Positions 1 to 64,000 of a stretch of 64,000 bases of DNA are shown one piece after another; the stretch's first letter is position 1, and the number at the start of each line of letters is the position of its first letter. This stretch comes from a bacterium. GTDB lineage: Bacteria; CAIWAD01. The notes under the pieces were generated by a model. It was not told where the DNA came from, ran no database searches, and saw nothing but the letters and a program-made list of their open reading frames with translations. The position numbers were made by a program, and so were the translations under genes. The DNA lies in assembly GCA_030429345.1 (NCBI GenBank), contig JAUIFJ010000013.1:13812-77811 (forward strand). Reading direction: 5' to 3'.

Positions 1-1
1 C

Positions 2-604
2 TTCACCTTCAACAGCGACGGCAATCCCACTCCGGCGACAACCGTCGACCTGGCGACGCTGACCAGCGATCCCGAGGGCTGGGAGAGCGTCCTGGTCCAC
101 CTGGAGGATGTGGAGATCACGGACAACGACCTGGGCTTCGGCGAGATGGAGATCTCCGACGGAACGGGCACGATCGTGCTCGACAACGAGGGCGTGTGGG
201 ACATCGCCTTCGAGAACGGGGACACGATTGATGATCTCACTGGCATCATCACCTACAACTTCGGCGCCTGGAAGATCAATCCCCGAGACAACGAGGACTT
301 CAGCGGCCTGACCGACATCGCCGAAGGGAATCTGCAGCCGGTCTTCGAGCTGCAGGGCAATTTCCCCAATCCCTTCAACCCCTCGACGCGCATTGTCTAC
401 AGCCTGGGCAGCGCGGCCGCGGTGGAGCTGAGCGTCTACAACCTGAACGGCGAGCTCGTGACGACCCTGGTCGACGGCACGCTGCCCGCCGGCAGCCACG
501 AGAGCGTCTGGCAGGCCGAGGCCATGGCCAGCGGCCTCTACTTCGCCCGCCTGAGCGTGGACGGAGACGCCATCGACACGCAGCGCATGCTGCTGATCAA
601 GTAG
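2..604 (+). CDS. 3' part of a secreted protein (5' end outside window) ending in a T9SS type-A C-terminal sorting domain
   Basis: The frame is open from the window edge (FTFNSDGNPTPATT.. precedes the track's GTG at 110). The C-terminus NFPNPFNPSTRIVYSL..VELSVYNLNGELVTTLVDGTLPAGSHESVWQAE..ASGLYFARL..QRMLLIK matches the Por/T9SS CTD pattern. A strong terminator follows. Confidence 0.8.
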   Translation, partial: FTFNSDGNPTPATTVDLATLTSDPEGWESVLVHLEDVEITDNDLGFGEMEISDGTGTIVLDNEGVWDIAFENGDTIDDLTGIITYNFGAWKINPRDNEDFSGLTDIAEGNLQPVFELQGNFPNPFNPSTRIVYSLGSAAAVELSVYNLNGELVTTLVDGTLPAGSHESVWQAEAMASGLYFARLSVDGDAIDTQRMLLIK

Positions 605-614
605 GATCCCCGAA

Positions 615-647
615 GGGGCGGCGTCCGACAGGGCGCCGCCCCCTTTT
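615..647 (+). terminator. Rho-independent terminator
   Basis: 9-bp GC stem GGGGCGGCG (615-623) / CGCCGCCCC (634-642), 10-nt loop, then TTTT (644-647), 11 nt after the stop codon. Confidence 0.8.
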
Positions 648-799
648 CCAGGATCTTCAACACGGGGCACAGGGCGGATCACGGCATGCGGGAGTTCCCG
701 CGGGACTCCGCGGCCCGGAAGGGGCCGGCTGCCAAACGCCGTGTTTCCCGTGATGCAAGAACCTGCAACCAGCTGCCCACGCGGGCAGGAGAAGCGAAG

Positions 800-2359
800 A
801 TGACACGAAGCGGACGCGCGGGACAGCGCGGCCTTCTGTTCCTGGGACTGGCGACCCTGCTGCTCCTGGCCTGTGATCCGGACGAGGGACGGAACACGAA
901 ACTGGCCAACGAGCTGCCCGAGACCCACCTGAGCCTGGGCTATTTCCGCGCCGGCACGGACACGCCGGACACTCTGGACCAGTCGACGGCCCGCGTCGGC
1001 ATGGCCTGGTGGGGCGCGGACGCCGACGGCGCGATCGCCGGCTACGAGTACCGCTGGAGCTACGAGGCGGACACGGTCTGGCATGAAACACAGAGCGAGG
1101 CCGACACCTTCGTCGTGCTGCTTACGGCCCAGGAGGATACCTTCTCCTTCAGCGTGCGCGCCATCGACGACGAGGGGGAGCGGGATCCCTCCCCGGCGCG
1201 CGTCGTCCTGCCCGTGCGCAACAGCCGGCCGGAACTGGAATGGACTCCCAATTCTCTGGAGCTGCTCAACGGCTTCTTCGGCGGGGACACCAGCACGACT
1301 TTTCCGCACCTGACCTTCCGCTACAGCGCCTGGGACCTGGATGGTGTCGAGACCATCCGGAAGATCTTCTGGGCCCTGGACGATACCACCCAATGGCAGG
1401 AGCTGGACAGCCTGAACAAGTCGCTGTCGCAGGTGCCCCTGGGACCGGATCTGCTGACGCCGGGACCGCACCGCTTCTTCCTGAAGGCCCAGGACGTGGC
1501 CCTTGCCGAATCCAACATTCTCAGCTATCCCGCCGGTGAGACAGACACGAGCCTCGTCGGTGTCGAACGAGTCTGGATGGTCCGCGAGCCCGTCGGCGAC
1601 CTGCTGGTCGTATACGACGACCCCGTCAGCTCGAGTACGCGCCAGGGCATCGTGCGCCAGGTGCTGGAGAACCTTGATCTGGAGGAAGGGGTCGACTACA
1701 GCGAGTGGATCGTCAACAGCAACCATTACCACTGGCTGGACCGCAACCCGGACTGGTCCGAGTTCTACTGGCTGCCCGCCAACGGGTCGGACACCTACAA
1801 CACTCTTTCCGATTTCGACATGGTCTTCTGGATCAGTTCCAAGGAGACCCAGCTCAACGCGGCCTGTCCGCCGCTCGGGCAATACATGGCCGAAGGCGGC
1901 AAGGTGCTGATGGCCAGCGCCGACGTGGGCTACTACGATGACACGAACGAGGTGCCCGTGCTCAACGAGGGCATCTGCCTGCCTATCGATTCGCTGACAC
2001 ACGAACGGGCGCGCATCTTTCCGGCGGGCGGCAGCCGGGACGAGCCCCTGACCCCCGGCGCCGGCTTCGAGAACCTTTATCCGGTGCTCTACGTGACCTC
2101 GCCGACCACTTTCCAGGGACCGGGCAACAATTCGCTCGATTTCGGATTCCGCCCCGCCCCGGGCGCCGAAGAGCTGTATTACATCCCCGAAGACCCCGGC
2201 AATCCGGTGGCCGGTCCCCGTGTGACGATGGGCTGCCGCATTGCCGCCGACGAGCGGCCCGACAAGGCCCGGCTGGTCTACATGACCGTGCGCCTGGATC
2301 TGCTGGACAACCTGGAAGGCTTCTTCCAGGTCCTGATCGAGGAGGACTTCGACTGGTGA
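800..2359 (+). CDS. Lipoprotein of unknown function with Ig-like (Y_Y_Y-type) repeats; first gene of the outer-membrane operon
   Basis: ATG at 800 is preceded by AGGAGA. The signal and lipobox are MTRSGRAGQRGLLFLGLATLLLLAC. Repeats such as YEYRW..DTFSFSVRAIDDEGERDP and HRFFLKAQD resemble Y_Y_Y Ig-like domains. The track's start at 686 would add 38 non-signal residues. The stop overlaps the next start (GTGA). Confidence 0.7.
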   Translation: MTRSGRAGQRGLLFLGLATLLLLACDPDEGRNTKLANELPETHLSLGYFRAGTDTPDTLDQSTARVGMAWWGADADGAIAGYEYRWSYEADTVWHETQSEADTFVVLLTAQEDTFSFSVRAIDDEGERDPSPARVVLPVRNSRPELEWTPNSLELLNGFFGGDTSTTFPHLTFRYSAWDLDGVETIRKIFWALDDTTQWQELDSLNKSLSQVPLGPDLLTPGPHRFFLKAQDVALAESNILSYPAGETDTSLVGVERVWMVREPVGDLLVVYDDPVSSSTRQGIVRQVLENLDLEEGVDYSEWIVNSNHYHWLDRNPDWSEFYWLPANGSDTYNTLSDFDMVFWISSKETQLNAACPPLGQYMAEGGKVLMASADVGYYDDTNEVPVLNEGICLPIDSLTHERARIFPAGGSRDEPLTPGAGFENLYPVLYVTSPTTFQGPGNNSLDFGFRPAPGAEELYYIPEDPGNPVAGPRVTMGCRIAADERPDKARLVYMTVRLDLLDNLEGFFQVLIEEDFDW

Positions 2360-5130
2360 GAGTCCCCGACCGACATTGGATCACGACCGCGCTTCTCGTG
2401 CTGCTGACGGCCCTGGCGGCCTTCGCCCAGGGCAGCCTGCGCGGCATCGTAAAGGATGCCGACACCGGCGAGGGCCTGGTGGGCGTCAACATCATCGTCA
2501 AGGGCACCTACAAGGGCGCGGCGACGGATTTCGACGGCAACTACCTGATCCGCGACATTCCCCTGGGCACCGTCGACGTGCAGGTCAGCAGCCTGGGCTA
2601 CAAGACCGTCATCGAGAGCGGCGTGCCGATCCTCGACGGCCAGGAGACGCGCCGCGACTTCCGCATGGAGCGTTCCTACCTGGCCACCGAGGACGTGGTG
2701 ATCATCGGCGACCGGCCCCTGCTGGAAGTGGACAACACCAGCAGCTCGACGCGCATCAAGCAGGAAGAGATCCAGACCCAGGTGGTCGAGGACGTCTCCG
2801 ACGTGGTCAGCCAGCAGGTCGGTGTCACAAAGAGCGACAACGAGATCCACATTCGCGGCGGCCGGGTGGAGGAGAGCCTCTACATCATCGACGGCCTCTC
2901 CGTCAAGGACCCGATCTCGGGCCAGGGCTACGGCGTCTACCTGAGCGCGGAATCGGTCAGCGAGATCGAGGTGATCACCGGCGGCTTCAATGCCGAGTAC
3001 GGCGAGGCCATGTCCGGCGTGATCGATGTCAAGACCCGCGAGGGCGACGAGAAGTTCTTCGGCAATTTCAGCTGGAAGCGCGACAACCTGGGCCTGGACC
3101 TGCCTTCGGACAACCAGAATCAGGATGTGATCGAAACCAGCATGGGCGGTCCGCTGGGGGTTCCGGGCGTGCCGGGCAGCCTGTCCTACTTCGTCAACGG
3201 CTACGGCAGTTTCAGTGACACGCACCTGCCCCACGCCACCGAGCTGGAGCCGACCCAGGAGTGGATGCAGGAGTTCAGCCTGCGCCAGGAAAACAACATC
3301 AGCGGACTCTTCAAGCTGGCCTGGCGGCCGATCCTGACCCGCAAGCTGGTGGCCTCCTTCGGACGCAGCTTCAAGGTCAACCAGGGCTATTTCGATACCC
3401 TGGTCGAGGACCGGCGCTTCTACCCCTACGAGTACCAGGAGAACCTGGACAACTACAACACCTTCACCCAGGAAAGCCTCCAGTTCAGCATGACCTGGAA
3501 CGAGACCATCAGCCGGCGCAGCTATTTCGAGCTGGTGCTGGGCCGCTTCTTCATCAACCAGCACGCCGACGCCGGCAAGCACTGGAGCGAGTACGAAAGG
3601 CCGCTGGACATCGATCCCACCTGGTACATCCAGCTGCCCGACGGCACGACGCTGATCGAGCAGGGCGACGGCTTCTGGGACTACGGCGACACGGACTTCT
3701 GGCACGACCACTTCGCCGATACCTGGTCGCTGAAGGGCAACCTGACGACGCACCTGAACGACGAGCACGAGCTGAAGACGGGCTTCGAGATCGAGAATAC
3801 GGAACTGCAGCTGCTGCACATCAACGCTCCCTGGCTGGGCAGCGGGCAGGCGCCGGGCCGCGACTACGACCAGTATCACGTCTGGACCACCGCCGGCGCG
3901 CTCTACCTGCAGGACAAGATCACCTTCAAGGGCCTCAACGCCAACGTGGGTCTGCGCCTGGACTACTGGCGCCCCGGCGCCTACCTGGAGGACGTGGTCG
4001 CCGACAGCTCCGTATACATCCTGACCGACGCCGCGCGCAGCCTCTACGACGAGGAGACCTTCGGCCTCTTCGGCGGCCGCTGGAAGGCCCAGCTCAGTCC
4101 GCGCCTCGGCATCAGCCACCCGGTGACGGACAACGACGTGCTGCTCTTCAGCTACGGCCACTTCAGCCAGCGCCCCCGTTATTCCTATGTATACGCCAAC
4201 CTGCGCAGCAAGAGCTCGAACACCTACCAGCTGATCGGCAACCCGAACCTCAATCCGACCACCACCGTGGCCTACGAGCTGGGACTGAAGCACCGCTTCA
4301 ACGAGTCGAGCGCCCTGCAGCTGACCTCTTTCTACAAGGACATGTTCAACTACGTGACGGCCTTCCGCATCAGCCGCGACCATCCGCGCCTGGGCAACGT
4401 GAGCTACACGCAGTACTACAACATCGACTACGCGCGCAGCCGCGGCCTGGAGCTTTCCTGGCGCCACCGCTTCCCGCGCTATTTCAGCTTCGTCTGGAAC
4501 CTGAGCTACACCGTGCTGACCGGCAAGAGCTCCAGCCCGGCGGAGAACCTGCTCAACCAGGCCAGCACCAACGCCGACGACGAGAACCTGGGCGAGAACT
4601 ACCTGCGCTGGGACAAGCCGATCACCACCTCGGCCAACCTGCGCTTCTACGTGCCCTCGAGCCGTCCGCTGCGCGTCGGCAACTGGAAGAGCCCCGTCGA
4701 CTGGGGCCTCAACCTGCGCCTCGACTACAGCTCGGGACCGCGCTACAGCCCCGAGTACATCGAGGAGACCGCCGGCGTGCCCGAGTCCTATCGGGTGGAC
4801 CAGGACCCGTATACGGCCCTCTCGCAGAATCTCTTCACCATGGATCTCAATGTCTGGAAGAATGTCAACCGCCTCTTCGGCACGCCCGTGCGGATGAAGG
4901 TCTTCTGCGAGACCAAGAACCTCTTCAACAGCCAGCGCGCCCGCACCACGGGCCAGATCAATCCGCTGACGGGGCAGGTCTGGCAGCCCGGCGATCCCTT
5001 CATCGCCAACAACCGGGTGTACTACGAGTACGACCCCATCCTCTCGCTGCAGGGAGTGCGCGACCCCAACACGCCCTCGCGCTTCTGGGCCCCGCGGCAG
5101 GTGATGTTCGGAATCAGCCTGGGACTATGA
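2356..5130 (+). CDS. TonB-dependent outer-membrane receptor with N-terminal carboxypeptidase-regulatory-like domain (Oar/SusC-style architecture)
   Basis: Signal peptide LLVLLTALAAFAQG. CarboxypepD_reg pattern GIVKDADTGEGLVGVNIIVKGTYKGAATDFDGNYLIRDIPLGTVDVQVSSLGYK. Plug motif IHIRGGRVEESLYIIDGLSVKDP. The long C-terminal region has the alternating pattern of a beta-barrel. Confidence 0.85.
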   Translation: MRVPDRHWITTALLVLLTALAAFAQGSLRGIVKDADTGEGLVGVNIIVKGTYKGAATDFDGNYLIRDIPLGTVDVQVSSLGYKTVIESGVPILDGQETRRDFRMERSYLATEDVVIIGDRPLLEVDNTSSSTRIKQEEIQTQVVEDVSDVVSQQVGVTKSDNEIHIRGGRVEESLYIIDGLSVKDPISGQGYGVYLSAESVSEIEVITGGFNAEYGEAMSGVIDVKTREGDEKFFGNFSWKRDNLGLDLPSDNQNQDVIETSMGGPLGVPGVPGSLSYFVNGYGSFSDTHLPHATELEPTQEWMQEFSLRQENNISGLFKLAWRPILTRKLVASFGRSFKVNQGYFDTLVEDRRFYPYEYQENLDNYNTFTQESLQFSMTWNETISRRSYFELVLGRFFINQHADAGKHWSEYERPLDIDPTWYIQLPDGTTLIEQGDGFWDYGDTDFWHDHFADTWSLKGNLTTHLNDEHELKTGFEIENTELQLLHINAPWLGSGQAPGRDYDQYHVWTTAGALYLQDKITFKGLNANVGLRLDYWRPGAYLEDVVADSSVYILTDAARSLYDEETFGLFGGRWKAQLSPRLGISHPVTDNDVLLFSYGHFSQRPRYSYVYANLRSKSSNTYQLIGNPNLNPTTTVAYELGLKHRFNESSALQLTSFYKDMFNYVTAFRISRDHPRLGNVSYTQYYNIDYARSRGLELSWRHRFPRYFSFVWNLSYTVLTGKSSSPAENLLNQASTNADDENLGENYLRWDKPITTSANLRFYVPSSRPLRVGNWKSPVDWGLNLRLDYSSGPRYSPEYIEETAGVPESYRVDQDPYTALSQNLFTMDLNVWKNVNRLFGTPVRMKVFCETKNLFNSQRARTTGQINPLTGQVWQPGDPFIANNRVYYEYDPILSLQGVRDPNTPSRFWAPRQVMFGISLGL

Positions 5131-6152
5131 GAATGAATCATGTAATACAACACTACGGGCCGCGCGCCCTGCTGGCCGGACTGCTGCTGGCGCCGGCCCT
5201 GCTGCCCGCCCAGGAGCTGATCCGCAACTTCGGGGAGGAGCGCGTCGGCACCACGGCGCTCAGCTTTCTCAAGATCGGCGTCGGCGCGCGCGCGGAGGGC
5301 ATGGCCCAGGCCTTCGTCGGCGTCGCCGACGACGGCAGCGCCCTCTACTGGAACCCGGCGGGTCTGGGACGGATGTCGGGCGGCCTGTTCAGCGTGACAC
5401 ACCTGGAATGGCCGGCCGAGATCACCTACGACTACATCGGCCTGGTGCAGAACATCAACGAGCGTCTCACGCTGGGCATGGCCTACGCCCAGCTGAAGAC
5501 CGACGAGATGCCCGTCACCACCGAGACCCACCCCACCGGCGACGGCCGCACCTTCTACTTCATCGACCAGAGCCTGCAGGCCACGGCCGGCCTTCGAATG
5601 ACCGACCAGTTCTCCTTCGGCATCAGCCTGAAGTACATTCGCGAGGACATCGACGATGTCAGCCTGAGCACCGTGCTCGGCGACCTGGGCACCTTCTACC
5701 GCACGGGCTGGCGGGACATGTCGATCGCGGTCTCCTTAAGCAACTTCGGCGGCGTGGTACAGCCCGACGGCAGCTACCTGCCCGCCAACTCCGACGACGG
5801 GCGCAGGCAGGACTACGAGGAATTCAGTCCGCCGACGATCTTCCGCATCGGTTCGGCCATGACCCTCTTCTCCTACAACGAGCATCACCTGCTGGGAAGC
5901 GGGCAGATCAATCATCCCGTAGACAACCAGGAAAGCTACGCCATCGGCATGGAGTACGACTGGCTGAAGCGCTATTTCCTGCGCGGCGGCTGGAAGATCA
6001 ACGCCGGGGAGGAAAGCTGGACGCTGGGGGCGGGCCTCGACTTCCGCATCAACCGGATGGCCATCGTGCTCGACATCAGCTACAGCGACTTCGGCATCCT
6101 GAGCGAGAGCAAGCGCACATCGGCCCAACTGGCCTGGGAGGACTGGAGATGA
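5127..6152 (+). CDS. PorV/PorQ-family-like outer-membrane beta-barrel protein
   Basis: The ATG at 5127 overlaps the upstream stop (ATGA). Signal peptide ..LLLAPALLPAQE. The N-terminal motif TTALSFLKIGVGARAEGMAQAFVGVADDGSALYWNPAGLG matches the PorV/PorQ (FadL-like) signature as I remember it. Only the last 342 codons of track ORF 3261..6152 are taken as real. Confidence 0.55.
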   Translation: MRMNHVIQHYGPRALLAGLLLAPALLPAQELIRNFGEERVGTTALSFLKIGVGARAEGMAQAFVGVADDGSALYWNPAGLGRMSGGLFSVTHLEWPAEITYDYIGLVQNINERLTLGMAYAQLKTDEMPVTTETHPTGDGRTFYFIDQSLQATAGLRMTDQFSFGISLKYIREDIDDVSLSTVLGDLGTFYRTGWRDMSIAVSLSNFGGVVQPDGSYLPANSDDGRRQDYEEFSPPTIFRIGSAMTLFSYNEHHLLGSGQINHPVDNQESYAIGMEYDWLKRYFLRGGWKINAGEESWTLGAGLDFRINRMAIVLDISYSDFGILSESKRTSAQLAWEDWR

Positions 6153-7561
6153 AGACTGCGGCTGTGAGACACACGCGCCCGCTGGCCTTCCTGGCCCTCG
6201 CCGTCGCCCTGGGCTGTTCGGTGGACAAGTTCAGCCTGCCCGCCGAGGGCGAGGGCATCGGCGGCGTGGCGGACACGACCTACCTGCTGCTCAACGCCAC
6301 CATCGACCTGGGCAGCACGGAAGCGGACCCCGCCGACATGTTCATCAACGACGACGGCCACCTCTACGTGGCCGAGAGCGGCACGGGGCGGATCAGCGTC
6401 TGGAACCAGGCCCTGCTTGACCTGAATGATCCAAGCCCCGGCGAGCAGCTGGGCGAGCCGGGTCTGGCGGACTTCGAGCTGCCGGGCGTCCAGGCCGTCT
6501 GCGTGGGCAGCGAGCAGCTGCTCTTCGCCAGCGCGGGGGACAGCAGCATCTGGGCCGTGCACCTGCTGCCGGCGAGGACAGAGGTCCTGGCCGCGCTCAC
6601 CCGATTCCTGGTAATCGACGGGGGCATGGCCGATACCCTGAGCGTGGTCGAGATGTCCGATCGTCTTTCGTCCTCCTCGCAGCAGGAGATCGCCAACTGG
6701 CAGATCACGGCCCTCGATTCGATTCCCCTCGGCAGCGCCGAGCTGGATTCGATGATCGCCCCGCACCGCTTCTGGTCCGGCGCGGGATCAAACAATGTAG
6801 ACGCGCTGGCGCCGGGGCGCCCCGGGGAACGGGAAGTGCTCTTCGTCAACAACGGCCAGTCGGATTCGCGCGTCCAGCAGTTGAATTTCGAGCCGGTGGC
6901 GCTGCTGCTGCACGGGACGGGCTTCACGGCCTACAGTTATCTCTATGCGGCGGTCGGCACGCCGGAGCGCGTGGTCTATCCCGGAACCGGGCTGGGCTTC
7001 ATCCGCAATGGCCGCAGCCTGGCGCGCGACTGCAACAATCGCCTGTACTACACCATGTCCAACCTGGATGGGGACTCCCTCGTCGATTCCCTGAGTTTCC
7101 GCGTCCAGCGCTCGACCTACGAGCTGGACGCCAACGGGCGGGATACATGGAACGCGGACCTCAACCTGAGTCCCTTCGACGACTTCATCTCGCATCCCTA
7201 CCTGGACCCGGTCGACATCAGCTACACCAACACGCATATCCTGGTCTGTGATCGCCTGGCGCGGCATGTGCAGGTCTTCAGCCTGAGCGGCGACTTCATC
7301 CGCCCCTGCGGGGCATCCCGCGTCTGGCGTGATTCGCTGGTGACGGTCAATGGTGTGACAAGCAATCTGCTGGTCAAGGACTGGGACTACGATCTGCTCA
7401 ACGAGCCGACCTGCGTCGCCAGCTTCGGCAACAGCAGCTGCCGCTCGGCGGACCTGGACCAGGAGGTGATCTTCGTCGCCGACCAGGGCGACGGCCTGAG
7501 CAACGACCGCATCCTGCTCTTCTCTCTTTCGCAGAGCAGCAGCGATCTGCCGGACCAGTAA
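6149..7561 (+). CDS. Lipoprotein, possible NHL/beta-propeller repeats
   Basis: ATGA overlap with the upstream gene. Lipobox LALAVALGCSV. Segments such as HLYVAESGTGRISVWN and THILVCDRLARHVQVFSLSGDF resemble NHL repeats. Confidence 0.6.
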   Translation: MKTAAVRHTRPLAFLALAVALGCSVDKFSLPAEGEGIGGVADTTYLLLNATIDLGSTEADPADMFINDDGHLYVAESGTGRISVWNQALLDLNDPSPGEQLGEPGLADFELPGVQAVCVGSEQLLFASAGDSSIWAVHLLPARTEVLAALTRFLVIDGGMADTLSVVEMSDRLSSSSQQEIANWQITALDSIPLGSAELDSMIAPHRFWSGAGSNNVDALAPGRPGEREVLFVNNGQSDSRVQQLNFEPVALLLHGTGFTAYSYLYAAVGTPERVVYPGTGLGFIRNGRSLARDCNNRLYYTMSNLDGDSLVDSLSFRVQRSTYELDANGRDTWNADLNLSPFDDFISHPYLDPVDISYTNTHILVCDRLARHVQVFSLSGDFIRPCGASRVWRDSLVTVNGVTSNLLVKDWDYDLLNEPTCVASFGNSSCRSADLDQEVIFVADQGDGLSNDRILLFSLSQSSSDLPDQ

Positions 7562-8205
7562 TGCCGCTTCGCCTGTTCTTGTGTTCCATGATCCTGCTGG
7601 GCCTGACGGCCTGCGCCGGCATGCGCATGCCGGATCGCAGCCTGCCGCCCCTGGGGCGGGTCATGCCCGATTCGGTCTTCGTCCACCACTGGCCGCCGGA
7701 TTCGCAGGCCGATTCGCTCTTCGTGATCCAGAAGATGCCTCGCCGCTCGCTGGGCAGCTCCGCCGACTACCTGCGTGTCTGGCGCACAAGCTTCGAGGAC
7801 GAGGCGCGCCGCCAGGGCATGAAAGTGATCTGGCCTGCCGCCGGACTGGGCGCGGCGGACACGGGCTGGCCCGCCCTGCCCGGAAGCGCAAGCTGGGTGC
7901 TGGTGCCCCTGGGTTTCGAGCTGCAGGGCGTGAACCGCGGCGGAATCGGAAGCTTCTTTGCCTGGCTCGGCGTATCACAACCGGCGCGCCGCGAGTACGG
8001 CTGGCTGAAAAGCCGTTTCCGCTTCGAGGCCACCACCGGAGCCGTGCTCTGGGAGGACAGCCTGCTCAGCCGCCGGCCGGACGGGAAGTATACGCTGAAC
8101 CGCACCGACCGCGCCGGGCTGCTGGCCACGCAGGCGGCCAAGGACCTGGTCCAGGTGCTGCGCGAAGGCATCGAGCCGGCGCCGCCAAGGGAGAGCGAGG
8201 AATGA
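7561..8205 (+). CDS. Small lipoprotein of unknown function
   Basis: TAATG overlap with the upstream stop. Lipobox MILLGLTACAG. GC3-rich codon usage matches its neighbours. Confidence 0.6.
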   Translation: MPLRLFLCSMILLGLTACAGMRMPDRSLPPLGRVMPDSVFVHHWPPDSQADSLFVIQKMPRRSLGSSADYLRVWRTSFEDEARRQGMKVIWPAAGLGAADTGWPALPGSASWVLVPLGFELQGVNRGGIGSFFAWLGVSQPARREYGWLKSRFRFEATTGAVLWEDSLLSRRPDGKYTLNRTDRAGLLATQAAKDLVQVLREGIEPAPPRESEE

Positions 8206-9086
8206 AGCCTGTCCATGGAATCACCCCCCTGCCCCTGTTCTGCCGCAGGATCCTGCGCCTGCTGCCGCCGCTGTTGCTGGCGCTGCTGCTTTCGGGATGC
8301 AGCGTCAAGGGCCTTGTCACACGGCAGGTCACCCCGGTGATCGACGGCATGGTCGAGAGCCTCTTCGCCGAGCCCGACCTGCAACTGGCGCGGACAGCCT
8401 TCGAGGCCGACATCAAGCTCATCGAGGGCCTGCGCCGCAGCCTGGACAGCCGCGAGCTGCAGGTCCGCCAGGCGATGGCCCTGGCCGGCTACGCGCTGCT
8501 CTTCTGCGAAGGCGTGGACAACGAGCGCGCCTCGCGCTTCTATCGCCGCTCGCTGAACGTGGGCCTGGAACTGCTGGGCGAGGATCCTTTCGAGCGGAAC
8601 CAGGAGGATTTCGAGGCCTGGCTGGTTGGCATGGAGGACCAGGAGGCCCTCTTCTGGACCGCTTTCCCCTACGGCGCCTGGATGGCGCTCAACCTTAGCG
8701 AGAACGAGGCCACCTTTCGCCTGCACCGCGTCGAGGCGATGATCGCCCGCGCCAGCGAATTGAACCCCCACTACTTCTTCGGCGCCGGCGACCTCTTCGC
8801 CGGGGCGATCCACTGCGTCAAGCCCCGCTTCATCGGCGGGGACCCGGCGGCAGGCCAGGCCCTCTTCCACGCCGTCGGCGAAACCGCCTCCCGCGGGCTG
8901 CTGCTGCCGCTCTACTTCGAGGCCCGCTACTACTGCCCCGCCTCCCTCGACGAGGAGCGCTTCGACCAGATCCTGCAGTCGGCGGAGCAGTATGACCTCT
9001 CCCAAAGGCCGGACATGGCCCTGCTGAATCACTGGGCGCTGGAGCAGATTCGGGCGCTGGGGGAGATGCGGGGGGAGTTGTTTTAG
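8202..9086 (+). CDS. TatT-family-like helical lipoprotein (TRAP-T-associated TPR-like protein family)
   Basis: ATGA overlap with the upstream gene. Lipobox LLALLLSGCSV. The protein is helical. The C-terminal region CVKPRFIGGDPAAGQALFHAV..LLPLYFEARYY..ERFDQIL..ALLNHWALEQIRAL resembles the TatT family as I recall it. Confidence 0.5.
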   Translation: MKPVHGITPLPLFCRRILRLLPPLLLALLLSGCSVKGLVTRQVTPVIDGMVESLFAEPDLQLARTAFEADIKLIEGLRRSLDSRELQVRQAMALAGYALLFCEGVDNERASRFYRRSLNVGLELLGEDPFERNQEDFEAWLVGMEDQEALFWTAFPYGAWMALNLSENEATFRLHRVEAMIARASELNPHYFFGAGDLFAGAIHCVKPRFIGGDPAAGQALFHAVGETASRGLLLPLYFEARYYCPASLDEERFDQILQSAEQYDLSQRPDMALLNHWALEQIRALGEMRGELF

Positions 9087-9110
9087 GGGCTAGCAGGCAT
9101 GACCAAGAGA

Positions 9111-11498
9111 CTATTTTAGCAACAGCACCTTCCTCGCCTGCACTTCGCCCAGTGCTTCCAACCGAATGAAGTACACTCCGCTGGCCAGCCCCTCCGCCCG
9201 GAAGACGACCTCATGGCTCCCCGCCGGCAGCAGCTCATGCACCAGGGTCCGCACGCGTTGTCCACGCAGATTGTATACGCTCAGGGTGATCGGCGCGGCC
9301 AGGGGCAGATCGAAGGCGACGGTCGTTGCCGGATTGAAGGGATTCGGCCAGGCCGGATTAAGGGCAATGCTCTCCGGCAGGGCCGGGGCCTCCTTCGGTG
9401 TGACAGAGACCTGCGAATCCAGTTCCCGGGCACCGGGGCCGCCGGTGTATCCCATGTCATTGCGCAGGCCGCCCTGGCTGGGCCAAAGGGCAAAGCCGGG
9501 GGATTCCGGGTCTTCCAGGTCATTGTAGACGGAATCCGGATTGCCGGTGTCAATGGCGGGCGAGGCGGTCAATAAATAGGGAACGCCCAGCTCTTCATCG
9601 AAGAGGGGGTCTTCCAATATGTTGTTGGTTCCGGTCATCCCTGGTTGAACAATGGAGTATGAGAATTCGGGAGCCTCGAACCACTGATCCGACAAGACAT
9701 CGTAGTCGTTTCCCCACACAATCGAGTTTGTGAAGTCAAGGGGGCCCGTAAACAACTTGGACATCGAGCAATTGGTCACCGTCACATTATTCAACGATGT
9801 CTCCCCGGGAACGACTCCGGCTGTCAACACATCCTGGTAGGAATCCGTGTACGGGTAAGGGATGTAGTTGTCTTGCTCGGTGATATCCTCGAACAGGCAA
9901 TTTACCATGGACAGGGTATCAGGCCCGACGATCTGTACTGCAAATCGATTTGTACGTCGAACCACGACTTGATTCATGATGACTCCGCTAGGTCCATCAT
10001 CTAACCAGATCCCCCCATCATCGCAGTCTTCCATCAGGATATTCTGGAGATGGTAGTGTTTGCCAGGACCGGAGCTTTTAAACTCTACAGTACTGCCCAC
10101 ACTTCGGTGCCAGAGGTCCATACCTGCCCATTCCGGGGCGTGGTTGGGTTGGCGATTATTGCGGAAGGTGCAGTCTCGCATCTCGATGTATTCATTCTCT
10201 ATGCCGCCATTCATATAGAAGGCACGGCCTAGATTAGGGTCAGGATTCAGAATCTGGGAGTAGTCGTCTGGATCATGGAGGTAGTTGTCTACAAAACGAC
10301 AGTTAATCCAGCGCATCGTGTCTCGATCAGCACCGACTGTTACTACATGACCTCCCCACGTAGATTCACCATCCTCAGCAGGACCATTTAACAGAAAGTT
10401 GCGACTGAACTCACTATCAATCACATCAACGTTGTATACCTGGAAGATCATTCCTCTTGCATCCTGCACTAAGGAATCGCCTACGACATTGTCCGTCACA
10501 TGAAGATTCCGAACCGTCCCATCATTAGCACCTACAGCACCTGCGCCATCACCCTGATATAGAACCCGATTGCGTTGTATGTAGAGGCTATCGATATCCA
10601 CATACGTGGTGCCATATATTGCATTGGCATTGCCAGTATCCGTGCCCTGGTTTAGGTTGTCAGTAATGATAATGTTGCGAGCAACTAGTGTATCCCCATG
10701 TATAAGAAAAACTCCACCTCCCACATTGAAGCAATTCTGCAAACGCACATCTCGTCCTGTTGTGTTTGCATTGCTATAAAAGGTCAAGTTATTGTGTACT
10801 GGTTCTGTGCCACCTTCCATTCTCACTCTTGCGAGTTGTAACCCTGCATCCGCTATGAAGTGGTGGCCGTTACTACCCGCATTCTCTTCTACGACTAGAT
10901 CCTCGACAACTCCAGTTCCTTCGACTGTAATGTGTACGCACAAATCGGCCGGCCCAGCTTCGATTAGCTCGTTGTCATGAAGGTGAATCCGCCTAAAAGA
11001 AAAACTACCCTCGCGACCGAAGGTTGTATGCGGTTGTCTTGTAACGGCTCCGCCAGCGCGATATCCACGATTGTGCCGGAATACCAGGTCCTGAAAATCG
11101 ATGCTCACATCGCCATGCAGGAAGAATCCGCCCGGACGATGATCCGTGAAGCCATTGAAGTACCCTTCCCCGTGTTGAATCGTGAAGCCGCGAAGATGGA
11201 ACACGGAGGGAGTCTCGGTGAACACGTCAATCACGGTTCCCTGATAGTCCCCATCCAGGATGGTTTCCTGGATGTCCATTGTGTCATCACTGAAGACATA
11301 GTGCGAGGCCAGAGTGACTTCCCAAACGGGTGTGGACAACAGTTCGACATAGGAACCATTGGCAACGAGGACAGTGTCTCCAGGGCTGGTCGCATCCAGC
11401 GCCTGCTGGATACTCGAATACTCATCGGGAACATGGAGCTGGCTTGCCTGCGATTGCGTACAGGTAACAAGCAGACAAGCAAGAACCAAAGCTATCAA
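9111..11498 (-). CDS. Secreted right-handed beta-helix protein with T9SS type-A CTD (compositionally chimeric)
   Basis: Signal peptide MIALVLACLLVTCTQSQA. Many Asn/Gly-rich beta-helix turns, and SPAIDTGNPDS..NDMGYTGGPGA typical of beta-helix caps. C-terminus AWPNPFNPATTVAFDL..LSVYNLRGQRV..LPAGSHEVVF..ASGVYFIRL..RKVLLLK. Confidence 0.8.
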   Translation of the reverse strand: MIALVLACLLVTCTQSQASQLHVPDEYSSIQQALDATSPGDTVLVANGSYVELLSTPVWEVTLASHYVFSDDTMDIQETILDGDYQGTVIDVFTETPSVFHLRGFTIQHGEGYFNGFTDHRPGGFFLHGDVSIDFQDLVFRHNRGYRAGGAVTRQPHTTFGREGSFSFRRIHLHDNELIEAGPADLCVHITVEGTGVVEDLVVEENAGSNGHHFIADAGLQLARVRMEGGTEPVHNNLTFYSNANTTGRDVRLQNCFNVGGGVFLIHGDTLVARNIIITDNLNQGTDTGNANAIYGTTYVDIDSLYIQRNRVLYQGDGAGAVGANDGTVRNLHVTDNVVGDSLVQDARGMIFQVYNVDVIDSEFSRNFLLNGPAEDGESTWGGHVVTVGADRDTMRWINCRFVDNYLHDPDDYSQILNPDPNLGRAFYMNGGIENEYIEMRDCTFRNNRQPNHAPEWAGMDLWHRSVGSTVEFKSSGPGKHYHLQNILMEDCDDGGIWLDDGPSGVIMNQVVVRRTNRFAVQIVGPDTLSMVNCLFEDITEQDNYIPYPYTDSYQDVLTAGVVPGETSLNNVTVTNCSMSKLFTGPLDFTNSIVWGNDYDVLSDQWFEAPEFSYSIVQPGMTGTNNILEDPLFDEELGVPYLLTASPAIDTGNPDSVYNDLEDPESPGFALWPSQGGLRNDMGYTGGPGARELDSQVSVTPKEAPALPESIALNPAWPNPFNPATTVAFDLPLAAPITLSVYNLRGQRVRTLVHELLPAGSHEVVFRAEGLASGVYFIRLEALGEVQARKVLLLK

Positions 11499-11517
11499 TA
11501 CATCACTCCATAAATGA

Positions 11518-14500
11518 TTACTTCAATAGAAGCATCTTTCGGGTTTCTGCGCCCTGATTCGACTGCGCGTGAATGATGTAAACGCCGCTGGCATAGGCAC
11601 TGCCATCAAAACGGAGCTTGTGACTTCCGGCTTGCAGTTCTTCACTTACCAGAGTCGTTACCTCTTGTCCTAGCAAATTATAGACCAGAACCTGCACCGG
11701 GCCTTGCTTCGGAAGGTCTATGACGATGGTCGTGCTTGGATTAAAAGGGTTTGGATACACATTCTCGATCTGGAACGTTGAAGGCAATACAGGTTCGTCC
11801 TCAACGGTAGCAGGAATCGTATCAACGAACTCATAGTGGAGTAAATCATGGACTGCCTGAATTTCCTGAACAGTCAGTGCTTGCGACATACCTGCTGATG
11901 AAGTTGCGGACGTGCCACCTGGCGGAGGCGGGTATGCCTGGATTTCCAGTTTGGCTAGTTTGATCGTGTTGAAGTTGATCGGGTCCGTCTCCTTGACCAA
12001 CATGCTATCCAGAATGCCCAGGATTTCGCTGCGCCGCTGCCAACGGGCCTCGACGCACCATGCGGCACATTCCTGTAGCATAGCCTGGTGAACAACTGAG
12101 TAGGCTAGACTAGTATCTGCACTTTGAAACAGATCTGTCTGCAAAGAATCGAAATTCAGTTCACCGTAATCCTTGTCAAGTCCGAGTGCTTTCAGCTTCA
12201 GTGTTGCCTCATTGGCTTCCATGTCTTTGGGATAGCCTAGAACAACGGCTCGGAAGTGGCCGTGGGCGGTTGCAAGATCGCCAAGAAGCTCGGCGTCTTT
12301 ACCAGCTTTCAGAGTCAGCAATGCAGATGACTCGTCATGAGGACAAATATCTGAATAGAATTCTGGGCACGTTCCAAGGTTGTACTCCAGCTCAGCCCAA
12401 GACGGAATTCCAGGAATCAAATCAACAGTGGGGATGGATTCTGTACAAGACCAGCCCCAGAAGTTTCGTCTCCATGATCGTGGATTCGTGTGTGGTGTTC
12501 CGCTTGATGCTGATACGAACCCAGGAGTACCGCTTAAATACCCCGGTATGATGAATGAGTTGTAGCCACAGTACGAATCCAGATAACCATCACCAATGAT
12601 CTCGATTAATGGTTGAACAAATGACGGGGCGTCACTTCCATGAAATCTATTCATAGCCCCATCGCTCATATGTACAGTTGAGGTAAACTCCAGGTTTAAA
12701 GCTGTTACACTGCAATCAATAAACTGATTGTCACGCATCTCGAGAATACCAGTAGTTACTAGAACTGGTGATGTCAGATTGATAGGAGGTACTTGGCCTT
12801 GATAATCGAAGCTGTTTCCCCAAAGTACTGGGTTTGCCCCAAGTGGTGCACCTTGAACTTTTACCGTCCAGTTTGCATCGCCTAAGGTTGGAACACCAAA
12901 TTCACAGTTGTAGATCTCAAGACCAGATTCCAGAAGCGTTAACTGCTTAGGTGTCGGGAAAGCCTCAAAGTCTTCTGGAGGTTCTCCTTCCTTATATCGA
13001 ATCGAGTACCCGCTCACATCCCCACTACACGACCAGAATTCCAATTCTGCTTCACCATAGTTCTGGAATTGAACAGAAGAAGGATTCAAATTTAGATCTT
13101 CGAGTGAGCGAAACTTCAGCTTGTAGTCATCACCCGACTTTGCGGGATAGTTGAACAGTACGCCTTCAAGATTTGCAGACTTGTCTACTCCAGGCTGCCC
13201 GATGTGGATGACTAATGCGTTTTCATCAGCACTTGGATCGGTTGTGCCTACAATTGCAGTCCTCGGACCTGAGGCATCACCAATTTGTAAGTCGCTGTCC
13301 CCGAAAACGAAAAGAGTCTTGTTTGACCCTACTCGAATTGTAGTGCCTGCTGGAATTGGACAGTTGATAACAGTATTCGCGTCCACCTCGTACCATCCGA
13401 CCTCCAGGCTACTCACGGATGTAGGCAACTGTTTCACCGAGTAATGCGCTGTATAACCAATGTCGGAAGCTGTCAGGTCGAAATCCTCGATAGCCGGGTC
13501 GCCCTTGTCCAGGCACTGGCTGTCGTGGCGCAGTCGGCAATCCGGTAAAGCTGCATCCCCATCCACATAGCCAACGAAAACTGCAGCCTCACTGAAGGGA
13601 ACTACAATGTTATTCGCCGGTTCTGTCGTGTCGAACCAGGGAACGGCCCAGTCATGCTGGTCGCACAGGCTGTGCCGAATTACTGTATTCCATGCGGGTT
13701 GTCTTAAGTCTACGTTGTAGATTGCTGCTGCAGTCCCCTCGGTGCCGGAGTGTGTAAACAGACAGGATGTAATCTCAACGATGTCATCATCGTGAACGAT
13801 TAAGTCGAAGCGATCGCCAGTGAGAGATTGGTTGTTGTGGAAGGTACAGTTTTGAATGGTCATCGTTCCGTCCACATTGATGGCAGACCAACTGGTGACT
13901 TCTGTACCACTGATACTACCGGCAATTACGGAGTTCTGGATATTGACTTCACCATCGTGTTGTTTGAGTACTCCCAGATCTCCAACAGTACCAAGGAACT
14001 GGCAATTGTCTATGTTCGCAGAATCCAAGACATTCAACAACGCTTGCCCAGATTCAACGAAGACGTTCTCGAACGTAAGGTCCTGTAGTTCTAGGTTGCA
14101 TCCATTGAGATAGAACCCGGCTTGACTCCCTGTGATACGAACCGAACCTGAAGCGGCAGATTCGTATTCGTCGACGCTACCTTTTACACCCAGTATACTC
14201 AGGGTAACTTGTTCTGTCTGATTAAAGGAGACCCAGGATAGGTTGTAGGGATCTTCGGAAGCATGAAGTAGGATCGTCCAGTGATCTCCCAGGGGAGGCG
14301 GATTCGTCTGAATATGAAGCAACGCGGTATCCAAGTCAGAATAATCACACTCCACCGCAGGCCCGACATGCAGCTCCGTCTTGCGGTCAAGATCGACCCT
14401 GTAAACGAAGGAAGACTTGGTCGTGGATCCTTCCGGCACTCCGTTCTTTGTTCCAAGATACAGATAGCCGTCTTCGAAGGCAGTCGTACTGCCCGGACGC

Positions 14501-16929
14501 CCCTTGGCGGAGGCAAGTCCCAACGGAATCTGCTCGTCTTCAAGAATTGTGACCTCACCGCTGAAGTCCACGAAGCCGATGTCCGTATGATCTGGAACCA
14601 CGCGTTCGGTGAAGACGAACCCGTTCCGGTAAGGATAGACGGCCCCAAAATACTCGATGACATCCACCAAGGCACCCGCATTCTGTTCGATGGCCAGTGT
14701 CGCACCCGTAGCGAGGTCGAGTATGCGTAAGTGCTGGTAGTCGGTCCAGCAGAGGTATTCCTGGTTGTAGGCGATGTCGATCACCTGCGAATTCAGGGTT
14801 GTGTTTCCAGCGAAGATGCGATCGGCTGATGTAATGTCCGGCCCGTCAATCCGCACCCGGTAGATATCCCCGAGTCGGCTAGTAGATTCTCCGGGTGCGC
14901 TTGGAGGCTCAAACCATTCGGTGCCGACGAAGTATTCGCCAGCAACTGGGCTCGGCTCAATACACTGGACTCCATGCGCCAGCTTATCCAGTGTTGCTTG
15001 CGAGATGTCGAGCGTCATTTCAACACCCGAATCACCTGAAGCACTTGTGTAGAACCGCGCTCCATGCAAGGACGTCAATTCTGCGGTTGTCCATGAAGTA
15101 GGATCAAACCATGTCAGCTGACCTCGTTCCTTGGCACCGGCGGCGATATCCGGTTCCCTAAGAATGGTCTGAATGGAGACACCCGAGAGTACGATTTCGT
15201 TCAGGGCCTCATCCAGGCCGTACTCAAAGTCCCTTTGACGTGGCATCAGTGGTGCGAGGTCCGGATTGTCGGTGTCATTAGGAATGAAAGGTCCGAATTG
15301 CCTTTGCAAGGAACCAGTAAAGATCCACTTCGACCAGGCAGGTCCGGAATATCCACCGACGAAAAGAGTAGGTTGTACCTGGCCGGGCCAGCAAGTCATG
15401 GCATGATAACCTATACCCGGTATTCCGCTACTGATCTGGTTGGGGAGGGATGTATCAGTGTAGAATAGGGCTCCTTCTCCTCGATAGAACAAGTGCGGTC
15501 CGTGGACGTCAAGGCAACGAATCTCGCCTCCGCCGACTGGACCTGTTACAGAACCATAGATGGCACCAATTTGGGAATGATAGTACGGAAGGAAATGATC
15601 TACCAGGGCAAGACCACTACTGGTGAACAACTGAATTGACTCGTCATACTGATCCAGACGATTGTGCTCCATAAACCCATGGATTGAATAACTCGGTAAC
15701 AATTGGAACTTCGGGCCGTCAGTTGCAATCGCTTTGGCAACTTTCAATCGATTATCGGGATATCTCTCGTTCTTAACTCCTATAGGATCAGGAGTGCTGT
15801 CGATTGTGATTTCCAAACCGGAAATGCCAGTATGGAAGGATAATGTATGGTGATGCTCTCCATTATGCACAGTAACCGTATTAATTCCAGTTTGTGTGAG
15901 CGAATAAACTGCTGGGTAGTTCTCGTCAACGAAATCACTCCAGTTTGCTGAAGGGGTCCCGTTCATGGAGTACATCCGAAACTTGCGAGTGATAGGAGAA
16001 GTGCTGGTTACCCGATACGAATTGAGGATCATGCATTCGTCTGTCGAACCGTTCGTGTGATTATAGAAGCAGTAAGCGCCGCCCCCCCCATCTGATACCT
16101 GCAGATTTATTGACTGTCTTGCAGGATCCAGGATGTACTGCCCGGCACTGTTCCTGTATTTGTAGTAGTGAAGTACTTGGTCATCCCCGATATAACCGAA
16201 GTAGGACTCGCCCGTGGTCGGATTCTCGAAGACCTCAAGGAACTCGATGTAGGCTTCCAGATCCGTACTGGGATTTTCTGGTCCACCATAGAGTACTTGG
16301 ATACTCCCCCCGGACAGCAACGAATGCAATGATTCATCTGTGGGCCACTGCTCTCCCTCGGGCATATGCAGCCAGAGCACTGTACCGCCATCGTTGTCGT
16401 ATAGCGAAAAGAAGTAGTTGCCACGTGTATCTGCTACACCATCGATAACGGGCTGGTTGTATGACAGAGCAATCGAACGGGCATTACCGAACAGAGCCGT
16501 ACTCTCAGGATCTGTCATGGTCACGTATACGCCATCTCCTGAAACATAGCTGGCGCTGTATAGTGCAGGCCGAAGTGTATTCGTTCCCTCTTCTCGAACA
16601 GCGCCAATGCTCAGCGCACGCCCAGGTTGGGAAAATGGCGTCGTCCACAAGTCGCTGGACAAGGACAAATGACGGAATGTCGGAGGTCCCAAGGGGGCGC
16701 CACTTGTTGTGGGGTACTCAGCGGCGATGAAGTGAAGATTTGGTTGTGTGGCGGTGACAACGCCCACAGTCTCTGTTCCGCTTGAGCTATCATGCAGTTT
16801 ATACAGATCGAAGCAGTAGTGGTATGCTGGCCACTCATCAACATCATAGCCAGCATCCGCAATAATTTCATAGGCATTCGTGGAAAAGAAGAGCCCCAAA
16901 AGGAGCATGGCGACAACCAGGCGAAACAT
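11518..16929 (-). CDS. Giant (1,803 aa) secreted protein of unknown function with T9SS type-A CTD
   Basis: Signal peptide MFRLVVAMLLLGLFFSTNAYE. Uninterrupted 5.4-kb ORF in ~50% GC DNA. C-terminus VYPNPFNPSTTIVIDL..VLVYNLLGQEVTTLVSEELQAGSHKLRF..ASGVYIIHA..RKMLLLK. It lies 19 nt upstream of the 795-aa gene, so the two are probably co-transcribed. Confidence 0.8.
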   Translation of the reverse strand: MFRLVVAMLLLGLFFSTNAYEIIADAGYDVDEWPAYHYCFDLYKLHDSSSGTETVGVVTATQPNLHFIAAEYPTTSGAPLGPPTFRHLSLSSDLWTTPFSQPGRALSIGAVREEGTNTLRPALYSASYVSGDGVYVTMTDPESTALFGNARSIALSYNQPVIDGVADTRGNYFFSLYDNDGGTVLWLHMPEGEQWPTDESLHSLLSGGSIQVLYGGPENPSTDLEAYIEFLEVFENPTTGESYFGYIGDDQVLHYYKYRNSAGQYILDPARQSINLQVSDGGGGAYCFYNHTNGSTDECMILNSYRVTSTSPITRKFRMYSMNGTPSANWSDFVDENYPAVYSLTQTGINTVTVHNGEHHHTLSFHTGISGLEITIDSTPDPIGVKNERYPDNRLKVAKAIATDGPKFQLLPSYSIHGFMEHNRLDQYDESIQLFTSSGLALVDHFLPYYHSQIGAIYGSVTGPVGGGEIRCLDVHGPHLFYRGEGALFYTDTSLPNQISSGIPGIGYHAMTCWPGQVQPTLFVGGYSGPAWSKWIFTGSLQRQFGPFIPNDTDNPDLAPLMPRQRDFEYGLDEALNEIVLSGVSIQTILREPDIAAGAKERGQLTWFDPTSWTTAELTSLHGARFYTSASGDSGVEMTLDISQATLDKLAHGVQCIEPSPVAGEYFVGTEWFEPPSAPGESTSRLGDIYRVRIDGPDITSADRIFAGNTTLNSQVIDIAYNQEYLCWTDYQHLRILDLATGATLAIEQNAGALVDVIEYFGAVYPYRNGFVFTERVVPDHTDIGFVDFSGEVTILEDEQIPLGLASAKGRPGSTTAFEDGYLYLGTKNGVPEGSTTKSSFVYRVDLDRKTELHVGPAVECDYSDLDTALLHIQTNPPPLGDHWTILLHASEDPYNLSWVSFNQTEQVTLSILGVKGSVDEYESAASGSVRITGSQAGFYLNGCNLELQDLTFENVFVESGQALLNVLDSANIDNCQFLGTVGDLGVLKQHDGEVNIQNSVIAGSISGTEVTSWSAINVDGTMTIQNCTFHNNQSLTGDRFDLIVHDDDIVEITSCLFTHSGTEGTAAAIYNVDLRQPAWNTVIRHSLCDQHDWAVPWFDTTEPANNIVVPFSEAAVFVGYVDGDAALPDCRLRHDSQCLDKGDPAIEDFDLTASDIGYTAHYSVKQLPTSVSSLEVGWYEVDANTVINCPIPAGTTIRVGSNKTLFVFGDSDLQIGDASGPRTAIVGTTDPSADENALVIHIGQPGVDKSANLEGVLFNYPAKSGDDYKLKFRSLEDLNLNPSSVQFQNYGEAELEFWSCSGDVSGYSIRYKEGEPPEDFEAFPTPKQLTLLESGLEIYNCEFGVPTLGDANWTVKVQGAPLGANPVLWGNSFDYQGQVPPINLTSPVLVTTGILEMRDNQFIDCSVTALNLEFTSTVHMSDGAMNRFHGSDAPSFVQPLIEIIGDGYLDSYCGYNSFIIPGYLSGTPGFVSASSGTPHTNPRSWRRNFWGWSCTESIPTVDLIPGIPSWAELEYNLGTCPEFYSDICPHDESSALLTLKAGKDAELLGDLATAHGHFRAVVLGYPKDMEANEATLKLKALGLDKDYGELNFDSLQTDLFQSADTSLAYSVVHQAMLQECAAWCVEARWQRRSEILGILDSMLVKETDPINFNTIKLAKLEIQAYPPPPGGTSATSSAGMSQALTVQEIQAVHDLLHYEFVDTIPATVEDEPVLPSTFQIENVYPNPFNPSTTIVIDLPKQGPVQVLVYNLLGQEVTTLVSEELQAGSHKLRFDGSAYASGVYIIHAQSNQGAETRKMLLLK

Positions 16930-17200
16930 GGTCGACCTCTACAAATGAATGCTTGGCAATTGATACAGGATTCAAATAAAGGAGTGCTTGTTTGTTGATC
17001 CATGTCAAATTGTTATGGGCTTGACGGAGAACCTGGCAAGGGCAATCTCTCATCGAGAGGTATATCTCTTCCGCCTCGATCCAAGTGTTGTGCCCCATTG
17101 GCGGACCGATCCCCCCTTCCCTATATTCCTCAATTGTTTCCGCTGGCAACAGGGGCTGCGCTGCAGCTTCAATGCCCTTCGAAAATCCGGCCGGAGGCCG

Positions 17201-17833
17201 ATGACCGACCACTCCCCAGCACTCCGTCTTGCCGTTTTCGCCTCCGGGCGAGGCAGCAATTTCGAGGCGATCCTTCGGGCCAGCCGCCAGGAAGGCTACC
17301 CTTGCCGTCCTGTCTGCGTGCTCAGTGATCGTCGCTCGGCGCCCGTGCTTAAGACCGCCCGCGAGGCCGGGCTTGCCGCACGGGCCTTCGGACCAGCCTG
17401 CTGGCGCAAGGAGGAGCCCCGAGCAAAGCCTGTCATCGAGTGGCTGCGGGAAGAGCGGGTCGAGGCGATTGCCCTGGCCGGCTTCCTCAGGCTGCTGCCG
17501 GCGGAGCTGCTCGCGGCCTGGCCGGGGAAGGTGCTCAATGTCCATCCGGCCCTGTTGCCGGCCTACGGCGGTCCCGGCATGTACGGCATGCGCGTGCATC
17601 ACGCGGTCTACGAGGCTGGAGAGGAAACCAGCGGAGCGACGATTCACCGTGTCGATGAGATCTACGACCATGGCGAAATCCTGGCCCAGGCAAGCGTGGA
17701 CATTCGCGACTGCCGCAACGCGCAGGAGGTCGCCGACCGCGTGCTCGAAATCGAACACACCCTCTACCCGGAGACCCTGGCGCGCTTCTGCCGGGGCGAA
17801 CTCCCCCAACGCGAGAAGGTTGCCCCTTCATGA
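17201..17833 (+). CDS. purN: Phosphoribosylglycinamide formyltransferase
   Basis: ATG at 17201 is preceded by GGAGG. Motifs LAVFASGRGSNFEAIL and NVHPALLPAYGGPGMYGMRVHHAV..SGATIHRVDEIYDHGEILAQ. The track's start at 16988 lies in the AT-rich intergenic region. Confidence 0.9.
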   Translation: MTDHSPALRLAVFASGRGSNFEAILRASRQEGYPCRPVCVLSDRRSAPVLKTAREAGLAARAFGPACWRKEEPRAKPVIEWLREERVEAIALAGFLRLLPAELLAAWPGKVLNVHPALLPAYGGPGMYGMRVHHAVYEAGEETSGATIHRVDEIYDHGEILAQASVDIRDCRNAQEVADRVLEIEHTLYPETLARFCRGELPQREKVAPS

Positions 17834-19407
17834 ACCTCGCCGATCCCGGCCGCCGGCCGGTCAAACGCGCACTGCTTTCCGTATACGACAAGACCGGCCT
17901 GGTCGACTTCGCCCGCGGCCTGGCCGATGAGGGCGTCGAACTGCTCTCCACCGGCGGCACGGCCCGCGCCCTGCGGGAGGCCGGTCTGAAGGTCCTTGAC
18001 GTCAGCGAGCTGACGAAGTACCCGGAACTCTTCGACGGTCGGGTGAAGACCCTGCACCCCGCGATCCACGGCGGCCTGCTGGCGCGGCGAGCCAATCCGC
18101 AGGACATGGAACACGCCGAGGACAACGGCATCGGGCTGATCGACCTGGTGGTGGTGACGCTCTATCCCTTCGAGGAGGTCAGCCGCAAGCCGGACGTAGA
18201 CATTCCGACGCTGATCGAGAACATCGACATCGGCGGTCCCTCCATGCTGCGCAGCGCGGCGAAGAACCACGAGGATGTCACGGTGATCTGTGATACGCGG
18301 GACTATGAGGATGTCCTGGCCGAAATCCGCGAGGGCGGCCCCCTGCGCATGACCCGGCAGCAGCTGGCGGTCAAGGTCTTCACGCGCACGGCGGCCTACG
18401 ACGGCCTGATCGGCCAGACCCTGGGACGCCGCTTCGAGGGCCTTGACACGATCTCGAAGGAGGTCACGCCGCCCGTGCTGAGCCTGACGCTGCCCCGCAC
18501 GCAGGAGCTGCGCTATGGCGAGAACCCGCACCAGAAGGCGGCGGTCTACGGGGACCTGGGCGCCCTGGAGGTGCTGCACGGCAAGCAGCTGTCCTACAAC
18601 AACCTGCTCGATGTCGACGCGGCACTCAGCCTGAACAAGGCCTTCGCCGGCGAACCGGAACCGGTCTGCGCCATCCTGAAGCACACCAATCCCTGCGGCG
18701 TCGCCCAGGGCGCGACTCCCGCCGAGGCCTTCGAGCGCGCCTTCGCCTGTGATACGCGCAGCCCCTTCGGTGGCATTGTCATCTGGAACCGGCCGGTGGA
18801 CCTGGCCACGGCCGAGGCGGTGCACAAGCCCTTCATGGAGATCCTGCTCGCGCCCTCCTTCGACGAGGAGGCCCTGGCGCTGCTCAAGCGCAAGAAGGAC
18901 CGTCGCCTGGTGCGCTTCGGTTCGGGTGCGCAACCCTGGTTCGATTTCCGCATGAGCAGCTTCTTCGGAGGGCTGCTGGTTCAGGGGCACGACCGAGGGG
19001 ACCACACGCCGGGCAGCTACGACTGTGTGACAAAGCGTCGTCCGGACAGCGGCGAGTTCGTCTCGCTGCTTTTCGCCTGGAGCGTCTGCCGCTACGTGAA
19101 ATCCAACGCCATCGTGCTGGCGCGCGAGGGGCGGACGATCGGCATCGGCGCCGGGCAGATGTCGCGAGTCGACGCCTGCGAGATCGCCGTCCACAAGGCG
19201 CGGCTCGAGGGCCACGATCTGCAGGGCAGCGTGCTCGCCTCCGACGCCTTTTTCCCTTTTGCCGATTCCATCGAGGAGGCGGCGAAGGCCGGCGTGAAGG
19301 CGATCATCCAGCCCGGCGGCAGCGTACGCGATGCGGAGGTCATCGAGGCCGCCGACCGTCTCGGCATGACGATGCTCTTCACCGGCTATCGGCATTTCCG
19401 CCACTAG
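17830..19407 (+). CDS. purH: Bifunctional AICAR transformylase / IMP cyclohydrolase
   Basis: [53 protein letters not shown] overlap with purN. Confidence 0.95.
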
Positions 19408-20469
<1,062 letters not shown>

Positions 20470-20473
20470 GCCC

Positions 20474-21256
20474 GTGGCCGGCGACCGGCACAGTCCCGGC
20501 CGCGCCTGGCTCACATGGGCCGCGCTGAGCCTCTTCTCGCTCCTGCTGATCGCGGCCGGGGACAGTTATCCCGCCCTGCGCTTCCGCGCCTCCGTGATCC
20601 AGGGCTTTCGCCTGCCCCTGCGCCTGGTCTCCTGGATTCCCCAGCGCTTCGACCTGGCGGCGGAGAACCGCCGCCTGCGCGAACGGACCATCGACCTCTT
20701 CATCGAGAATTCCCGCCTGCGCGAGTACGCCCTCGAGGCGATCCGCCTGGAGGCCCTGCTGGGCATGCGGCCGCAACCGGAGCTGCGGAGACAGGCGGCC
20801 CGCGTGATCGCCCGCGGGAGCAGCCTGGGGCCGCAGAGCGTGGTGCTGGATCGCGGAGACCTGGACAGCGTGCGGGTCGGCGATGCCCTGCTGACGGCCT
20901 ATGGCCTGGCGGGGACCGTGGTACAGACCGGCAGCCACAGCGCCACGGCGGCCCTGCTCGGACACCGCGATTTCCGCTGTCGCGCCCTGGTGCAGCGTAC
21001 ACGGGAAGAGGGCATCCTGGCCGGCAGCGGTCCCGGCGAGCTGGTCCTGCAGGAGATTCCGCTCTCCAGCGATCTGCAGGTGGATGACGTGATTGTCACA
21101 TCGGGCAAGGGCAGCCGCTTTCCCGGCGGAGTGCCGATCGCGGTGGTCCGCGAGGTCAGGCCGGGAACCGGCCTCTTCCTCGAGGTCCGCCTGCGGCCCC
21201 TGGCGCGTCTTACACGGCTCGAGGAGCTCTATGTGATCGGCCGGAGGGAGCCATGA
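20474..21256 (+). CDS. mreC: Rod shape-determining protein MreC
   Basis: GTG start 4 nt after mreB. Coiled N-terminus ENRRLRERTIDLFIENSRLRE. GLAGTVVQTG..DVIVTSGKGSRFPGGVPIAVV. Confidence 0.85.
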   Translation: MAGDRHSPGRAWLTWAALSLFSLLLIAAGDSYPALRFRASVIQGFRLPLRLVSWIPQRFDLAAENRRLRERTIDLFIENSRLREYALEAIRLEALLGMRPQPELRRQAARVIARGSSLGPQSVVLDRGDLDSVRVGDALLTAYGLAGTVVQTGSHSATAALLGHRDFRCRALVQRTREEGILAGSGPGELVLQEIPLSSDLQVDDVIVTSGKGSRFPGGVPIAVVREVRPGTGLFLEVRLRPLARLTRLEELYVIGRREP

Positions 21257-21723
21257 AGTTCCGCCTGATCCTGCTCTTCGGCATGACCCTGCTGCAGGCC
21301 GCCATCGGGGACCTGTTGCGCCTGGGGCCCTGGGCGCCAGACCTGCAGCTGCTGGCGGTGCTCTGGCTGCTCAGCGACCGGCCTCCGGCGCAGGCGGCGC
21401 TGCTGGGTTTCGCCAGCGGCCTTCTGCTCGACCTGCTGGGCGTCGATCCCCTGGGGGCCGGAGCCCTGGCCTCCTGCGGCGCGGGCTTCTTCGGCTCGCT
21501 GCTGCTGGGACAGCCCCTGGGATTCCTGCTTCGCGCACTGCGCGCCCTGGCGCTGCTGGTGCCCCTGACGATCCTGCTGGGCCAGTTGCGCTGGTTCGGC
21601 CTGGAGACCGATCCGCTGGTCCAGGTCTTCGCCGTCTACCTTCCGGCAGGCCTGTATACCTGGCTACTCTATCTCCCCTTAAGCCTCGCCCCCCTCGGCG
21701 GCACCGAAGGAGGAGCGCGCTGA
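21253..21723 (+). CDS. mreD: Rod shape-determining protein MreD (polytopic membrane protein)
   Basis: ATGA overlap with mreC. Very hydrophobic 156-aa product in the canonical mreBCD position. Confidence 0.75.
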   Translation: MKFRLILLFGMTLLQAAIGDLLRLGPWAPDLQLLAVLWLLSDRPPAQAALLGFASGLLLDLLGVDPLGAGALASCGAGFFGSLLLGQPLGFLLRALRALALLVPLTILLGQLRWFGLETDPLVQVFAVYLPAGLYTWLLYLPLSLAPLGGTEGGAR

Positions 21724-21746
21724 TGAAGGTATACGCGGTGACACAA

Positions 21747-21879
21747 TCGCTATCGCTATCGGGATCGCTATCGCTATCGATGTTTCGTCCTGCCCGGAGA
21801 GCAGCGCAATCCGTCGACCGGACACAGTGCTGCGAAGGAAATACATCGATAGCGATCCCGATAGCAATAGCGATAGCGA
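21747..21879. repeat. Long imperfect inverted repeat built from ATCGCT/ATAGCG hexamers (37-nt arms, 59-nt spacer)
   Basis: Left arm 21747-21783 is TCGCTATCGCTATCGGGATCGCTATCGCTATCGATGT. Right arm 21843-21879 is ACATCGATAGCGATCCCGATAGCAATAGCGATAGCGA. Paired by hand, 32 of 37 positions are complementary. It fills the mreD-mrdA intergenic space. Confidence 0.85.
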
Positions 21880-21904
21880 CGGGGTGTCGTGATGCAGAAG
21901 GTGT

Positions 21905-23716
21905 ATGCGCATGAAGGAGGTCCAGCAGCTCCAGCTCCGCGGGGTGGCCTTGATCCTGGCTGTGCTCGGCGGCTTTCTGCTTCTGCTGGGGCAGCTTTTC
22001 CGGCTGCAGGTGCTGGGCGGGGAGGACTGGCAGGACCGCAGCCAGCGCAACACGATCCGCGCGGAAACGATTCCGGCGCACCGCGGGCTGATCCTGGACC
22101 GTCGCGGCCGCGTGCTCGTGGACAACCGGCCCAGCTATTCGGTGACCGGCGTGCCGGCCCAGCTTTCGCAGGACAGCAGCCTGGTGCGGGCCATTGCCGA
22201 GCGCTGCGGTCGCGACGAGCAGCTGCTCTTCCGCCGCATCGACCAGGCCGGGCGCTGGCGCCAGCACCCGGTGGCCCTCCTGCGAGGCGTCAGTTTCGAG
22301 GAGCGGGTCTGGCTGGCCGAGCACCGTTTCGAGCTGCCTTCGGTCGAGCTGGGCATTGAAGCGGCGCGGGCCTATCCGCGCCCGGTGGCTCCGCACGCCC
22401 TGGGCTACCTGGGCGAGATCAGTCCCGAGGAACTGGACCGAGCGCTCTTTCCAGGAGTGCTTTCCGGGGAGCTGGTGGGCAAGAAGGGAATCGAACGCGC
22501 CTACGACGAGATCCTGCGCGGCAAGAGCGGACAACGCTTCTATTCGGTGGACGCCCGCGGTCGCGTGCTCGGTCCGGCGAGCCAGCTTCCGGAGATTCCG
22601 GCGGATCACGGCTGGAACCTGCGCCTCGGCCTGGACCTGGAACTGCAGCAGCTGGCCCAGAACCTGCTGGGCGAGCGGCGCGGAGCCGCCCTGCTGATGG
22701 ACCTTCAGAGCGGCGCCCTGCTGGTGGCTCACAGTTCGCCGACCATCGAGCTGGAGCATTTCAGCGGACGCATGCCTCCGGAAGTCTGGGAGCGCCTCAG
22801 TGACGAGGAAACGCGCCCCATGCTCAATCGGCTGGTCCAGGGCACCTACCCGCCGGGCAGCCTGTTCAAGATCGCGGTCACGGCCTGGGCGCTGGAGAAG
22901 GGCCTGGTCACCGAGAACACGACCCACGACTGCAAGGGTTCGATCACGCTGGGCACGCGCACCCAGCGCTGCTGGCTCGAAGAGGGGCACGGCCCCATGG
23001 ACCTGGTGCAGTCGATCCAGCACAGCTGCGATGTGTGGTATTACCGCCTCGGCCTGCGCTTGAGTCCCGACCAGATCCGCGAAATGGCCGAGTCCTTCCT
23101 GCTGACGCAGATCACCGGCGTCGACCTGCTGGGGGAGAAGAGCGGCCTGGTGCCGGACACGGACTGGTACGACACGCACCTGGGAAGACGCGGCTGGACC
23201 CTGGGCGTGATGCTCAACCTGGCCATCGGCCAGGGCGAGATCCTCAACACGCCGATGCAGATGCTGCGTTTCGCGGCCCTGGTCGCCGGGCGCGGTGAAT
23301 GCGTCACGCCGCACTTTGTCACACAGCTCGAGCATCCGGTCAGCGGGGAGGTCCGTCGCCTGGAGTATCCGCGGCAGCAGGTGCAGTTCAGCGAGCGCAC
23401 CTGGCGCACGCTGCAAAGAAGCTGCCGCGCCGTGGTCCAGGAAAAGGGCGGAACGGCCTATCCCATGCGCCGGGCCGAGTACCGCAGCGCGGGCAAGACC
23501 GGGACCTCCGAGAATCCCCACGGGGAGCCGCACTCGATCTATATGGGATGGATGCCGGAAGACAAGCCGCGCATCGCCGGGCTGGTGCTGGTCGAGAACG
23601 CCGGGCACGGCAGCGAAGTGGCGGCACCGATCTGTTTCCAGCTCTTCGACGCCTGGCTGGAACTGGAAATGGGCCGGGTCGTCCTGCAGCCGGAAAGTGC
23701 CGCATGGGCGCCCTGA
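21905..23716 (+). CDS. mrdA: Penicillin-binding protein 2 (elongasome transpeptidase)
   Basis: N-terminal TM segment VALILAVLGGFLLLLG. RGLILDRRGRVLVDNRPSY. Active-site motifs SLFK (in PPGSLFK), SCD and KTGTSE. Confidence 0.9.
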   Translation: MRMKEVQQLQLRGVALILAVLGGFLLLLGQLFRLQVLGGEDWQDRSQRNTIRAETIPAHRGLILDRRGRVLVDNRPSYSVTGVPAQLSQDSSLVRAIAERCGRDEQLLFRRIDQAGRWRQHPVALLRGVSFEERVWLAEHRFELPSVELGIEAARAYPRPVAPHALGYLGEISPEELDRALFPGVLSGELVGKKGIERAYDEILRGKSGQRFYSVDARGRVLGPASQLPEIPADHGWNLRLGLDLELQQLAQNLLGERRGAALLMDLQSGALLVAHSSPTIELEHFSGRMPPEVWERLSDEETRPMLNRLVQGTYPPGSLFKIAVTAWALEKGLVTENTTHDCKGSITLGTRTQRCWLEEGHGPMDLVQSIQHSCDVWYYRLGLRLSPDQIREMAESFLLTQITGVDLLGEKSGLVPDTDWYDTHLGRRGWTLGVMLNLAIGQGEILNTPMQMLRFAALVAGRGECVTPHFVTQLEHPVSGEVRRLEYPRQQVQFSERTWRTLQRSCRAVVQEKGGTAYPMRRAEYRSAGKTGTSENPHGEPHSIYMGWMPEDKPRIAGLVLVENAGHGSEVAAPICFQLFDAWLELEMGRVVLQPESAAWAP

Positions 23717-24717
23717 ACAAGGCCGCGGATCACGCGGAACGGCTGCGTCGCCTGGCCCTGGAGGAGGGAGCCGCCGTCGCCGGGATCGCCGCCGCCGACG
23801 AGCCGGTGACACACGCGGAGGCCTTCCGCGGCTGGCTGGAACGCGGCGACCATTCGCCCATGGAATGGATCGAGCGGCACGGCGAACTGCGCGTGCAGCC
23901 GGAAGGGCTGCTGCCGGGCCTCAAAGGCATGCTCTGCGTCGGCGTCAGCTGTCGGCACGAAGCGGTGGATCCGCAGGACCGTCCGCGCGTGGCGCGCTAC
24001 GCGCGGGGCAGGGATTACCACCGTGTGCTCAAGGGCCTGCTGAGGCGTGTCGCACGAAGAATGGAAGCCGAGATCGGCCCTTTCGGCTGGCGGATCTGCG
24101 TGGACACGGTGCCTTTGTTGGAACGCTACTGGGCCTGGCGCGCCGGCCTGGGCTGGATCGGAAAGAACTGCATGCTGATCCACCGCGAGCACGGCACCTG
24201 GCTGATGCTGGGCGAGTTGCTGACCGACCTGTCCCTGCAGGCCGATGCGCCGGGAAAGGAATACTGCGGTCGCTGTAGCCGGTGCCTGGAGGGTTGTCCG
24301 ACACAGGCCTTCCGCGGACCCGGCCAATTGATCAGCGAACGCTGCATCAGCGCCCAGACCATCGAGAACCGGGGAACGGAACTGCCGTCGGCCATGCGTC
24401 CGCTTCCGCAGAACTGGCTCTTCGGCTGCGATGTCTGCCAACTGGTCTGTCCCTGGAACGGGGGCCTGGAAAGGCGTGGCGGCGCTTCGGCCGGTCACCC
24501 GGAGCTGCAACCGGATCCGGAACTGGAAGCCCTGCTGGAAAGCGGCAACTGGCCCGAAGAGGCGGAACTCGACGAGGAGGGCTGGATCGCCTTCCATGAT
24601 CGGATCACCCGTGGAAAAGCCCTGCGCCGCATGACAGTGGAGATGTTGCGGCGCAATCTGAGGGCAGTGCGGAAGGGGAAAGAGAAAAAAGGCCCCTGTC
24701 CACAGACAGGGGCCTGA
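23704..24717 (+). CDS. queG: Epoxyqueuosine reductase
   Basis: ATG at 23704 overlaps the mrdA end by 13 nt. PMEWIERHGELR, ARYARGRDYHRVLK, LGWIGKNCMLIH, and 4Fe-4S motifs CGRCSRCLEGCPTQAF and FGCDVCQLVCPWN. Confidence 0.9.
   Translation: MGALNKAADHAERLRRLALEEGAAVAGIAAADEPVTHAEAFRGWLERGDHSPMEWIERHGELRVQPEGLLPGLKGMLCVGVSCRHEAVDPQDRPRVARYARGRDYHRVLKGLLRRVARRMEAEIGPFGWRICVDTVPLLERYWAWRAGLGWIGKNCMLIHREHGTWLMLGELLTDLSLQADAPGKEYCGRCSRCLEGCPTQAFRGPGQLISERCISAQTIENRGTELPSAMRPLPQNWLFGCDVCQLVCPWNGGLERRGGASAGHPELQPDPELEALLESGNWPEEAELDEEGWIAFHDRITRGKALRRMTVEMLRRNLRAVRKGKEKKGPCPQTGA
24685..24714 (-). terminator. Rho-independent terminator of the XRE gene, embedded in the queG 3' end
   Basis: On the minus strand: GGCCCCTGTC-TGTG-GACAGGGGCC followed by TTTTTT (complement of 24685-24690). 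It begins 7 nt after the XRE stop codon. Confidence 0.75.
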
Positions 24718-24720
24718 GTC

Positions 24721-25107
24721 CTACTTGCTGTCGGCCAGCGCGTCGAGGATCTTTCGCAGATCGTTGACCGTGCGCACCTTGGTATCCAGAAGATTCAAGG
24801 CCGTGGAAGTTCCGATACTGTCACAGAAGGTATCCAGCTGTTCCAGTTCCAGAAAGGTCAGATCCGTGAATCCGCGATCCTTGACCCAGTCCCGTACCTG
24901 TTTCCGGCTGTCGTCGACCACCTCGATGCGTGCGCCCAGCTGGGAAAAGACCTTTTCAAGGGAATTGATCTGCGGACTGAAACCATCCTTGTTCAGCATG
25001 TCGTGGACCGTACTGGTGGACAATCCGGCAGAACGGGCCAGTGCCCGGGCAGACATGCGCTGTGACCCGAGCATGTTCTTCAGGCGTGTTCTCCAATCAC
25101 TCGACAT
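24721..25107 (-). CDS. XRE-family helix-turn-helix transcriptional regulator
   Basis: Start chosen at Met63 of the track ORF (MSSDWRTRLKNMLGSQRMSARALARSAGLSTSTVHDMLNK = HTH_XRE pattern), preceded by GGGGGG. Local GC is lower than the surrounding sequence. Confidence 0.65.
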   Translation of the reverse strand: MSSDWRTRLKNMLGSQRMSARALARSAGLSTSTVHDMLNKDGFSPQINSLEKVFSQLGARIEVVDDSRKQVRDWVKDRGFTDLTFLELEQLDTFCDSIGTSTALNLLDTKVRTVNDLRKILDALADSK

Positions 25108-25257
25108 TAACGATACCCCCCGTTTGTGTCGTTCTTCAATGAAACCGATCAATTCTGTCGCAGGTGGCGGGAAGATGTCTCGCGAGCGTCCCGACACAAA
25201 TGAAAATATAACACCATTGGGTTTGTACGTGTCAAAAACGAAGGGCAAAAAGCCCAG

Positions 25258-28200
25258 ATGAAAACATGGAGGACACGTTTGCGCCCGGTTCACGGAATTT
25301 TCCTGCGAATGCTCCGTTTTAGCATTTCGATTTTTTTGTTCCTATTACTGATCGCTCCTCGGGAAAGTTCCTGCCGTGAAATTCATCCTGCGGGAGAGGA
25401 TCTGCTCCAGGATCCCGCCGAAGTGGTGCTGGACAGCCTGGGACGCTGCTGGATCGCGACGAACCGGGGACTCTTTCTGTACGACGGCACCTGGCTGAAC
25501 CGCCAGGGAGACTGGGAAGGCTACGAAGGCGGCGGCGTGCAGGCCCTGGCCTTGCGGGGACAAAGCGAGCTGTGGGTCGCTTCCGACAGCGGCCTCTATG
25601 TCGGCAAGGACCGCTTCCAGCGACATCCGGGCCGCCTGCCGGCCACCGCGAAGGTCCGCGCGCTGGCCTTCTGGCGCGGCGAGGCCCTGCTGGCCAGCTC
25701 GGAAGGGCTGTTCTGGCTGAATGGACAGCAACCCCGGGTGCTGCTCTCCGGCATCGACGTCCTGGCCCTGGCCGTGACGGAAGAAGGAGAGATCTACGCC
25801 GGCAGCCGGAAGGAAGGGCTCTACCACCTGGATCGCCGCGGCAATCCAGGTGGCGGACTGCCTGCCGCCGTGTCCAGGCTGGAAACCGTCGATGCTCTTT
25901 GCCTGGGGCGGGAAGGATTGTTTCTCCTGGGAGCCAGTGCGCGGGAAGGGCGACTGCTGATGCGACTTGCAGACGAGCGCATCGAGGACATGAGCGCCCT
26001 GCTCCAGGATCCCGGCGCTCAGGGAACACCTGTCCTGATGCGCCTGCCGCAGGGCGCAGCACTCTACCAGAACGGCGCCTGGCGCCTGCTGGAGGGGGAA
26101 GGAGGACGGCTGGAGGCCGGGGGGCTGGGCCTGCAATGGCCTCTGGAAGACCCCTTGGCCTGGCTGCCGACGCTCTTCCTGCAGTCGCTGCCTGGCCGCC
26201 TGAGTCCGGTCGATGAGCGCCATGGCCTGCTGCTTTCCGGAAGCGAGGGCCCCAGCCTGCTCCCCTTGGGAGGCGGCATTCCCCTGCAGCTGCTGGAACG
26301 GCGCACAGTCCAGGGGAGGGAGCGCCTGCTGTTGGTCGAGCAGGAAGAAGGGCGGCGCCTCTTCATCGACGCGGATGGAAAGGGTTTCCGGCCCCTGCCT
26401 TTGCCGGCCCAGGCGGGAAGCGGGCCGGCAAACAGCCTGTGCTGGCTTCCCGGAAAGAATTCGGAGCAGGTGCTGGTCGCCTTCGCCGATCGCCTGATGA
26501 GTGTGGATGCGCAAGGCCGCTGGAGCCGGCAGGCGGATCGCGGCGCCCGCTGGCTGGAACCTCTTTCTCGCGAACAGATCCTGGTCGGCGGGGACGAGGG
26601 CCTGGCGCTCTTCGACGGCGAGAACTGGCAGGCCATGGACATTCAGGAACCGGTCTTCCGCTTTGCCCGCAACGGGCAGCGGGAGCTGGTGGCCCACTGC
26701 CGGGACTATCTGCTGCGCCTCGACGCCTTCAATGAACTGGATACCCTGGACCTGCCAGCGGGGCGAAAGGGCGAACTGCGACAGCTGCTGCTCAGCCCCC
26801 GAGGCCGGGTCTGGCTGCTGGACGAGGGGGGGCTCCATCTGCAGGGCGGCCGCGACGGCCCCTGGGGCCGCCCGTTGGGCAAGGGCGAGTCCCTGCCGAG
26901 CTCGATGGCCTTCGACGGCGGAGAAGGAGTCTGGCTTTCCGGCCTAGCGGGTACCGCCCGCCTGGGCGAAGACTCCTGGCCGCCCCTGCTGCACCTGCAA
27001 CAGGATCCGGACCGCCTCGACCTGAGCCGCCCCCTGGAGCTGAAGCTGCTGGTGGCGGATCCCTTCTCGCCGCGGGCAAGGCCGCTGTTGCGCTACCGGG
27101 TCAATGAAGGCGCCTGGAGTTCCTGGCAGGAAGAGCCGCGCATCTTTTTTCCCCGGGGCGGAGGCGAAGGGCTGCGCAAGGGAGCCAATCGCCTGCAGCT
27201 GCAGGCGCGTGACGACTGGGGCAACCTGGGCGAGCCCTCGGCCCTGACGCTCTTCCTGCCGGAAGACGCGGGCCGCATCCGGCTGGCGCGCAAAGCGGCT
27301 CTTCTCGTCAGCCTGGTGGCCCTGGTGCTGGCCCTGACCCTGGTCTGGCCAGGCAGGACCAGCCTGGTGCTGACCCTGGCCCTGGGCTTCGGCTGCAGCG
27401 CCTGGATCTTCCTGCGGACCGAAGAGCCCTACTTGTGGATGGTTCTGCCGCTGCTGCTCTTGCTGATCCGCAAATCGACGCGGCTCTATCGCGTGCCGGA
27501 AGAAGAGGGAACCGCCCCGCGCGGGAACCCGCTCTACGAACTGGTCGACCTCTTCCGCGAGTTCGGACACAGCGGCGTCGCCACCCGCAACCTGGACCGG
27601 TTGCTGCGCAGCGCGCGCAATCTCTACCTGGACGGCCAGACGGATCCGGAGGTGCTCGGCCGCTACCAGGGGGCGCGCGAGCTTTTCCTGGAAACGACGG
27701 CCGGCCAGGTGCTGGAAATCCTCCAGGCCTTTCGCCGCTTGCCGGAAGAACAGAATCCGGTGGCGCCGATCCTCCTGCGCCAGGCCCAGGATCGTGTGCG
27801 CAAACTGCTCGACCTGCTGAAGGGGGCAGAGCTGCCGACGGCCGCCCTCTGCGAGGAACTGGCCCTGGAGCTTTCGGCGCTGGAACGGCAGCTGGATCGC
27901 CTGGAGCGGGCCATCGACCGCCAGGTGGCGACGCGGCCGACCCGGGTGCTCGACGGACTGCTCAGACAGAAGCGGGAGGAGCTGGCGGGAGTGGCGCTGG
28001 AACTGCACATTCCCTCGGACCTGCGCGAAATGGGCATCCGCCTGCCCGCCGGCCAGCTGCAGTTCATCCTGGAAAACCTGATCAGCAACGCGCTCTACTG
28101 GATGAAGGACTGCGAACAGCCTGTGCTGTCGCTGGAACTGCGGGAACGGCCGACGCGTCTGCAGGTGCTGGTGAAGGACAATGGAGCGGGCATCGATCCC

Positions 28201-28383
28201 GCGGATCACGAACGCGTTTTCGAGGCCGGACGCAGCGGACGCGAGGGGGAGGGCGGCTACGGCCTCTACCGCAGCCGCGAGATCCTGGCGCGATTCGGCG
28301 GAAGGCTTGTCGTACACGAAAGCGCGAAGGGCGACGGGGCGACCTTCCTGCTCGAGGCCAAGAAGGTGGAACTGGGCGAATAG
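25258..28383 (+). CDS. Sensor kinase with periplasmic beta-propeller + Y_Y_Y domains and a C-terminal HATPase_c; no canonical H-box seen
   Basis: N-terminal TM segment ISIFLFLLLIAP. Repeated W..GL-type propeller blades. Y_Y_Y-like LLRYRVNEGAWSSW..GANRLQLQARDDWGN. Two or three TM segments. N box LENLISNALYW, G1 box DNGAGID, G2 box GGYGLY. The start could also be the ATG at 25309. Confidence 0.75.
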   Translation: MKTWRTRLRPVHGIFLRMLRFSISIFLFLLLIAPRESSCREIHPAGEDLLQDPAEVVLDSLGRCWIATNRGLFLYDGTWLNRQGDWEGYEGGGVQALALRGQSELWVASDSGLYVGKDRFQRHPGRLPATAKVRALAFWRGEALLASSEGLFWLNGQQPRVLLSGIDVLALAVTEEGEIYAGSRKEGLYHLDRRGNPGGGLPAAVSRLETVDALCLGREGLFLLGASAREGRLLMRLADERIEDMSALLQDPGAQGTPVLMRLPQGAALYQNGAWRLLEGEGGRLEAGGLGLQWPLEDPLAWLPTLFLQSLPGRLSPVDERHGLLLSGSEGPSLLPLGGGIPLQLLERRTVQGRERLLLVEQEEGRRLFIDADGKGFRPLPLPAQAGSGPANSLCWLPGKNSEQVLVAFADRLMSVDAQGRWSRQADRGARWLEPLSREQILVGGDEGLALFDGENWQAMDIQEPVFRFARNGQRELVAHCRDYLLRLDAFNELDTLDLPAGRKGELRQLLLSPRGRVWLLDEGGLHLQGGRDGPWGRPLGKGESLPSSMAFDGGEGVWLSGLAGTARLGEDSWPPLLHLQQDPDRLDLSRPLELKLLVADPFSPRARPLLRYRVNEGAWSSWQEEPRIFFPRGGGEGLRKGANRLQLQARDDWGNLGEPSALTLFLPEDAGRIRLARKAALLVSLVALVLALTLVWPGRTSLVLTLALGFGCSAWIFLRTEEPYLWMVLPLLLLLIRKSTRLYRVPEEEGTAPRGNPLYELVDLFREFGHSGVATRNLDRLLRSARNLYLDGQTDPEVLGRYQGARELFLETTAGQVLEILQAFRRLPEEQNPVAPILLRQAQDRVRKLLDLLKGAELPTAALCEELALELSALERQLDRLERAIDRQVATRPTRVLDGLLRQKREELAGVALELHIPSDLREMGIRLPAGQLQFILENLISNALYWMKDCEQPVLSLELRERPTRLQVLVKDNGAGIDPADHERVFEAGRSGREGEGGYGLYRSREILARFGGRLVVHESAKGDGATFLLEAKKVELGE

Positions 28384-28452
28384 GCGCCGGCGAACGGTAG
28401 GAACGCAATGGCCGGAGCCGGAGCCGCTCCCACGGAACTGTGAGACATCTGA

Positions 28453-29799
28453 ATGGATAATCTGCTCATCATCGACGACAACGAGGAATTCGTCGAGGAC
28501 CTGCTGCTCGCGCTGAAGCGGGATTTCATGTGCTACACCGCCGACACGGGCGAGAAGGGCCTGGTCCAGGTGGATCAGCTCGAGCCGGATCTTGTGCTGC
28601 TGGACTACGACCTGGGCGAGGGCAAGTCCGGACTGGAAGTGCTCGAGCTGCTGGTCGAGCGGCATCCGGAACTGCCGGTGGTGATGGTGACCAAGGAGAA
28701 CAGCGCGCGCACGGCGGTCCGCGCGATGAAGATCGGGGCCTTCGACTACCTGGTGAAGAACGCGGCCCGCGAGGAGTTCGTCGAGGTGATCCGCAAGGGC
28801 CTGGCCCTGCACCGCGTGAGACAGGAGAACGCCGTCCTGCGCCGCGCGCTGAGCAAGAGCCTGGGCCGGCTGATCGGGGACTCGGAGGCGATCCGCGCCC
28901 TGAAGCGCGAGATCCACGAGGCGGCGCGCACGGACCTCTGTGTGACGATCACCGGCGAGACCGGGACCGGCAAGACGATGATCGCCCGCCTGATCCACGA
29001 GGGCAGCGCAAGGGGGCGCAAGCCCTTCGTCGATGTCAATGTCAGCGCCATCGAGCGCGAGCTCTTCAACAGCGAGGTATACGGACACGAGAAGGGCAGC
29101 TTCACCGGCGCCACCGGCACCAAGAAGGGCCTGGTCGAGCTGGCCGACCAGGGCACGCTCTTCCTCGACGAGATCGGGGACCTGACGCCCGAGGCCCAGA
29201 TCAAGCTGCTGACCACCATGGAGTCGGGCCTGATCCGCCGTGTCGGCGCGCTGCAGGACATCCGCGTCGATTTCCGCCTGCTGGCGGCGACGCACCAGGA
29301 CCTCGAAACACGGATCACGGAGGGCGTCTTCCGCCAGGATCTGTATTACAGGCTCAACCAGTTCCGCATCCGCATTCCTCCTCTGCGAGAACGCAGCGAG
29401 GACATTCCGGCGCTGCTGCGCTATTTCATCCAGAAGCATTTTCCCGGTCGCAGCGACATCGAACTGCCGGCGGAAACCATCGAGGCCCTGGCCCGGCAGG
29501 AGTGGAAAGGCAACGTGCGCGAATTCGAAAGCGCGGTCCAGCTGGCCATGGTCCGCGTGCGCGAGGACCGGCTGCTGCCCTCGCATTTCGCGCTGGGGGA
29601 CGGCAAGCCGACCAGCGCGGCGGAAGCGGACTTCGGTTCGCTGACCGACCAGCCCTTCAACGAGGCTCGGGACCTGCTGATGGAGCGTCTGCGCAAGGCG
29701 TATCTGGAGCGTTACCTGGGGCAGGGGAGCATGAAGGAGACCGCCGAGAGGATCGGCATCAGCCGCGAAGTGCTGCATCGCTGGGTGAAGAAGGCCTGA
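28453..29799 (+). CDS. Sigma-54-dependent response regulator (NtrC family enhancer-binding protein)
   Basis: REC domain DLVLLDYDLGEGKSGLEVL. AAA+ domain: GETGTGKTMIARLIH (Walker A), GSFTGA (GAFTGA-loop variant), GTLFLDEIGDL (Walker B), FRQDLYYRLN. C-terminal HTH ETAERIGISREVLHRWVKK. Confidence 0.9.
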   Translation: MDNLLIIDDNEEFVEDLLLALKRDFMCYTADTGEKGLVQVDQLEPDLVLLDYDLGEGKSGLEVLELLVERHPELPVVMVTKENSARTAVRAMKIGAFDYLVKNAAREEFVEVIRKGLALHRVRQENAVLRRALSKSLGRLIGDSEAIRALKREIHEAARTDLCVTITGETGTGKTMIARLIHEGSARGRKPFVDVNVSAIERELFNSEVYGHEKGSFTGATGTKKGLVELADQGTLFLDEIGDLTPEAQIKLLTTMESGLIRRVGALQDIRVDFRLLAATHQDLETRITEGVFRQDLYYRLNQFRIRIPPLRERSEDIPALLRYFIQKHFPGRSDIELPAETIEALARQEWKGNVREFESAVQLAMVRVREDRLLPSHFALGDGKPTSAAEADFGSLTDQPFNEARDLLMERLRKAYLERYLGQGSMKETAERIGISREVLHRWVKKA

Positions 29800-29810
29800 G
29801 GCCTTTCGCA

Positions 29811-29882
29811 TACCCCCGGATGGAATCGAACCATCGCACCCGGTTCCGGAGACCGGTGCTCTATCCACTGAGCTACGAGGGC
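29811..29882 (-). tRNA. tRNA-Arg (anticodon CCG)
   Basis: Hand-folded cloverleaf on the minus strand: GCCCTCG-TA-GCTC-AGTGGATA-GAGC-A-CCGGT-CTCCGGA-ACCGG-GTGC-GATGG-TTCGATT-CCATC-CGGGGGT-A. G1-U72 and U5-G68 are wobble pairs. CCA is not encoded. Confidence 0.85.
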
Positions 29883-30133
29883 TTGGTGCCTGTCCACAAA
29901 AAGACAGACTCCGAATGTAGCACCGGGCCCATCTGCCAGTCAAGAAAACAGTCGGCTTTCCTGCGCGGTGATTCAGGATCCCGGATTCTCCTGGCCCCGG
30001 GTGAAATCACTCGGGAACGAAGAGAAGTGGCCCAGGTCACAGGAATTCTGTGATGGATTTAGGATTATAGACTCCGATGGTCGGATTTCCGGCCTGTATC
30101 GACGCTGACAGGACTGCATCCCGGGAGAGGTGG

Positions 30134-31027
<894 letters not shown>

Positions 31028-31132
31028 GCCCGATCACAGGCGGAGAGTTTTGCACCGCGTCGCTCGCCGGATCGATCCCGAACGCAGCCGATCCCCGGAA
31101 CCACTGCCCACTCCTTTGACCGGAACCTGCCC

Positions 31133-32530
31133 ATGGCCCGCAAACCCCTGCCAGAGCTTGAACTAGAGATCGAGTCCGTCGCCTTCGGCGGCCTGGGTGT
31201 CGCGCGCCCGCCGGAAGGCCCGGTGGTCTTCGTCCGCGGCGGCCTGCCCGGAGACCGCGTGAGGGCCCAGGTGACGAAGAAGAAGCGCAAGCACCGGGAA
31301 GCCGTGCTGCGCGAAGTGTTGCGGCCCGGAACGCAACGGGTCGAAGCCCGCTGCGGGCACCAGGGAGTCTGCGGCGGCTGTCCGCTGCAGTGCCTGTCCT
31401 ACGAGGGCCAGCTGGAGCAGAAGACGCGCATGGTCCGCGACGCCTGGGAGCGCGTCGGCGGGCTGCAGCTGCCCGAGCTCGAGCCGATCCTGCCCTGCCC
31501 CGAGCCCTGGTTCTACCGCAACAAGATGGAATTCACCTTCAGCGACATGCAGTGGGTCGAGGACCCGGAGGACCCCCGCGGCCAGCGCTTCGGCCTGGGC
31601 CAGCACGCCCGGGGAGTGCACAGCAAGGTCTTCGACCTGCGGGAGTGTCACCTGCAGGCGCCCTGGACCGCGCCGCTGCTGGGGGCGATCCGCGACTTCG
31701 TCACCGAGGAGGGGCCGCAGCCGGATGTCTGGCGCTACCGCGCCGGCAGCGGCTTCTGGCGCTTCGTCGTCATGCGGCGCGGCGAGCGCACGGGCCAGAT
31801 CCTGCTCGAGCTGGTCACCGGCAGCGGGGACGATCCGCGGCCGGCCGCGCTCTGCGAGCGCCTGCTGAAGGACTTCGACCTGCACACCGTGATCCATACC
31901 GTCAACCCGGGCCGTGGCCAGGTGGCGAAGGGCGCGACAGAGGCGGTGCTGCACGGGCCCGGGCATATCCACGAGAGGCTGCTCGGACTGGACTTCCGTC
32001 TCACGCCGCGGGCCTTTTTCCAGACCAACACGGGACAGGCCGAGCGGCTTTTCGACCTGGTGCGGGAAATGGCGGCCGCCGGTCCTTCGACGAGACTGCT
32101 CGACCTCTACTGCGGCTCCGGCGCCATCGGGCTCTGCCTGGCGCGGGACGTAGAGCGTGTGACAGGGATCGAGATCGTGCCCGAGGCCATCGCCGATGCC
32201 CGTGGCAACGCCGAGCGCAACGGCATTGCCAATGCCGAGTTCTTCTGCGGGGATGTCAAGGAGGTGCTCGGCGAACGGGGCAAGGACTTCGACCTGGTGG
32301 TCGTCGACCCGCCGCGCCCCGGCCTCAGCCCGCAGGTGGTCGAACAGCTGGGCTGGATCGGCGCTCCGCGGCTGGTCTACGTCTCCTGCAATCCGGTGAC
32401 ACAGGCGCGGGACGCGGCGCTGCTGGCCGCAGAAGGCTATCGCGTTCGGCGGCTGCGTCCGGTGGACATGTTCCCCCATACCAGCCACGTGGAGACGGTC
32501 GCGCTTTTCGAAAGGGAGAACCATGCGTAG
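31133..32530 (+). CDS. rlmD: 23S rRNA (uracil-C5)-methyltransferase, RlmD/RumA family
   Basis: TRAM-like N-terminus, Fe-S cysteines CGHQGVCGGCPLQ, SAM motif LDLYCGSGAIGL, VVDPPRPGL, YVSCNP, VDMFPHTSHVETVALFE. Confidence 0.85.
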   Translation: MARKPLPELELEIESVAFGGLGVARPPEGPVVFVRGGLPGDRVRAQVTKKKRKHREAVLREVLRPGTQRVEARCGHQGVCGGCPLQCLSYEGQLEQKTRMVRDAWERVGGLQLPELEPILPCPEPWFYRNKMEFTFSDMQWVEDPEDPRGQRFGLGQHARGVHSKVFDLRECHLQAPWTAPLLGAIRDFVTEEGPQPDVWRYRAGSGFWRFVVMRRGERTGQILLELVTGSGDDPRPAALCERLLKDFDLHTVIHTVNPGRGQVAKGATEAVLHGPGHIHERLLGLDFRLTPRAFFQTNTGQAERLFDLVREMAAAGPSTRLLDLYCGSGAIGLCLARDVERVTGIEIVPEAIADARGNAERNGIANAEFFCGDVKEVLGERGKDFDLVVVDPPRPGLSPQVVEQLGWIGAPRLVYVSCNPVTQARDAALLAAEGYRVRRLRPVDMFPHTSHVETVALFERENHA

Positions 32531-33500
32531 AACGGAACTGGAGAAGCTGCTGAGGGCCTGCCGGGGCAAGCGGGTGGCCGTCGTCGGCGACCTGATGCTC
32601 GACCGCTACATCTGGGGCCGAGTCGACCGCATCAGCCCGGAAGCCCCCGTGCCCGTCGTCAGCGTGGAACGCACCAGCCACGCCCTGGGCGGCAGCGCGA
32701 ACGTGGTACACAACCTGCGCAGCCTGGGGGCGGAGGTCCTGCCCGTCGGCGTGATCGGTCCCGACGCGGAGGGAGAACAGCTCCGCGAGACCTTTGCCGA
32801 GGCCGCGATTCCCGCCGACGGCATCCTGGTGGACTCTTTTCGCCCGACCACGGTCAAGACCCGCGTGATCGCCCATGACCAGCATGTGGTACGCGTGGAT
32901 TCCGAACGCACCGATCCGCTCGGAGATGCCCTCTGCGGACAGCTGCTGGAGGTCCTGCGCGCGCGCATCGACCGCCTGGACGCCGTCATTTTCCAGGATT
33001 ACGACAAGGGCGTGCTGCAGCCGGAACTGATCCGCGAACTGCGCGAGCTCTGCCGCGATCACGATGTATACACGGCCGTGGACCCCAAGTTCCGCCATTT
33101 CGACAGCTACGGCGCCGTCGACCTCTTCAAGCCTAACGAGAAGGAGCTGGGGGACGCCTGCGGACGCAAGCCCTCCAGCGACGAGGAGCTGGAGGAGATC
33201 GGCAAGGGCTTCCGGAAAGACAGCGGATGCCGCGAGCTGGTTGTCACACGGGGCAGCCGCGGCATGATCAGTTTCAGCCCGGAAGGGACCCACAGTGTTC
33301 CCGCCCTGAGCCATGCCATCGTGGATGTCAGCGGCGCGGGGGACACGGTCATCTCCTGCCTGGTGCTGGCGCGCCTCGCCGGGGCATCGGTCCGGGACGC
33401 GCTTTGGTTCGCCAGCCTGGGCGCGGCCTGCTCCTGCCAGGTCGTCGGCGCGGTGCCCGTGCGCGGCGAACAGCTGCTCGACCTGCTGGGCAAACTCTAG
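32523..33500 (+). CDS. rfaE1: D-glycero-beta-D-manno-heptose-7-phosphate kinase (RfaE domain I, PfkB family)
   Basis: VAVVGDLMLDRYIWGRVDRISPEAPVPVV..LGGSANVVHNL, and GAGDTV near the C-terminus. Overlaps the rlmD end by 8 nt. Confidence 0.8.
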   Translation: MRRTELEKLLRACRGKRVAVVGDLMLDRYIWGRVDRISPEAPVPVVSVERTSHALGGSANVVHNLRSLGAEVLPVGVIGPDAEGEQLRETFAEAAIPADGILVDSFRPTTVKTRVIAHDQHVVRVDSERTDPLGDALCGQLLEVLRARIDRLDAVIFQDYDKGVLQPELIRELRELCRDHDVYTAVDPKFRHFDSYGAVDLFKPNEKELGDACGRKPSSDEELEEIGKGFRKDSGCRELVVTRGSRGMISFSPEGTHSVPALSHAIVDVSGAGDTVISCLVLARLAGASVRDALWFASLGAACSCQVVGAVPVRGEQLLDLLGKL

Positions 33501-33602
33501 CCAGGCGCAATCTGTCCGCTTCCCTGGACACTGCGCAGCTCCCGCACCCGAATCCGGCATTCAGGCCTTGCGCCCTTCCTGCGGCGGAGGCACATTCGCG
33601 CC

Positions 33603-34361
33603 ATGGCCGAACACCTTTTTCATTCCCTGCTGCAGCTCTTCTGGCCGGCCTCCTGCGGGCAGTGCGGGCGGCCCCTGCTTCTCGACGAAGCGCTTGCCTG
33701 CCGCGCCTGCCTGCGGAAGCACTCCGCGGCCCAGTCCGTGCTCCTGGACGAAGGCCTGAGGGTCAATGCGGCCTTCAGCTACCAGGGACCGGTCCGGGAG
33801 TGGATCCGCCATGTCAAGGAGCACCCTGCGCCTCGTATGCTGGCCCGCATGGCCGAGGCGGACCGAAGGCCGGGGCTGCGCGGGGCGGCCTGGCTCTGCC
33901 CGGTGCCCCTGGGACCTGCCGCGCGACGGGAGCGGGGGCATAACCAGGCCGAGTGCATTGCCCGCAGTCTCTCCCTTTCTACCGAGAACCTGGTCACACG
34001 CCCACTGCTTCGCTGCACCAGGGATCTGCGCGGCCACAAGTCCCTGGGACGGAAGGCCCGCCTGGGCCTGCATCGTGGCTACCGCATGCGACGCGGAGCG
34101 AAAGAGCTGGCCGCCTTCGCGCCGGGCGTCTGGCTGGTGGATGACGTGGTCACCACGGGCGCGACCCTGGCGGAATGCGCGGAAGTGCTCAGGGGCGCAG
34201 GCTTTCGCGTGCCGGGTGCCCTGGTGCTGGCGCGAACCCCGTGTTCCATGGATCAAACGTTGCCTGTTCAGCCATCTATTACTATGATTCGCGGTTCTTT
34301 CGAACCTTTTGGCAAGCTTCCAGGGAGCCCATGTCGCAACGCGGCGCGCATCTCTTCTTGA
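33603..34361 (+). CDS. comF: ComF-family phosphoribosyltransferase-like protein
   Basis: N-terminal zinc-ribbon cysteines CGQCGRPL..CRAC. VPLGPAARRERGHNQAECIA. PRTase motif VWLVDDVVTTGATL. Confidence 0.75.
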   Translation: MAEHLFHSLLQLFWPASCGQCGRPLLLDEALACRACLRKHSAAQSVLLDEGLRVNAAFSYQGPVREWIRHVKEHPAPRMLARMAEADRRPGLRGAAWLCPVPLGPAARRERGHNQAECIARSLSLSTENLVTRPLLRCTRDLRGHKSLGRKARLGLHRGYRMRRGAKELAAFAPGVWLVDDVVTTGATLAECAEVLRGAGFRVPGALVLARTPCSMDQTLPVQPSITMIRGSFEPFGKLPGSPCRNAARISS

Positions 34362-36538
34362 GCAGTCGACGACTCGGCACTCTTCTCATGCTGTTGCTGT
34401 TTGGCGCCTGTGCCCTCAGGCCGGCGCTGGAACCGGACCCGCCGTCCGCTCTCTCCGTGCCTGCGGACAGCCTGGACGAGCAGCAGCTGCAGCGCCTGGA
34501 AGCCCGCCTGGACAGCCTGAAGGAGAGCGGGTCGGATCCCGTCGCCCTGAGGCGCCTGTTCCTTGACATCCAGACCATCGACAGCGACAGCTTCGACCAG
34601 CGAAGGGATTCGTTGAGCGCAGCCGTCGCCGTGCTGTTCATGAAAAGCGTGGAAGACGTGCCGGACACAGTGCTCCAGCAGGAGACCGCCGAAGGCATCC
34701 ATTCCCTGGAGTATGCCGTCGAGCAGTACGGGGATTCGCTGACCGCCGACAGCCTGGCCAGCATGCTGGTCGAGATCGAGGGAGCCGCGGAGGAGCTGGA
34801 CAGCCTGCTCATCGAAGGGCCGGAAGTCGCTGGAGCCCTGCCCGGGATTCCCCATGCGGACAACGAACGCGTGGCCCACATGGTCGAGTACTTCACCAGC
34901 GGCAAAGGGCGCAAGTACTACGAGATCTGGCTCAGCCGCTACCCGGAAATGGAGCGCCACATCCTGCCCATCCTGCGCGAGGAAGGGGTGCCCGAAGACC
35001 TGATCTTCCTCTCCATGATCGAATCCGGATTCCGCATCAAGGCCCGCAGCCGGGCCCGCGCCGTCGGCCCCTGGCAGTTCATCGCCAGCACGGCGCGCAT
35101 CTCCGGCCTGCGTGTCGACTACTGGGTCGACGAGCGTGTCGACCTGGAAAAATCGACCCGCGCCGCCGCCGGGCTGCTGCGCAGCCTCTACGGCACCTAT
35201 GAGGATTGGTACCTGGCTTTCGGAGCCTACAACGCGGGGCCAGGCAACATCAACCGCGCCATGCGCCGCGCGGGCGGATCGCGGGATTTCTGGCAGCTGC
35301 GTCGCCTCCCCGCCGAAACCCGCAACTATGTCCCGACCTACCTGGCCGCGCGGCAGGTCTTCCGTGAAATGGACCTGCACGGTTTCCGCCTGGAAGAGGC
35401 CGCGGATCCTCCGCTCTTTGCCCGCATCCATGTGCCCGGCGCTCTCAACCTGGACCGGGTGGGGGACCTGCTGGGCGTGAGCGAGGACCAGGTGCGGGAA
35501 TGGAATCCCCAGTTCCGCCGCTTCTGCACCGCGCCAGAAGGCAGCGAGGTGCTGGTGCCGCAGGAACAGGGCGAATCCTTCGCCAAGTCCATTGCCGCCC
35601 TGCCCGACGACGCCTTCCAGCAATGGAAGCGCTACAAGGTCCGCGGGGGAGACACCCTGAGCGAGATCGCCGCACGTCACGGAATCGGGCTCTCGAGCCT
35701 GCTCAGCGCCAACAAGCTGCGCTCGCGCAGCATCATCCGCCCCGGGCAGAACCTGCTGATCCCCGTGCCGGAGGGCGCGACGCCGCTTCGACTGAGCGGT
35801 CAGGCGGGCACGCAGGAAGGGCGCGGGACCTGGACCGTGGCCAGCGGGGACGTGCTGTCCCTGATCGCCAACCGGGCCGGCTGCAGCGTGGCCGACCTGA
35901 GGCGCTGGAACAACCTGCGCCGGGACCGGATCTACCCGGGGCAGGTGCTCTATACGAGCGCGCCGGGCGGACAGGGTTCCGCCCCGTCGAGCTCCGGCAC
36001 CACGGCCACACGCAGCTATACGGTGCGCAAGGGAGACACGGCCAGCGAGATCGCCGAGCGTTTCGGCATCGGATTGAGCCGCCTGCGCGAGGCCAACGGC
36101 CTGAGCCGCCGTGCAACGATCCGGGTGGGCCAGGAACTGAGAATTCCCGACGCCGACCTGAGTCGCGTCCAGGCGCCGGCAGCGCCGGAGAGACAAGAGA
36201 GCTCCGGAAGGAGCCACAAGATCCGATCCGGTGAAACCCTGGAGAAGATTGCCGCCCGCTATGGCGTGAGCCAGGGCGAGCTGATCCGGCTGAACGAGCT
36301 TAGCCGTCCGGACCGCATTCGCGCGGGAGCCGTCCTGCGGATTCCGGACACGGCCTCCGAACAGGGCGCCGAAGTGACGCACTCCCGGCGCTATACCGTG
36401 CGCCAGGGAGACACGCTCTGGGAGTTGGCCCGGGACCACGGAGTAAGCGTGAAGGAGCTGAAAGAATGGAACAACTTGAGTTCCAATACGATTCAGCCGG
36501 GAACGAAGCTGATCATCCGCAACCGGGCGGAAGGCTGA
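34331..36538 (+). CDS. mltD: Membrane-bound lytic murein transglycosylase (MltD-like): SLT domain plus five LysM domains
   Basis: ATG at 34331 follows AGGGAG. Signal and lipobox LLMLLLFGAC. SLT motif LSMIESGFRIKARSRARAVGPWQFIASTA..AYNAGPGN. Five LysM units (YKVRGGDTLSEIA.., WTVASGDVLSLIA.., YTVRKGDTASEIA.., HKIRSGETLEKIA.., YTVRQGDTLWELA..). Confidence 0.85.
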   Translation: MSQRGAHLFLSSRRLGTLLMLLLFGACALRPALEPDPPSALSVPADSLDEQQLQRLEARLDSLKESGSDPVALRRLFLDIQTIDSDSFDQRRDSLSAAVAVLFMKSVEDVPDTVLQQETAEGIHSLEYAVEQYGDSLTADSLASMLVEIEGAAEELDSLLIEGPEVAGALPGIPHADNERVAHMVEYFTSGKGRKYYEIWLSRYPEMERHILPILREEGVPEDLIFLSMIESGFRIKARSRARAVGPWQFIASTARISGLRVDYWVDERVDLEKSTRAAAGLLRSLYGTYEDWYLAFGAYNAGPGNINRAMRRAGGSRDFWQLRRLPAETRNYVPTYLAARQVFREMDLHGFRLEEAADPPLFARIHVPGALNLDRVGDLLGVSEDQVREWNPQFRRFCTAPEGSEVLVPQEQGESFAKSIAALPDDAFQQWKRYKVRGGDTLSEIAARHGIGLSSLLSANKLRSRSIIRPGQNLLIPVPEGATPLRLSGQAGTQEGRGTWTVASGDVLSLIANRAGCSVADLRRWNNLRRDRIYPGQVLYTSAPGGQGSAPSSSGTTATRSYTVRKGDTASEIAERFGIGLSRLREANGLSRRATIRVGQELRIPDADLSRVQAPAAPERQESSGRSHKIRSGETLEKIAARYGVSQGELIRLNELSRPDRIRAGAVLRIPDTASEQGAEVTHSRRYTVRQGDTLWELARDHGVSVKELKEWNNLSSNTIQPGTKLIIRNRAEG

Positions 36539-36813
36539 ACCGGGAGGAGCTTCTTCGTCGCATTGCCCGCAGCAGCGGACTGCGTCGCGAGGAGGTGTCG
36601 GTGGTCCTGGAGGGAGTGCTCGAGGAGATCCGGGAAACCCTGGCCGCCGGCGGCCGCGTGGAACTGCGCGGTTTCGGCGTCTTCCAGCTGGCGACCCGCA
36701 AGGCCCGGCCGGCGCGCAATCCGCGCAGCGGCGAAGAGGTCTGGTTGCCCGAGCGCCAGGTGGCGGTCTTCAAGGCCGCGGAAAAAATGAAACGACAGAT
36801 AGACAACGGATAA
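36466..36813 (+). CDS. HU/IHF-family DNA-bending protein (start codon uncertain)
   Basis: LNREELLRRIARSSGL..VLEGVLEEIRETLAAGGRVELRGFGVFQLATRKARPARNPRSGEEVWLPERQVAVFK. The homologous part begins near 36535, and the ATG at 36466 would overlap mltD by 73 nt. Confidence 0.8.
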   Translation: MEQLEFQYDSAGNEADHPQPGGRLNREELLRRIARSSGLRREEVSVVLEGVLEEIRETLAAGGRVELRGFGVFQLATRKARPARNPRSGEEVWLPERQVAVFKAAEKMKRQIDNG

Positions 36814-36834
36814 CCAACTTTCGGGAGGCCGATC

Positions 36835-36924
36835 GTGCCCTGCGGAAAAAAGCGGAAGCGTGCCAAGATCTCGACGCACAAGCGCAAGAAGCGGCTGCGC
36901 AAGAACCGCCACAAGAAAAAATAG
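36835..36924 (+). CDS. 29-aa highly basic peptide, possible bS22-like (AURKAIP1/COX24-type) small ribosomal protein
   Basis: Not in the ORF track. GTG at 36835 lies 7 nt after GGGAGG. The translation is MPCGKKRKRAKISTHKRKKRLRKNRHKKK, ending at the TAG at 36922-36924. A hairpin follows. Confidence 0.45.
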   Translation: MPCGKKRKRAKISTHKRKKRLRKNRHKKK

Positions 36925-36929
36925 GCCGT

Positions 36930-36957
36930 GAGCAACCGTTCCTGCGGACGGTTGTTC
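36930..36957 (+). terminator. Hairpin, weak candidate terminator after the HU/IHF-small peptide unit
   Basis: 10-bp stem GAGCAACCGT / ACGGTTGTTC (one G-U pair) with an 8-nt loop. The downstream U-tract is poor. Confidence 0.35.
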
Positions 36958-37063
36958 GCTCCGCCTTTGAACGACCCCTGCACGCGACGGAGCCGACAGT
37001 GCCCGTGGCGGACGGGGGTTGTTTCATTTCATCAGGCCATGTCTCACAATCCTTCCTGCAGCC

Positions 37064-38476
37064 ATGAGTGACGAGAAGATCCTCAGCATCACCCACCTGG
37101 CCCGCCAGCTGAGCCGGCGGCTGGAAGAGGACTTTCCGCCCTGCTGGGTCAAAGGGGAGCTCTCCGGCTACAAGAAACACGGCAGCGGGCACCACTACTT
37201 CACCCTCAAGGACGAGCAGTCCCGCTTCAGCGCCGTTCTGTGGCGCAGCCGGGCGGCCCGGCTGAGCTTCGATCCGGCCGACGGCCAGCAGGTCGAGGCC
37301 TTCGTGCAGCTGGTCTTCTACGGCCCCGGCGGCCGCCTGCAGCTGGATGTAAGACAAATGCGCCCAGGCGGCCTGGGCGAGCTGATGCGGCGCTTTCTTG
37401 AGCTCAAGGAACGCCTGCTGCGGGAAGGCCTCTTCGACGAGGAGCGCAAGCGTCCGCTGCCCGCCTTTCCCGCGCATGTGGGCCTGCTGACGGCGGCCGG
37501 CGGAGCTGCCCTGCGGGACCTGCAGAGCGTGCTCGCGCGGCGCTGGCCGGGTCTGCGGACGACCTTGTGCCCCACGCCCGTGCAGGGCCCCGAGGCCGGA
37601 CCGGCCCTGGCGCGCAACCTGGAGCGCCTGCAGCAGGTGCCGGGGCTGGACCTGATCATCCTGGGCCGGGGCGGTGGCAGCTTCGAGGACCTCTTCGCCT
37701 TCAACGACGAGCAGCTGGCGCGGGCGATTGCCGCCTGTCCCGTGCCGGTGATCAGTGCCGTGGGCCACGAGGTGGATCACAGCATCAGCGACATGGTCGC
37801 CGACCTGCGCGCGCCGACCCCGTCCGCCGCCGCGGAACTGGCCGTGCCCCTCAAGGAGGAGGTCCAGGAGGAGCTGCTCCGCCTGAAGCGGGATCTCGAC
37901 CAGGGCCTGGCTCGCCGGCTTGGGGAAGCGCGTCGCCAGCTGGACAGCCTGCGCAGGCACCGCGGCCTCTTCCTGCCGCACCTGCGCCTGCGCGAAGCGA
38001 GGCAGCGCATCGACGAGGCCCTGCAGGGCCTGCTGCGCGGCATGGAGCGAAGCGCCAGGAACGAAGAGCAGCGCCTGCGCGCGCTCTCCGATCGGGGGGC
38101 GCTGGCCCTGCGTTCGCAGGCCCGCCAGTCCGGCGAAGCCCTGCGGGGCCTGGAGCCGCGCCTGCAGGCGGCCCTGCGCCGTCGGGCCCTGGCGGCGGGC
38201 GAGGGGCTGGGCGCTTTTCCCGGGCGCCTGGTGCGGGCCCTGCTGACGCAATTGGCCCGGCGTCAGGAGGACCTGCGGGCCCTCGAAGCGCGCCTGCTGA
38301 GGCAGGAGGCGGGCGAGCGGCGCCGGCAGGCCTTGGCCCAGGGCTACGCGGAGGTGCTGGACGAAGACGGCCGCTGGCTGCGCCGCAAGGAGGATCTCCC
38401 CGCCGCAGGCCCGTTGCGACTGGGATTCCAGGACGGCGAGCGGGAGATTCACCTTCCCCCGTCGACCGAGCGCTGA
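37064..38476 (+). CDS. xseA: Exodeoxyribonuclease VII large subunit
   Basis: SITHLARQLSRRLEEDFPPCWVKGELSGYKKHGSGHHYFTLKDE..SAVLW, PVISAVGHEVDHSISD, long C-terminal coiled coil. Confidence 0.9.
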   Translation: MSDEKILSITHLARQLSRRLEEDFPPCWVKGELSGYKKHGSGHHYFTLKDEQSRFSAVLWRSRAARLSFDPADGQQVEAFVQLVFYGPGGRLQLDVRQMRPGGLGELMRRFLELKERLLREGLFDEERKRPLPAFPAHVGLLTAAGGAALRDLQSVLARRWPGLRTTLCPTPVQGPEAGPALARNLERLQQVPGLDLIILGRGGGSFEDLFAFNDEQLARAIAACPVPVISAVGHEVDHSISDMVADLRAPTPSAAAELAVPLKEEVQEELLRLKRDLDQGLARRLGEARRQLDSLRRHRGLFLPHLRLREARQRIDEALQGLLRGMERSARNEEQRLRALSDRGALALRSQARQSGEALRGLEPRLQAALRRRALAAGEGLGAFPGRLVRALLTQLARRQEDLRALEARLLRQEAGERRRQALAQGYAEVLDEDGRWLRRKEDLPAAGPLRLGFQDGEREIHLPPSTER

Positions 38477-38530
38477 CAGAAAATGTTGATCTCGGAATCG
38501 TCCGAGAAGCGAAGGAACAAGGACACTCAC

Positions 38531-38785
38531 ATGGCCAAGAAGGAAAGCTTCGAGCAGGCCCTGGGCCGCCTCGAGGAGATTGTCACACGGCTGGAGGACG
38601 GCGAACTGCCGCTGGAGGAATGCCTGAGCCAGTACCGCGAAGGCCTGCGCCTGCACAAGGTCTGCCAGGAGCGCCTGGCGCGGGTGGAAGAGGAATTGAG
38701 CCGTTACCTTGACGAGGACGGCGAACTGCGCCCCCTGGACGAGCCCGGTCGGGCCGCGTCCGGAGAACTCTTCGATTCTGCCTGA
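38531..38785 (+). CDS. xseB: Exodeoxyribonuclease VII small subunit
   Basis: SFEQALGRLEEIVTRLEDGELPLEECLSQYREGLRLHKVCQERL. The start is taken at the ATG at 38531. Confidence 0.9.
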   Translation: MAKKESFEQALGRLEEIVTRLEDGELPLEECLSQYREGLRLHKVCQERLARVEEELSRYLDEDGELRPLDEPGRAASGELFDSA

Positions 38786-38795
38786 GGGAAAAGCC

Positions 38796-39668
38796 ATGCG
38801 ATTCGGAATCCGGGGCAAGGCGCGCCGGGCGGCCCTGCGCAAGGTGCTGCCCCGCCTGCTCGCCGAGCTGCGCGATCTGGGACAGGAGTGCCTGCTGGCC
38901 GAGGAGCTGGCGGAGCTGGCCTGGAGCGCAGAGGAGAACGGCCCGAGGGTCGAGCGGGTTTCCGCGGCGGAGCTCTCGGCCTCCTGCGACATCCTCCTTT
39001 CCCTTGGCGGAGATGGCGCCATGCTCGGGGCGGTCCGCGACCTGGAACACGATCGTCCCGTTCTTGGTCTGCAGATGGGCCACCTGGGCTTCCTGACCTC
39101 GCTGCATCCGGATGCCCTGCGCAAGGGCCTGGAGCAGGTGATCCGCGGAGAGGCCATCGAGGAGCGCCGCATGACCCTGGAACTGGAGCTGAAGGATTCG
39201 AACGGCACGCGCCGCGCGAGGGCGCTGAACGACATCGTGCTCCACAGCGCCCGGCCCGGACGCATTACGCGCATCCGCACGCGCATCGACCGGGTGGATC
39301 TCTTCAGCCTGGTCGGCGACGGGTTGATCCACGCCACACCGACGGGCTCGACGGCCTACAGCCTGAGCGGAGGAGGCCCCCTGATGGACCCGAGCATGGA
39401 GGCGATCCTGCTCACTCCGCTGATGGCGCACAGCCTGACGCACCGCCCGATGGTGCTGGGGCCCGAAGCCGTCATCGAAAGCCGGGCCGGCGAACGCGGA
39501 GCGCCGCTGAAGGTCACCGTCGACGGCCAGCTGGCCTTCCGGCTGCGGCGCGAGGCCAGCATCCGGGTCTGCCGCGGCCCGCGTCCGGCGCGCCTGCTGC
39601 ATCTGGACCAGCAGGGATTCCTGAAGACCCTGCGCGACAAACTGCAATGGAACCGGGAGGAGAGCTAA
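38796..39668 (+). CDS. nadK: NAD+ kinase
   Basis: LSLGGDGAMLG, ALNDIVL, GDGLIHATPTGSTAYSLSGGGPLMDP. Confidence 0.9.
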   Translation: MRFGIRGKARRAALRKVLPRLLAELRDLGQECLLAEELAELAWSAEENGPRVERVSAAELSASCDILLSLGGDGAMLGAVRDLEHDRPVLGLQMGHLGFLTSLHPDALRKGLEQVIRGEAIEERRMTLELELKDSNGTRRARALNDIVLHSARPGRITRIRTRIDRVDLFSLVGDGLIHATPTGSTAYSLSGGGPLMDPSMEAILLTPLMAHSLTHRPMVLGPEAVIESRAGERGAPLKVTVDGQLAFRLRREASIRVCRGPRPARLLHLDQQGFLKTLRDKLQWNREES

Positions 39669-40592
39669 GTGGGACTGCTGGGGAAATTCTCGCGGGCACT
39701 GAGCCGCAGCCGCGACTCCCTTGGCGAACGCATTCGCCAGCTGGCCGGCGTGGGCCGGCGCCTCGACGCCGAACTGCTCGAGGAACTGGAGGAGGCCCTG
39801 CTGGTCTCCGACCTGGGGCCGGACCTGTGTGATACGGTGATCCATGCCCTGCGCGAACGGGCAAAGCTCGATTCCGGCACCGGCCTGGCGAAGATGATCG
39901 AGGAAGAGCTGCTCAAGGCCATGGGCGAGCGGCAGCAGGACGCGCCGCGCCCCCCGGCCGGAGAGCTGCGGGTGATCCTGGTCGTCGGGGTCAACGGCGC
40001 CGGCAAGACCACCACCATCGGCAAGCTGGCGCACCGCCTGCGCGAAGAGGGCGGCCAGGTGATGATCGCCGCCGCCGACACCTTCCGCGCCGCGGCCATC
40101 GAGCAGCTGGAGCGCTGGGCCGAACGCGCCGGTGCGCAGCTGGTCAAGTCGAAACCCGGGGCTGATCCCGCGGCGGTGGCCTACGACGCCCTGGGCGCGG
40201 CGAAGGCCCGCGGTTGTGACACGCTTCTGGTCGACACGGCCGGCCGGCTGCAGAACAAGAAGAACCTGATGCAGGAACTGGAAAAAATGGGCCGCGTGCT
40301 CGGACGCGCCCTGCCCGGCGCGCCCCACGAGGTGCTGCTGGTGCTGGACGGCACGACAGGCCAGAACGCCCTGAGCCAGGCGCGGCTCTTCAGCGAGGCC
40401 AGCGGCGTCAACGGCCTGGTGGTGACCAAGCTCGACGGCACGGCCCGCGGCGGCATTGCCCTGGCGATCCACCGCGAGCTGGGCCTGCCCCTGCGCTGGG
40501 TCGGCACGGGCGAGGGCATCGACGACCTGCAGCCCTTCGACGCCGGCCTGTATACGCGCGCCCTATTCGAGGAGCTCAAGCTGGATGAGTAG
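39669..40592 (+). CDS. ftsY: Signal-recognition-particle receptor FtsY (NG domain only)
   Basis: GTG start immediately after the nadK stop. VGVNGAGKTTTIGKLA, DTAGRLQNKKNLMQEL, VVTKLDGTARGG. Confidence 0.93.
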   Translation: MGLLGKFSRALSRSRDSLGERIRQLAGVGRRLDAELLEELEEALLVSDLGPDLCDTVIHALRERAKLDSGTGLAKMIEEELLKAMGERQQDAPRPPAGELRVILVVGVNGAGKTTTIGKLAHRLREEGGQVMIAAADTFRAAAIEQLERWAERAGAQLVKSKPGADPAAVAYDALGAAKARGCDTLLVDTAGRLQNKKNLMQELEKMGRVLGRALPGAPHEVLLVLDGTTGQNALSQARLFSEASGVNGLVVTKLDGTARGGIALAIHRELGLPLRWVGTGEGIDDLQPFDAGLYTRALFEELKLDE

Positions 40593-41940
40593 CAAACCCG
40601 GCCTCTATGTCCACACGGTGGGCTGCGCCAAGAACCTGGTCGATTCGGAAATGCTGGCCGGCCTGGCCGGGGAGCGCGTGCGCCTGGTCGATGAAGGCGA
40701 GCAGGCGGACCTGATCGTGGTCAACACCTGCGGCTTCATCGACGCCGCCAAGACCGAGAGCATCGACGCCGTCATGGAGGCCGTGCAGCTGAAGGGCGAG
40801 CAGCCCGGGCGCAAGGTCTTCGTGATGGGCTGCCTGAGCAAGCGCTACCGGGAAGAGATCCGCGCCGAGATCCCGGAAGTCGACGGCGTATACGGAGTCG
40901 GCGAGTTCCAGGCCGTGCTGCACGACGCCGGGCTTTCCGGAGCGGCCAGCGTGCCGCCGGAGCTGGAAGTCTTCGAGCGGCGTACCCTGCTCGGCCCCTC
41001 GCACAGCGCCTACCTGCGCATCTCCGACGGCTGCAACCAGCACTGCACCTATTGCGCGATTCCCGGTATGCGCGGCCGCATGGTCAGCCGGCCCTTCGAG
41101 GACCTGCTGCACGAGGCGCGCTCGCTGGCCGGGCGCGGAGTGGTCGAGCTGAATGTGATCGGGCAGGAGATCTCGAGCTACGGCGAGGATCTGGGCGCCA
41201 ACCGCATCGGCGAACTGGTGCGCGAGCTGGGGCAGCTGCCGATTCCCTGGATCCGCCTGCTCTACAGCCATCCTCCCAAGGTCGACCGCGCCTTTGCCGA
41301 GGCCATCTCCGAAGCGCCCTCCGTCCTGCCCTACCTGGACTTTCCCGTGGAACATGTCAGCGGGGCCGTGCTGCGCCGCATGGCGCGCAAGGGCAATGCC
41401 GAAAGCCTTGCCGGGACCATGCGCATGCTGCGCGAGGTCAATCCGGGCATGGTGATCCGCACCTCGATCATCGTCGGGTTTCCGGGAGAAAAAGAAGAGC
41501 ACGTGCAGGAGCTGCTGGACTTCATGGAGTACAGCCCCTTCGACCGGCTGGGCGTTTTCTGCTACAGCCCGGAAGAGAACACGCCCAGCTTCCGCTACCC
41601 GGACCAGGTGCCCAGGGAAGAGGCCGAAGAGCGCAAACGCCGCGTGATGGAAAAGCAGATGGAGCTGAGCCTCTCCGCCAACCAGGACCTGATCGGGCGG
41701 GAAGAGTGGGTGCTGGTCGACGAGGTGGATCCGCAGGCCGGCATTTCGGAAGCGCGCAGCTGGCGCGACGCCCTCGAGATCGACAATACGGTGGAAATCC
41801 AGACCGCCTGCCAGCCGGGCAGCTTCGTTCCGGTGCGCTATGTGGACGCCGGCGAGTACGACCTGCGCGCCGAAAAGCTGGACCGCGAGCCGCAGGGGAA
41901 CCCCGGAAAGGGGCCGGGAGTCCACCCTGTCAGGACCTAA
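40585..41940 (+). CDS. rimO: Ribosomal protein S12 methylthiotransferase (radical SAM, MiaB/RimO family)
   Basis: LYVHTVGCAKNLVDSE, radical-SAM CNQHCTYCAIP, C-terminal TRAM-like region. Overlaps ftsY by 8 nt. Confidence 0.8.
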   Translation: MSSKPGLYVHTVGCAKNLVDSEMLAGLAGERVRLVDEGEQADLIVVNTCGFIDAAKTESIDAVMEAVQLKGEQPGRKVFVMGCLSKRYREEIRAEIPEVDGVYGVGEFQAVLHDAGLSGAASVPPELEVFERRTLLGPSHSAYLRISDGCNQHCTYCAIPGMRGRMVSRPFEDLLHEARSLAGRGVVELNVIGQEISSYGEDLGANRIGELVRELGQLPIPWIRLLYSHPPKVDRAFAEAISEAPSVLPYLDFPVEHVSGAVLRRMARKGNAESLAGTMRMLREVNPGMVIRTSIIVGFPGEKEEHVQELLDFMEYSPFDRLGVFCYSPEENTPSFRYPDQVPREEAEERKRRVMEKQMELSLSANQDLIGREEWVLVDEVDPQAGISEARSWRDALEIDNTVEIQTACQPGSFVPVRYVDAGEYDLRAEKLDREPQGNPGKGPGVHPVRT

Positions 41941-41953
41941 TGCAGGAGAGTGT

Positions 41954-43264
41954 ATGCGATTGCTCCAGTTGCTGGGCCTGAGCCTGCTGGCGTCCGGCCT
42001 GCAGGCGGCCAGTTTCACGGATCGGCAATGGCAGCCCGACTTCCAGGTCGAGCTGCAGGATTATTTCCCCGACGAGACCTCGCCCCGCCGCACGGTCTTC
42101 ACCTGCATCTTCAGCAATGCGGACCTGCAGTACCTGCGGCGCGGCGGGGAAAGCATGCCCCGCAACCTGAGCGGCTACACCTTCGAGGAAGGGCAGGAAG
42201 AGCTGCCCTTCGCCGCGCGCTACGAGATCAGCCTGGAAGTCTTCGAGCTGGATGAGCGCGAGCGCAAGGGGCGCAACGTGACCGGCGACTACGGCCGCTG
42301 GCTGGTGGCGGCTCCCGACTACGAGAGCACGCTGGACCGCAAGGAGCTGCGCTGGCATCCCTTCCAGGTCGATCTGCCCCCCGGCGACTACATGTGGTGG
42401 ATCGAGTTCCAGGACCTCAACACGCGGCGCAGCTACCGCGAGGACGGCAGGATGACCGTCCACGAGCCCGGGCCGGGCTGGGAACTGGGCCGGCTGTGGA
42501 AGACCCAGGACAGCCGGGACGAGGCGGAGAATCCGCTCGAGCTGCGCCCCGCCCCGCCCCGCGGGCTGGAGGACGGCAGCACTTTCCGCGTCTACTACCA
42601 GGTGCGCAGCGGGAAGGGGGACCGGCTCGAGCTGGGCTCGCGGATCCTCGACGGCCGCGGCAAGGTGCGGCACGAGAACCACGTCGAGAGGGACTACCCG
42701 CAGGGCGTGTCGCACAACCAGTTCCAGATTCCCCTGCAGGAGCTGGGCGCGGGCGAGTATACACTGGAATTGAGCCTGGACGACGGGGCGCACAAGAGGA
42801 CAAGCAGCACGCGCTTCAACGTGCGCTGGCAGAACGGCCCCGTATCACGGGAAGACCTGGACACGGCCATAGCCCAGCTGCGCTACATTGCCGGCCGCCG
42901 GGACCTGAAGGACATGCAGAACTCGCGGCCGCCGCACAACCGCAACCTCTTCGAGCAGTTCTGGGAGCGCTACGATCCGGATCCGGAAACGGAGGAGAAC
43001 GAGCTCAAGGAAGAGTACTACGACCGCGTCGCCGTCAGCAACGCCAGTTTCGCCTGGGCCCGCTTTCCCGGCTGGAAGTCGGACCGCGGCCGCGTATACA
43101 TTCTTTACGGCGAGCCGACCACCCGCGAGTTCTACGAGGAAAGCTTCGAGAAGCCGGCCATGGAGCGCTGGGTCTACGCCGAAAACGACCGCGAGTACTA
43201 CTTCGTCGACGAGCACGGCTTCGGCGAGTTCCGCCTGGTGCCGGAACTGGAGCTGCAGCGGTGA
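41954..43264 (+). CDS. GWxTD domain-containing secreted protein
   Basis: ATG at 41954 follows AGGAGAG. Signal peptide MRLLQLLGLSLLASGLQAAS. C-terminal PGWKSDRGRVYILYGEP is the GWxTD motif. Confidence 0.7.
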   Translation: MRLLQLLGLSLLASGLQAASFTDRQWQPDFQVELQDYFPDETSPRRTVFTCIFSNADLQYLRRGGESMPRNLSGYTFEEGQEELPFAARYEISLEVFELDERERKGRNVTGDYGRWLVAAPDYESTLDRKELRWHPFQVDLPPGDYMWWIEFQDLNTRRSYREDGRMTVHEPGPGWELGRLWKTQDSRDEAENPLELRPAPPRGLEDGSTFRVYYQVRSGKGDRLELGSRILDGRGKVRHENHVERDYPQGVSHNQFQIPLQELGAGEYTLELSLDDGAHKRTSSTRFNVRWQNGPVSREDLDTAIAQLRYIAGRRDLKDMQNSRPPHNRNLFEQFWERYDPDPETEENELKEEYYDRVAVSNASFAWARFPGWKSDRGRVYILYGEPTTREFYEESFEKPAMERWVYAENDREYYFVDEHGFGEFRLVPELELQR

Positions 43265-44217
43265 TCCGCTTGCAGCCGGTGCGCGCACCCCGCCACGACC
43301 CTCCGCGGATCACGGTGGTCGCCCCGGCGGGACCGGTGGATCCCGAGGCCCTGCAGAAAGGCCTGCAGGCCCTGCGCAAGGAAGGCTTCGAGCCGCGCGC
43401 CGCAAAGGGACTGGACGCGCGTTGGGGCCATTTGGCGGGACGGGACGAGGAACGGGCCCACTCCCTGCAGGAGGCCCTGCTCGACGAGGACTGCGACCTG
43501 GTGCTCGCCGCGCGCGGCGGTTTCGGCTGCGCGCGCCTGCTTCCGCTGTTGGACTACGAGGCCCTTGCCCGCCGCGCGCCGACCCTGATCGGCTACAGCG
43601 ACCTGAGCGCCCTGCAGATGGCCCTGCTGGCCCGCTGCGGCCTGCCTTCCCTGCACGCCCCCATGCTGGCCAGCGAATGGAGCCGCGGACTGGATCCCCC
43701 CAGCCGCGATTCGCAGCTGGCCTTCTTTCAGGCAGGCCTGGCCGGCGGACCGCTGCAGGAACTGCAGCTGCGTCCCGACCAGGTGCTGGTGCCCGGCCGC
43801 TGCGAGGGCTGGCTGGCCGCCGCAAACCTGAGCGTGCTGACCAGCCTGGCCGGCACTCCCTGGCTGCCGGACCTGCGGGGGGCCGTGCTTTTCCTCGAGG
43901 AATACGGAGAGTATCCCTTCCGCCTGGATCGTCACCTGGCCCAGCTGCGCAACTGCGGGGCCCTCGAGGGGCTGGCGGGCATCGTGCTGGGGCAGGTCTT
44001 CGGCTGCGAGGAGCCGGATCCCGACAAGTCGACCTTCAGCGCCGAGCACCTGCTGGAACAGTATTTCGGCGACCTGGGGCTGCCCGTCCTGCGCGATTTC
44101 CCCTTCGGACACCGTCCGCCCCGGCTCAGCCTGCCGCAGGGCGGACGAGTGGTCTGTGATACAGAGAAAAGCCGGCTGCTCATCCTGCCTCCCGGAAGCC
44201 CCATTCTTGCATCATAG
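43261..44217 (+). CDS. ldcA: LD-carboxypeptidase (peptidase S66, muramoyltetrapeptide carboxypeptidase)
   Basis: GTGA overlap with the upstream gene. ITVVAPAGPVD, LAGRDEERA, ARGGFGCARLL, and nucleophile motif LIGYSDLSAL. Confidence 0.8.
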   Translation: MIRLQPVRAPRHDPPRITVVAPAGPVDPEALQKGLQALRKEGFEPRAAKGLDARWGHLAGRDEERAHSLQEALLDEDCDLVLAARGGFGCARLLPLLDYEALARRAPTLIGYSDLSALQMALLARCGLPSLHAPMLASEWSRGLDPPSRDSQLAFFQAGLAGGPLQELQLRPDQVLVPGRCEGWLAAANLSVLTSLAGTPWLPDLRGAVLFLEEYGEYPFRLDRHLAQLRNCGALEGLAGIVLGQVFGCEEPDPDKSTFSAEHLLEQYFGDLGLPVLRDFPFGHRPPRLSLPQGGRVVCDTEKSRLLILPPGSPILAS

Positions 44218-44270
44218 CTGCTGAACTTCTATCATTTGCGGTTTCGCGACATCGCTCTACGGGAGGACCC

Positions 44271-45029
44271 ATGCGCCGTCCGCTGATCGCCGGCAACTGG
44301 AAAATGAACCAGGACAACCGCGAGGCCATCGAGCTGGCCCGCCAGCTCAAGGTCAAGCTGGCCGGACTGGACGGGGTCGACCTGCTGGTCTGTCCTCCGG
44401 CAACGGCCCTGGCTTCTGTCTGCGAGATCCTTGGCGGAAGCGCGGTGGCCGTCGGAGCGCAGAACCTGCACGACCGCCGGAGCGGCGCCTTCACCGGCGA
44501 GATCAGCGGAGCCATGATCCGCTCGACGGGCGCCGACTGGGTGCTGATCGGCCACAGCGAGCGCCGGCAGTTCTTCGGGGACGACGAGGACTGGATCGCC
44601 CGCAAGCTGCTGGCGGCCTTTGAATGCGAGATCCACCCCGTGCTCTGCATTGGCGAGACCCTGGCCGAACGCGAAGCCGGGCAGCTGGAAACGGTCCTGC
44701 GCCGCCAGCTGCTGCAACCGCTGGAGAACCTGGGCGAGGACCAGCTGGCGAAAATCATCGTCGCCTACGAGCCGGTCTGGGCCATCGGCACCGGAGTGGT
44801 GGCCACGCCTCAGCAGGCGCAGGATGCCCACGCCCTGGTGCGCGGCCTTTTCGCCTCGCGCGCCGGCCAGGCCGCGGCCGACAGGCTGCGCATTCTCTAT
44901 GGCGGCAGCGTGAAGCCGGACAATGCCGGCGAACTGCTGTCCTGCCCGGACATTGACGGAGCCCTCGTGGGCGGCGCCAGCCTGGACGCCGCCAGTTTCC
45001 AGGGCATCGCCGCCGCGGCGACCAACTGA
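44271..45029 (+). CDS. tpiA: Triosephosphate isomerase
   Basis: RRPLIAGNWKMN, LIGHSERR, IVAYEPVWAIGTG, ILYGGSV. Confidence 0.97.
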   Translation: MRRPLIAGNWKMNQDNREAIELARQLKVKLAGLDGVDLLVCPPATALASVCEILGGSAVAVGAQNLHDRRSGAFTGEISGAMIRSTGADWVLIGHSERRQFFGDDEDWIARKLLAAFECEIHPVLCIGETLAEREAGQLETVLRRQLLQPLENLGEDQLAKIIVAYEPVWAIGTGVVATPQQAQDAHALVRGLFASRAGQAAADRLRILYGGSVKPDNAGELLSCPDIDGALVGGASLDAASFQGIAAAATN

Positions 45030-45039
45030 AGGAATTCTC

Positions 45040-45429
45040 ATGCTCTATTCCATCGTCTTCATTCTTGCCGTGCTCTGCTCCCTGCTGCTGGGGATCGTCA
45101 TCCTGATGCAGTCCAGCAAGGGCGGCGGGCTTTCCAGCGCCTTCGGCGGCGCCGGCGACAGCGGCGCGGCCTTCGGCACCCGTCAGGCGGCCAACGCGCT
45201 GCACAAGCTGACGATCAACCTGATCGCCGGTTTCATGGTCCTCAGCCTGGTGGCGACGGTCCTTTCCCGCAACACGACCGGCTCAAGCCAGATCGTGACC
45301 CGGGAAGCCCTCGAAGAGCAGAAGCTGAACAGCGGCTTCAGCGAGAGCATTCCGGCACTGGAGCTGCCGCCCCCGACCCAGAGCGGGGAAACGGCTGCGC
45401 CCGCCGGCGACGACGCCGAAGGAGAATAG
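45040..45429 (+). CDS. secG: Preprotein translocase subunit SecG
   Basis: ATG at 45040 follows AAGGAA. LLLGIVILMQSSKGGGLSSAFGG. Immediately downstream of tpiA. Confidence 0.85.
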   Translation: MLYSIVFILAVLCSLLLGIVILMQSSKGGGLSSAFGGAGDSGAAFGTRQAANALHKLTINLIAGFMVLSLVATVLSRNTTGSSQIVTREALEEQKLNSGFSESIPALELPPPTQSGETAAPAGDDAEGE

Positions 45430-45439
45430 ATCTTTTCCA

Positions 45440-45523
45440 GCCCGAGTGGTGAAATTGGTAGACACGCCATCTTGAGGGGGTGGTGTCCTAACGGACGTAG
45501 CGGTTCGAGTCCGCTCTCGGGCA
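45440..45523 (+). tRNA. tRNA-Leu (anticodon GAG), long variable arm
   Basis: GCCCGAG-TG-GTGAAATTGGTAGACAC. The anticodon stem-loop is CCATC-TTGAGGG-GGTGG. A variable arm is followed by the T arm GCGGTTCGAGTCCGC and the acceptor CTCGGGC-A. It lies 10 nt after secG. Confidence 0.9.
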
Positions 45524-45526
45524 TGG

Positions 45527-45557
45527 CCCTGTCGGTGGGAACCGGCAGGGTTTTTTT
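45527..45557 (+). terminator. Rho-independent terminator after tRNA-Leu
   Basis: CCCTGTCGGT-GGGA-ACCGGCAGGG (one G-U pair) followed by TTTTTTT. Confidence 0.8.
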
Positions 45558-45636
45558 CTGGTTTCAATCGAAAGCATTGCCGCGGCCTCCAGGAGCGCCG
45601 CGCAGGCAACCCAGCAGGCAAAACCGAGGAAACCCT

Positions 45637-46668
45637 ATGATTCGCACCCTTTTCGCCCTGGCCATGCTCTGCAGCCTGGCATTGGCTCCCCTGCAGGCCC
45701 AGACTCCCGAAATCGACGCCAAGAAAAAGGAGCTGGAGCAGCTCGTCCAGGACATGGGCAACGCGGCCAGCACCGACGAATACAACCAGATGCTGGAACG
45801 CTACAACGCCCTCAACCGCGAAATCAAGGGCCTGATGGCCGACCACAGCGCGGCCACCAACAAGGACAAGGCCTGCGCCCAGAGCATCAACAGCGCCAAC
45901 GACTGCCTGCGCAGCCGCGATTACGCCTGCGCCCGCGACATGGCCCAGCGCGCCATCGAGAGCTGCCCCGACAACCCCAAGGCCCATTACACGCTTGGAC
46001 TGGCCGAAGCCCGCCTGGGCAACGACAGCGCGGCCCAGGCGGCCTACGGGCAGGCGACCACGGCCGACCCGGGCTACTACAAGGCCTGGTTCAGCCTGGG
46101 AAAACTGCATGGCAAGGCCGGTCGCAGCAGCGCGGCGCACAGCGCCTACGACAAGGCCCTGGAGATCAACCCCTCCTACGCCAAGGCCTGGTACGAAAAG
46201 GGGCTGCTTGAATTCAACGAGCGCGACTTCGGCAACGCGGCGAAGCACTTCGCCAAGGCGACGGATGCGGACGCCAGCTACACCCTGGCCCACGAAGCCC
46301 TGGGCAAGACCTATATCGAGCTCAAGCAATGCAGCAAGGCGATCACGGCCCTAGACAAGGCGCTCAAGGACCGCGGCAACCGCAACATCGCCAGCGCCTG
46401 GTACTACAAGAGCCATGCCCTGAACATGTGCGGTCGCTTCAACGAGGCCATGCAGGCCGCCGAGAACTGCCTGGAGAAGCTGGGAAGCCTGCGCAGCAAC
46501 AAGGCCTTCGTGCGCGGCGGAGCCCACTTCGAGAAGGGCACCGCCCTGGCGGCCCAGTCCAGCTGGCAGCCGGCACTTGCTTCCTTCGAGCGTGCGACCC
46601 AGGAACGCGCCTGGCGCGACCAGGCCAGCTGGGAGATCGACCGCATCAAGAAAGAACAGGGGCTCTAG
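45637..46668 (+). CDS. Secreted tetratricopeptide (TPR) repeat protein
   Basis: ATG at 45637 follows GAGGA. Signal peptide LFALAMLCSLALAPLQAQ. Repeated TPR signatures (AHYTLGLAEARLGN, AWFSLGKLHGKAG, AWYEKGLLEFNERDFGNAAKHFAKA). Confidence 0.75.
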   Translation: MIRTLFALAMLCSLALAPLQAQTPEIDAKKKELEQLVQDMGNAASTDEYNQMLERYNALNREIKGLMADHSAATNKDKACAQSINSANDCLRSRDYACARDMAQRAIESCPDNPKAHYTLGLAEARLGNDSAAQAAYGQATTADPGYYKAWFSLGKLHGKAGRSSAAHSAYDKALEINPSYAKAWYEKGLLEFNERDFGNAAKHFAKATDADASYTLAHEALGKTYIELKQCSKAITALDKALKDRGNRNIASAWYYKSHALNMCGRFNEAMQAAENCLEKLGSLRSNKAFVRGGAHFEKGTALAAQSSWQPALASFERATQERAWRDQASWEIDRIKKEQGL

Positions 46669-46690
46669 TTCCTCGGGATCCGGAATCAGC

Positions 46691-46725
46691 ATGGCGCAGC
46701 TCTCGGGTTGCGCCATTTCTTTTTG
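46691..46725 (+). terminator. Rho-independent terminator
   Basis: ATGGCGCA (46691-46698) / TGCGCCAT (46709-46716) followed by TTCTTTTT. Confidence 0.75.
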
Positions 46726-46780
46726 GGGAAGAGCTCGCACAAAGAGCACAGAGCGGACAGAGATCACGGAGAAGAAAGAG

Positions 46781-47392
46781 ATGGAGAAAGGAGACCTGCT
46801 TGCGCTGTGTCGTGTGACGGGGCTGGTGCTGGATCACGAAGAGCAGGAGGCGGGGAGGGAGCTCACCCGGCTTGCGGAGCGGGGAGGGATCACGGCGGAA
46901 GAGGGGCACGAATGGGCACTGATGCTGCTGCTCTTCGCGGGCTATCCGGCGAGCATCTCGGCTGCCGGTCTGCTGGAACAGGCCTTCCCGGATTCCCGGG
47001 AGCTCCGCGCCGAAGAGGCGGAAACGGGAGTCTTTCTGCCACGCGGACGCGAGCTCTTCGATGCCGTCTACGGGGCGGTGGCCGATCGCGCCCTGGAGTC
47101 CCTGGCCGCGCGCAGCCGCACTTTGGCCGACTGGATCCTGGATCACGGCTACGGGCGGATTCTCTCGCGGCGTGGCCTCGATGGGGGAGCCCGCGAGGGG
47201 CTTTCGGTCTACCTGCTGGCCCGCGCCGGCTGGCGGACGCAGTTGAAGGCGCACCTGCGCGGATCCCTGCGCCTGGGACTTAAGGCGCAGACCCTGGAGG
47301 AGGTGCTGGATCTTGCTCCCGCCAGCGAGGGACTCAAGGCCGAAGCCCGCGAGTGGCTTCGCCAGCTGAGCCGGCCTTCCTCCGCTTCCTGA
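46781..47392 (+). CDS. Carboxymuconolactone-decarboxylase (AhpD-like) family protein
   Basis: Start taken at MEKGDLL. HEWALMLLLFAGYPASISAAGLL and REGLSVYLLARAGWRTQLKAHLRGSLRLGLKAQTLEEVL resemble the two CMD-domain helices. Confidence 0.5.
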   Translation: MEKGDLLALCRVTGLVLDHEEQEAGRELTRLAERGGITAEEGHEWALMLLLFAGYPASISAAGLLEQAFPDSRELRAEEAETGVFLPRGRELFDAVYGAVADRALESLAARSRTLADWILDHGYGRILSRRGLDGGAREGLSVYLLARAGWRTQLKAHLRGSLRLGLKAQTLEEVLDLAPASEGLKAEAREWLRQLSRPSSAS

Positions 47393-47456
47393 AGGAGAAG
47401 GGGATCGATCCGCGGCGGGGGCTCACTTGTCCCACATCTTCGAGTGTCATCTTGCT

Positions 47457-47485
47457 TTGACACTCCGCATTCCTTACTGTCAAAT
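47457..47485 (+). promoter_or_regulatory. Candidate sigma-70-type promoter of the endonuclease I gene
   Basis: TTGACA (47457-47462), 17-nt spacer, TCAAAT (47480-47485), about 27 nt upstream of the ATG at 47512. Confidence 0.35.
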
Positions 47486-47511
47486 TTTGCAATCAACCTG
47501 GAGATCGCTTC

Positions 47512-49053
47512 ATGATTCACCGCCCCGCACTGGGTCTCCTGTTCCTGGGAACCTGCCTTGCCGGCCCGCTGCACGCCCTGCGCTGGCAGCCCGCCGCGCT
47601 GGATTTCGGCACGCGCAGCGTCGGTCAGCCGGCAACAGCCACCGTCTGGCTGGTCAATGACGGCAGCGAGGCCATGGACCTGCCCACCCTGAGCACGCAC
47701 CTGGAAGGCCTGGACTGGCAGATTCAGGGCGGCAGCCTTGCTGCCGGCGACAGCCTGGAACTGGCACTCGACTGGACCCCGTCGCAGAACATGCCCTATC
47801 TGGGCGCGCTGGCGGCAGAGGGCGATACCGGCGGTTGGGGGCTTTCCCTTTCCGGTTCCGGCGATCTGGCTGGCAGCACCTGGGACGGAAGCTATGGCCT
47901 GAGCGGAAACGCCCTGCGCGACCACCTGCGCACGGTGGTCCGCCAGCACAGCGAACTGGGCTATACCACGGCGCGCACGATCATGTTCGGCAGCCTGGAC
48001 AACGTGGGCGGCTGGGTCGAGAGCGTGTATACGGGTTTCCAGCTGCAGACCTCCGGCATTCCGGATCACACGGTGATGAACACCGAGCACACTTGGCCGC
48101 AAAGCCTTTTCAACGGCGCGGACAGCATTCGCACGGACCTGCATCACCTTTTCCCCTGCAAGAGCAACATCAACAGCAGCCGCGGAAACCTGCCTTTCGG
48201 CAACGTGGTCAACAGCTCGAGCGGCTTTCCCACGGGAGGAGCGGACCGCGGCACCGATGCCAACGGCACCACCGTCTTCGAGCCGCGCCTGTCTCACAAG
48301 GGGGACTGCGCGCGCTCCATGTTCTATGTCGCCCTGCACTACGGCAACCTGAGCGGCTTCCTGGGCTACCAGGAAGCCACCCTGCGGGACTGGTCGGAGC
48401 TGGACCCGGTCAGCCAGAAGGAGCGGGATCGCAACGACGGCATCGAAGGCGCCCAGGGCAACCGCAATCCCTTCGTCGATCACCCGGGCTTCCTCGATCG
48501 TTTGGCCACGCTCTCCGGCAGCAACGCCAACCTGCCGGCGGTGCAGGAACTGGCGGCCTTTCCCGCTGGGGGGCTGGACCTGGGCAGCGGCACGGAAGCC
48601 GAACTGGCAGGCGGCCTGCTGCTCTGCAACACGGGCAGCCAGGTGCTGCACTTCGGCGCGCCCCTGCTCAGCCCGGCGGTCTTCGTCCTGGAGGGCTTCC
48701 CGGCCAGCCTGGCGCCCGGCGAGAGCGCGCAGTGCGTGATCCGTCCCGCGGCGGGCGAGGAAGGCGGCCTGCTGGCCAGCCTGCAATACACCAGCGAGGC
48801 GGGATCGGCGAGCCATGTGATCCAGGCCCTGGTCGAAAGCGCGCAGCCCCAGCCGCTCGAACTGCAGATCCGCATCGAGAATTTCCAGGTGGTGCTCGAA
48901 TGGAACGAGGTTCCCGGCGCCGGCGGCTATCGCATCCAGAGCCGCCTGCCCGGCGAGGGCTGGGGCGACACGAGCTTCACGACGAATCTCGCGGCCCAGC
49001 TGATCTGGGACGAGTACGAGGAAATCCGCTTCTACCGCGTGCTGTCGGAATAG
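47512..49053 (+). CDS. Secreted endonuclease I (EndA/Vvn family) flanked by Ig-like domains and a C-terminal Fn3-like domain
   Basis: Signal peptide LGLLFLGTCLAGPLHA. Ig/ASH-like ALDFGTRSVGQPATATVWLVNDG. Endonuclease I motifs NTEHTWPQS, DLHHLFPCKSNINSSRGNLPFG, KGDCARSMFYVALHY and GNRNPFVDHPGF. The final 68 aa, LELQIRIENFQVVLEWNEVPGAGGYRI..RFYRVLSE, are the C-terminal domain. Confidence 0.85.
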   Translation: MIHRPALGLLFLGTCLAGPLHALRWQPAALDFGTRSVGQPATATVWLVNDGSEAMDLPTLSTHLEGLDWQIQGGSLAAGDSLELALDWTPSQNMPYLGALAAEGDTGGWGLSLSGSGDLAGSTWDGSYGLSGNALRDHLRTVVRQHSELGYTTARTIMFGSLDNVGGWVESVYTGFQLQTSGIPDHTVMNTEHTWPQSLFNGADSIRTDLHHLFPCKSNINSSRGNLPFGNVVNSSSGFPTGGADRGTDANGTTVFEPRLSHKGDCARSMFYVALHYGNLSGFLGYQEATLRDWSELDPVSQKERDRNDGIEGAQGNRNPFVDHPGFLDRLATLSGSNANLPAVQELAAFPAGGLDLGSGTEAELAGGLLLCNTGSQVLHFGAPLLSPAVFVLEGFPASLAPGESAQCVIRPAAGEEGGLLASLQYTSEAGSASHVIQALVESAQPQPLELQIRIENFQVVLEWNEVPGAGGYRIQSRLPGEGWGDTSFTTNLAAQLIWDEYEEIRFYRVLSE

Positions 49054-49121
49054 CGGCAGCGGGCGGTATCGATTTCGGAATCGAGCGAGGTCGAAGTCCC
49101 ACTTTGTACCTGGTAACCGCA

Positions 49122-49159
49122 ACGGCCCCCCGGCAAGATCTCGCCGGGGGGCCGTTTTC
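49122..49159. terminator. Hairpin terminator between the convergent endonuclease I gene and beta-helix gene 1
   Basis: 13-bp stem ACGGCCCCCCGGC / GCCGGGGGGCCGT followed by TTTT on the plus strand. The U-tract is weaker on the minus strand. Confidence 0.75.
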
Positions 49160-49177
49160 GTGTTTCGAGGTCTTTGT

Positions 49178-52100
49178 CTATTCGGTGACGGCTTCCACGT
49201 AGTAGTAGCTGTTGAAGGCCGGCGCGGGAGCGGCCCAGCTCTCGCCGACGAAGCTGCCGCTTTCGTCGATGGCGAATCCGGCCCAGGGGGCGGCGCTGCT
49301 GTAGACATTGTAATACAGGACGCCCGGCACCGTCGTCCATTCCAGCTCCACCAGGCCGTCGGCGACGGTGATCGAGGTGATCACCGGGCGGCAGGATTCC
49401 GTGTTCCAGGGGTCGAAGCTGACCACGCCGAGCGTGCCGTCCTCCTCGTCGTCCCGGATCCGCGCGTCGATGGCGGAGGCCGTGGTCGCGCCCCAGAAGT
49501 TGCCGCAGGCGGACACGTTCTGCGTGCTGCTGTTGTTCAGGGCGAAGCCGCCGTTGTCATGGATGCAGTTGCCGCCGTCGCCTGTCGGACAGGCGCCCAT
49601 GTCGAGGCCGCTGCCCGTGTGCAGCAGGCCGTCGCCCGCGTTGTGGCTGATGTGCGTGCCGCGCAGGCTGAGGCTGAAGCCGGCATGGTCGATGCCCACT
49701 CCCGCGCTGCGGCTGACTTCGCAGTTGTTGAGCGCCATCCAGTTGGACTGGTAGCAGCGCAGGGCCGCCTGTCCATCGCCGGCGTGGCGTAGACGCAGGC
49801 CGCTCAGGTTTCCGACGCCTTCATAGTGGGAATAGCCGTAGAAGTAGAGGCCGATCCAGTCTCCGGGTGATCCGGCGCTGGGGCCGTCGCCGTTGGTGTC
49901 CCCGTCCACATCGTCCGCGGCGAAGGAGCAGAAGGTGATCGGCTGGGTACCGCTGCCGTTGGCGATCAGCGTGCCGTAGGCCAGCAGCTGGGTCCCGGGC
50001 TGGGCCTTGAGGGTCTGCCGGCCATTCAGGCTCAGGCTGACATTGTCATTGATCGTGATCCCCCCCGTCATCACGAAGGGAAAGCCCGGGCCGCCCTGCT
50101 CCCAGCTGCGGTCGGAGCTCACGCTGCCGTTGAGGGCGAAACCGTTGAAGGCGTTGCCGCTTCCCGTGTTTCCGGAATAACTGGTCAGGGTGACACCTTC
50201 CAGCCTGGCGCCCCAGCTGCCGTTGTCCTCGAAATGGTTGTTGCTGAGCCAGGGCGAGGCGCCTGTACAGGAAACACCTTCGGAAAGGTTGTCGTGCCAC
50301 AGGCTGCTGGACAGGGAGGGACTGCATTCGGAGGCCAACAGCCCCGGCCCCGAGCTGTAGCCGACTTCGCAGGAGTCGATGGTCGCCCAGTTGCTCTGCG
50401 ACAGGCGGATGTTGGCGCTGCTCGAATCGGCGTCGCCGCCGTAATACACGCGGTTGTGCTCCAGATGAACCACGCCCTCGTAGAAGCTGTTGCCGTAGCC
50501 GTAGATGCCGCGCCAGTCGCCGGGCATCGGCTGCAGGGCGCCGTCGCCGTAGGTGTCCCCGCCCACGCTGTCGTCCTTCCAGGACGTGAGCACCGTCGGT
50601 TCTGCCGGAGTGGCCACGCTCTGCAGGCTGCCATAGGTCATGAAGCGTCCGCCTGCTTCTGCCTTGACCAGGGTGCCCGCCGGGAGGGACAGAGTCGTGT
50701 TGTCGCTGATCACCAGCTCCCCGGTGAGCAGGAAGGGGAAGGAGTGCTCCGGATGGGACCAGTTGCGGTTGGTGGTTACCGTGCCGTCCAGGCCGAAGCC
50801 GTTGACGGCATTGCCGCTGCCCGTGTTGCCGCTGTAGCTGGTGACGGTGACGCCTTCCAGCCGTACGCCGTATGCGCCGTTGTCGAGAAACCCGTTGTGC
50901 GTGATCCAGGGGGCGGAGGAGCCCGTGCAGTGCAGGCCATGGTCGCCGTTGTCGGCCAGTATGCTGTTGGACAGGGTGGGGCTGCACTCGAAGACCTGCA
51001 GGCCGGTGTCCAGGCTGTACTCGATGCGGCTGCTGTCGATGGTGGCCCAGTCCGAGCGGTAGAGCCGCAGCCCGCCTTCCTCTTCCAGGCCGCCGTAGCG
51101 CAGCAGGGTGTGATGCATGCTGATCACGCCCTCGTAGAAGCTGTGGCCATAGCCATAGACGCCCCGCCAGTCGCCGGGCGCGGGGGGAATCGGACCATCG
51201 CCCAGGGTGTCGCCGCCGTGGCTGTCGTCGCTGCTGCTGGTCAGCACGACGGGCTCGGCCAGGGTGCCATTGCAGAAGGTGCTTCCGTAGGACAGGATGC
51301 GCGCGTCCGGCATGCCCTTGACCAGGCTGCCTGCGGGCAGGGTCAGGCTGGTGTTGTCGCTGACGGTCAACTCGCCTGTCAGCAGGTAGGGGAAGCCTTG
51401 GTCGGGGTGCGAAAGTGTGCGGTTGGAGGTCAGGGTCCCGTTGAGCGCGAAGGCGTTGACCCCGTTTCCGGTGCCCTCATTGCCCGAGTAGGACGTGACG
51501 GTAATGGCGTCCAGGAAGACTCCGTGGGCGCCATTGTCGTTGAAGACATTGTCCGTCAGCGAGGGAGTGCCCGTGTTGGCGCGATAGCCGTCCAGCGCGT
51601 TGTCGCGCACGAGGTTCGCCGTCAGGCCGGGACTGCAGGCGTAGCTGTAGACGCCGTGGCCGGCATGGTGGCGGATCTCGCTGTCGTGAATGGTGGCCCA
51701 GTCGCAGCGGTCGAGAGTCAGGCCTTGTGCATAGGTTGAGTCTCCTCCGGCATAGCTCAGGGTCGACCAGCTCATCGAGAGCGCGCCCTCGTAGAAGCTG
51801 TGCCCGTAGCACCAGATGCCTGGCCAGTCGCCGGGCGACGCGCTGCCGCCGTCGTTGCCCGTGTCGCCGCCGACGCTGTCGTCGTGGATGCTGGTCAGGG
51901 TCACCGGGTAGCCGGCAAGGCCATTGAGGTAGAGGGTGCCGTAGACGCGCAGCAGGCCCTCGCTCATGCCCTTGAGCACACTCAGCGAATCGACGGTCAG
52001 GGTGGTGTTGTCGGATACGGCCACCTCGTCGGCGAGCACGATGGGGAAGAGGCTGGAAGCCGGCGTGGCCCAGGTCTGGTTGGCGCTGGTGCTGCCATTG

Positions 52101-52810
52101 ACCGCCAGGCCGTTGAGAGCGTTGCCGCTGCCCGTGTTGCCTGTATAAGAGCCTAGCGTGACCCCTTCAAGGCGCGCTCCCCAGCTGCCGTTGAAGAGAC
52201 AGGCGTTGTCGCGGAAGGTGGGAGCGCCGCCGTTGCAGTGAGCGCCGTTGCCCGCGTTCTGCTCGAAGACATTGTCCACCAGCCAGGGGCTGCAGCCCGT
52301 GCTGAACAAACCCGGCCCGGCACTGAAAGCGATCGAACAGTTGTCCAGGTAGATGTAGTTGCTCGAATTGGCGTGGAGCCCCGCGTTCTGGTTCGCGCCC
52401 GGGCCGCCGCCGTAGTGGATCTGGCAGAAATCCAGGTCCCCGGCTCCTTCATAGTGGGCGGCGCCGTAAAAATCGATGCCGTCCCAATCGCCGGGGGCCG
52501 GTGTGCCGTCGCTGCCGCTGATGCCTTCCCCGACGCTGTCGTCGTGGATCGAGGTGAAGACGATGGGCGTGTCCGCCGTCCCCGGCGCCAGCAGGGTGCC
52601 GAGGACCGTGAGGCGCACGCCGGGAGCGCACTTGAGCACCACGCCCGGTTCGAGGCTCAGGGTGGTGTTGTCGCCAATCGTCAGGTCGTCGGTGGCGTGG
52701 TAGGTGCCGGCGCTCCAGGTCTGGCCGCCGACCTCCCCGCTGACCTCGGTGCTCGCCTGCGCCAGGCCGGCCAATGCCGGAAGCAGCAGGCAGATCAAGC
52801 TCGCTCTCAC
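49178..52810 (-). CDS. Five-module beta-helix exoprotein, paralog 1 (1,210 aa)
   Basis: GTG start with AAGGGGA upstream. Signal peptide MRASLICLLLPALAGLAQAS. Five DDSxGGDTxxDG..PGDWxG modules, four GNTGSGNxxNG motifs, the NosD/CASH-like cap ACGNFWGATTASAIDARIRDD..VSFDPW, and a C-terminal domain ..LVELEWTTVPGVLYYNVYSS..YYYVEAVTE. Confidence 0.85.
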   Translation of the reverse strand: MRASLICLLLPALAGLAQASTEVSGEVGGQTWSAGTYHATDDLTIGDNTTLSLEPGVVLKCAPGVRLTVLGTLLAPGTADTPIVFTSIHDDSVGEGISGSDGTPAPGDWDGIDFYGAAHYEGAGDLDFCQIHYGGGPGANQNAGLHANSSNYIYLDNCSIAFSAGPGLFSTGCSPWLVDNVFEQNAGNGAHCNGGAPTFRDNACLFNGSWGARLEGVTLGSYTGNTGSGNALNGLAVNGSTSANQTWATPASSLFPIVLADEVAVSDNTTLTVDSLSVLKGMSEGLLRVYGTLYLNGLAGYPVTLTSIHDDSVGGDTGNDGGSASPGDWPGIWCYGHSFYEGALSMSWSTLSYAGGDSTYAQGLTLDRCDWATIHDSEIRHHAGHGVYSYACSPGLTANLVRDNALDGYRANTGTPSLTDNVFNDNGAHGVFLDAITVTSYSGNEGTGNGVNAFALNGTLTSNRTLSHPDQGFPYLLTGELTVSDNTSLTLPAGSLVKGMPDARILSYGSTFCNGTLAEPVVLTSSSDDSHGGDTLGDGPIPPAPGDWRGVYGYGHSFYEGVISMHHTLLRYGGLEEEGGLRLYRSDWATIDSSRIEYSLDTGLQVFECSPTLSNSILADNGDHGLHCTGSSAPWITHNGFLDNGAYGVRLEGVTVTSYSGNTGSGNAVNGFGLDGTVTTNRNWSHPEHSFPFLLTGELVISDNTTLSLPAGTLVKAEAGGRFMTYGSLQSVATPAEPTVLTSWKDDSVGGDTYGDGALQPMPGDWRGIYGYGNSFYEGVVHLEHNRVYYGGDADSSSANIRLSQSNWATIDSCEVGYSSGPGLLASECSPSLSSSLWHDNLSEGVSCTGASPWLSNNHFEDNGSWGARLEGVTLTSYSGNTGSGNAFNGFALNGSVSSDRSWEQGGPGFPFVMTGGITINDNVSLSLNGRQTLKAQPGTQLLAYGTLIANGSGTQPITFCSFAADDVDGDTNGDGPSAGSPGDWIGLYFYGYSHYEGVGNLSGLRLRHAGDGQAALRCYQSNWMALNNCEVSRSAGVGIDHAGFSLSLRGTHISHNAGDGLLHTGSGLDMGACPTGDGGNCIHDNGGFALNNSSTQNVSACGNFWGATTASAIDARIRDDEEDGTLGVVSFDPWNTESCRPVITSITVADGLVELEWTTVPGVLYYNVYSSAAPWAGFAIDESGSFVGESWAAPAPAFNSYYYVEAVTE

Positions 52811-52830
52811 TGTGGTCCCCTTTATGGCTG

Positions 52831-52860
52831 TAAAAATCCCCGCCCCTTCGTGGGGCGGGG
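52831..52860 (-). terminator. Canonical intrinsic terminator between paralog 2 and paralog 1, 21 nt upstream of the paralog 1 start
   Basis: On the minus strand: CCCCGCCCC-ACGAA-GGGGCGGGG followed by ATTTTTA (complement of 52831-52837). Confidence 0.7.
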
Positions 52861-52950
52861 AGTCTCAGTGTAGCCAATTGACAAAAATGTCTCCATACGT
52901 CAAATGCCTTAGTGGTCCCGGCGAAAAAAGTTCGGCCGGCAAGGTTGCGG

Positions 52951-55900
52951 CTACTCCAGCACGGCTTCGACCTTGTAGTAGGTATTGACGCCGGGGGTGC
53001 TTTCGCTCCAGCTGTTTCCGTCCAGCGCGCCGTCCAGGTCCACGCTGTAGCCGCCCCAGGGCATTGTGCTGCTGTAGACGATGTAGGAGCTGGCGCCCGC
53101 AACCGGCGTCCAGGTGAGCTGCACCTGGCCATCGGCGACGAGGATCTCGAAGATCACCGGCGCGCAGCTGGTGGCGTTCCAGGGGCTGAAATCGACGGCG
53201 CCCTTGGCGGCATCTTCCTCGTCATCGTAGATCAGGGCATCGACGCCGGCGGCGTCGAAAGCGCCCCAGTAGTTGCCGCAGGCCTCGAGAGGATCGGCGG
53301 TGTCATTGTAGAGCGCAAAGCCTCCGTTGTCCGAGATGCAGTTGCCGCCGGCCGCCCCGTCGCAGGCGCCCATTGCCAGGCTGCCGCTGTTGAAGCGGAT
53401 GCCGTCGCCGCCGTTGTCGCTGACGACGCTGCCGGTCAGGCTGAGGGAGCTGGCGCTGACCTCGATGCCATGACCCTGGTGATTGTCGACCAGGGAGGCC
53501 GTCACTTCGACCGCCGCGGCTGCCAGGACATCCAGGCCGGCCTGGCCGTCTCCGCCGTAGGAGATGCGGCAGTTTCTGAGGGTGGCCGCGCCCTCGTTGG
53601 TGCCGCCTCCGTCAATGACCAGGCCTTTCCAGTCGCCAGGCTGGCCGCTGCCGGGACCATCGGAATTGCTGTCCCCGTCCACGCTGTCGTCGGCGATGGA
53701 GGTGAAGGTGATCCGCTGGGCGCCCTCGCCGATGGCAAGGAGCGTGCCATCGATCGTCAGGCTCATGCCGGGCTGGCTCTTGAAGGTCGTTCCCGGCAGC
53801 AGCGTGAGCTGGCGGTTGTCGGGCACGATCACCTCCCCGGCCAGCACGAAGGGAAATCCGCTGCCGCTGGACAGGCTGTCGAGGAAGATGGTGCTGCCGC
53901 GCAGGCCGAAACCATTGACGCCGTTGCCGCTGCCGGTGTTGCCCAGATTGGTCGAGATGCGGCAGTCGTCGAAGAGGACGCCGTACTGGCTGTTGTTGGC
54001 GAAGTGGGCCTGGCGTAGATCCGGCTGGCTGGTTCCGGTTGCCAGGAGGCCGTGTTCCAGATTGTACTCGTAGCGGCCGCCGCGGATCTCGGGGCTGGCC
54101 GGCACACAGCGCAGGCCGCTGGCGCTGCAGGCGACCGCGCGGCAATCCGTGAGGAAAGCCTGGTCGGAGCCTTCGAGCTCGATGCCGCCGACCAGTCCCC
54201 CGCTGCCGCCGCCGTGATACAGATGCAGGCTTGCCAGGTCCACGGTTCCTTCATTGACCCCAATGCCATAGGCACGAATGCCAAGCCAGTCGCCAGGCAT
54301 GCCCGTGCTCGGGCCATCGGAGTAGGTATCACCGCCAAAGGCGTCTTCCCGCCAGCTGCAGAGGCGCACGGGATTCATCTCGTCGGCATTGCAGTTGAGG
54401 CGGCCGTATACGAGCAGCTGGCTGCCGTCCTCGCCCTTGATCAGCGTGCCCGGCGAAAGCTCCAGCACCCGGTTGTCGGCTACGATGGCCTCGCCCGTCA
54501 GGATGAGCGGAAAAGCGCTTTCGGTGGACCAGATGCGGTTTGCCTGCGCCGAGCCCTGGATCGCCAGGCCGTTGACGCCGTTGCCGCTGCCGCTGTTGCC
54601 GCTGTAGTCGGTGAAGTCCGCGTTCTCCAGGAGCGCCCCGTAGCCGGTGTTGCCGCTGAAGGTGTTGTCGTACAACTCGGGAGCTCCCTGGTTCGAGTAG
54701 AGGCCGCGATCGCCGTTGTCCTCGAAGACGCAGCCCTGGAAGACCGGGTCGGAGTTCAGGTTGGCGAAGCCATCCTGCAGGGCGCGGTCGAAGCGGCAGC
54801 TGTCGATCTGCGCCAGCAGGCTGATCGTCGAATAGACGCTGCCCGTGGAACCGCCGGCGCTGCCTCCGTAGCGGAACCAGGTGTGCGCCAGGTCCAGGGT
54901 GCCCTCGCTGGTGCCGATGCCGTCCGCCGCCACGCCGATCCAGTCGCCGCCCGCAGCGGGGGTGGCGTCGCCGGGCTTGCTGTCTCCGCCCCAGCTGTCG
55001 TCGCGCAGGGAGGTGAAGCGCACCGGGTTGCCGGACACGCCGTTGGAGACCAGCGCGCCGTATACGAAGAGTTCGCCGGCGCTCTCGCTCTTGAAGAGGC
55101 AGCCCGCTTCAAGAGTCAGCAGGCGGTTGTCGGGCACCAGCAGCTGCCCATTCAGGATGTAGGGAAACTCGCCGGCTCCGGGGCCGAAAGTGCGGCTGCC
55201 GTTGACCGTGCCGTCGACGGCCAGCCCGTTGTAGAGATTGCCGCTGCCGGCATTGCCGCTCATGTCCTGCAGGTTGCAGTCCAGCAGGCGGCCGCCATAG
55301 GCGCCGTTGTCCTCGAAGTGGCAGTTGTTGACATGGGGCGTCGCCGAGTCGACGAAGAGCCCGTCGCCCGCATTGGCATCGAAGGTGCAGCTGTCCAGGT
55401 CCAGCTCGCAGCTCTCCGCCTGCAGGCCATGGGCGAAGGCGTGATCCACCCGGCAGTTTTCCAGTTCCAGGACGGCGGTGTTCTGGGCATGCAGCCCTCC
55501 GTGATCCACCCCGCCGGCGTAGGCGACCCGCAGGTGAGACAGCAGGCCACGGCCCTCGGAAGTGCCCACGCCGTCGAAGCGCAGCCCGGACCAGTCGCCC
55601 GGCTGGGCGCTGCTGGCGGCACCGTCGCCATTGGTGTCGCCGCCGACGGCGTCGTCGGCCAGCGAGGTGAAGACGATGGGGTCATCCGCGGTGCCATAGG
55701 CGAAGAGCGTTCCGTAGATCCAGAGCAGGCCGCCCGGCGCGCCTTTCAGGGTGCTGCCCTGAACCACATGGAAGCCGATGTTGTCGTTGGCGCGCAGGGT
55801 ATCGGTCAGCACCAGCGGAAACTGGGCGCCGGGCGTTCCCAGGCTGTCGCCGGTGCTCATGCTGCCGTGGATGCCCAGGCCGTTGATGCCGTTGCCGCTT

Positions 55901-56583
55901 CCCGTGTTGCCCAGGGTGTTGTTGAGCGTGACATCGTCCAGGCGGCCGCCGTAGCTGCCGTTGTTGTCGAACTGGCAGCCCCGGACCTCGGTCGAGCCCC
56001 CCAGGCACTGCAGGCCGTGTTCCGCGTTGTCGCTGAAGAAGCTTTCCACCAGTTCGATCGTACCTGCATCTGTCAACAGGCCGGTGCCGGCGCAGTCGCG
56101 GATCTCGCTGTGCAGCAGATCCACCGTATTCGGATTCAGGCAGTACACGCCCGCGTTCTGCGTCGCCGCCGTACCGCCGGCCCAGGCGAGCCCCGCGTAG
56201 CGGAAGTCGATCCGCCCTTCCTGGGTGCCGCTGCCGTCGGTGGCAATGCCCGCCCAGTTGCCGGGCGCGGGAACACCGCTGGAGCCGGCGATCACCTCGC
56301 CCACGCTATCGTCGTGCATCGAGGTCAGCGAGACGCCCACGCTGTCGCTGCCGAAAGCGACCAGGCTGCCGAAGACTTCCAGCAGGACGCCGTCGGCGAA
56401 CTTGAGCACGGCCCCGTCCTGCAGGGTCAGCGAGGTATTGTCGTTGACCCAGGAATCGGAGCTCACCAGCCAGGTGCCGGCGGAAAGCGTGCTGCTTCCC
56501 AGGTGGCCGCTGATCTCGGTGTAGGCCGCCAGGCTGTGTGTCATGCCCAGCAGCAGGAAAACGTGAATCCAAAGGGTTCGCAT
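52951..56583 (-). CDS. Five-module beta-helix exoprotein, paralog 2 (1,210 aa)
   Basis: ATG start with AGGAGA upstream. Signal peptide MRTLWIHVFLLLGMTHSLAA. Same five-module order as paralog 1. Cap ACGNYWGAFDAAGVDALIYDD..VDFSPW and C-terminal domain ..QVQLTWTPVAGASSYIVYSS..YYKVEAVLE. Confidence 0.85.
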   Translation of the reverse strand: MRTLWIHVFLLLGMTHSLAAYTEISGHLGSSTLSAGTWLVSSDSWVNDNTSLTLQDGAVLKFADGVLLEVFGSLVAFGSDSVGVSLTSMHDDSVGEVIAGSSGVPAPGNWAGIATDGSGTQEGRIDFRYAGLAWAGGTAATQNAGVYCLNPNTVDLLHSEIRDCAGTGLLTDAGTIELVESFFSDNAEHGLQCLGGSTEVRGCQFDNNGSYGGRLDDVTLNNTLGNTGSGNGINGLGIHGSMSTGDSLGTPGAQFPLVLTDTLRANDNIGFHVVQGSTLKGAPGGLLWIYGTLFAYGTADDPIVFTSLADDAVGGDTNGDGAASSAQPGDWSGLRFDGVGTSEGRGLLSHLRVAYAGGVDHGGLHAQNTAVLELENCRVDHAFAHGLQAESCELDLDSCTFDANAGDGLFVDSATPHVNNCHFEDNGAYGGRLLDCNLQDMSGNAGSGNLYNGLAVDGTVNGSRTFGPGAGEFPYILNGQLLVPDNRLLTLEAGCLFKSESAGELFVYGALVSNGVSGNPVRFTSLRDDSWGGDSKPGDATPAAGGDWIGVAADGIGTSEGTLDLAHTWFRYGGSAGGSTGSVYSTISLLAQIDSCRFDRALQDGFANLNSDPVFQGCVFEDNGDRGLYSNQGAPELYDNTFSGNTGYGALLENADFTDYSGNSGSGNGVNGLAIQGSAQANRIWSTESAFPLILTGEAIVADNRVLELSPGTLIKGEDGSQLLVYGRLNCNADEMNPVRLCSWREDAFGGDTYSDGPSTGMPGDWLGIRAYGIGVNEGTVDLASLHLYHGGGSGGLVGGIELEGSDQAFLTDCRAVACSASGLRCVPASPEIRGGRYEYNLEHGLLATGTSQPDLRQAHFANNSQYGVLFDDCRISTNLGNTGSGNGVNGFGLRGSTIFLDSLSSGSGFPFVLAGEVIVPDNRQLTLLPGTTFKSQPGMSLTIDGTLLAIGEGAQRITFTSIADDSVDGDSNSDGPGSGQPGDWKGLVIDGGGTNEGAATLRNCRISYGGDGQAGLDVLAAAAVEVTASLVDNHQGHGIEVSASSLSLTGSVVSDNGGDGIRFNSGSLAMGACDGAAGGNCISDNGGFALYNDTADPLEACGNYWGAFDAAGVDALIYDDEEDAAKGAVDFSPWNATSCAPVIFEILVADGQVQLTWTPVAGASSYIVYSSTMPWGGYSVDLDGALDGNSWSESTPGVNTYYKVEAVLE

Positions 56584-56694
56584 GCGAAGGTCTCCTGTGT
56601 GTCTTTCGGAGGATGGTTTAATAGCGCGGGCCCCTGTCGCCTTGCAGACCGCGCCAGTCCTGACGAGCGCTGCAGACGGGCGGAAGCCCCAAGG

Positions 56695-56722
56695 AACAGC
56701 CCGACTCGAGAGACGGGCTGTT
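56695..56722. other. Hairpin in the paralog 3 - paralog 2 spacer (weak terminator or processing site)
   Basis: AACAGCCCG (56695-56703) / CGGGCTGTT (56714-56722) with a 10-nt loop. There is no good U-tract on the minus (coding) strand. Confidence 0.3.
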
Positions 56723-56745
56723 CTGTTTCAATGGGTCGTGTTTTC

Positions 56746-59700
56746 CTATTCGGGTACCGTTGCCACCACCACGTAGCTGGCCCGCGGGCCGGGGGCGGGG
56801 GCGCTCCAGCTGTTGCCGTCGTAGCTGCCGCTCAGGTCGATCGTGTAGCCGCTCCAGGGCTCCGTGCTGCTGTAGACGGTGTAGTCGATTGCCTCCGGCA
56901 GCAGAGACCAGTTCAGCTCCACGATGCCGTTGACGACCGTGATCTCCAGCTCGAGCACCGGCACCTGCGCCGTGCATTCGGAGTTGTAGGTCGCCGCGTT
57001 GACCAGGCCGTAGGAGGGCTGGTCCACCTGGTGGTTGATCGCCGCCTCGATGGCGGCCGGATCCGCGCTGCCCCAGTAGTTGCCGCAGGCCTCGATGTCC
57101 TGGTTGGAGGTGTTGTTGAGGGCGTAGCCGCCGTTGTCGTAGAGGCAGTTGTTGCCTCCCGCTTCCGAGCAGGATCCCAGGGCGAGGCTGCCCTGGTTGC
57201 ACTGGATGCCGTCATCCGTATTGTCGCGGAAGATGCTTCCCTTGGCGCTTGCGCTGCTGTAGAGGGTGTAGAGGCCGTCGCCCAGGTTGTCCTCGACCCG
57301 GCAATACTCCAGGTGGAGAGACTCCGTATACTCTCCGCGGATGCCGCTTTCCTGCCCGCCGCCGCCGCCATGGGCCACTTCCGTCCACTGCAGGTTGCCG
57401 CTGCCTTCGTTGCCGCTGTAGCCGTGGAAGAGCAGGCCGTTCCAGTAGCCTGCCGTGCCGCTGCTGACGCCGTCGTGGGCCGTATCCCCGTCCACGCTGT
57501 CGTCATCGAGGGAGGTGAAGGTCACACGGCGGATCGCGTTGCCGTTGGAATCCAGTGTGCCGTTGGTGCGCAACTGCGCCCCGTTCATGCCCTTGATCAC
57601 GGTGCCGGCCTGCAGCGAGAGCGTCACGTTGTCGTTGACCGTCGTCTGGCCGGTCAGAACGACCGGGAAGCCGGGTTCCGTACTCCAGCCGGAGTTGACC
57701 TGCACGGTGCCCTTGATGCCGAAACCATCGGTTCCGTTGCCGCTGCCCGTATTGCCGGAAAGGTCCGCCAGCGAACTGTTGTCCATGTAGACGCCGAAGG
57801 CGCCGTTGTCCTCGAAGACGCTGTCGTATACCGGCACGCGGGAGGTGGAGTTGCAGTAGATGCCGTGACGCAGGTTGCTCCGGAAGGCGCTGCGCTCGAC
57901 GAGAGGCGAAGAGGCCGTGGTGGCCACGCCGTCCCGGGCGCAGTCCTGCACCCGGCTGTCGCGCAGATGCGCCCCGTCGCTGTAGTCGATCTGGATGCCG
58001 GCCGTGTTGGCCGCGTTGGCGCCGCCGTGATACAGCTCGCCCCAGGCCATGTCGAGGATGCCTTCGTTGCCCGAATAGCCGTAGACGTAGAGGCCCTTCC
58101 AGTCGCCGGGCTGCCCCAGGCTGGCCCCGTCGCCGTTGGTGTCGCCGCCGATGCCGTCCTCGCGCCAGGAGGCGAAGCGCACGGGCTGGCTTTCCGTGCC
58201 CAGGATGTTCAGCGTGCCGTAGACGCTGAGCTGGCTCTCGTTCTCGCACTTGAACAGCGTCCCCGCGGCCAGGTCGAGCACCGTGTTGTCGTTGACACTG
58301 ACCGTGCCGTGAAGAATGAAGGGGAAGGAGGCGGACACGCCGCTCCAGGTCTGTGATACATAGGTGTTGCCGTTCAGGGCCAGGCCGTTGATGCCGTTGC
58401 CGCTGCCGTCGTTGCCCGAGAAGTCGGTCAGCGCGCTGGAGGTGACCCAGGCGCCGTACTGCCCGTTGGCGTCGAACTGGTTGTCGACCAGGAAAGGGGT
58501 TCCGCTGGAGCAGTGGAAGCCGTTCAGGCCGTTGGCGTTCAGCAGGCAACGGCTGAGGCTGCTGACGCTCTGGTTGGTGCGGACTCCGTGCATCGAGCCG
58601 TATTCCACCACGCAGTCGTCCAGGCTGACCGTCTCGCAGTAGGCCAGGTAGACTGTGGCCTCGCCGCCGGCCACATTGCCGCCGTAGCGGAAGCGAGTGT
58701 AGTCCAGGTCGACGATGCCTTCGTTGCCCGAGTAGCCGTAGGCGTAGAGGCCTTTCCAGTCCCCCGGCGCAGGGGCATCCGATTCCATGGTGTAGGTGTC
58801 GCCGGCAAGGGCATCGTCGCGGTAAGAGCTGAAGACGACGGGGGAGCCGGAGCCGCCCGGAGCCGTCAAGGTGCCGTATACATGGATTTCGCCGTTGTTC
58901 TCGCCCTTGAAGACGCAGCCTGCATTGAGGGTCAGGCTGGCATTGTCGTTGACAGTCAGCAGCCCCGGCAGCAGGTAGGGAAAGGCCGGGTCCCCCTGGC
59001 TCCAGCTGAGCGCTCCGGCGACGGCGCCCTGCACGGCGAAACCGTTGATGCCGTTGCCGCTTCCCGTGTTGCCGCTGTAGTCCGTCATGGTGCAGGTGCT
59101 GAAACGGCTGCCGTAGCGCGTGTTGTCCTCGAAGGAGCAGTCGGTCACGAAAGGCGTGGAACTGGAGGCATTCAGGCCGTCGCGTCCGTTGGCGCTGAAG
59201 GAGCACTGCTGCAGGTCGGGCATGGTCGAAAAGCTGTAGAGGCCGTCGTGGGCGCTGTGCCCGATGCGGCAGTTGCTCAGCGTCTGGTAGTCCGCATACT
59301 GGAGAATGACCGAGGCCCGGCTGCCCGCCTGGCCGCCGTAATACACGGAGGCCCAGGTCCAGGTCCCCGCGCCCTCGTTGCCCGAATAGCCGTAGGTCTC
59401 GATGCCCAGCCAGTCGCCGGGCGAGCCCGTGCTGGCGCCGTCGCTGTTGGTGTCGCCGCCGACGCCGTCATCGGCGATCGAGGTCAGGATCACCTCGGCG
59501 GATCCCGGTCCGCCGTCCATGTCCAGCGTGCCATAGACATAGAGCAGCCCACTGTTCTGGCTCTTGAAGGTGCAGCCCGCTTCCAGGCGCAGGTGGGCAT
59601 TGTCGTTGACCGTCAACTGGCCGCTCAGGATGAAGGGAAAGTTCGGGCCAACGGTCGAAAGGGAATCGAAACCGGTCACCTGCCCCTGCAGGCGCATGCC

Positions 59701-60411
59701 GTTCAGAGTGTTGGCCGACCCCGTATTGCCGCCGTAGCTGCCGATATCGCTGGTGTAGATGTTCGCGCCGTAGCCCAGGTTGTTGTGGAATTCGTTGTCG
59801 CGCACCGAAGGAGCGCCGTTGGCACAGCGGAAGCCGTCGCCCTGGTTGTGCCGGAAGAGGCAATGGTCGAGAAGGTCGTTGGAGAAGTTGGTGCTGAGCC
59901 CCGGACCGGCGCAGTGGTCGATGCTGCTGTAGCGGAACCAGGCGAAATCGCTGTAGGCGCAGTAGATGCCCGCGTTGTCCGAGTTGCCCGCGCCGCCGGC
60001 GTAGGAGAAGTCCGTGTAGTCGAAGTCGACCAGGCCCTCGGCCACCGAGTAGCCGTAGGCGTTGATGCCGTCCCAGTCGCCGGGCTGCGGATTCCCCGTC
60101 GATTCGCTGATCGCCTCGCCCACGCTGTCGTTGTTGCGCGAAGTCAAGGTCACACGGTTGCCCTCCACGCCGTCGGCGTCGAAGGTGCCGTTCACGGTTA
60201 CAAGGACGCCGGGTGCGAACTTCATCACGACGCCGGGCTCCAGGGTTACCTGCTGGTTGTCCGGAATGGTGACATTCCCGGTGACATGGTAGGTGCCGGC
60301 GCTCAAGGTCATGGTGTTCCAGGTGCCGCCGGGCAGTGTCGTGTAGGCTGCCGCGTTCAGGGGCAGGGCAAAGGCCAGTCCGAGCCCGACCAGTCGGGGT
60401 GCGAGTCGCAT
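56746..60411 (-). CDS. Five-module beta-helix exoprotein, paralog 3 (1,221 aa)
   Basis: Start taken at the ATG at 60411 (AGGAGAACCC upstream), giving signal peptide MRLAPRLVGLGLAFALPLNAAA. The 47 extra codons in the track ORF are non-signal. Same module order as the other paralogs. Cap ACGNYWGSADPAAIEAAINHQ and C-terminal domain ..IVELNWSLLPEAIDYTVYSS..YVVVATVPE. Confidence 0.85.
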   Translation of the reverse strand: MRLAPRLVGLGLAFALPLNAAAYTTLPGGTWNTMTLSAGTYHVTGNVTIPDNQQVTLEPGVVMKFAPGVLVTVNGTFDADGVEGNRVTLTSRNNDSVGEAISESTGNPQPGDWDGINAYGYSVAEGLVDFDYTDFSYAGGAGNSDNAGIYCAYSDFAWFRYSSIDHCAGPGLSTNFSNDLLDHCLFRHNQGDGFRCANGAPSVRDNEFHNNLGYGANIYTSDIGSYGGNTGSANTLNGMRLQGQVTGFDSLSTVGPNFPFILSGQLTVNDNAHLRLEAGCTFKSQNSGLLYVYGTLDMDGGPGSAEVILTSIADDGVGGDTNSDGASTGSPGDWLGIETYGYSGNEGAGTWTWASVYYGGQAGSRASVILQYADYQTLSNCRIGHSAHDGLYSFSTMPDLQQCSFSANGRDGLNASSSTPFVTDCSFEDNTRYGSRFSTCTMTDYSGNTGSGNGINGFAVQGAVAGALSWSQGDPAFPYLLPGLLTVNDNASLTLNAGCVFKGENNGEIHVYGTLTAPGGSGSPVVFSSYRDDALAGDTYTMESDAPAPGDWKGLYAYGYSGNEGIVDLDYTRFRYGGNVAGGEATVYLAYCETVSLDDCVVEYGSMHGVRTNQSVSSLSRCLLNANGLNGFHCSSGTPFLVDNQFDANGQYGAWVTSSALTDFSGNDGSGNGINGLALNGNTYVSQTWSGVSASFPFILHGTVSVNDNTVLDLAAGTLFKCENESQLSVYGTLNILGTESQPVRFASWREDGIGGDTNGDGASLGQPGDWKGLYVYGYSGNEGILDMAWGELYHGGANAANTAGIQIDYSDGAHLRDSRVQDCARDGVATTASSPLVERSAFRSNLRHGIYCNSTSRVPVYDSVFEDNGAFGVYMDNSSLADLSGNTGSGNGTDGFGIKGTVQVNSGWSTEPGFPVVLTGQTTVNDNVTLSLQAGTVIKGMNGAQLRTNGTLDSNGNAIRRVTFTSLDDDSVDGDTAHDGVSSGTAGYWNGLLFHGYSGNEGSGNLQWTEVAHGGGGGQESGIRGEYTESLHLEYCRVEDNLGDGLYTLYSSASAKGSIFRDNTDDGIQCNQGSLALGSCSEAGGNNCLYDNGGYALNNTSNQDIEACGNYWGSADPAAIEAAINHQVDQPSYGLVNAATYNSECTAQVPVLELEITVVNGIVELNWSLLPEAIDYTVYSSTEPWSGYTIDLSGSYDGNSWSAPAPGPRASYVVVATVPE

Positions 60412-60460
60412 GGGTTCTCCTGGGTGGATTGAGAGCTGTGTCTGATTTCGTGGAACTTGA

Positions 60461-60475
60461 GCAAAGATTGTGCCA
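60461..60475 (-). promoter_or_regulatory. Sigma-54 (RpoN) promoter upstream of beta-helix paralog 3
   Basis: The minus strand reads CCATGGCACAATCTTTGCTCAAG, i.e. TGGCAC-N5-TTGCT, a full match to the -24 GG / -12 GC core with correct spacing. The -12 element lies 50 nt upstream of the ATG at 60411. Confidence 0.75.
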
Positions 60476-60709
60476 TGGATGTCGGCGCTAAGTCTCGAAG
60501 AATCGTTGTTATGATTGAGAGTTCTTCTACCCGAGTGACCGATCCTGCACAAAGTGCCGAAAGCTGACTACTAGAACGGGACACGCGCTTGGGGGACGGT
60601 CCGGAAGGGCATCGCGCGGGCGGTCCGCTCGCAGGGGCGGACTCAATCGCTATATTTCGTGTTTGTCTCACGAAGCCATCTGTTTCCAAGGAAAGACGAA
60701 GCCCGCCTC

Positions 60710-62941
60710 ATGTCCCACGCACCCGAACCCGCGGTCACTCCCGAGCTGGCCCAGGAGCACGGCCTGAGCCCTGCCGAGTTCCAGATGATCCAGGACTATC
60801 TGGGCCGCATGCCCAGCTGGACCGAGCTGGGCATCTACAGCGTCATGTGGTCCGAACACTGCAGCTACAAGAATTCCATCGCCCAGCTGAAGACCCTGCC
60901 CCGCGACGGAGGCAGGCTGCTGGTGGCCGCCGGGGAGGAGAACGCCGGCCTGGTCGACATCGGCGAAGGGCTGGCGGTGGCCTTCAAGATCGAGAGCCAC
61001 AACCACCCCAGCGCCGTGGAACCCTACCAGGGGGCGGCCACAGGTGTCGGCGGCATCATGCGCGACATCTTCACCATGGGCGCGCGGCCGATCTGCAGCC
61101 TGAACAGCCTGCGTTTCCCCTCGCTGTCTCACGAAAGCACGCGCTGGCTGGTCGACGGCATCGTGCGCGGCATCGGTGACTACGGCAACTGCCTCGGCAT
61201 TCCCACGGTGGGCGGCGAGGCGGCCTTCGAGGCCTGCTACAACGGCAATCCGCTGGTCAACGCCATGACCGTCGGCATCGTGAAACACGAGCACACGGCC
61301 AGCGCCACGGCGGAAGGGACGGGCAATCCGGTCTTCCTGATGGGCGCTTCCACCGGCCGCGACGGCATTCACGGAGCGACCTTCGCCAGCGAAGAGCTCT
61401 CCGAGGAAAGCGAGGAGAAGCGCTCGAATGTCCAGGTGGGCGATCCCTTCATGGAGAAGCTGCTGCTGGAAGCGACCCTCGAACTGATCGGCACCGGGGA
61501 CCTGGTGGGCATCCAGGACATGGGCGCTGCCGGGATTACCTGCAGCTGCAGCGAGATGAGCGCCAAGGGGGAGTCCGGCATCCGCATCCACATCGAGAAG
61601 GTCCCCCAGCGCGAACCCCGCATGTCGGCCTACGAGGTCTGCCTGAGCGAGAGCCAGGAGCGCATGCTGGTGGTGATGAAGAAGGGCACCGAAGCGAGCA
61701 TTCGCCGGGTCTGCGAGAAATGGGACATCCACTGCGAGCAGATCGGCGAGGTCACCGACACGGGCCTCTTCGAGGTGTACCACAACGGCGAGCTGAAAAG
61801 CGCGATTCCCGCCGACAGCCTGGTGCTGGGCGGCGGCGCGCCGGTCTACATCCGCGAATCCCGCGAACCGGCGTATTACAGAGAGCTGAAGACTGCGGCT
61901 CTTGACTTCGCGGATGTGGAGGACCCGGCGGCGGAGCTGAAGCGCCTGGTCGGCCACCCCAACATCGTCTCGCGGCGCTGGATCTACCGGCAGTACGATC
62001 ACATGATCGGCGCCGCCACCACCTTGCGCCCCGGCGGGGACGCGGCCGTGGTGCGCGTACTCGGCTCGCACAAGAGCCTGGCCGTCTGCACGGACTGCAA
62101 CAGCCGGCTGGTCTACCTGGACCCGCGCGCCGGCGCCCGCGCCGCCGTCGCCGAGGCGGCCCGCAACATCGCCTGCAGCGGAGCACGGCCCCTGGCGATC
62201 ACCAATTGCCTCAATTTCGGCAACCCCATGGACCCGGAAATCTACTGGCAGTTCCAGGAGGCCATCGCCGGCATGGGCGAGGCCTGCCGCGCCTTCGACA
62301 CGCCGGTGACCGGCGGCAATGTCAGCTTCTACAACGAAAGCCCGGAAAGCGCCGTCCACCCGACTCCGGTAATCGGCATGGTCGGCCTGCTGGAACACGA
62401 TCGCCCCGTGCCCAGCGCCTTCCGCCGGGCCGGCGACACGATCTGGCTGCTGGGAATCTCCCGGAGCGAGCTGGGCGGCAGCCTCTACGCCGAGCACCGC
62501 CTGGGCCGCCTGGCCGGCGCCGTGCCCGATCCGGACCTGGAAGCCGAAGGGCGCCTGCAGGACTTCCTGGTCGAAGCGGCGGAGAAGAGCCTGCTGCAGA
62601 GCGCGCACGACATCAGCGAAGGCGGGCTGGCGGTCTGCCTGGCCGAGGCCTGCTTCTGTGATCCGGATACCCGCGTCGGCGCCCGCGTGACCCTGCCGGG
62701 CGAAGGCCGCCTCGACGCCCGCCTCTTCGCCGAGACTCCCGGGCAAGTGCTGCTCTCGGCCGACCCGGCGCATGCGGAGACGCTGCAGGCCCTGGCGGTG
62801 AAACACGAGCTCCCGCTGGTGGCCCTTGGCGTGACCGGCGGAGAGAGTCTTCGCATCACGGATGTGCTCGACCTGCCCCTGGCGGGCCTGGCCGAGACCT
62901 GGTGGGGCAGCCTGGACCACTGGATGGACGGCGAACGGTGA
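60710..62941 (+). CDS. purL: Phosphoribosylformylglycinamidine synthase subunit PurL
   Basis: [79 protein letters not shown]. Confidence 0.95.
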
Positions 62942-64000
62942 GTTCCGCGCCGGCAGCCGGCGAGGCGCCGGAAGCGCCGGCGCGACGAAAACGCCGGCGC
63001 TGGCCCTGGGTGCTCCTGGGGCTTTTCCTGCTCTGTCTCGTCCTGGTCTGGGCTGGCCTGCGCTGGCTGATGCGGCCGGTCCCGCTGGCCGAGCGCCTCG
63101 GCGCCCTGGCGCGTGAGACAAGCGGTTTCCCCCTCAGCATGGCGCGCGTCGAACACCAGGGGCTGTCCTCCTTCCGCATTCTGGACCTGAGCCTGGGCGA
63201 GCCCGAGCGAATGCTGAGCATCGGCCGCATCGAGCTGGGCCTCCAGCCCTGGCGCCTGCTGGACCGCGAGCTGGTGCTGGACTCCCTGGTCATCGAGGAC
63301 CTGCACCTGCAGCTGGTCTGGCAGGACAGCCTGTTGCTGCCGGACTGGCTGGCCGCCGAAGAACCCGCGGAGGCCGCGGAAGACTCCCCCGAAAACGATC
63401 GCTCGTCCTCTTTGCCCGCCTGGCTGGGCATCGAAAAGAGCCGCCTGCGGCCGGGCCATGCGATCCTGCGTTCGGCGGTGGTCGGCATCGAGTTCCGCGG
63501 GCAGGGGGAAAGCCAGTTCCTGGAAAGCCCGCCGCTCAGCCTGCGCCTCGACCTGCCCGATCTGGCAGGACCGCAGATCGAAGAGCTGCTCGCCGGCAAG
63601 CTGCCGGCGGACCTGCGCGCCGCCCTGCTGCTGGGCTGGAGCGGCGACTGGCTGCCGCGGCCGGCCTTCGCCGACCTGATGGAAGACCTGCGCCTGCACC
63701 TGCCGGACGAGGCCCGCCAGCAGGTGGACTGGCAAAGCGGCCTTGCCGGAGACAGCCTGCGCCTGGGCATGACCTGGAGCCTGGAAGCTCCGGGACTGGC
63801 TCTGGAGCGCCAGGGACGACGACGCGCCCTGCCCGACGAGTTCTCCTGCCGTATGGAACTGCACGGCGACCTTGCGGCCCGCTCCCTGGACAGCCTGGCG
63901 CTGGACTGGAGCCTTGCCCCCTTCGGCGGCAGCGGCGGGCTGCAGCTGCAGCTGGCCGGCATGGAGGGCGACAGTCCCTGGCGGCTGTCCCTGCAACATG
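62938..64000 (+). CDS. N-terminal part of a large membrane-anchored protein, AsmA/TamB-like (3' end outside window)
   Basis: Not in the track because there is no stop inside the window. GTGA overlap with purL. Hand translation: [95 protein letters not shown].. The frame is open with GC3-rich codons through the last complete codon at 63999. Confidence 0.6.

Follow-up and report, generated by a model that had tools for sequence, protein, structure and literature searches.

Our study identified a known domain, used in a way that is specific to one lineage and restricted in position, at the C-termini of four adjacent secreted proteins, encoded in a 64-kb stretch of DNA (hereafter the window) from an uncultured Delongbacteria bacterium. 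The terminal domain is a genuine Fn3 of the ordinary bacterial kind, and we show that, as far as sampled, the architecture with a single terminal Fn3 is restricted to Delongbacteria-like contigs. A sorting or anchoring function, which we infer, is plausible for this module, with a chance approaching even. The host was placed by its MreB, which is 88-90% identical to that of Delongbacteria MAGs; among the related loci, L036 is syntenic with the Delongbacteria chromosome OY760505.1, and L037 carries the name Delongbacteria_CAIWAD01. The relevant features of the window are listed below, with the T9SS-tagged proteins as the comparison class.

341..601, + strand: classical T9SS type-A CTD (PF18962 and FlgD_ig; T9SS HMM 84.9 bits), comparison class
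5127..6152, + strand: outer-membrane protein of the PorV/PorQ family of T9SS shuttles (NCBIfam NF033709 at 167 bits, cut-off 90)
9111..11498, - strand: beta-helix protein with a T9SS type-A CTD (9114-9371), comparison class
11518..16929, - strand: 1803-aa protein with a T9SS type-A CTD (11521-11778), comparison class
47512..49053, + strand: endonuclease I (EndoI) gene, an ORF of 513 aa (Pfam PF04231, E 1e-32)
48844..49050, + strand: terminal Fn3 of EndoI (EndoI-type), ending ...FYRVLSE* (combined HMM 64.5 bits, tail 0)
49121..49156, no strand assigned: terminator-like hairpin (14 bp, 12 of them G-C) in the gap separating EndoI from BH1, which are convergent
49178..52810, - strand: BH1, beta-helix repeat protein (1210 aa) that begins with a signal peptide and ends in Fn3
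49181..49393, - strand: terminal Fn3 of BH1, ending ...YYYVEAVTE* (combined HMM 65.7 bits, tail 0)
52951..56583, - strand: BH2, beta-helix repeat protein (1210 aa) that begins with a signal peptide and ends in Fn3
52954..53166, - strand: terminal Fn3 of BH2, ending ...YYKVEAVLE* (combined HMM 68.9 bits)
56746..60411, - strand: BH3, beta-helix repeat protein (1221 aa, counted from MRLAPRL) that begins with a signal peptide and ends in Fn3
56749..56967, - strand: terminal Fn3 of BH3, ending ...SYVVVATVPE* (combined HMM 62.3 bits, tail 1)

EndoI is composed of a signal peptide, an Ig-like 'choice-of-anchor D'/ASH region with a weak choice_anch_D match in NCBIfam, the Endonuclease_1 domain identified by Pfam and the terminal Fn3, and it has syntenic orthologues in loci L036 and L042. 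Pfam assigns BH1, BH2 and BH3 (the last identical to database protein P0003) to Beta_helix/NosD. All four carriers have Sec-type signal peptides, and the GC3 of their genes lies between 0.85 and 0.88. The T9SS CTD at 341..601 ends a 657-aa protein begun upstream of the window, whose full gene is present in L039; a PorV/PorQ-family gene is called in that locus as well.

The initial annotation had proposed that the last ~70 residues of the four proteins are related, and reciprocal HMM matches within the window bear this out, with domain boundaries that agree to within a few codons. An HMM built from the beta-helix C-termini and searched against the 574 ORFs of the window found EndoI as its sole match outside the beta-helix set (E 8.6e-5; next E 0.22). 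Conversely, an EndoI-type HMM built from 21 C-terminal domains (the window EndoI and 20 homologues, with no beta-helix sequence included) matched the three beta-helix C-termini at E 3e-5 to 2e-4, the next match having an E of 0.98. This model also matched the beta-helix homologue P0002 across the full domain (E 1.8e-10), a sequence that bridges the two types. A combined HMM recovered all four domains at 62-69 bits, 0-1 aa from the stop codon, and nothing further in the rest of the window. The likeness among the beta-helix C-termini (49-52% identity to BH2, and 47-52% in two further comparisons) could by itself reflect paralogy, given an identity of 40-41% over the full-length proteins, and a syntenic relative has a single beta-helix copy between purL and EndoI; the EndoI domain is only 23-28% identical to those of the beta-helix proteins, a likeness that is weak by eye but statistically real. 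The explanation that combines paralogy of three genes with a chance resemblance to EndoI has a negligible probability and is already refuted by the exclusive reciprocal matches, by the bridging sequence and by the occurrence of the same two subtypes on many other passengers; the confident Fn3 folds of both AlphaFold models (EndoI and BH2) also speak against it. Within the window, the three beta-helix copies inherited their Fn3 through tandem triplication, and that of EndoI is a separate, older subtype.

The suspected Fn3-like fold was borne out by structure prediction and by profile comparison. AlphaFold models the terminal domains with a pLDDT of 91.9 (EndoI) and 89.7 (BH2), in keeping with the seven-stranded beta-sandwich of about 70-100 aa that defines the Fn3 topology, and the top Foldseek matches of both models are nearly all Fn3 domains, with TM scores of up to 0.79 and a probability of 1.00 (for BH2, 3mpc at TM 0.78). 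Searched against PDB sequences, a profile of 22 C-terminal domains matched 3MPC, an Fn3 of C. thermocellum (E 9.8e-10), and the Fn3 of CtXyl5A (5G56; E 7e-8), as well as titin and FN3con, and the relatives retrieved with this profile are fn3/GH85_C according to Pfam. No Pfam or NCBIfam family covers the last ~70 aa of the four proteins; they fall short of the gathering threshold of PF00041, with no fn3 match at E <= 1 and only Tissue_fac on EndoI (E 0.025). The domain is a divergent Fn3 subfamily below Pfam detection. Its conserved residues are those of the generic Fn3 core, namely the Trp of strand B, the Tyr of YRV and the last strand FYRVxA.

In the lineage as sampled, the strictly terminal position claimed for the domain was maintained. 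In 194 kb of Delongbacteria-lineage DNA, a sample biased towards such loci because it was found via the Fn3 domain or its carrier proteins, all 16 domain-bearing ORFs have a single copy located no more than four residues from the stop codon, and among homologues of EndoI and of the beta-helix proteins all 29 strong domain matches are terminal. Altogether, placement as the single, last domain holds without exception in 36 proteins of at least nine unrelated passenger groups, a range extending far beyond the two types of passenger in the window. The passengers are EndoI, LTD-EndoI, an LTD/ExeM-like nuclease, beta-helix proteins, a subtilase (Peptidase_S8), a Peptidase_C25 with its propeptide, a PPAD-like enzyme (PAD_porph), a multihaem cytochrome with five CxxCH motifs, and two proteins of 790 and 781 aa that have no Pfam family. 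With the domain removed, BLASTP comparison of the passengers found no similarity beyond the expected pairs. The expectation of signal peptides on the carriers also held, as all 10 complete proteins that were read begin with a Sec signal peptide. It should be considered that the 36 proteins derive from only about 9-10 independent fusion events and that secreted proteins gain new domains mostly at their C-terminus, and the raw count therefore overstates the strength of the positional statistic.

Two classes of C-terminal module coexist in this organism, as had been proposed: the window encodes four proteins ending in Fn3 and three with a classical T9SS tag, the latter confirmed by Pfam PF18962 and by a local T9SS-CTD HMM, and locus L041 encodes one and two, respectively. 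The two classes exclude each other. Among 240 homologues, 29 end in Fn3, 73 have a T9SS CTD at the end and no protein combines the two; by family, the Fn3 end, the T9SS CTD end and a dockerin-like motif near the C-terminus occur in 23, 39 and 2 of the 120 EndoI homologues and in 6, 34 and 2 of the 120 beta-helix homologues. EndoI proteins measure 513-519 aa with the Fn3 and 533-547 aa with the T9SS CTD, lengths that indicate replacement of one module by the other and not addition. In the EndoI orthologue P0161, the same slot is occupied by a C-terminal dockerin-like module (PF00404); the C-terminus of a second orthologue, P0163, is near-identical to it, with no PF00404 match listed. Dockerins and 'choice-of-anchor' modules are interchangeable C-terminal anchoring modules, and these orthologues, together with the weak choice-of-anchor D match, indicate that targeting modules are what the C-terminal slot accommodates. 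Dockerin has cohesin as its receptor, whereas we know of no cognate receptor of Fn3 that is comparable.

The reading in which the Fn3 is a passive accessory (a spacer or an aid to solubility or substrate binding) with no sorting role is a serious possibility, at odds of somewhat less than even. It would account for the terminal position by recent gains on secreted proteins being C-terminal, with the Fn3 acquired where a T9SS CTD had been lost. By sequence, the domain is indistinguishable from generic Fn3 repeats, which thousands of proteins elsewhere contain internally and in tandem: 115 such repeats from other organisms reach 40-54 bits against the CTD profile, within the 40-76 bits of the terminal copies, which contradicts the idea of a distinct tag family. 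A search of 1.84 billion representatives returned 8638 matches, and the best 146 proteins contain 1302 domains, one of them terminal. The proposal of the initial annotation is supported only in part. The closest solved relatives, the cellulosomal-enzyme Fn3 modules 3MPC and CtXyl5A, are consistent with a passive role; these and the fn3/GH85_C-type repeats of extracellular enzymes share with the terminal domain sequence homology, the fold and a WxxVxGAxxYxV...YYRVxA core. Known modules of this kind are internal, often tandem, and located between catalytic and binding modules, whereas the Delongbacteria Fn3 is always single, always last, and swaps with secretion tags.

The C-terminal ends and the gene neighbourhoods also fit a passive role. 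The Glu that terminates all four window carriers is not conserved in the wider set of 36 terminal-domain proteins, where the last residue is P in 12, N in 6, E in 6, Q in 5, D in 3, R in 2 and H in 2. The C-termini stop right after the last beta-strand (...RVxA and 0-7 residues), with a tail of variable length and without a hydrophobic helix; no cleavage motif is apparent in these proteins, nor is there a signal of the LPXTG or PEP-CTERM kind (short motif, hydrophobic helix and basic tail). Gene tables covering six loci place next to the carriers no gene resembling a sortase, PorU or an exosortase, of the sort anticipated by the initial annotation, and neither a PorP/SprF-like neighbour nor any conserved neighbouring gene was found. 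What had been named as evidence against a tag, an ordinary Fn3 with neither positional bias nor terminal-residue conservation, is thus what we find with regard to the domain type and the last residue, but positional bias is present in the lineage. The proposed C-terminal targeting or attachment module shows the expected anatomy, without a partner gene, a cleavage motif or a link to a machinery. Against a passive role stand the absence of any exception to single-copy, last placement despite the diversity of passengers, the systematic alternation of orthologues with genuine targeting modules in the same slot, and the fact that normally extracellular passengers such as pro-proteases and PPAD-like enzymes would be left with no recognisable route across the outer membrane.

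It is quite improbable that the Fn3 is a new T9SS or T9SS-like signal, a fourth CTD type beside A, B and C that either a PorV/PorP-family shuttle or the translocon would recognise. In favour of this reading, the type-A CTD (PF18962/TIGR04183) is likewise a beta-sandwich, about 70-90 aa long, with which Sec-exported proteins end; it is likewise carried by many unrelated cargo proteins (C25 peptidases, PPAD, nucleases, subtilases and beta-helix proteins), and orthologues have it in the very slot that the Fn3 occupies. Secretion of proteins with this CTD is T9SS-dependent, and the CTD is removed by PorU. Several Fn3 passengers belong to classical T9SS cargo families, because gingipain-type C25 proteins, PPAD, endonuclease and peptidases are among the T9SS effectors (PMC10202324). 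The system also accepts CTDs of classes A, B and C, which are unrelated in sequence, within one genome, so that types B (TIGR04131) and C (ChiA-type, cl41395) provide a precedent for several unrelated C-terminal signal classes served by one system (PMC10202324). The PorV/PorQ-family gene and the T9SS-tagged proteins of the window show that T9SS-type machinery is present in the organism, but no link to the Fn3 genes. The domain itself has no sequence or profile likeness to type-A CTDs and lacks PNPFNP, GxY and LLLK motifs, as well as a match to the conserved motifs B, D and E of that family; hhalign gave a probability of 0.2% against 13 T9SS CTDs, Foldseek ranked Fn3 domains and not the CTDs of RgpB, PorZ or Hbp35, and the T9SS models of Pfam and NCBIfam do not match it. 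The local T9SS HMM matches other ORFs and none of the Fn3 carriers, in agreement with the initial annotation, which had described the four proteins as devoid of this tag. As a rule, a porP/sprF-like gene follows the genes for type-B CTD proteins; the Fn3 has no NCBIfam match to type B, and no such shuttle gene adjoins it in the six loci. Furthermore, phyla that have no T9SS carry this sequence type at internal positions.

Under the preferred reading, sorting or anchoring, the Delongbacteria lineage uses an ordinary ~70-aa bacterial Fn3 as a module that stands obligatorily last, and in a single copy, on Sec-exported proteins, taking the C-terminal slot that is held in orthologues by T9SS CTDs and occasionally by dockerin-like modules. 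Its most likely role would be localisation after Sec export. The Fn3 may bind a surface component and so keep the enzyme on the cell surface or in the matrix, or it may be the element recognised by an outer-membrane export or attachment step, and we regard these two options as about evenly split. The stronger proposal, that Delongbacteria use it as a signal for export across, or attachment to, the outer membrane, of a class so far unrecognised, either as a fourth T9SS CTD type or as the tag of a separate sorting pathway, is unlikely. If it were true, a generic Fn3 fold would have been repurposed as a signal read by its position and context, and not by a dedicated motif.

In our study, four adjacent genes were found to fill 47.5-60.4 kb of the window: three beta-helix paralogues (BH1-BH3) stand in tandem and run convergent with the gene of an endonuclease I (EndoI). 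The GC3 of their frames (0.85-0.88) argues that all four are coding, and each of the four proteins carries a Sec-type signal peptide at its N-terminus. A second terminator-like hairpin, in addition to the one listed, lies 3' of BH2.

Features of the 47.5-60.4 kb region
47512-49053, + strand: EndoI gene (513 aa; Pfam Endonuclease_1, E 1e-32)
49121-49156: strong hairpin between the convergent EndoI and BH1 genes
49178-52810, - strand: BH1 (1210 aa; Pfam Beta_helix/NosD)
52951-56583, - strand: BH2 (1210 aa; Pfam Beta_helix/NosD)
56746-60411, - strand: BH3 (1221 aa; Pfam Beta_helix/NosD)

The remaining window genes are ordinary chromosomal ones (purN, purH, mreBC, PBP2, xseA, ftsY, tpiA, purL), and a GWxTD-domain protein (PF20094; 41840-43264, + strand) precedes the TIM-SecG-TPR-EndoI block and has been kept in a syntenic relative, L042. 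We assign the organism by sequence to Delongbacteria, a little-studied phylum, because its MreB is 88-90% identical to that of Candidatus Delongbacteria MAGs and the complete chromosome of a Delongbacteria member, OY760505.1 (L036), has the same TIM-SecG-TPR-EndoI order. The analysis covered about 74 kb of the window organism's genome, including the left flank of the window (L039). None of the literature matches listed names Delongbacteria in its title or abstract. Taxon labels in public records conflict for the loci L001, L002 and L003 (CAYFPS01, CAZMSD01) and for the protein cluster of P0122: MAGs tagged 'uncultured Bacteroidaceae' have an MreB 90% identical to that of the Delongbacteria-like window, and one protein cluster, built at 90% identity, is labelled Calditrichota, Cloacimonadota and Delongbacteria at once.

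The initial annotation proposed that these adjacent secreted proteins share a C-terminal domain (CTD) of about 70 residues, and our analyses indicate that this common domain is real. The C-termini of EndoI and the BH proteins are only 23-28% identical, yet the match is specific: an HMM of the beta-helix CTDs found EndoI as its sole non-member match among 574 window ORFs (E 8.6e-5), and an HMM of 21 EndoI-type CTDs (window EndoI and 20 homologues) found the three BH CTDs alone in the window (E 3e-5 to 2e-4) and matched the beta-helix homologue P0002 across the whole domain (E 1.8e-10). With a combined HMM, EndoI and BH1-BH3 score 62-69 bits, flush with the stop codon (0-1 aa). The EndoI-type HMM matches, together with the L040 proteins described below, exclude chance similarity or paralogy alone as the explanation. 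The last 70 or so residues of the four proteins are covered by no Pfam or NCBIfam model, and this holds also for the newer, precomputed Pfam set with its PF28492 entry; the three beta-helix CTDs alone gave no match as a word-index database query, and a five-sequence CTD alignment gave no confirmed match against metagenomes.

Among the BH proteins themselves the likeness of the C-termini (47-52% identity; 49-52% against BH2) is attributable to paralogy, since the full-length proteins are 40-41% identical. The genes at 49178-60411 are a tandem triplication, because L042 holds a single, frameshifted beta-helix gene (8531-12180) at the same place, between purL and EndoI; the chromosome in L036 has no beta-helix gene downstream of EndoI. 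Each BH protein is made up of several internal modules; Pfam marks five Beta_helix stretches per protein, between which 'DDSVGGDTNGDG...PGDWxG' motifs recur in the translations (49178-60411); the precomputed Pfam set assigns PF28492 (Beta_helix_4) to these proteins, and their homologues elsewhere carry T9SS CTDs, the tags of type IX secretion.

The domain is a fibronectin type III (Fn3) fold, as had been anticipated, and is distinct from the T9SS CTD. For the domains of BH2 and EndoI, AlphaFold confidently predicts six- to seven-stranded sandwiches (pLDDT 89.7 and 91.9), and nearly all Foldseek matches of these models in the PDB are Fn3 domains (3MPC of C. thermocellum at TM 0.78, the Fn3 domains of CtXyl5A and a pectate lyase, Tie1, tenascin-derived scaffolds and titin), with no T9SS CTD among them; a 22-domain sequence profile also picks up 3MPC (E 9.8e-10) and CtXyl5A (E 7e-8). 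Compared profile to profile with 13 T9SS CTDs, the domain reaches a probability of 0.2%, which, together with the Foldseek results, rules out a divergent type-A CTD. The idea of a distinct tag family did not hold. A HMMER search of 1.84 billion representatives returned 8638 matches at E <= 1e-3. The 146 best are very large proteins in which 4-43 copies stand internally in tandem; Pfam labels these copies fn3/GH85_C, and only one of the 1302 domains in the 146 proteins is terminal. The combined CTD profile gives 115 of the internal repeats 40-54 bits, which overlaps the range for genuine terminal copies (40-76 bits), and the conserved columns of the CTD alignment are those of the generic Fn3 core. 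As judged from sequence, therefore, this is an ordinary bacterial Fn3 whose terminal copies stand out by position alone; elsewhere, thousands of proteins contain members of this family as internal spacers.

That position is strict. The Fn3 CTD is present in 23 of 120 EndoI homologues, each time 0-3 residues from the end, and in 6 of 120 beta-helix homologues; contigs of the same lineage yielded further carriers (proteins ending in the Fn3 CTD), and the domain is last in every one.

Additional proteins ending in the Fn3 CTD
L001: Peptidase_S8/CarboxypepD_reg subtilase, and an adjoining 790-aa protein without a Pfam family
L037: cytochrome with five CxxCH motifs, adjoining a beta-helix carrier
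L040, inside 16 kb: LTD/ExeM-like nuclease, LTD-EndoI, Peptidase_C25 with propeptide, and PAD_porph enzyme (gene runs off the locus, its N-terminus outside the sequence covered)
L041: 781-aa protein without a Pfam family

In 194 kb of Delongbacteria-lineage DNA, 16 of 16 carriers have the Fn3 no more than 4 residues from the stop; carrier frequencies are biased, because it was the domain or its carriers that led to the related loci. Removal of the Fn3 leaves passengers with no mutual similarity except in the expected pairs, and signal peptides were read in 10 of 10 complete carriers, so that terminal position, unrelated passengers and export all agree with the initial annotation. Its conserved terminal glutamate fared differently: this residue ends all four window proteins but only 6 of 36 carriers (P 12, N 6, E 6, Q 5, D 3, R 2, H 2), a tally that rules out a conserved Glu or acidic residue. 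Carriers stop 0-7 residues past the last strand, [FY][YF]RVxA. At L040 17925-22679, on a Delongbacteria contig, a gingipain-type C25 peptidase and a PPAD-like peptidylarginine deiminase, with two small hemerythrin genes between them, end in Fn3 instead of a T9SS CTD. Gingipains and PPAD are the two signature virulence enzymes of Porphyromonas gingivalis.

The three classical T9SS tags first noticed in the window are confirmed by PF18962, and the two modules are mutually exclusive, as had been proposed: about eight distinct T9SS-CTD proteins occur in the same 194 kb, none with both, and among 240 homologues 29 end in Fn3, 73 in a T9SS CTD and none in both (in a few, a dockerin-like motif lies close to the C-terminus). 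The lengths of carriers and T9SS-CTD proteins show replacement and not addition. Several carriers fall in textbook T9SS cargo families, and types A, B and C are the only CTD classes that the current review recognizes (PMC10202324). Machinery of the T9SS type exists in the window organism, since a PorV/PorQ-family gene is present; it belongs to a string of genes that may be a T9SS-associated outer-membrane module.

Gene string at 2356-9086, all on the + strand
2356-5130: CarboxypepD_reg-Plug-TonB-dependent-receptor-like gene
5127-6152: PorV/PorQ-family gene (NCBIfam, 167 bits)
6149-7561 and 7561-8205: two genes without a Pfam family
8202-9086: TAtT-domain protein

Two large T9SS-CTD beta-helix genes (9111-11498 and 11518-16929, both - strand) are spanned by a low-GC stretch, and the fall to 0.49-0.51 at 10000-16000, against about 0.65 elsewhere, suggests recent horizontal acquisition of these cargo genes. 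No sortase-like, PorU-like or exosortase-like gene lies beside the carriers, and no conserved partner flanks them in any locus examined. The L040 C25 peptidase is ruled out as PorU (46-50 bits against cut-offs of 420-450) and is itself a carrier. NCBIfam release 20 contains models for a 'putative T9SS sortase PorU2' (NF052324) and 'PorV2' (NF052325), a sign that its curators already think of a second sorting system resembling T9SS; proteins here score low against both models (50-62 bits, with cut-offs of 325-450), and we found no paper describing such a system.

The anatomy of the Fn3 CTD is as expected for a C-terminal targeting module, because it is single, always last, attached to many unrelated Sec-exported proteins, swapped for established targeting modules and, in the sequences sampled, limited to one lineage. 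We tentatively favor, at slightly under an even chance, a role in localization, through retention at the surface or through being recognized for export across the outer membrane. A passive accessory module, which that anatomy argues against, is a serious possibility that we place somewhat below the halfway mark: the sequence is run-of-the-mill, only about 9-10 independent fusions are represented, and C-terminal accretion is the default route of domain gain for secreted proteins. These ratings set the tag-like anatomy against the generic sequence, few fusions and default accretion, and on the same grounds a new T9SS or T9SS-like signal class is unlikely.

We found no description in the literature of an Fn3-type terminal tag or T9SS signal; the Fn3 domain itself is known, and the novelty lies in how Delongbacteria use it, strictly at the terminus and in the manner of a tag. 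Even if the Fn3 is accessory, the combined CTD HMM is a practical aid to Delongbacteria protein annotation, and the lineage would offer a clean case of a promiscuous domain spreading and displacing T9SS tags. If a localization role is correct, the domain would be a new signal class for the secretion biology of FCB-related phyla, a generic fold would be able to act as a sorting tag, and secretome prediction for uncultured phyla would change, given that, at present, a gingipain-like, PPAD-like, subtilase or nuclease homologue that lacks a T9SS tag is scored as non-secreted.

Follow-up and report, generated by a model that had tools for sequence, protein, structure and literature searches.

The question raised by this locus is what sort of protein is specified by three consecutive genes on the minus strand of a 64,000-nucleotide stretch of bacterial DNA (referred to here as the window), and where such a protein would do its work. 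Gene C (56746-60411) and gene B (52951-56583) start with ATG and encode 1,221 and 1,210 residues respectively, while gene A (49178-52810), also of 1,210 residues, starts with GTG; each product comprises a signal peptide (residues 1-22 in C, 1-19/20 in B and 1-19 in A), five beta-helix modules and an FN3-like tail. An AGGAG-type ribosome-binding site lies 5-8 nt before each of these starts (the open frame of gene C continues upstream to a TTG at 60552), and GC3 is 0.87-0.88, similar to that of the neighbouring genes. Pairwise BLASTP comparisons give 40.5-42.1% identity across some 1,210 columns (E = 0), and at the DNA level similarity is only patchy, at 65-70%. The common five-module architecture of the three tandem genes, as described in the earlier note, is confirmed by the open reading frames, BLASTP, HMM and Pfam: the locus consists of three old, diverged tandem copies of one gene.

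By inspection, the signal peptides end AQA, LAA and AAA (followed by Ser, Tyr and Tyr respectively), with mean Kyte-Doolittle values of 1.5-1.9 over residues 4-18. The proteins are strongly acidic, with 123-144 Asp and Glu against 39-47 Lys and Arg per protein and a pI of about 4.2, and each contains 23 cysteines, four of which are conserved in the cap (see below), as would fit an oxidising compartment.

With the module HMM, five full modules are recovered from each protein (in B at residues 32-267, 253-477, 471-698, 687-914 and 906-1136), and Pfam Beta_helix matches five stretches in each (E from 4e-31 to 7e-38). Module length is about 218 residues, and the DNA repeat period is 654-657 nt. 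In C, the modules comprise residues 23-264 (59620..60345, from the module boundaries together with the HMM matches), 265-483 (58963..59619), 484-702 (58306..58962), 703-921 (57649..58305) and 922-1147 (56971..57648), the last of these including a Cys-rich CGNYWG end cap. The corresponding modules in B are residues 20-261 (55801..56526), 262-479 (55147..55800), 480-697 (54493..55146), 698-916 (53836..54492) and 917-1138 (53170..53835, again including a CGNYWG cap), and in A residues 20-261 (52028..52753), 262-479 (51374..52027), 480-697 (50720..51373), 698-916 (50063..50719) and 917-1138 (49397..50062, where the cap reads CGNFWG), all on the minus strand. The cap had previously been taken for a separate NosD/CASH-like unit (ACGNxWG...); the motif is indeed there, but since in alignment its counterpart in modules 1-4 is their GNTGSGN end, it is better regarded as the modified end of module 5. 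AF2 models consist of beta strands almost throughout in the case of mature B (1,191 residues; pLDDT 90.1, pTM 0.71), while module 2 of B taken alone gave pLDDT 92.1 and pTM 0.90. Judging from these models, each protein most likely has its five right-handed parallel beta-helix modules stacked into an elongated, largely rigid body.

What distinguishes the module is a hallmark consisting of one invariant Lys, an acidic loop of the form FTS-x2-DD-x2-GGDT(N)xDG, and a PGDW motif. Among 324 modules taken from 105 distant proteins, conservation is found at K31 (94%), FTS, D61 and D62 (87 and 84%), G66-D67, D71, P76, G79 and W81 (97%), all of which fall in the N-terminal half of the module, whereas the PbH1 coils are poorly conserved. 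Lysine is otherwise scarce, there being only 6-9 per protein in A-C, five of them the invariant module Lys. The suggestion made earlier that the DDSxGGDTNGDG loops are calcium-binding sites is strengthened to the extent that the acidic loop is conserved family-wide and would fit a metal site; however, the strict D-x-[DN]-x-D-G form occurs in only 5 of the 15 modules (a relaxed D-x3-D-G in 10), and module 1 lacks the strict DxNxDG pattern entirely. The loop may nevertheless be a structural calcium site of the DxDxDG type, which would let every module fold or rigidify after leaving the cytoplasm. Five equivalent sites per chain would also be easier to reconcile with a structural or binding role than with five active sites.

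The reading preferred here, to which a probability of roughly 45% might be attached, is that A-C are Sec-exported, calcium-stabilised, non-catalytic rods of the envelope or cell surface, encoded in a conserved locus with a sigma-54 promoter and provided with an export or anchor tail; their role would be that of an adhesin, a matrix fibre or a multivalent glycan binder. Calcium binding, the final location, the non-catalytic binding role and the function of the tail are all components that we infer, and the assignment of function proceeds by exclusion and analogy because there is no characterised homologue. The module itself is already known: a motif scan of GTDB species representatives yielded 303 related loci in many phyla, and arrays of 4-7 modules are evidently present in hundreds of proteins, all of them uncharacterised. 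These are right-handed parallel beta-helix proteins (PF13229 Beta_helix and PF28492 Beta_helix_4) of Cloacimonadota, Ignavibacteriota, Bacteroidota, Chloroflexota, Planctomycetota and others, and like A-C they carry tandem modules of about 200-230 residues with the K...FTS..DD..GGDTNxDG...PGDW pattern, 4-7 per array, behind a signal peptide. The Delongbacteria proteins differ from this wider set in having exactly five modules (four in one relative, P0010), in belonging to a syntenic locus of variable copy number behind a sigma-54 promoter, and in ending in the FN3-like tail, where the others mostly end in a T9SS sorting domain (PF18962), FlgD-Ig (PF13860) or a dockerin. Such endings on homologous arrays in other phyla count in favour of a surface location for A-C.

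That nothing characterised lies closer than generic beta-helices, and that no catalytic motif is recognisable, had been said from the sequence alone and stands after Pfam, NCBIfam, PDB sequence, Foldseek and PHROGs searches. No solved structure or curated family points to a function. NCBIfam gave only a sub-threshold NosD match, for C; PDB sequence searches gave nothing below E = 0.03, Foldseek against the PDB gave generic beta-helix matches only and none at E <= 1e-3, Foldseek against BFVD gave a best E of 9e-4 (with TM <= 0.47 throughout and 9-16% identity), and the PHROGs search was empty. Beta-helical adhesins, which are long, rigid, non-catalytic surface rods, are among the Foldseek matches (Ag43, 4kh3 and 7koh; pertactin, 1dab; Fap2, 9qe7), but A-C lack an autotransporter barrel or TPS domain and their coils are PbH1-like rather than autotransporter-like.

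The part of this reading most readily explained otherwise is the tail, which occupies 74 residues in C (56749..56970, ending ...VVVATVPE) and 72 in both B (52954..53169, ending ...YYKVEAVLE) and A (49181..49396, ending ...YYYVEAVTE), again on the minus strand. It is a truncated FN3-like beta-sandwich of about 70 residues that stops right after the F-strand motif, with six strands by DSSP in the model of B. We infer that at the C-terminus it serves as a tag for export or anchoring, so far unrecognised as such, but it is quite possible, if not the view favoured here, that the domain is of a generic FN3 kind, a terminal spacer or binding unit devoid of any sorting role, and that its sharing with the neighbouring nuclease is a coincidental reuse of domains. 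The tail profile matches 9,455 representative proteins, the best of them being very large proteins of repeated FN3 units that have the domain internally, while in Holophagales loci the match is N-terminal, all of which would suit a generic domain. What a generic domain explains less well is that in all 16 occurrences at Delongbacteria loci and one Cloacimonadota locus (L007) the tail lies 0-3 residues from the stop codon (0-35, mostly 0-2, in complete ORFs among further metagenome matches), that it breaks off after the F-strand motif, and that it recurs on unrelated secreted enzymes whose genes are often clustered. Its passengers include S8, M14 and gingipain-like C25 peptidases, GLUG, LamG/MAM and LVIVD proteins, as well as beta-helix proteins and endonuclease I. 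In its size, its position at the very C-terminal end of a variety of secreted enzymes (a gingipain-like C25 peptidase among them) and its occurrence in an FCB-group organism, the tail resembles the T9SS type A sorting domains (PF18962/TIGR04183), which are beta-sandwiches of about 70-80 residues, and canonical T9SS sorting domains are encoded in the same genome. However, the sequence signature of the tail is that of FN3, and its model has six strands, where PMC11285876 describes a seven-strand (3+4) sandwich for T9SS sorting domains; comparison with these domains gave an hhalign probability of 0.1% and no Pfam or NCBIfam match.

A separate question is whether the rods themselves might be enzymes. 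In that case they would be secreted, glycan-active members of the CASH/pectate-lyase-like superfamily (lyases, hydrolases or epimerases), with the Lys and the calcium-type acidic loop of each module forming a site for beta-elimination or some similar reaction, and the paralogues directed at different polysaccharides. We regard this as rather unlikely, though it has the closest structural neighbours on its side, all of them glycan-active beta-helix enzymes: PL6 alginate lyases, K1 capsule lyase, GH87, AlgG/AlgE epimerases and phage tailspike depolymerases. PL6 and K1-capsule-type lyases and the tailspikes (7dmk, 7w1c, 6w4q, 6f7d) share with A-C a three-sheet right-handed beta-helix with PbH1-like coils and match best in both structure and profile, with tailspike 3 and K1 lyase heading the PDB-sequence profile matches in the PbH1 half of the module. 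PL6/PL9-type lyases use an invariant Lys together with calcium, much as each module here has an invariant Lys and acidic residues, and the AlgE1-7 mannuronan C-5 epimerases of Azotobacter vinelandii provide a precedent for secreted, modular, calcium-dependent beta-helix enzymes encoded by tandemly duplicated paralogues. These likenesses are nonetheless generic. The lyases and tailspikes match at fold level only (E >= 1.7e-3, 9-16% identity), and more generally no structural match is better than about E = 1e-3; no CAZy-type family model in Pfam or NCBIfam was matched, and the five-module repeat is without counterpart among the lyases and tailspikes. AlgE1-7 (2pyg, 5lw3) appear only at Foldseek ranks 27 and 45 (E about 0.05-0.08, TM about 0.1-0.25), and A-C lack both the A-module catalytic motif DPH[DE] and the RTX R-modules. 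Furthermore, beta-helix enzymes place their active sites along the PbH1 coils, while the conserved residues here lie in the N-terminal sub-domain, away from the PbH1 groove. Each chain repeats them five times, and the family as a whole has arrays of 4-7 modules, which is atypical for active sites; no polysaccharide-utilisation genes flank the locus.

As for location, Sec export is evident, but the earlier description of A-C as extracellular goes further than this: in a diderm, a Sec signal alone leads to the periplasm, and the tail cannot be recognised as a T9SS sorting domain. The proteins might accordingly remain in the periplasm and serve there, in the manner of NosD, as scaffolds of the envelope or chaperone-like beta-helices, a reading that we consider improbable. 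A lipobox is lacking, as is any recognised outer-membrane sorting domain, which would suit this reading, and Pfam NosD (PF05048; structure 7o0y) scores 42-62 bits against a gathering score of 23.6, over about 90 residues per stretch. However, TIGR04247 (NosD_copper_fam) reaches only 20 bits against a cut-off of 300, and Pfam scans of the neighbours revealed no nosZ or nosFY; the match reflects clan-level PbH1 similarity only. Against periplasmic retention stand also the T9SS, dockerin or FlgD-Ig ends of related arrays, the presence of the same tail on typical secreted hydrolases (C25, S8 and M14 peptidases, endonuclease I), and the size of the rigid body, which at about 1,190 residues is large for such a role.

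Returning to surface or envelope rods as the preferred reading, their genes lie in a setting that is itself conserved. A sigma-54 (-24/-12) promoter element, TGGCACAATCTTTGC (60461..60475, minus strand), stands 50 nt before the start codon (ATG) of gene C, in a 247-bp intergenic region divergent from purL, and is one of only two perfect matches to TGGCAC-N5-TTGC in the window (0.2 expected). The core GGCAC-N5-TTGC also precedes the first beta-helix gene at four other loci (L080, L081, L087 and L083), making five Delongbacteria loci with this one, so that the sigma-54 promoter proposed earlier is well borne out. The motif precedes only the first gene, C, which would be transcribed from it conditionally on some enhancer-binding protein; a protein of this class is encoded within the window. 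Terminator-like hairpins follow B (10 pairs, 9 of them G-C, then TTTTT, between B and A; 52837..52861, minus strand) and the whole cluster. The convergent neighbour is a secreted endonuclease I (47512..49053, plus strand; Pfam Endonuclease_1, E = 1e-32) with a weak choice-of-anchor-D-like Ig domain (NCBIfam choice_anch_D, 28.5 bits, under the cut-off of 45), the Endonuclease_1 domain and an FN3-like tail at 48841-49050, found by the tail HMM at E = 1e-18; that it ends in the same kind of domain as A-C is thus correct. The further proposal that nuclease and beta-helix proteins form a dedicated system is not borne out: their adjacency is a matter of conserved synteny among the housekeeping genes tpiA, secG and purL, the nuclease gene and gene A converge on a terminator-like hairpin (49121..49156; a strong inverted repeat of 14 pairs, 12 of them G-C, and likely a bidirectional terminator), and a four-module relative in L083 is located elsewhere.

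PurL places the organism, an uncultivated bacterium, in Candidatus Delongbacteria; it shares 79% identity with the PurL of the Delongbacteria MAG GCA_020634015.1, while the beta-helix proteins are only about 40% identical. When relatives were searched for the gene triplet beside endonuclease I, the same endonuclease-I/purL locus was found, but with one, two or no copies instead of three. An assembly artefact of one gene, for which the repeated architecture is the sole argument, is ruled out by the 40-42% protein identity over the full length and the lack of long identical tracts (direct repeats reach at most about 83% identity over about 100 nt), while the intergenic regions differ from one another and the locus holds two copies in an independent MAG. 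Since A, B and C form one clade and L081a and L081c another (100% bootstrap), the tree indicates that the copy numbers arose by independent duplications. Within the proteins, the proposed correspondence between modules of equal rank applies to modules 1 and 5 and, weakly, to modules 3 and 4 of B and C, but not to A2-A4, which are nearest to each other (94% bootstrap; A3 and A4 are 57% identical). The proposal that the five-fold expansion predates the triplication is thereby only partly shown, as the internal modules of A, and likewise those of the orthologues P0002/P0005, group with others of their own protein; stronger grounds for an ancestral five-module plan come from the seven relatives, every one of which has five modules with near-identical boundaries. 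By these groupings, modules 2-4 evolve in concert within a gene. The conserved sigma-54 promoter and the shared C-terminal tail are the fresh points at this locus, which by all indications is fast-evolving and plastic, and in which the diversity of the rods would arise through duplication, rapid divergence and intragenic homogenisation.

The three beta-helix genes lie in tandem on the minus strand, as open reading frames at 49178-52810 (gene A, GTG start, 1,210 aa), 52951-56583 (gene B, ATG start, 1,210 aa) and 56746-60411 (gene C, ATG at 60411, 1,221 aa), gene C being the first in the direction of transcription. The open frame of C continues up to a TTG at 60552; since an AGGAGA ribosome-binding site serves the ATG at 60411, and since the sigma-54 element described below falls within the TTG extension, 60411 is the sensible start. 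End to end the proteins are 40.5-42.1% identical (E = 0), similarity of the DNA is limited to patches of 65-70%, and direct-repeat analysis, which shows a module period of 654-657 nt, found no stretch of about 100 nt that is more than some 83% identical. The triplication claimed in the earlier note is thereby borne out by three consecutive reading frames, and the same figures exclude an assembly artefact, the copies having diverged too far to be collapsed into one or to require long reads as proof of their number. Recent gene conversion among the three copies was also rejected, long identical tracts being absent. All three proteins begin with an SPase-I-type signal peptide (ending in AQA before S, LAA before Y and AAA before Y), and all are very acidic (pI 4.15-4.36, with 123-144 Asp plus Glu as against 39-47 Lys plus Arg) and almost devoid of lysine, having only 6-9 per protein, of which five are the invariant lysines of the modules. 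Cysteines number 23 in each protein, and four of these, near the cap that ends the beta-helix, are conserved.

With a module HMM, five complete modules are recovered from each protein, and distant homologues have four to seven copies of the same module. In Pfam, PF13229 (Beta_helix) matches with 108-130 bits against a gathering threshold of 25.9, over five stretches per protein (E from 4e-31 to 7e-38); there are also clan-level matches to NosD, and PF28492 (Beta_helix_4) appears in the precomputed annotation of A and B, not of C. The tandem units of about 200-230 aa bearing K...FTS..DD..GGDT.xDG...PGDW place the proteins in the multi-module Beta_helix/Beta_helix_4 family. When the 15 modules of A, B and C are aligned, 20 columns are invariant in all 15, including DN, K31, S58, D62, G-x-W-x-G and E94-G95. 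Conservation across the family was computed over 324 modules from 105 distant proteins, in which the hallmark residues are 75-98% conserved; those kept family-wide are K31 (94%), G42, F-T-S 56-58, D61, D62, G66-D67, D71, P76, G79 and W81 (97%), and conservation of the PbH1 coils is poor. The hallmark of each module thus comprises one lysine, an acidic loop of consensus DDxxGGDTNGDG, and PGDW. The cap had been described previously as a separate unit following the modules; the ACGN(Y/F)WG motif certainly exists, but in the 15-module alignment it falls opposite the SGNTGSGN end of modules 1-4, so that the cap is a modified end of module 5 and no extra unit is present.

Calcium loops of the DxDxDG type have the form D-x-[DN]-x-D-G with an acidic ligand downstream. 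The strict pattern is present in 5 of the 15 modules of A, B and C and a relaxed D-x3-D-G in 10, and the corresponding family consensus, GGDTNGDG, has D67 at 79%, N69 at 69%, D71 at 75% and G72 at 70% in the 324 modules. An AF2 model of a single module is all-beta (pLDDT 92.1, pTM 0.90), while that of mature B (1,191 residues, modelled with 21 homologues) consists almost entirely of short, regularly spaced strands (pLDDT 90.1, pTM 0.71). So high a pTM over 1,191 residues argues for a predicted arrangement of the five modules that is rigid and ordered, rather than one resembling beads on a string.

None of the curated functional families matches A, B or C, and the earlier view that no characterised family is involved held, in that profile searches, the PDB and Foldseek returned no specific function. 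The sole NCBIfam match is that of C to TIGR04247 (NosD), at 20.4 bits as against a full-length cut-off of 300, with A and B unmatched; nor is there a nosZ/nosFY context, the neighbours at this locus being purL, DUF748, endonuclease I, a CMD-like gene, TPR, secG and tpiA. A PHROGs search gave nothing specific. A sequence search of the PDB gave no hits with the protein and weak ones with the module profile, led by a tailspike (E = 0.036) that matched within the PbH1 half. Foldseek (full and module models against the PDB, module against BFVD) found generic right-handed beta-helices only, including PL6 lyases, K1 lyase, GH87, AlgG/AlgE, tailspikes, Ag43, pertactin and Fap2, all at E of about 1e-3 or worse and TM of 0.47 or less. 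Literature searches covering the Delongbacteria, beta-helix repeat proteins in connection with T9SS, the DxDxDG motif in connection with beta-helices, and sorting domains of the Cloacimonadota turned up a description of neither these proteins nor their C-terminal tail.

The module itself is widespread. It is matched at E <= 1e-5 by 170 proteins among the scored candidates, those listed being annotated as Beta_helix, often together with Beta_helix_4 (PF28492), and the GTDB species representatives contain 303 related loci, spread over the Cloacimonadota, Ignavibacteriota, Bacteroidota, Chloroflexota, Planctomycetota, Verrucomicrobiota and other phyla. A T9SS sorting domain, a FlgD-Ig domain or a dockerin often closes the homologous arrays. 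A contig scan found no close relative among the GTDB species representatives, the best match being 35% identical. The module is therefore common and already catalogued, and A, B and C add to a known, uncharacterised kind of multi-module beta-helix protein.

The reading we prefer, at a probability of roughly 0.45, is that A, B and C are non-catalytic beta-helix rods, exported by Sec, stabilised by Ca2+ and situated in the envelope or at the cell surface, which are expressed conditionally under sigma-54 and diversify by duplication and rapid divergence; such rods would act as adhesins, matrix fibres or multivalent binders. A non-catalytic role is suggested because what is conserved is one compact acidic motif per module and not a groove, and because this motif recurs five times per chain and four to seven times across the family. 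Stabilisation by Ca2+ would fit the extreme acidity, as seen in other Ca2+-dependent exoproteins, and a surface location would fit the surface-anchoring ends of homologous arrays in other phyla. The reading as a whole also fits a locus that evolves fast and varies in copy number.

The main rival is that these are glycan-active enzymes, for which the neighbours in fold space and the pairing of a lysine with a putative Ca2+ site both speak; on balance we consider it unlikely. The A-module of AlgE mannuronan C-5 epimerases carries the catalytic motif YG(F/I)DPH(D/E), and the DPH motif is absent from A, B and C. PL6 and PL9 lyases are defined by a catalytic lysine base, a Ca2+ site in the PB1 groove and a match at family level; A, B and C have a conserved lysine and an acidic loop in every module, and the likeness seen is at the level of the fold only (Foldseek E = 1.7e-3). 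As regards adhesins of the autotransporter or two-partner-secretion types, neither a translocator barrel nor a TPS domain was found by Pfam, and the C-terminus is instead an FN3-like sandwich. A purely periplasmic role, consistent with the absence of a recognised outer-membrane sorting signal, seems quite improbable beside the surface-anchoring ends found on homologous arrays.

As Rfam found no rRNA in the window (its sole match being a tRNA gene at 29811-29882 on the minus strand), taxonomy was taken from PurL, which is 79% and 73% identical to the PurL of "Candidatus Delongbacteria" MAGs. The purL gene (open reading frame 60659-62941, true start probably near 60710) is the upstream neighbour of the beta-helix genes and divergent from them, in the order ftsY, rimO, GWxTD, S66 peptidase, tpiA, secG, TPR, CMD-like, endonuclease I, beta-helix genes, purL. 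One related Delongbacteria locus (L080, a JGI contig) keeps this whole order with a single, frameshifted beta-helix gene; a second (L081, MAG GCA_020634015.1) has endonuclease I, two beta-helix genes and purL; and in a more distant one (L082, PurL 71%) purL lacks an adjacent beta-helix gene, with FG-GAP proteins bearing T9SS sorting domains there instead. In a full-length NJ tree the three window proteins and the two L081 copies (L081a and L081c) form separate clades with 100% bootstrap, implying that two or more lineages duplicated the gene independently, unless tandem copies have been homogenised. The last 30 residues of L081a and L081c are identical, which suggests local gene conversion; the two genes lie at 1456-5109 and 5925-9581. 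Between them a small reading frame on the opposite strand (L081 5335-5694, plus strand, 83-120 aa) consists almost wholly of the FN3-like tail. Divergence has been far quicker in the beta-helix proteins (about 40% identity) than in PurL (79%).

It had also been argued, from the resemblance of equivalent modules between paralogues, that expansion to five modules preceded the triplication. In a module tree this stands for modules 1 and 5, which group by position, but not for the internal modules of A or of the orthologues P0002/P0005: A2, A3 and A4 fall together (94%), as do modules 2-4 of P0002/P0005 (100%). The original argument therefore holds only in part, and better evidence for the same order of events is the constant five-module plan with near-identical boundaries, seen in 7/7 relatives.

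A perfect match to the sigma-54 consensus TGGCAC-N5-TTGC, which places GG at -24 and GC at -12, lies at 60461-60475 on the minus strand, 50 nt upstream of the ATG of C, the window containing two perfect matches where 0.2 would be expected. The second (53735-53749, minus strand) is within gene B, 925 nt upstream of the start of A, and is probably due to chance. In three related loci (L080, L081 and L087) GGCAC-N5-TTGC occurs in the right orientation some 90-135 nt upstream of the first beta-helix gene, and in a fourth (L083) it precedes by about 135 nt the start of the gene for P0010, a four-module relative in a different genomic context. The core is thus kept in five Delongbacteria loci although the sequence around it differs among them, and the proposal of a sigma-54 promoter upstream of C, made before any comparison, now has good comparative evidence, judged at the level of sequence. 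In L083 (contig labelled CAIWAD01) the P0010 gene is preceded by one for a 615-aa protein (5790-7637, plus strand) with faint matches to multihaem cytochromes (MtrC/MtrF-like).

That the organism uses sigma-54 follows from an NtrC-type response regulator gene at 28453-29799 (plus strand; Response_reg and Sigma54_activat, E = 2e-61), the only sigma-54 activator in the window, which follows the gene for a large histidine kinase (25258-28383, plus strand, 1,041 aa). The pair is 30 kb from the beta-helix promoter and bears only on the use of sigma-54 by the organism; rpoN is not within the 64-kb window. No further convincing sigma-54 or sigma-70 promoters precede B and A; TGGCGC-GGTC-TGCA before B was rejected as a sigma-54 promoter, having the wrong spacing. 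Terminator-like hairpins follow B (52837-52861) and, more weakly, C (about 56697-56720), and given these and the lack of the motif before B and A the three genes may or may not form a single sigma-54 operon. Between A and the convergent nuclease gene lies a strong inverted repeat (49121-49156). On the other side, the purL/beta-helix intergenic region of 4/4 loci contains AATC(C/G)CTATAT(T/G), read towards purL (about 60644-60656 in the window, 1003-1016 in L087, 9868-9881 in L081 and 8245-8258 in L080); it sits some 55 nt before the probable purL start, and is probably the -10/-7 box of the purL promoter.

A, B, C and endonuclease I can be aligned over their last 72 or so residues (A against the nuclease at 23% identity), in agreement with the claim of the earlier note that the nuclease shares their C-terminal domain. 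This tail has no match in Pfam or NCBIfam at E <= 10, including to PF18962 and TIGR04183, and aligning its profile by hhalign with canonical T9SS sorting domains of this genome and its phylum gave a probability of 0.1%; its identification as a canonical T9SS sorting domain was accordingly rejected. A profile of the tail found 9,455 matches among 1.84 billion representative proteins, and since the best of these are giant proteins built of many repeats that Pfam assigns to fn3 (PF00041), the tail is taken to be a divergent FN3-type domain, even though Pfam gives it no direct match to PF00041. A fibronectin type III domain is a seven-strand sandwich, whereas the tail model has six strands and its sequence stops at the F-strand motif Y-x-V-x-A (...YYKVEAVLE, ...RFYRVLSE), ending as ...(F/Y)Y(R/K)V.A..-COOH, with the seventh strand apparently absent. 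The distance from tail to stop codon is 0-3 residues in 16/16 occurrences at the Delongbacteria loci and a Cloacimonadota locus (L007), and 0-35 residues, mostly 0-2, in complete reading frames of the further metagenome occurrences (L088-L103) found by scanning with three Cloacimonadota tails. A word-indexed search with the tail profile returned only Cloacimonadota fragments or stand-alone domains of 64-128 aa and was uninformative as to passengers.

The proteins carrying the tail are secreted and of various kinds, namely S8, M14 and gingipain-like C25 peptidases, GLUG, LamG/InhA-MAM, LVIVD and beta-helix proteins, and endonuclease I, and their genes are often side by side. Clusters of such genes were seen on the Cloacimonadota-like contigs L091 (three consecutive genes), L093, L095, L098, L102 and L007, and a short basic K/R-rich extension follows some tails (L001, L002, L065, L089 and L092). 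Truncation, terminal position and unrelated passengers would together be more than is expected of a generic domain, and a tag for sorting or anchoring would be expected to show such a distribution. We tentatively suggest, as a possibility rather than the likelier outcome, that in Delongbacteria and Cloacimonadota the tail is a C-terminal signal for export or anchoring, of a type not classified before, which would work beside the canonical T9SS type-A sorting domains and be separate from them; by strand complementation, an exposed F-strand edge could attach it to a partner in the outer membrane or at the surface.

Canonical T9SS type-A sorting domains are encoded within the window at 2-604, 9111-11498 and 11518-16929. 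The first is the 3' end of a plus-strand gene (Por_Secre_tail E = 3e-6), and indicates that the organism has T9SS-type cargo beside its FN3-tailed proteins. The others form a minus-strand island of low GC (9111-16929; 0.49-0.51 as against about 0.65 elsewhere), whose two large genes encode proteins of 795 and 1,803 aa with weak Beta_helix matches (Por_Secre_tail E = 1e-5 and 3e-11); the island may be surface-protein cargo gained by horizontal transfer. Three GC3-supported plus-strand reading frames, at 686-2359, 5408-7561 and 21253-21723 (557, 717 and 156 aa), are unmatched in Pfam at E <= 1e-5; the first overlaps the downstream TonB-dependent receptor gene (2356-5130) by 4 nt.

The locus gives a functionally blank family several points of entry: a clean five-module prototype whose structure model is confident, a few residues per module that are invariant family-wide (the lysine, the DxNxDG-like acidic loop and the tryptophan), a sigma-54 promoter whose conservation points to expression under particular conditions, and a syntenic position at which the natural copy number runs through 0, 1, 2 and 3. 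The more general payoff would come from the tail rather than from the beta-helix triplet. If the tail is a sorting signal, the triplet would be cargo of a new sorting route; and if it sorts or anchors, it would define a new secreted set of peptidases, nuclease and beta-helix proteins in two candidate phyla, together with a matching recognition component.
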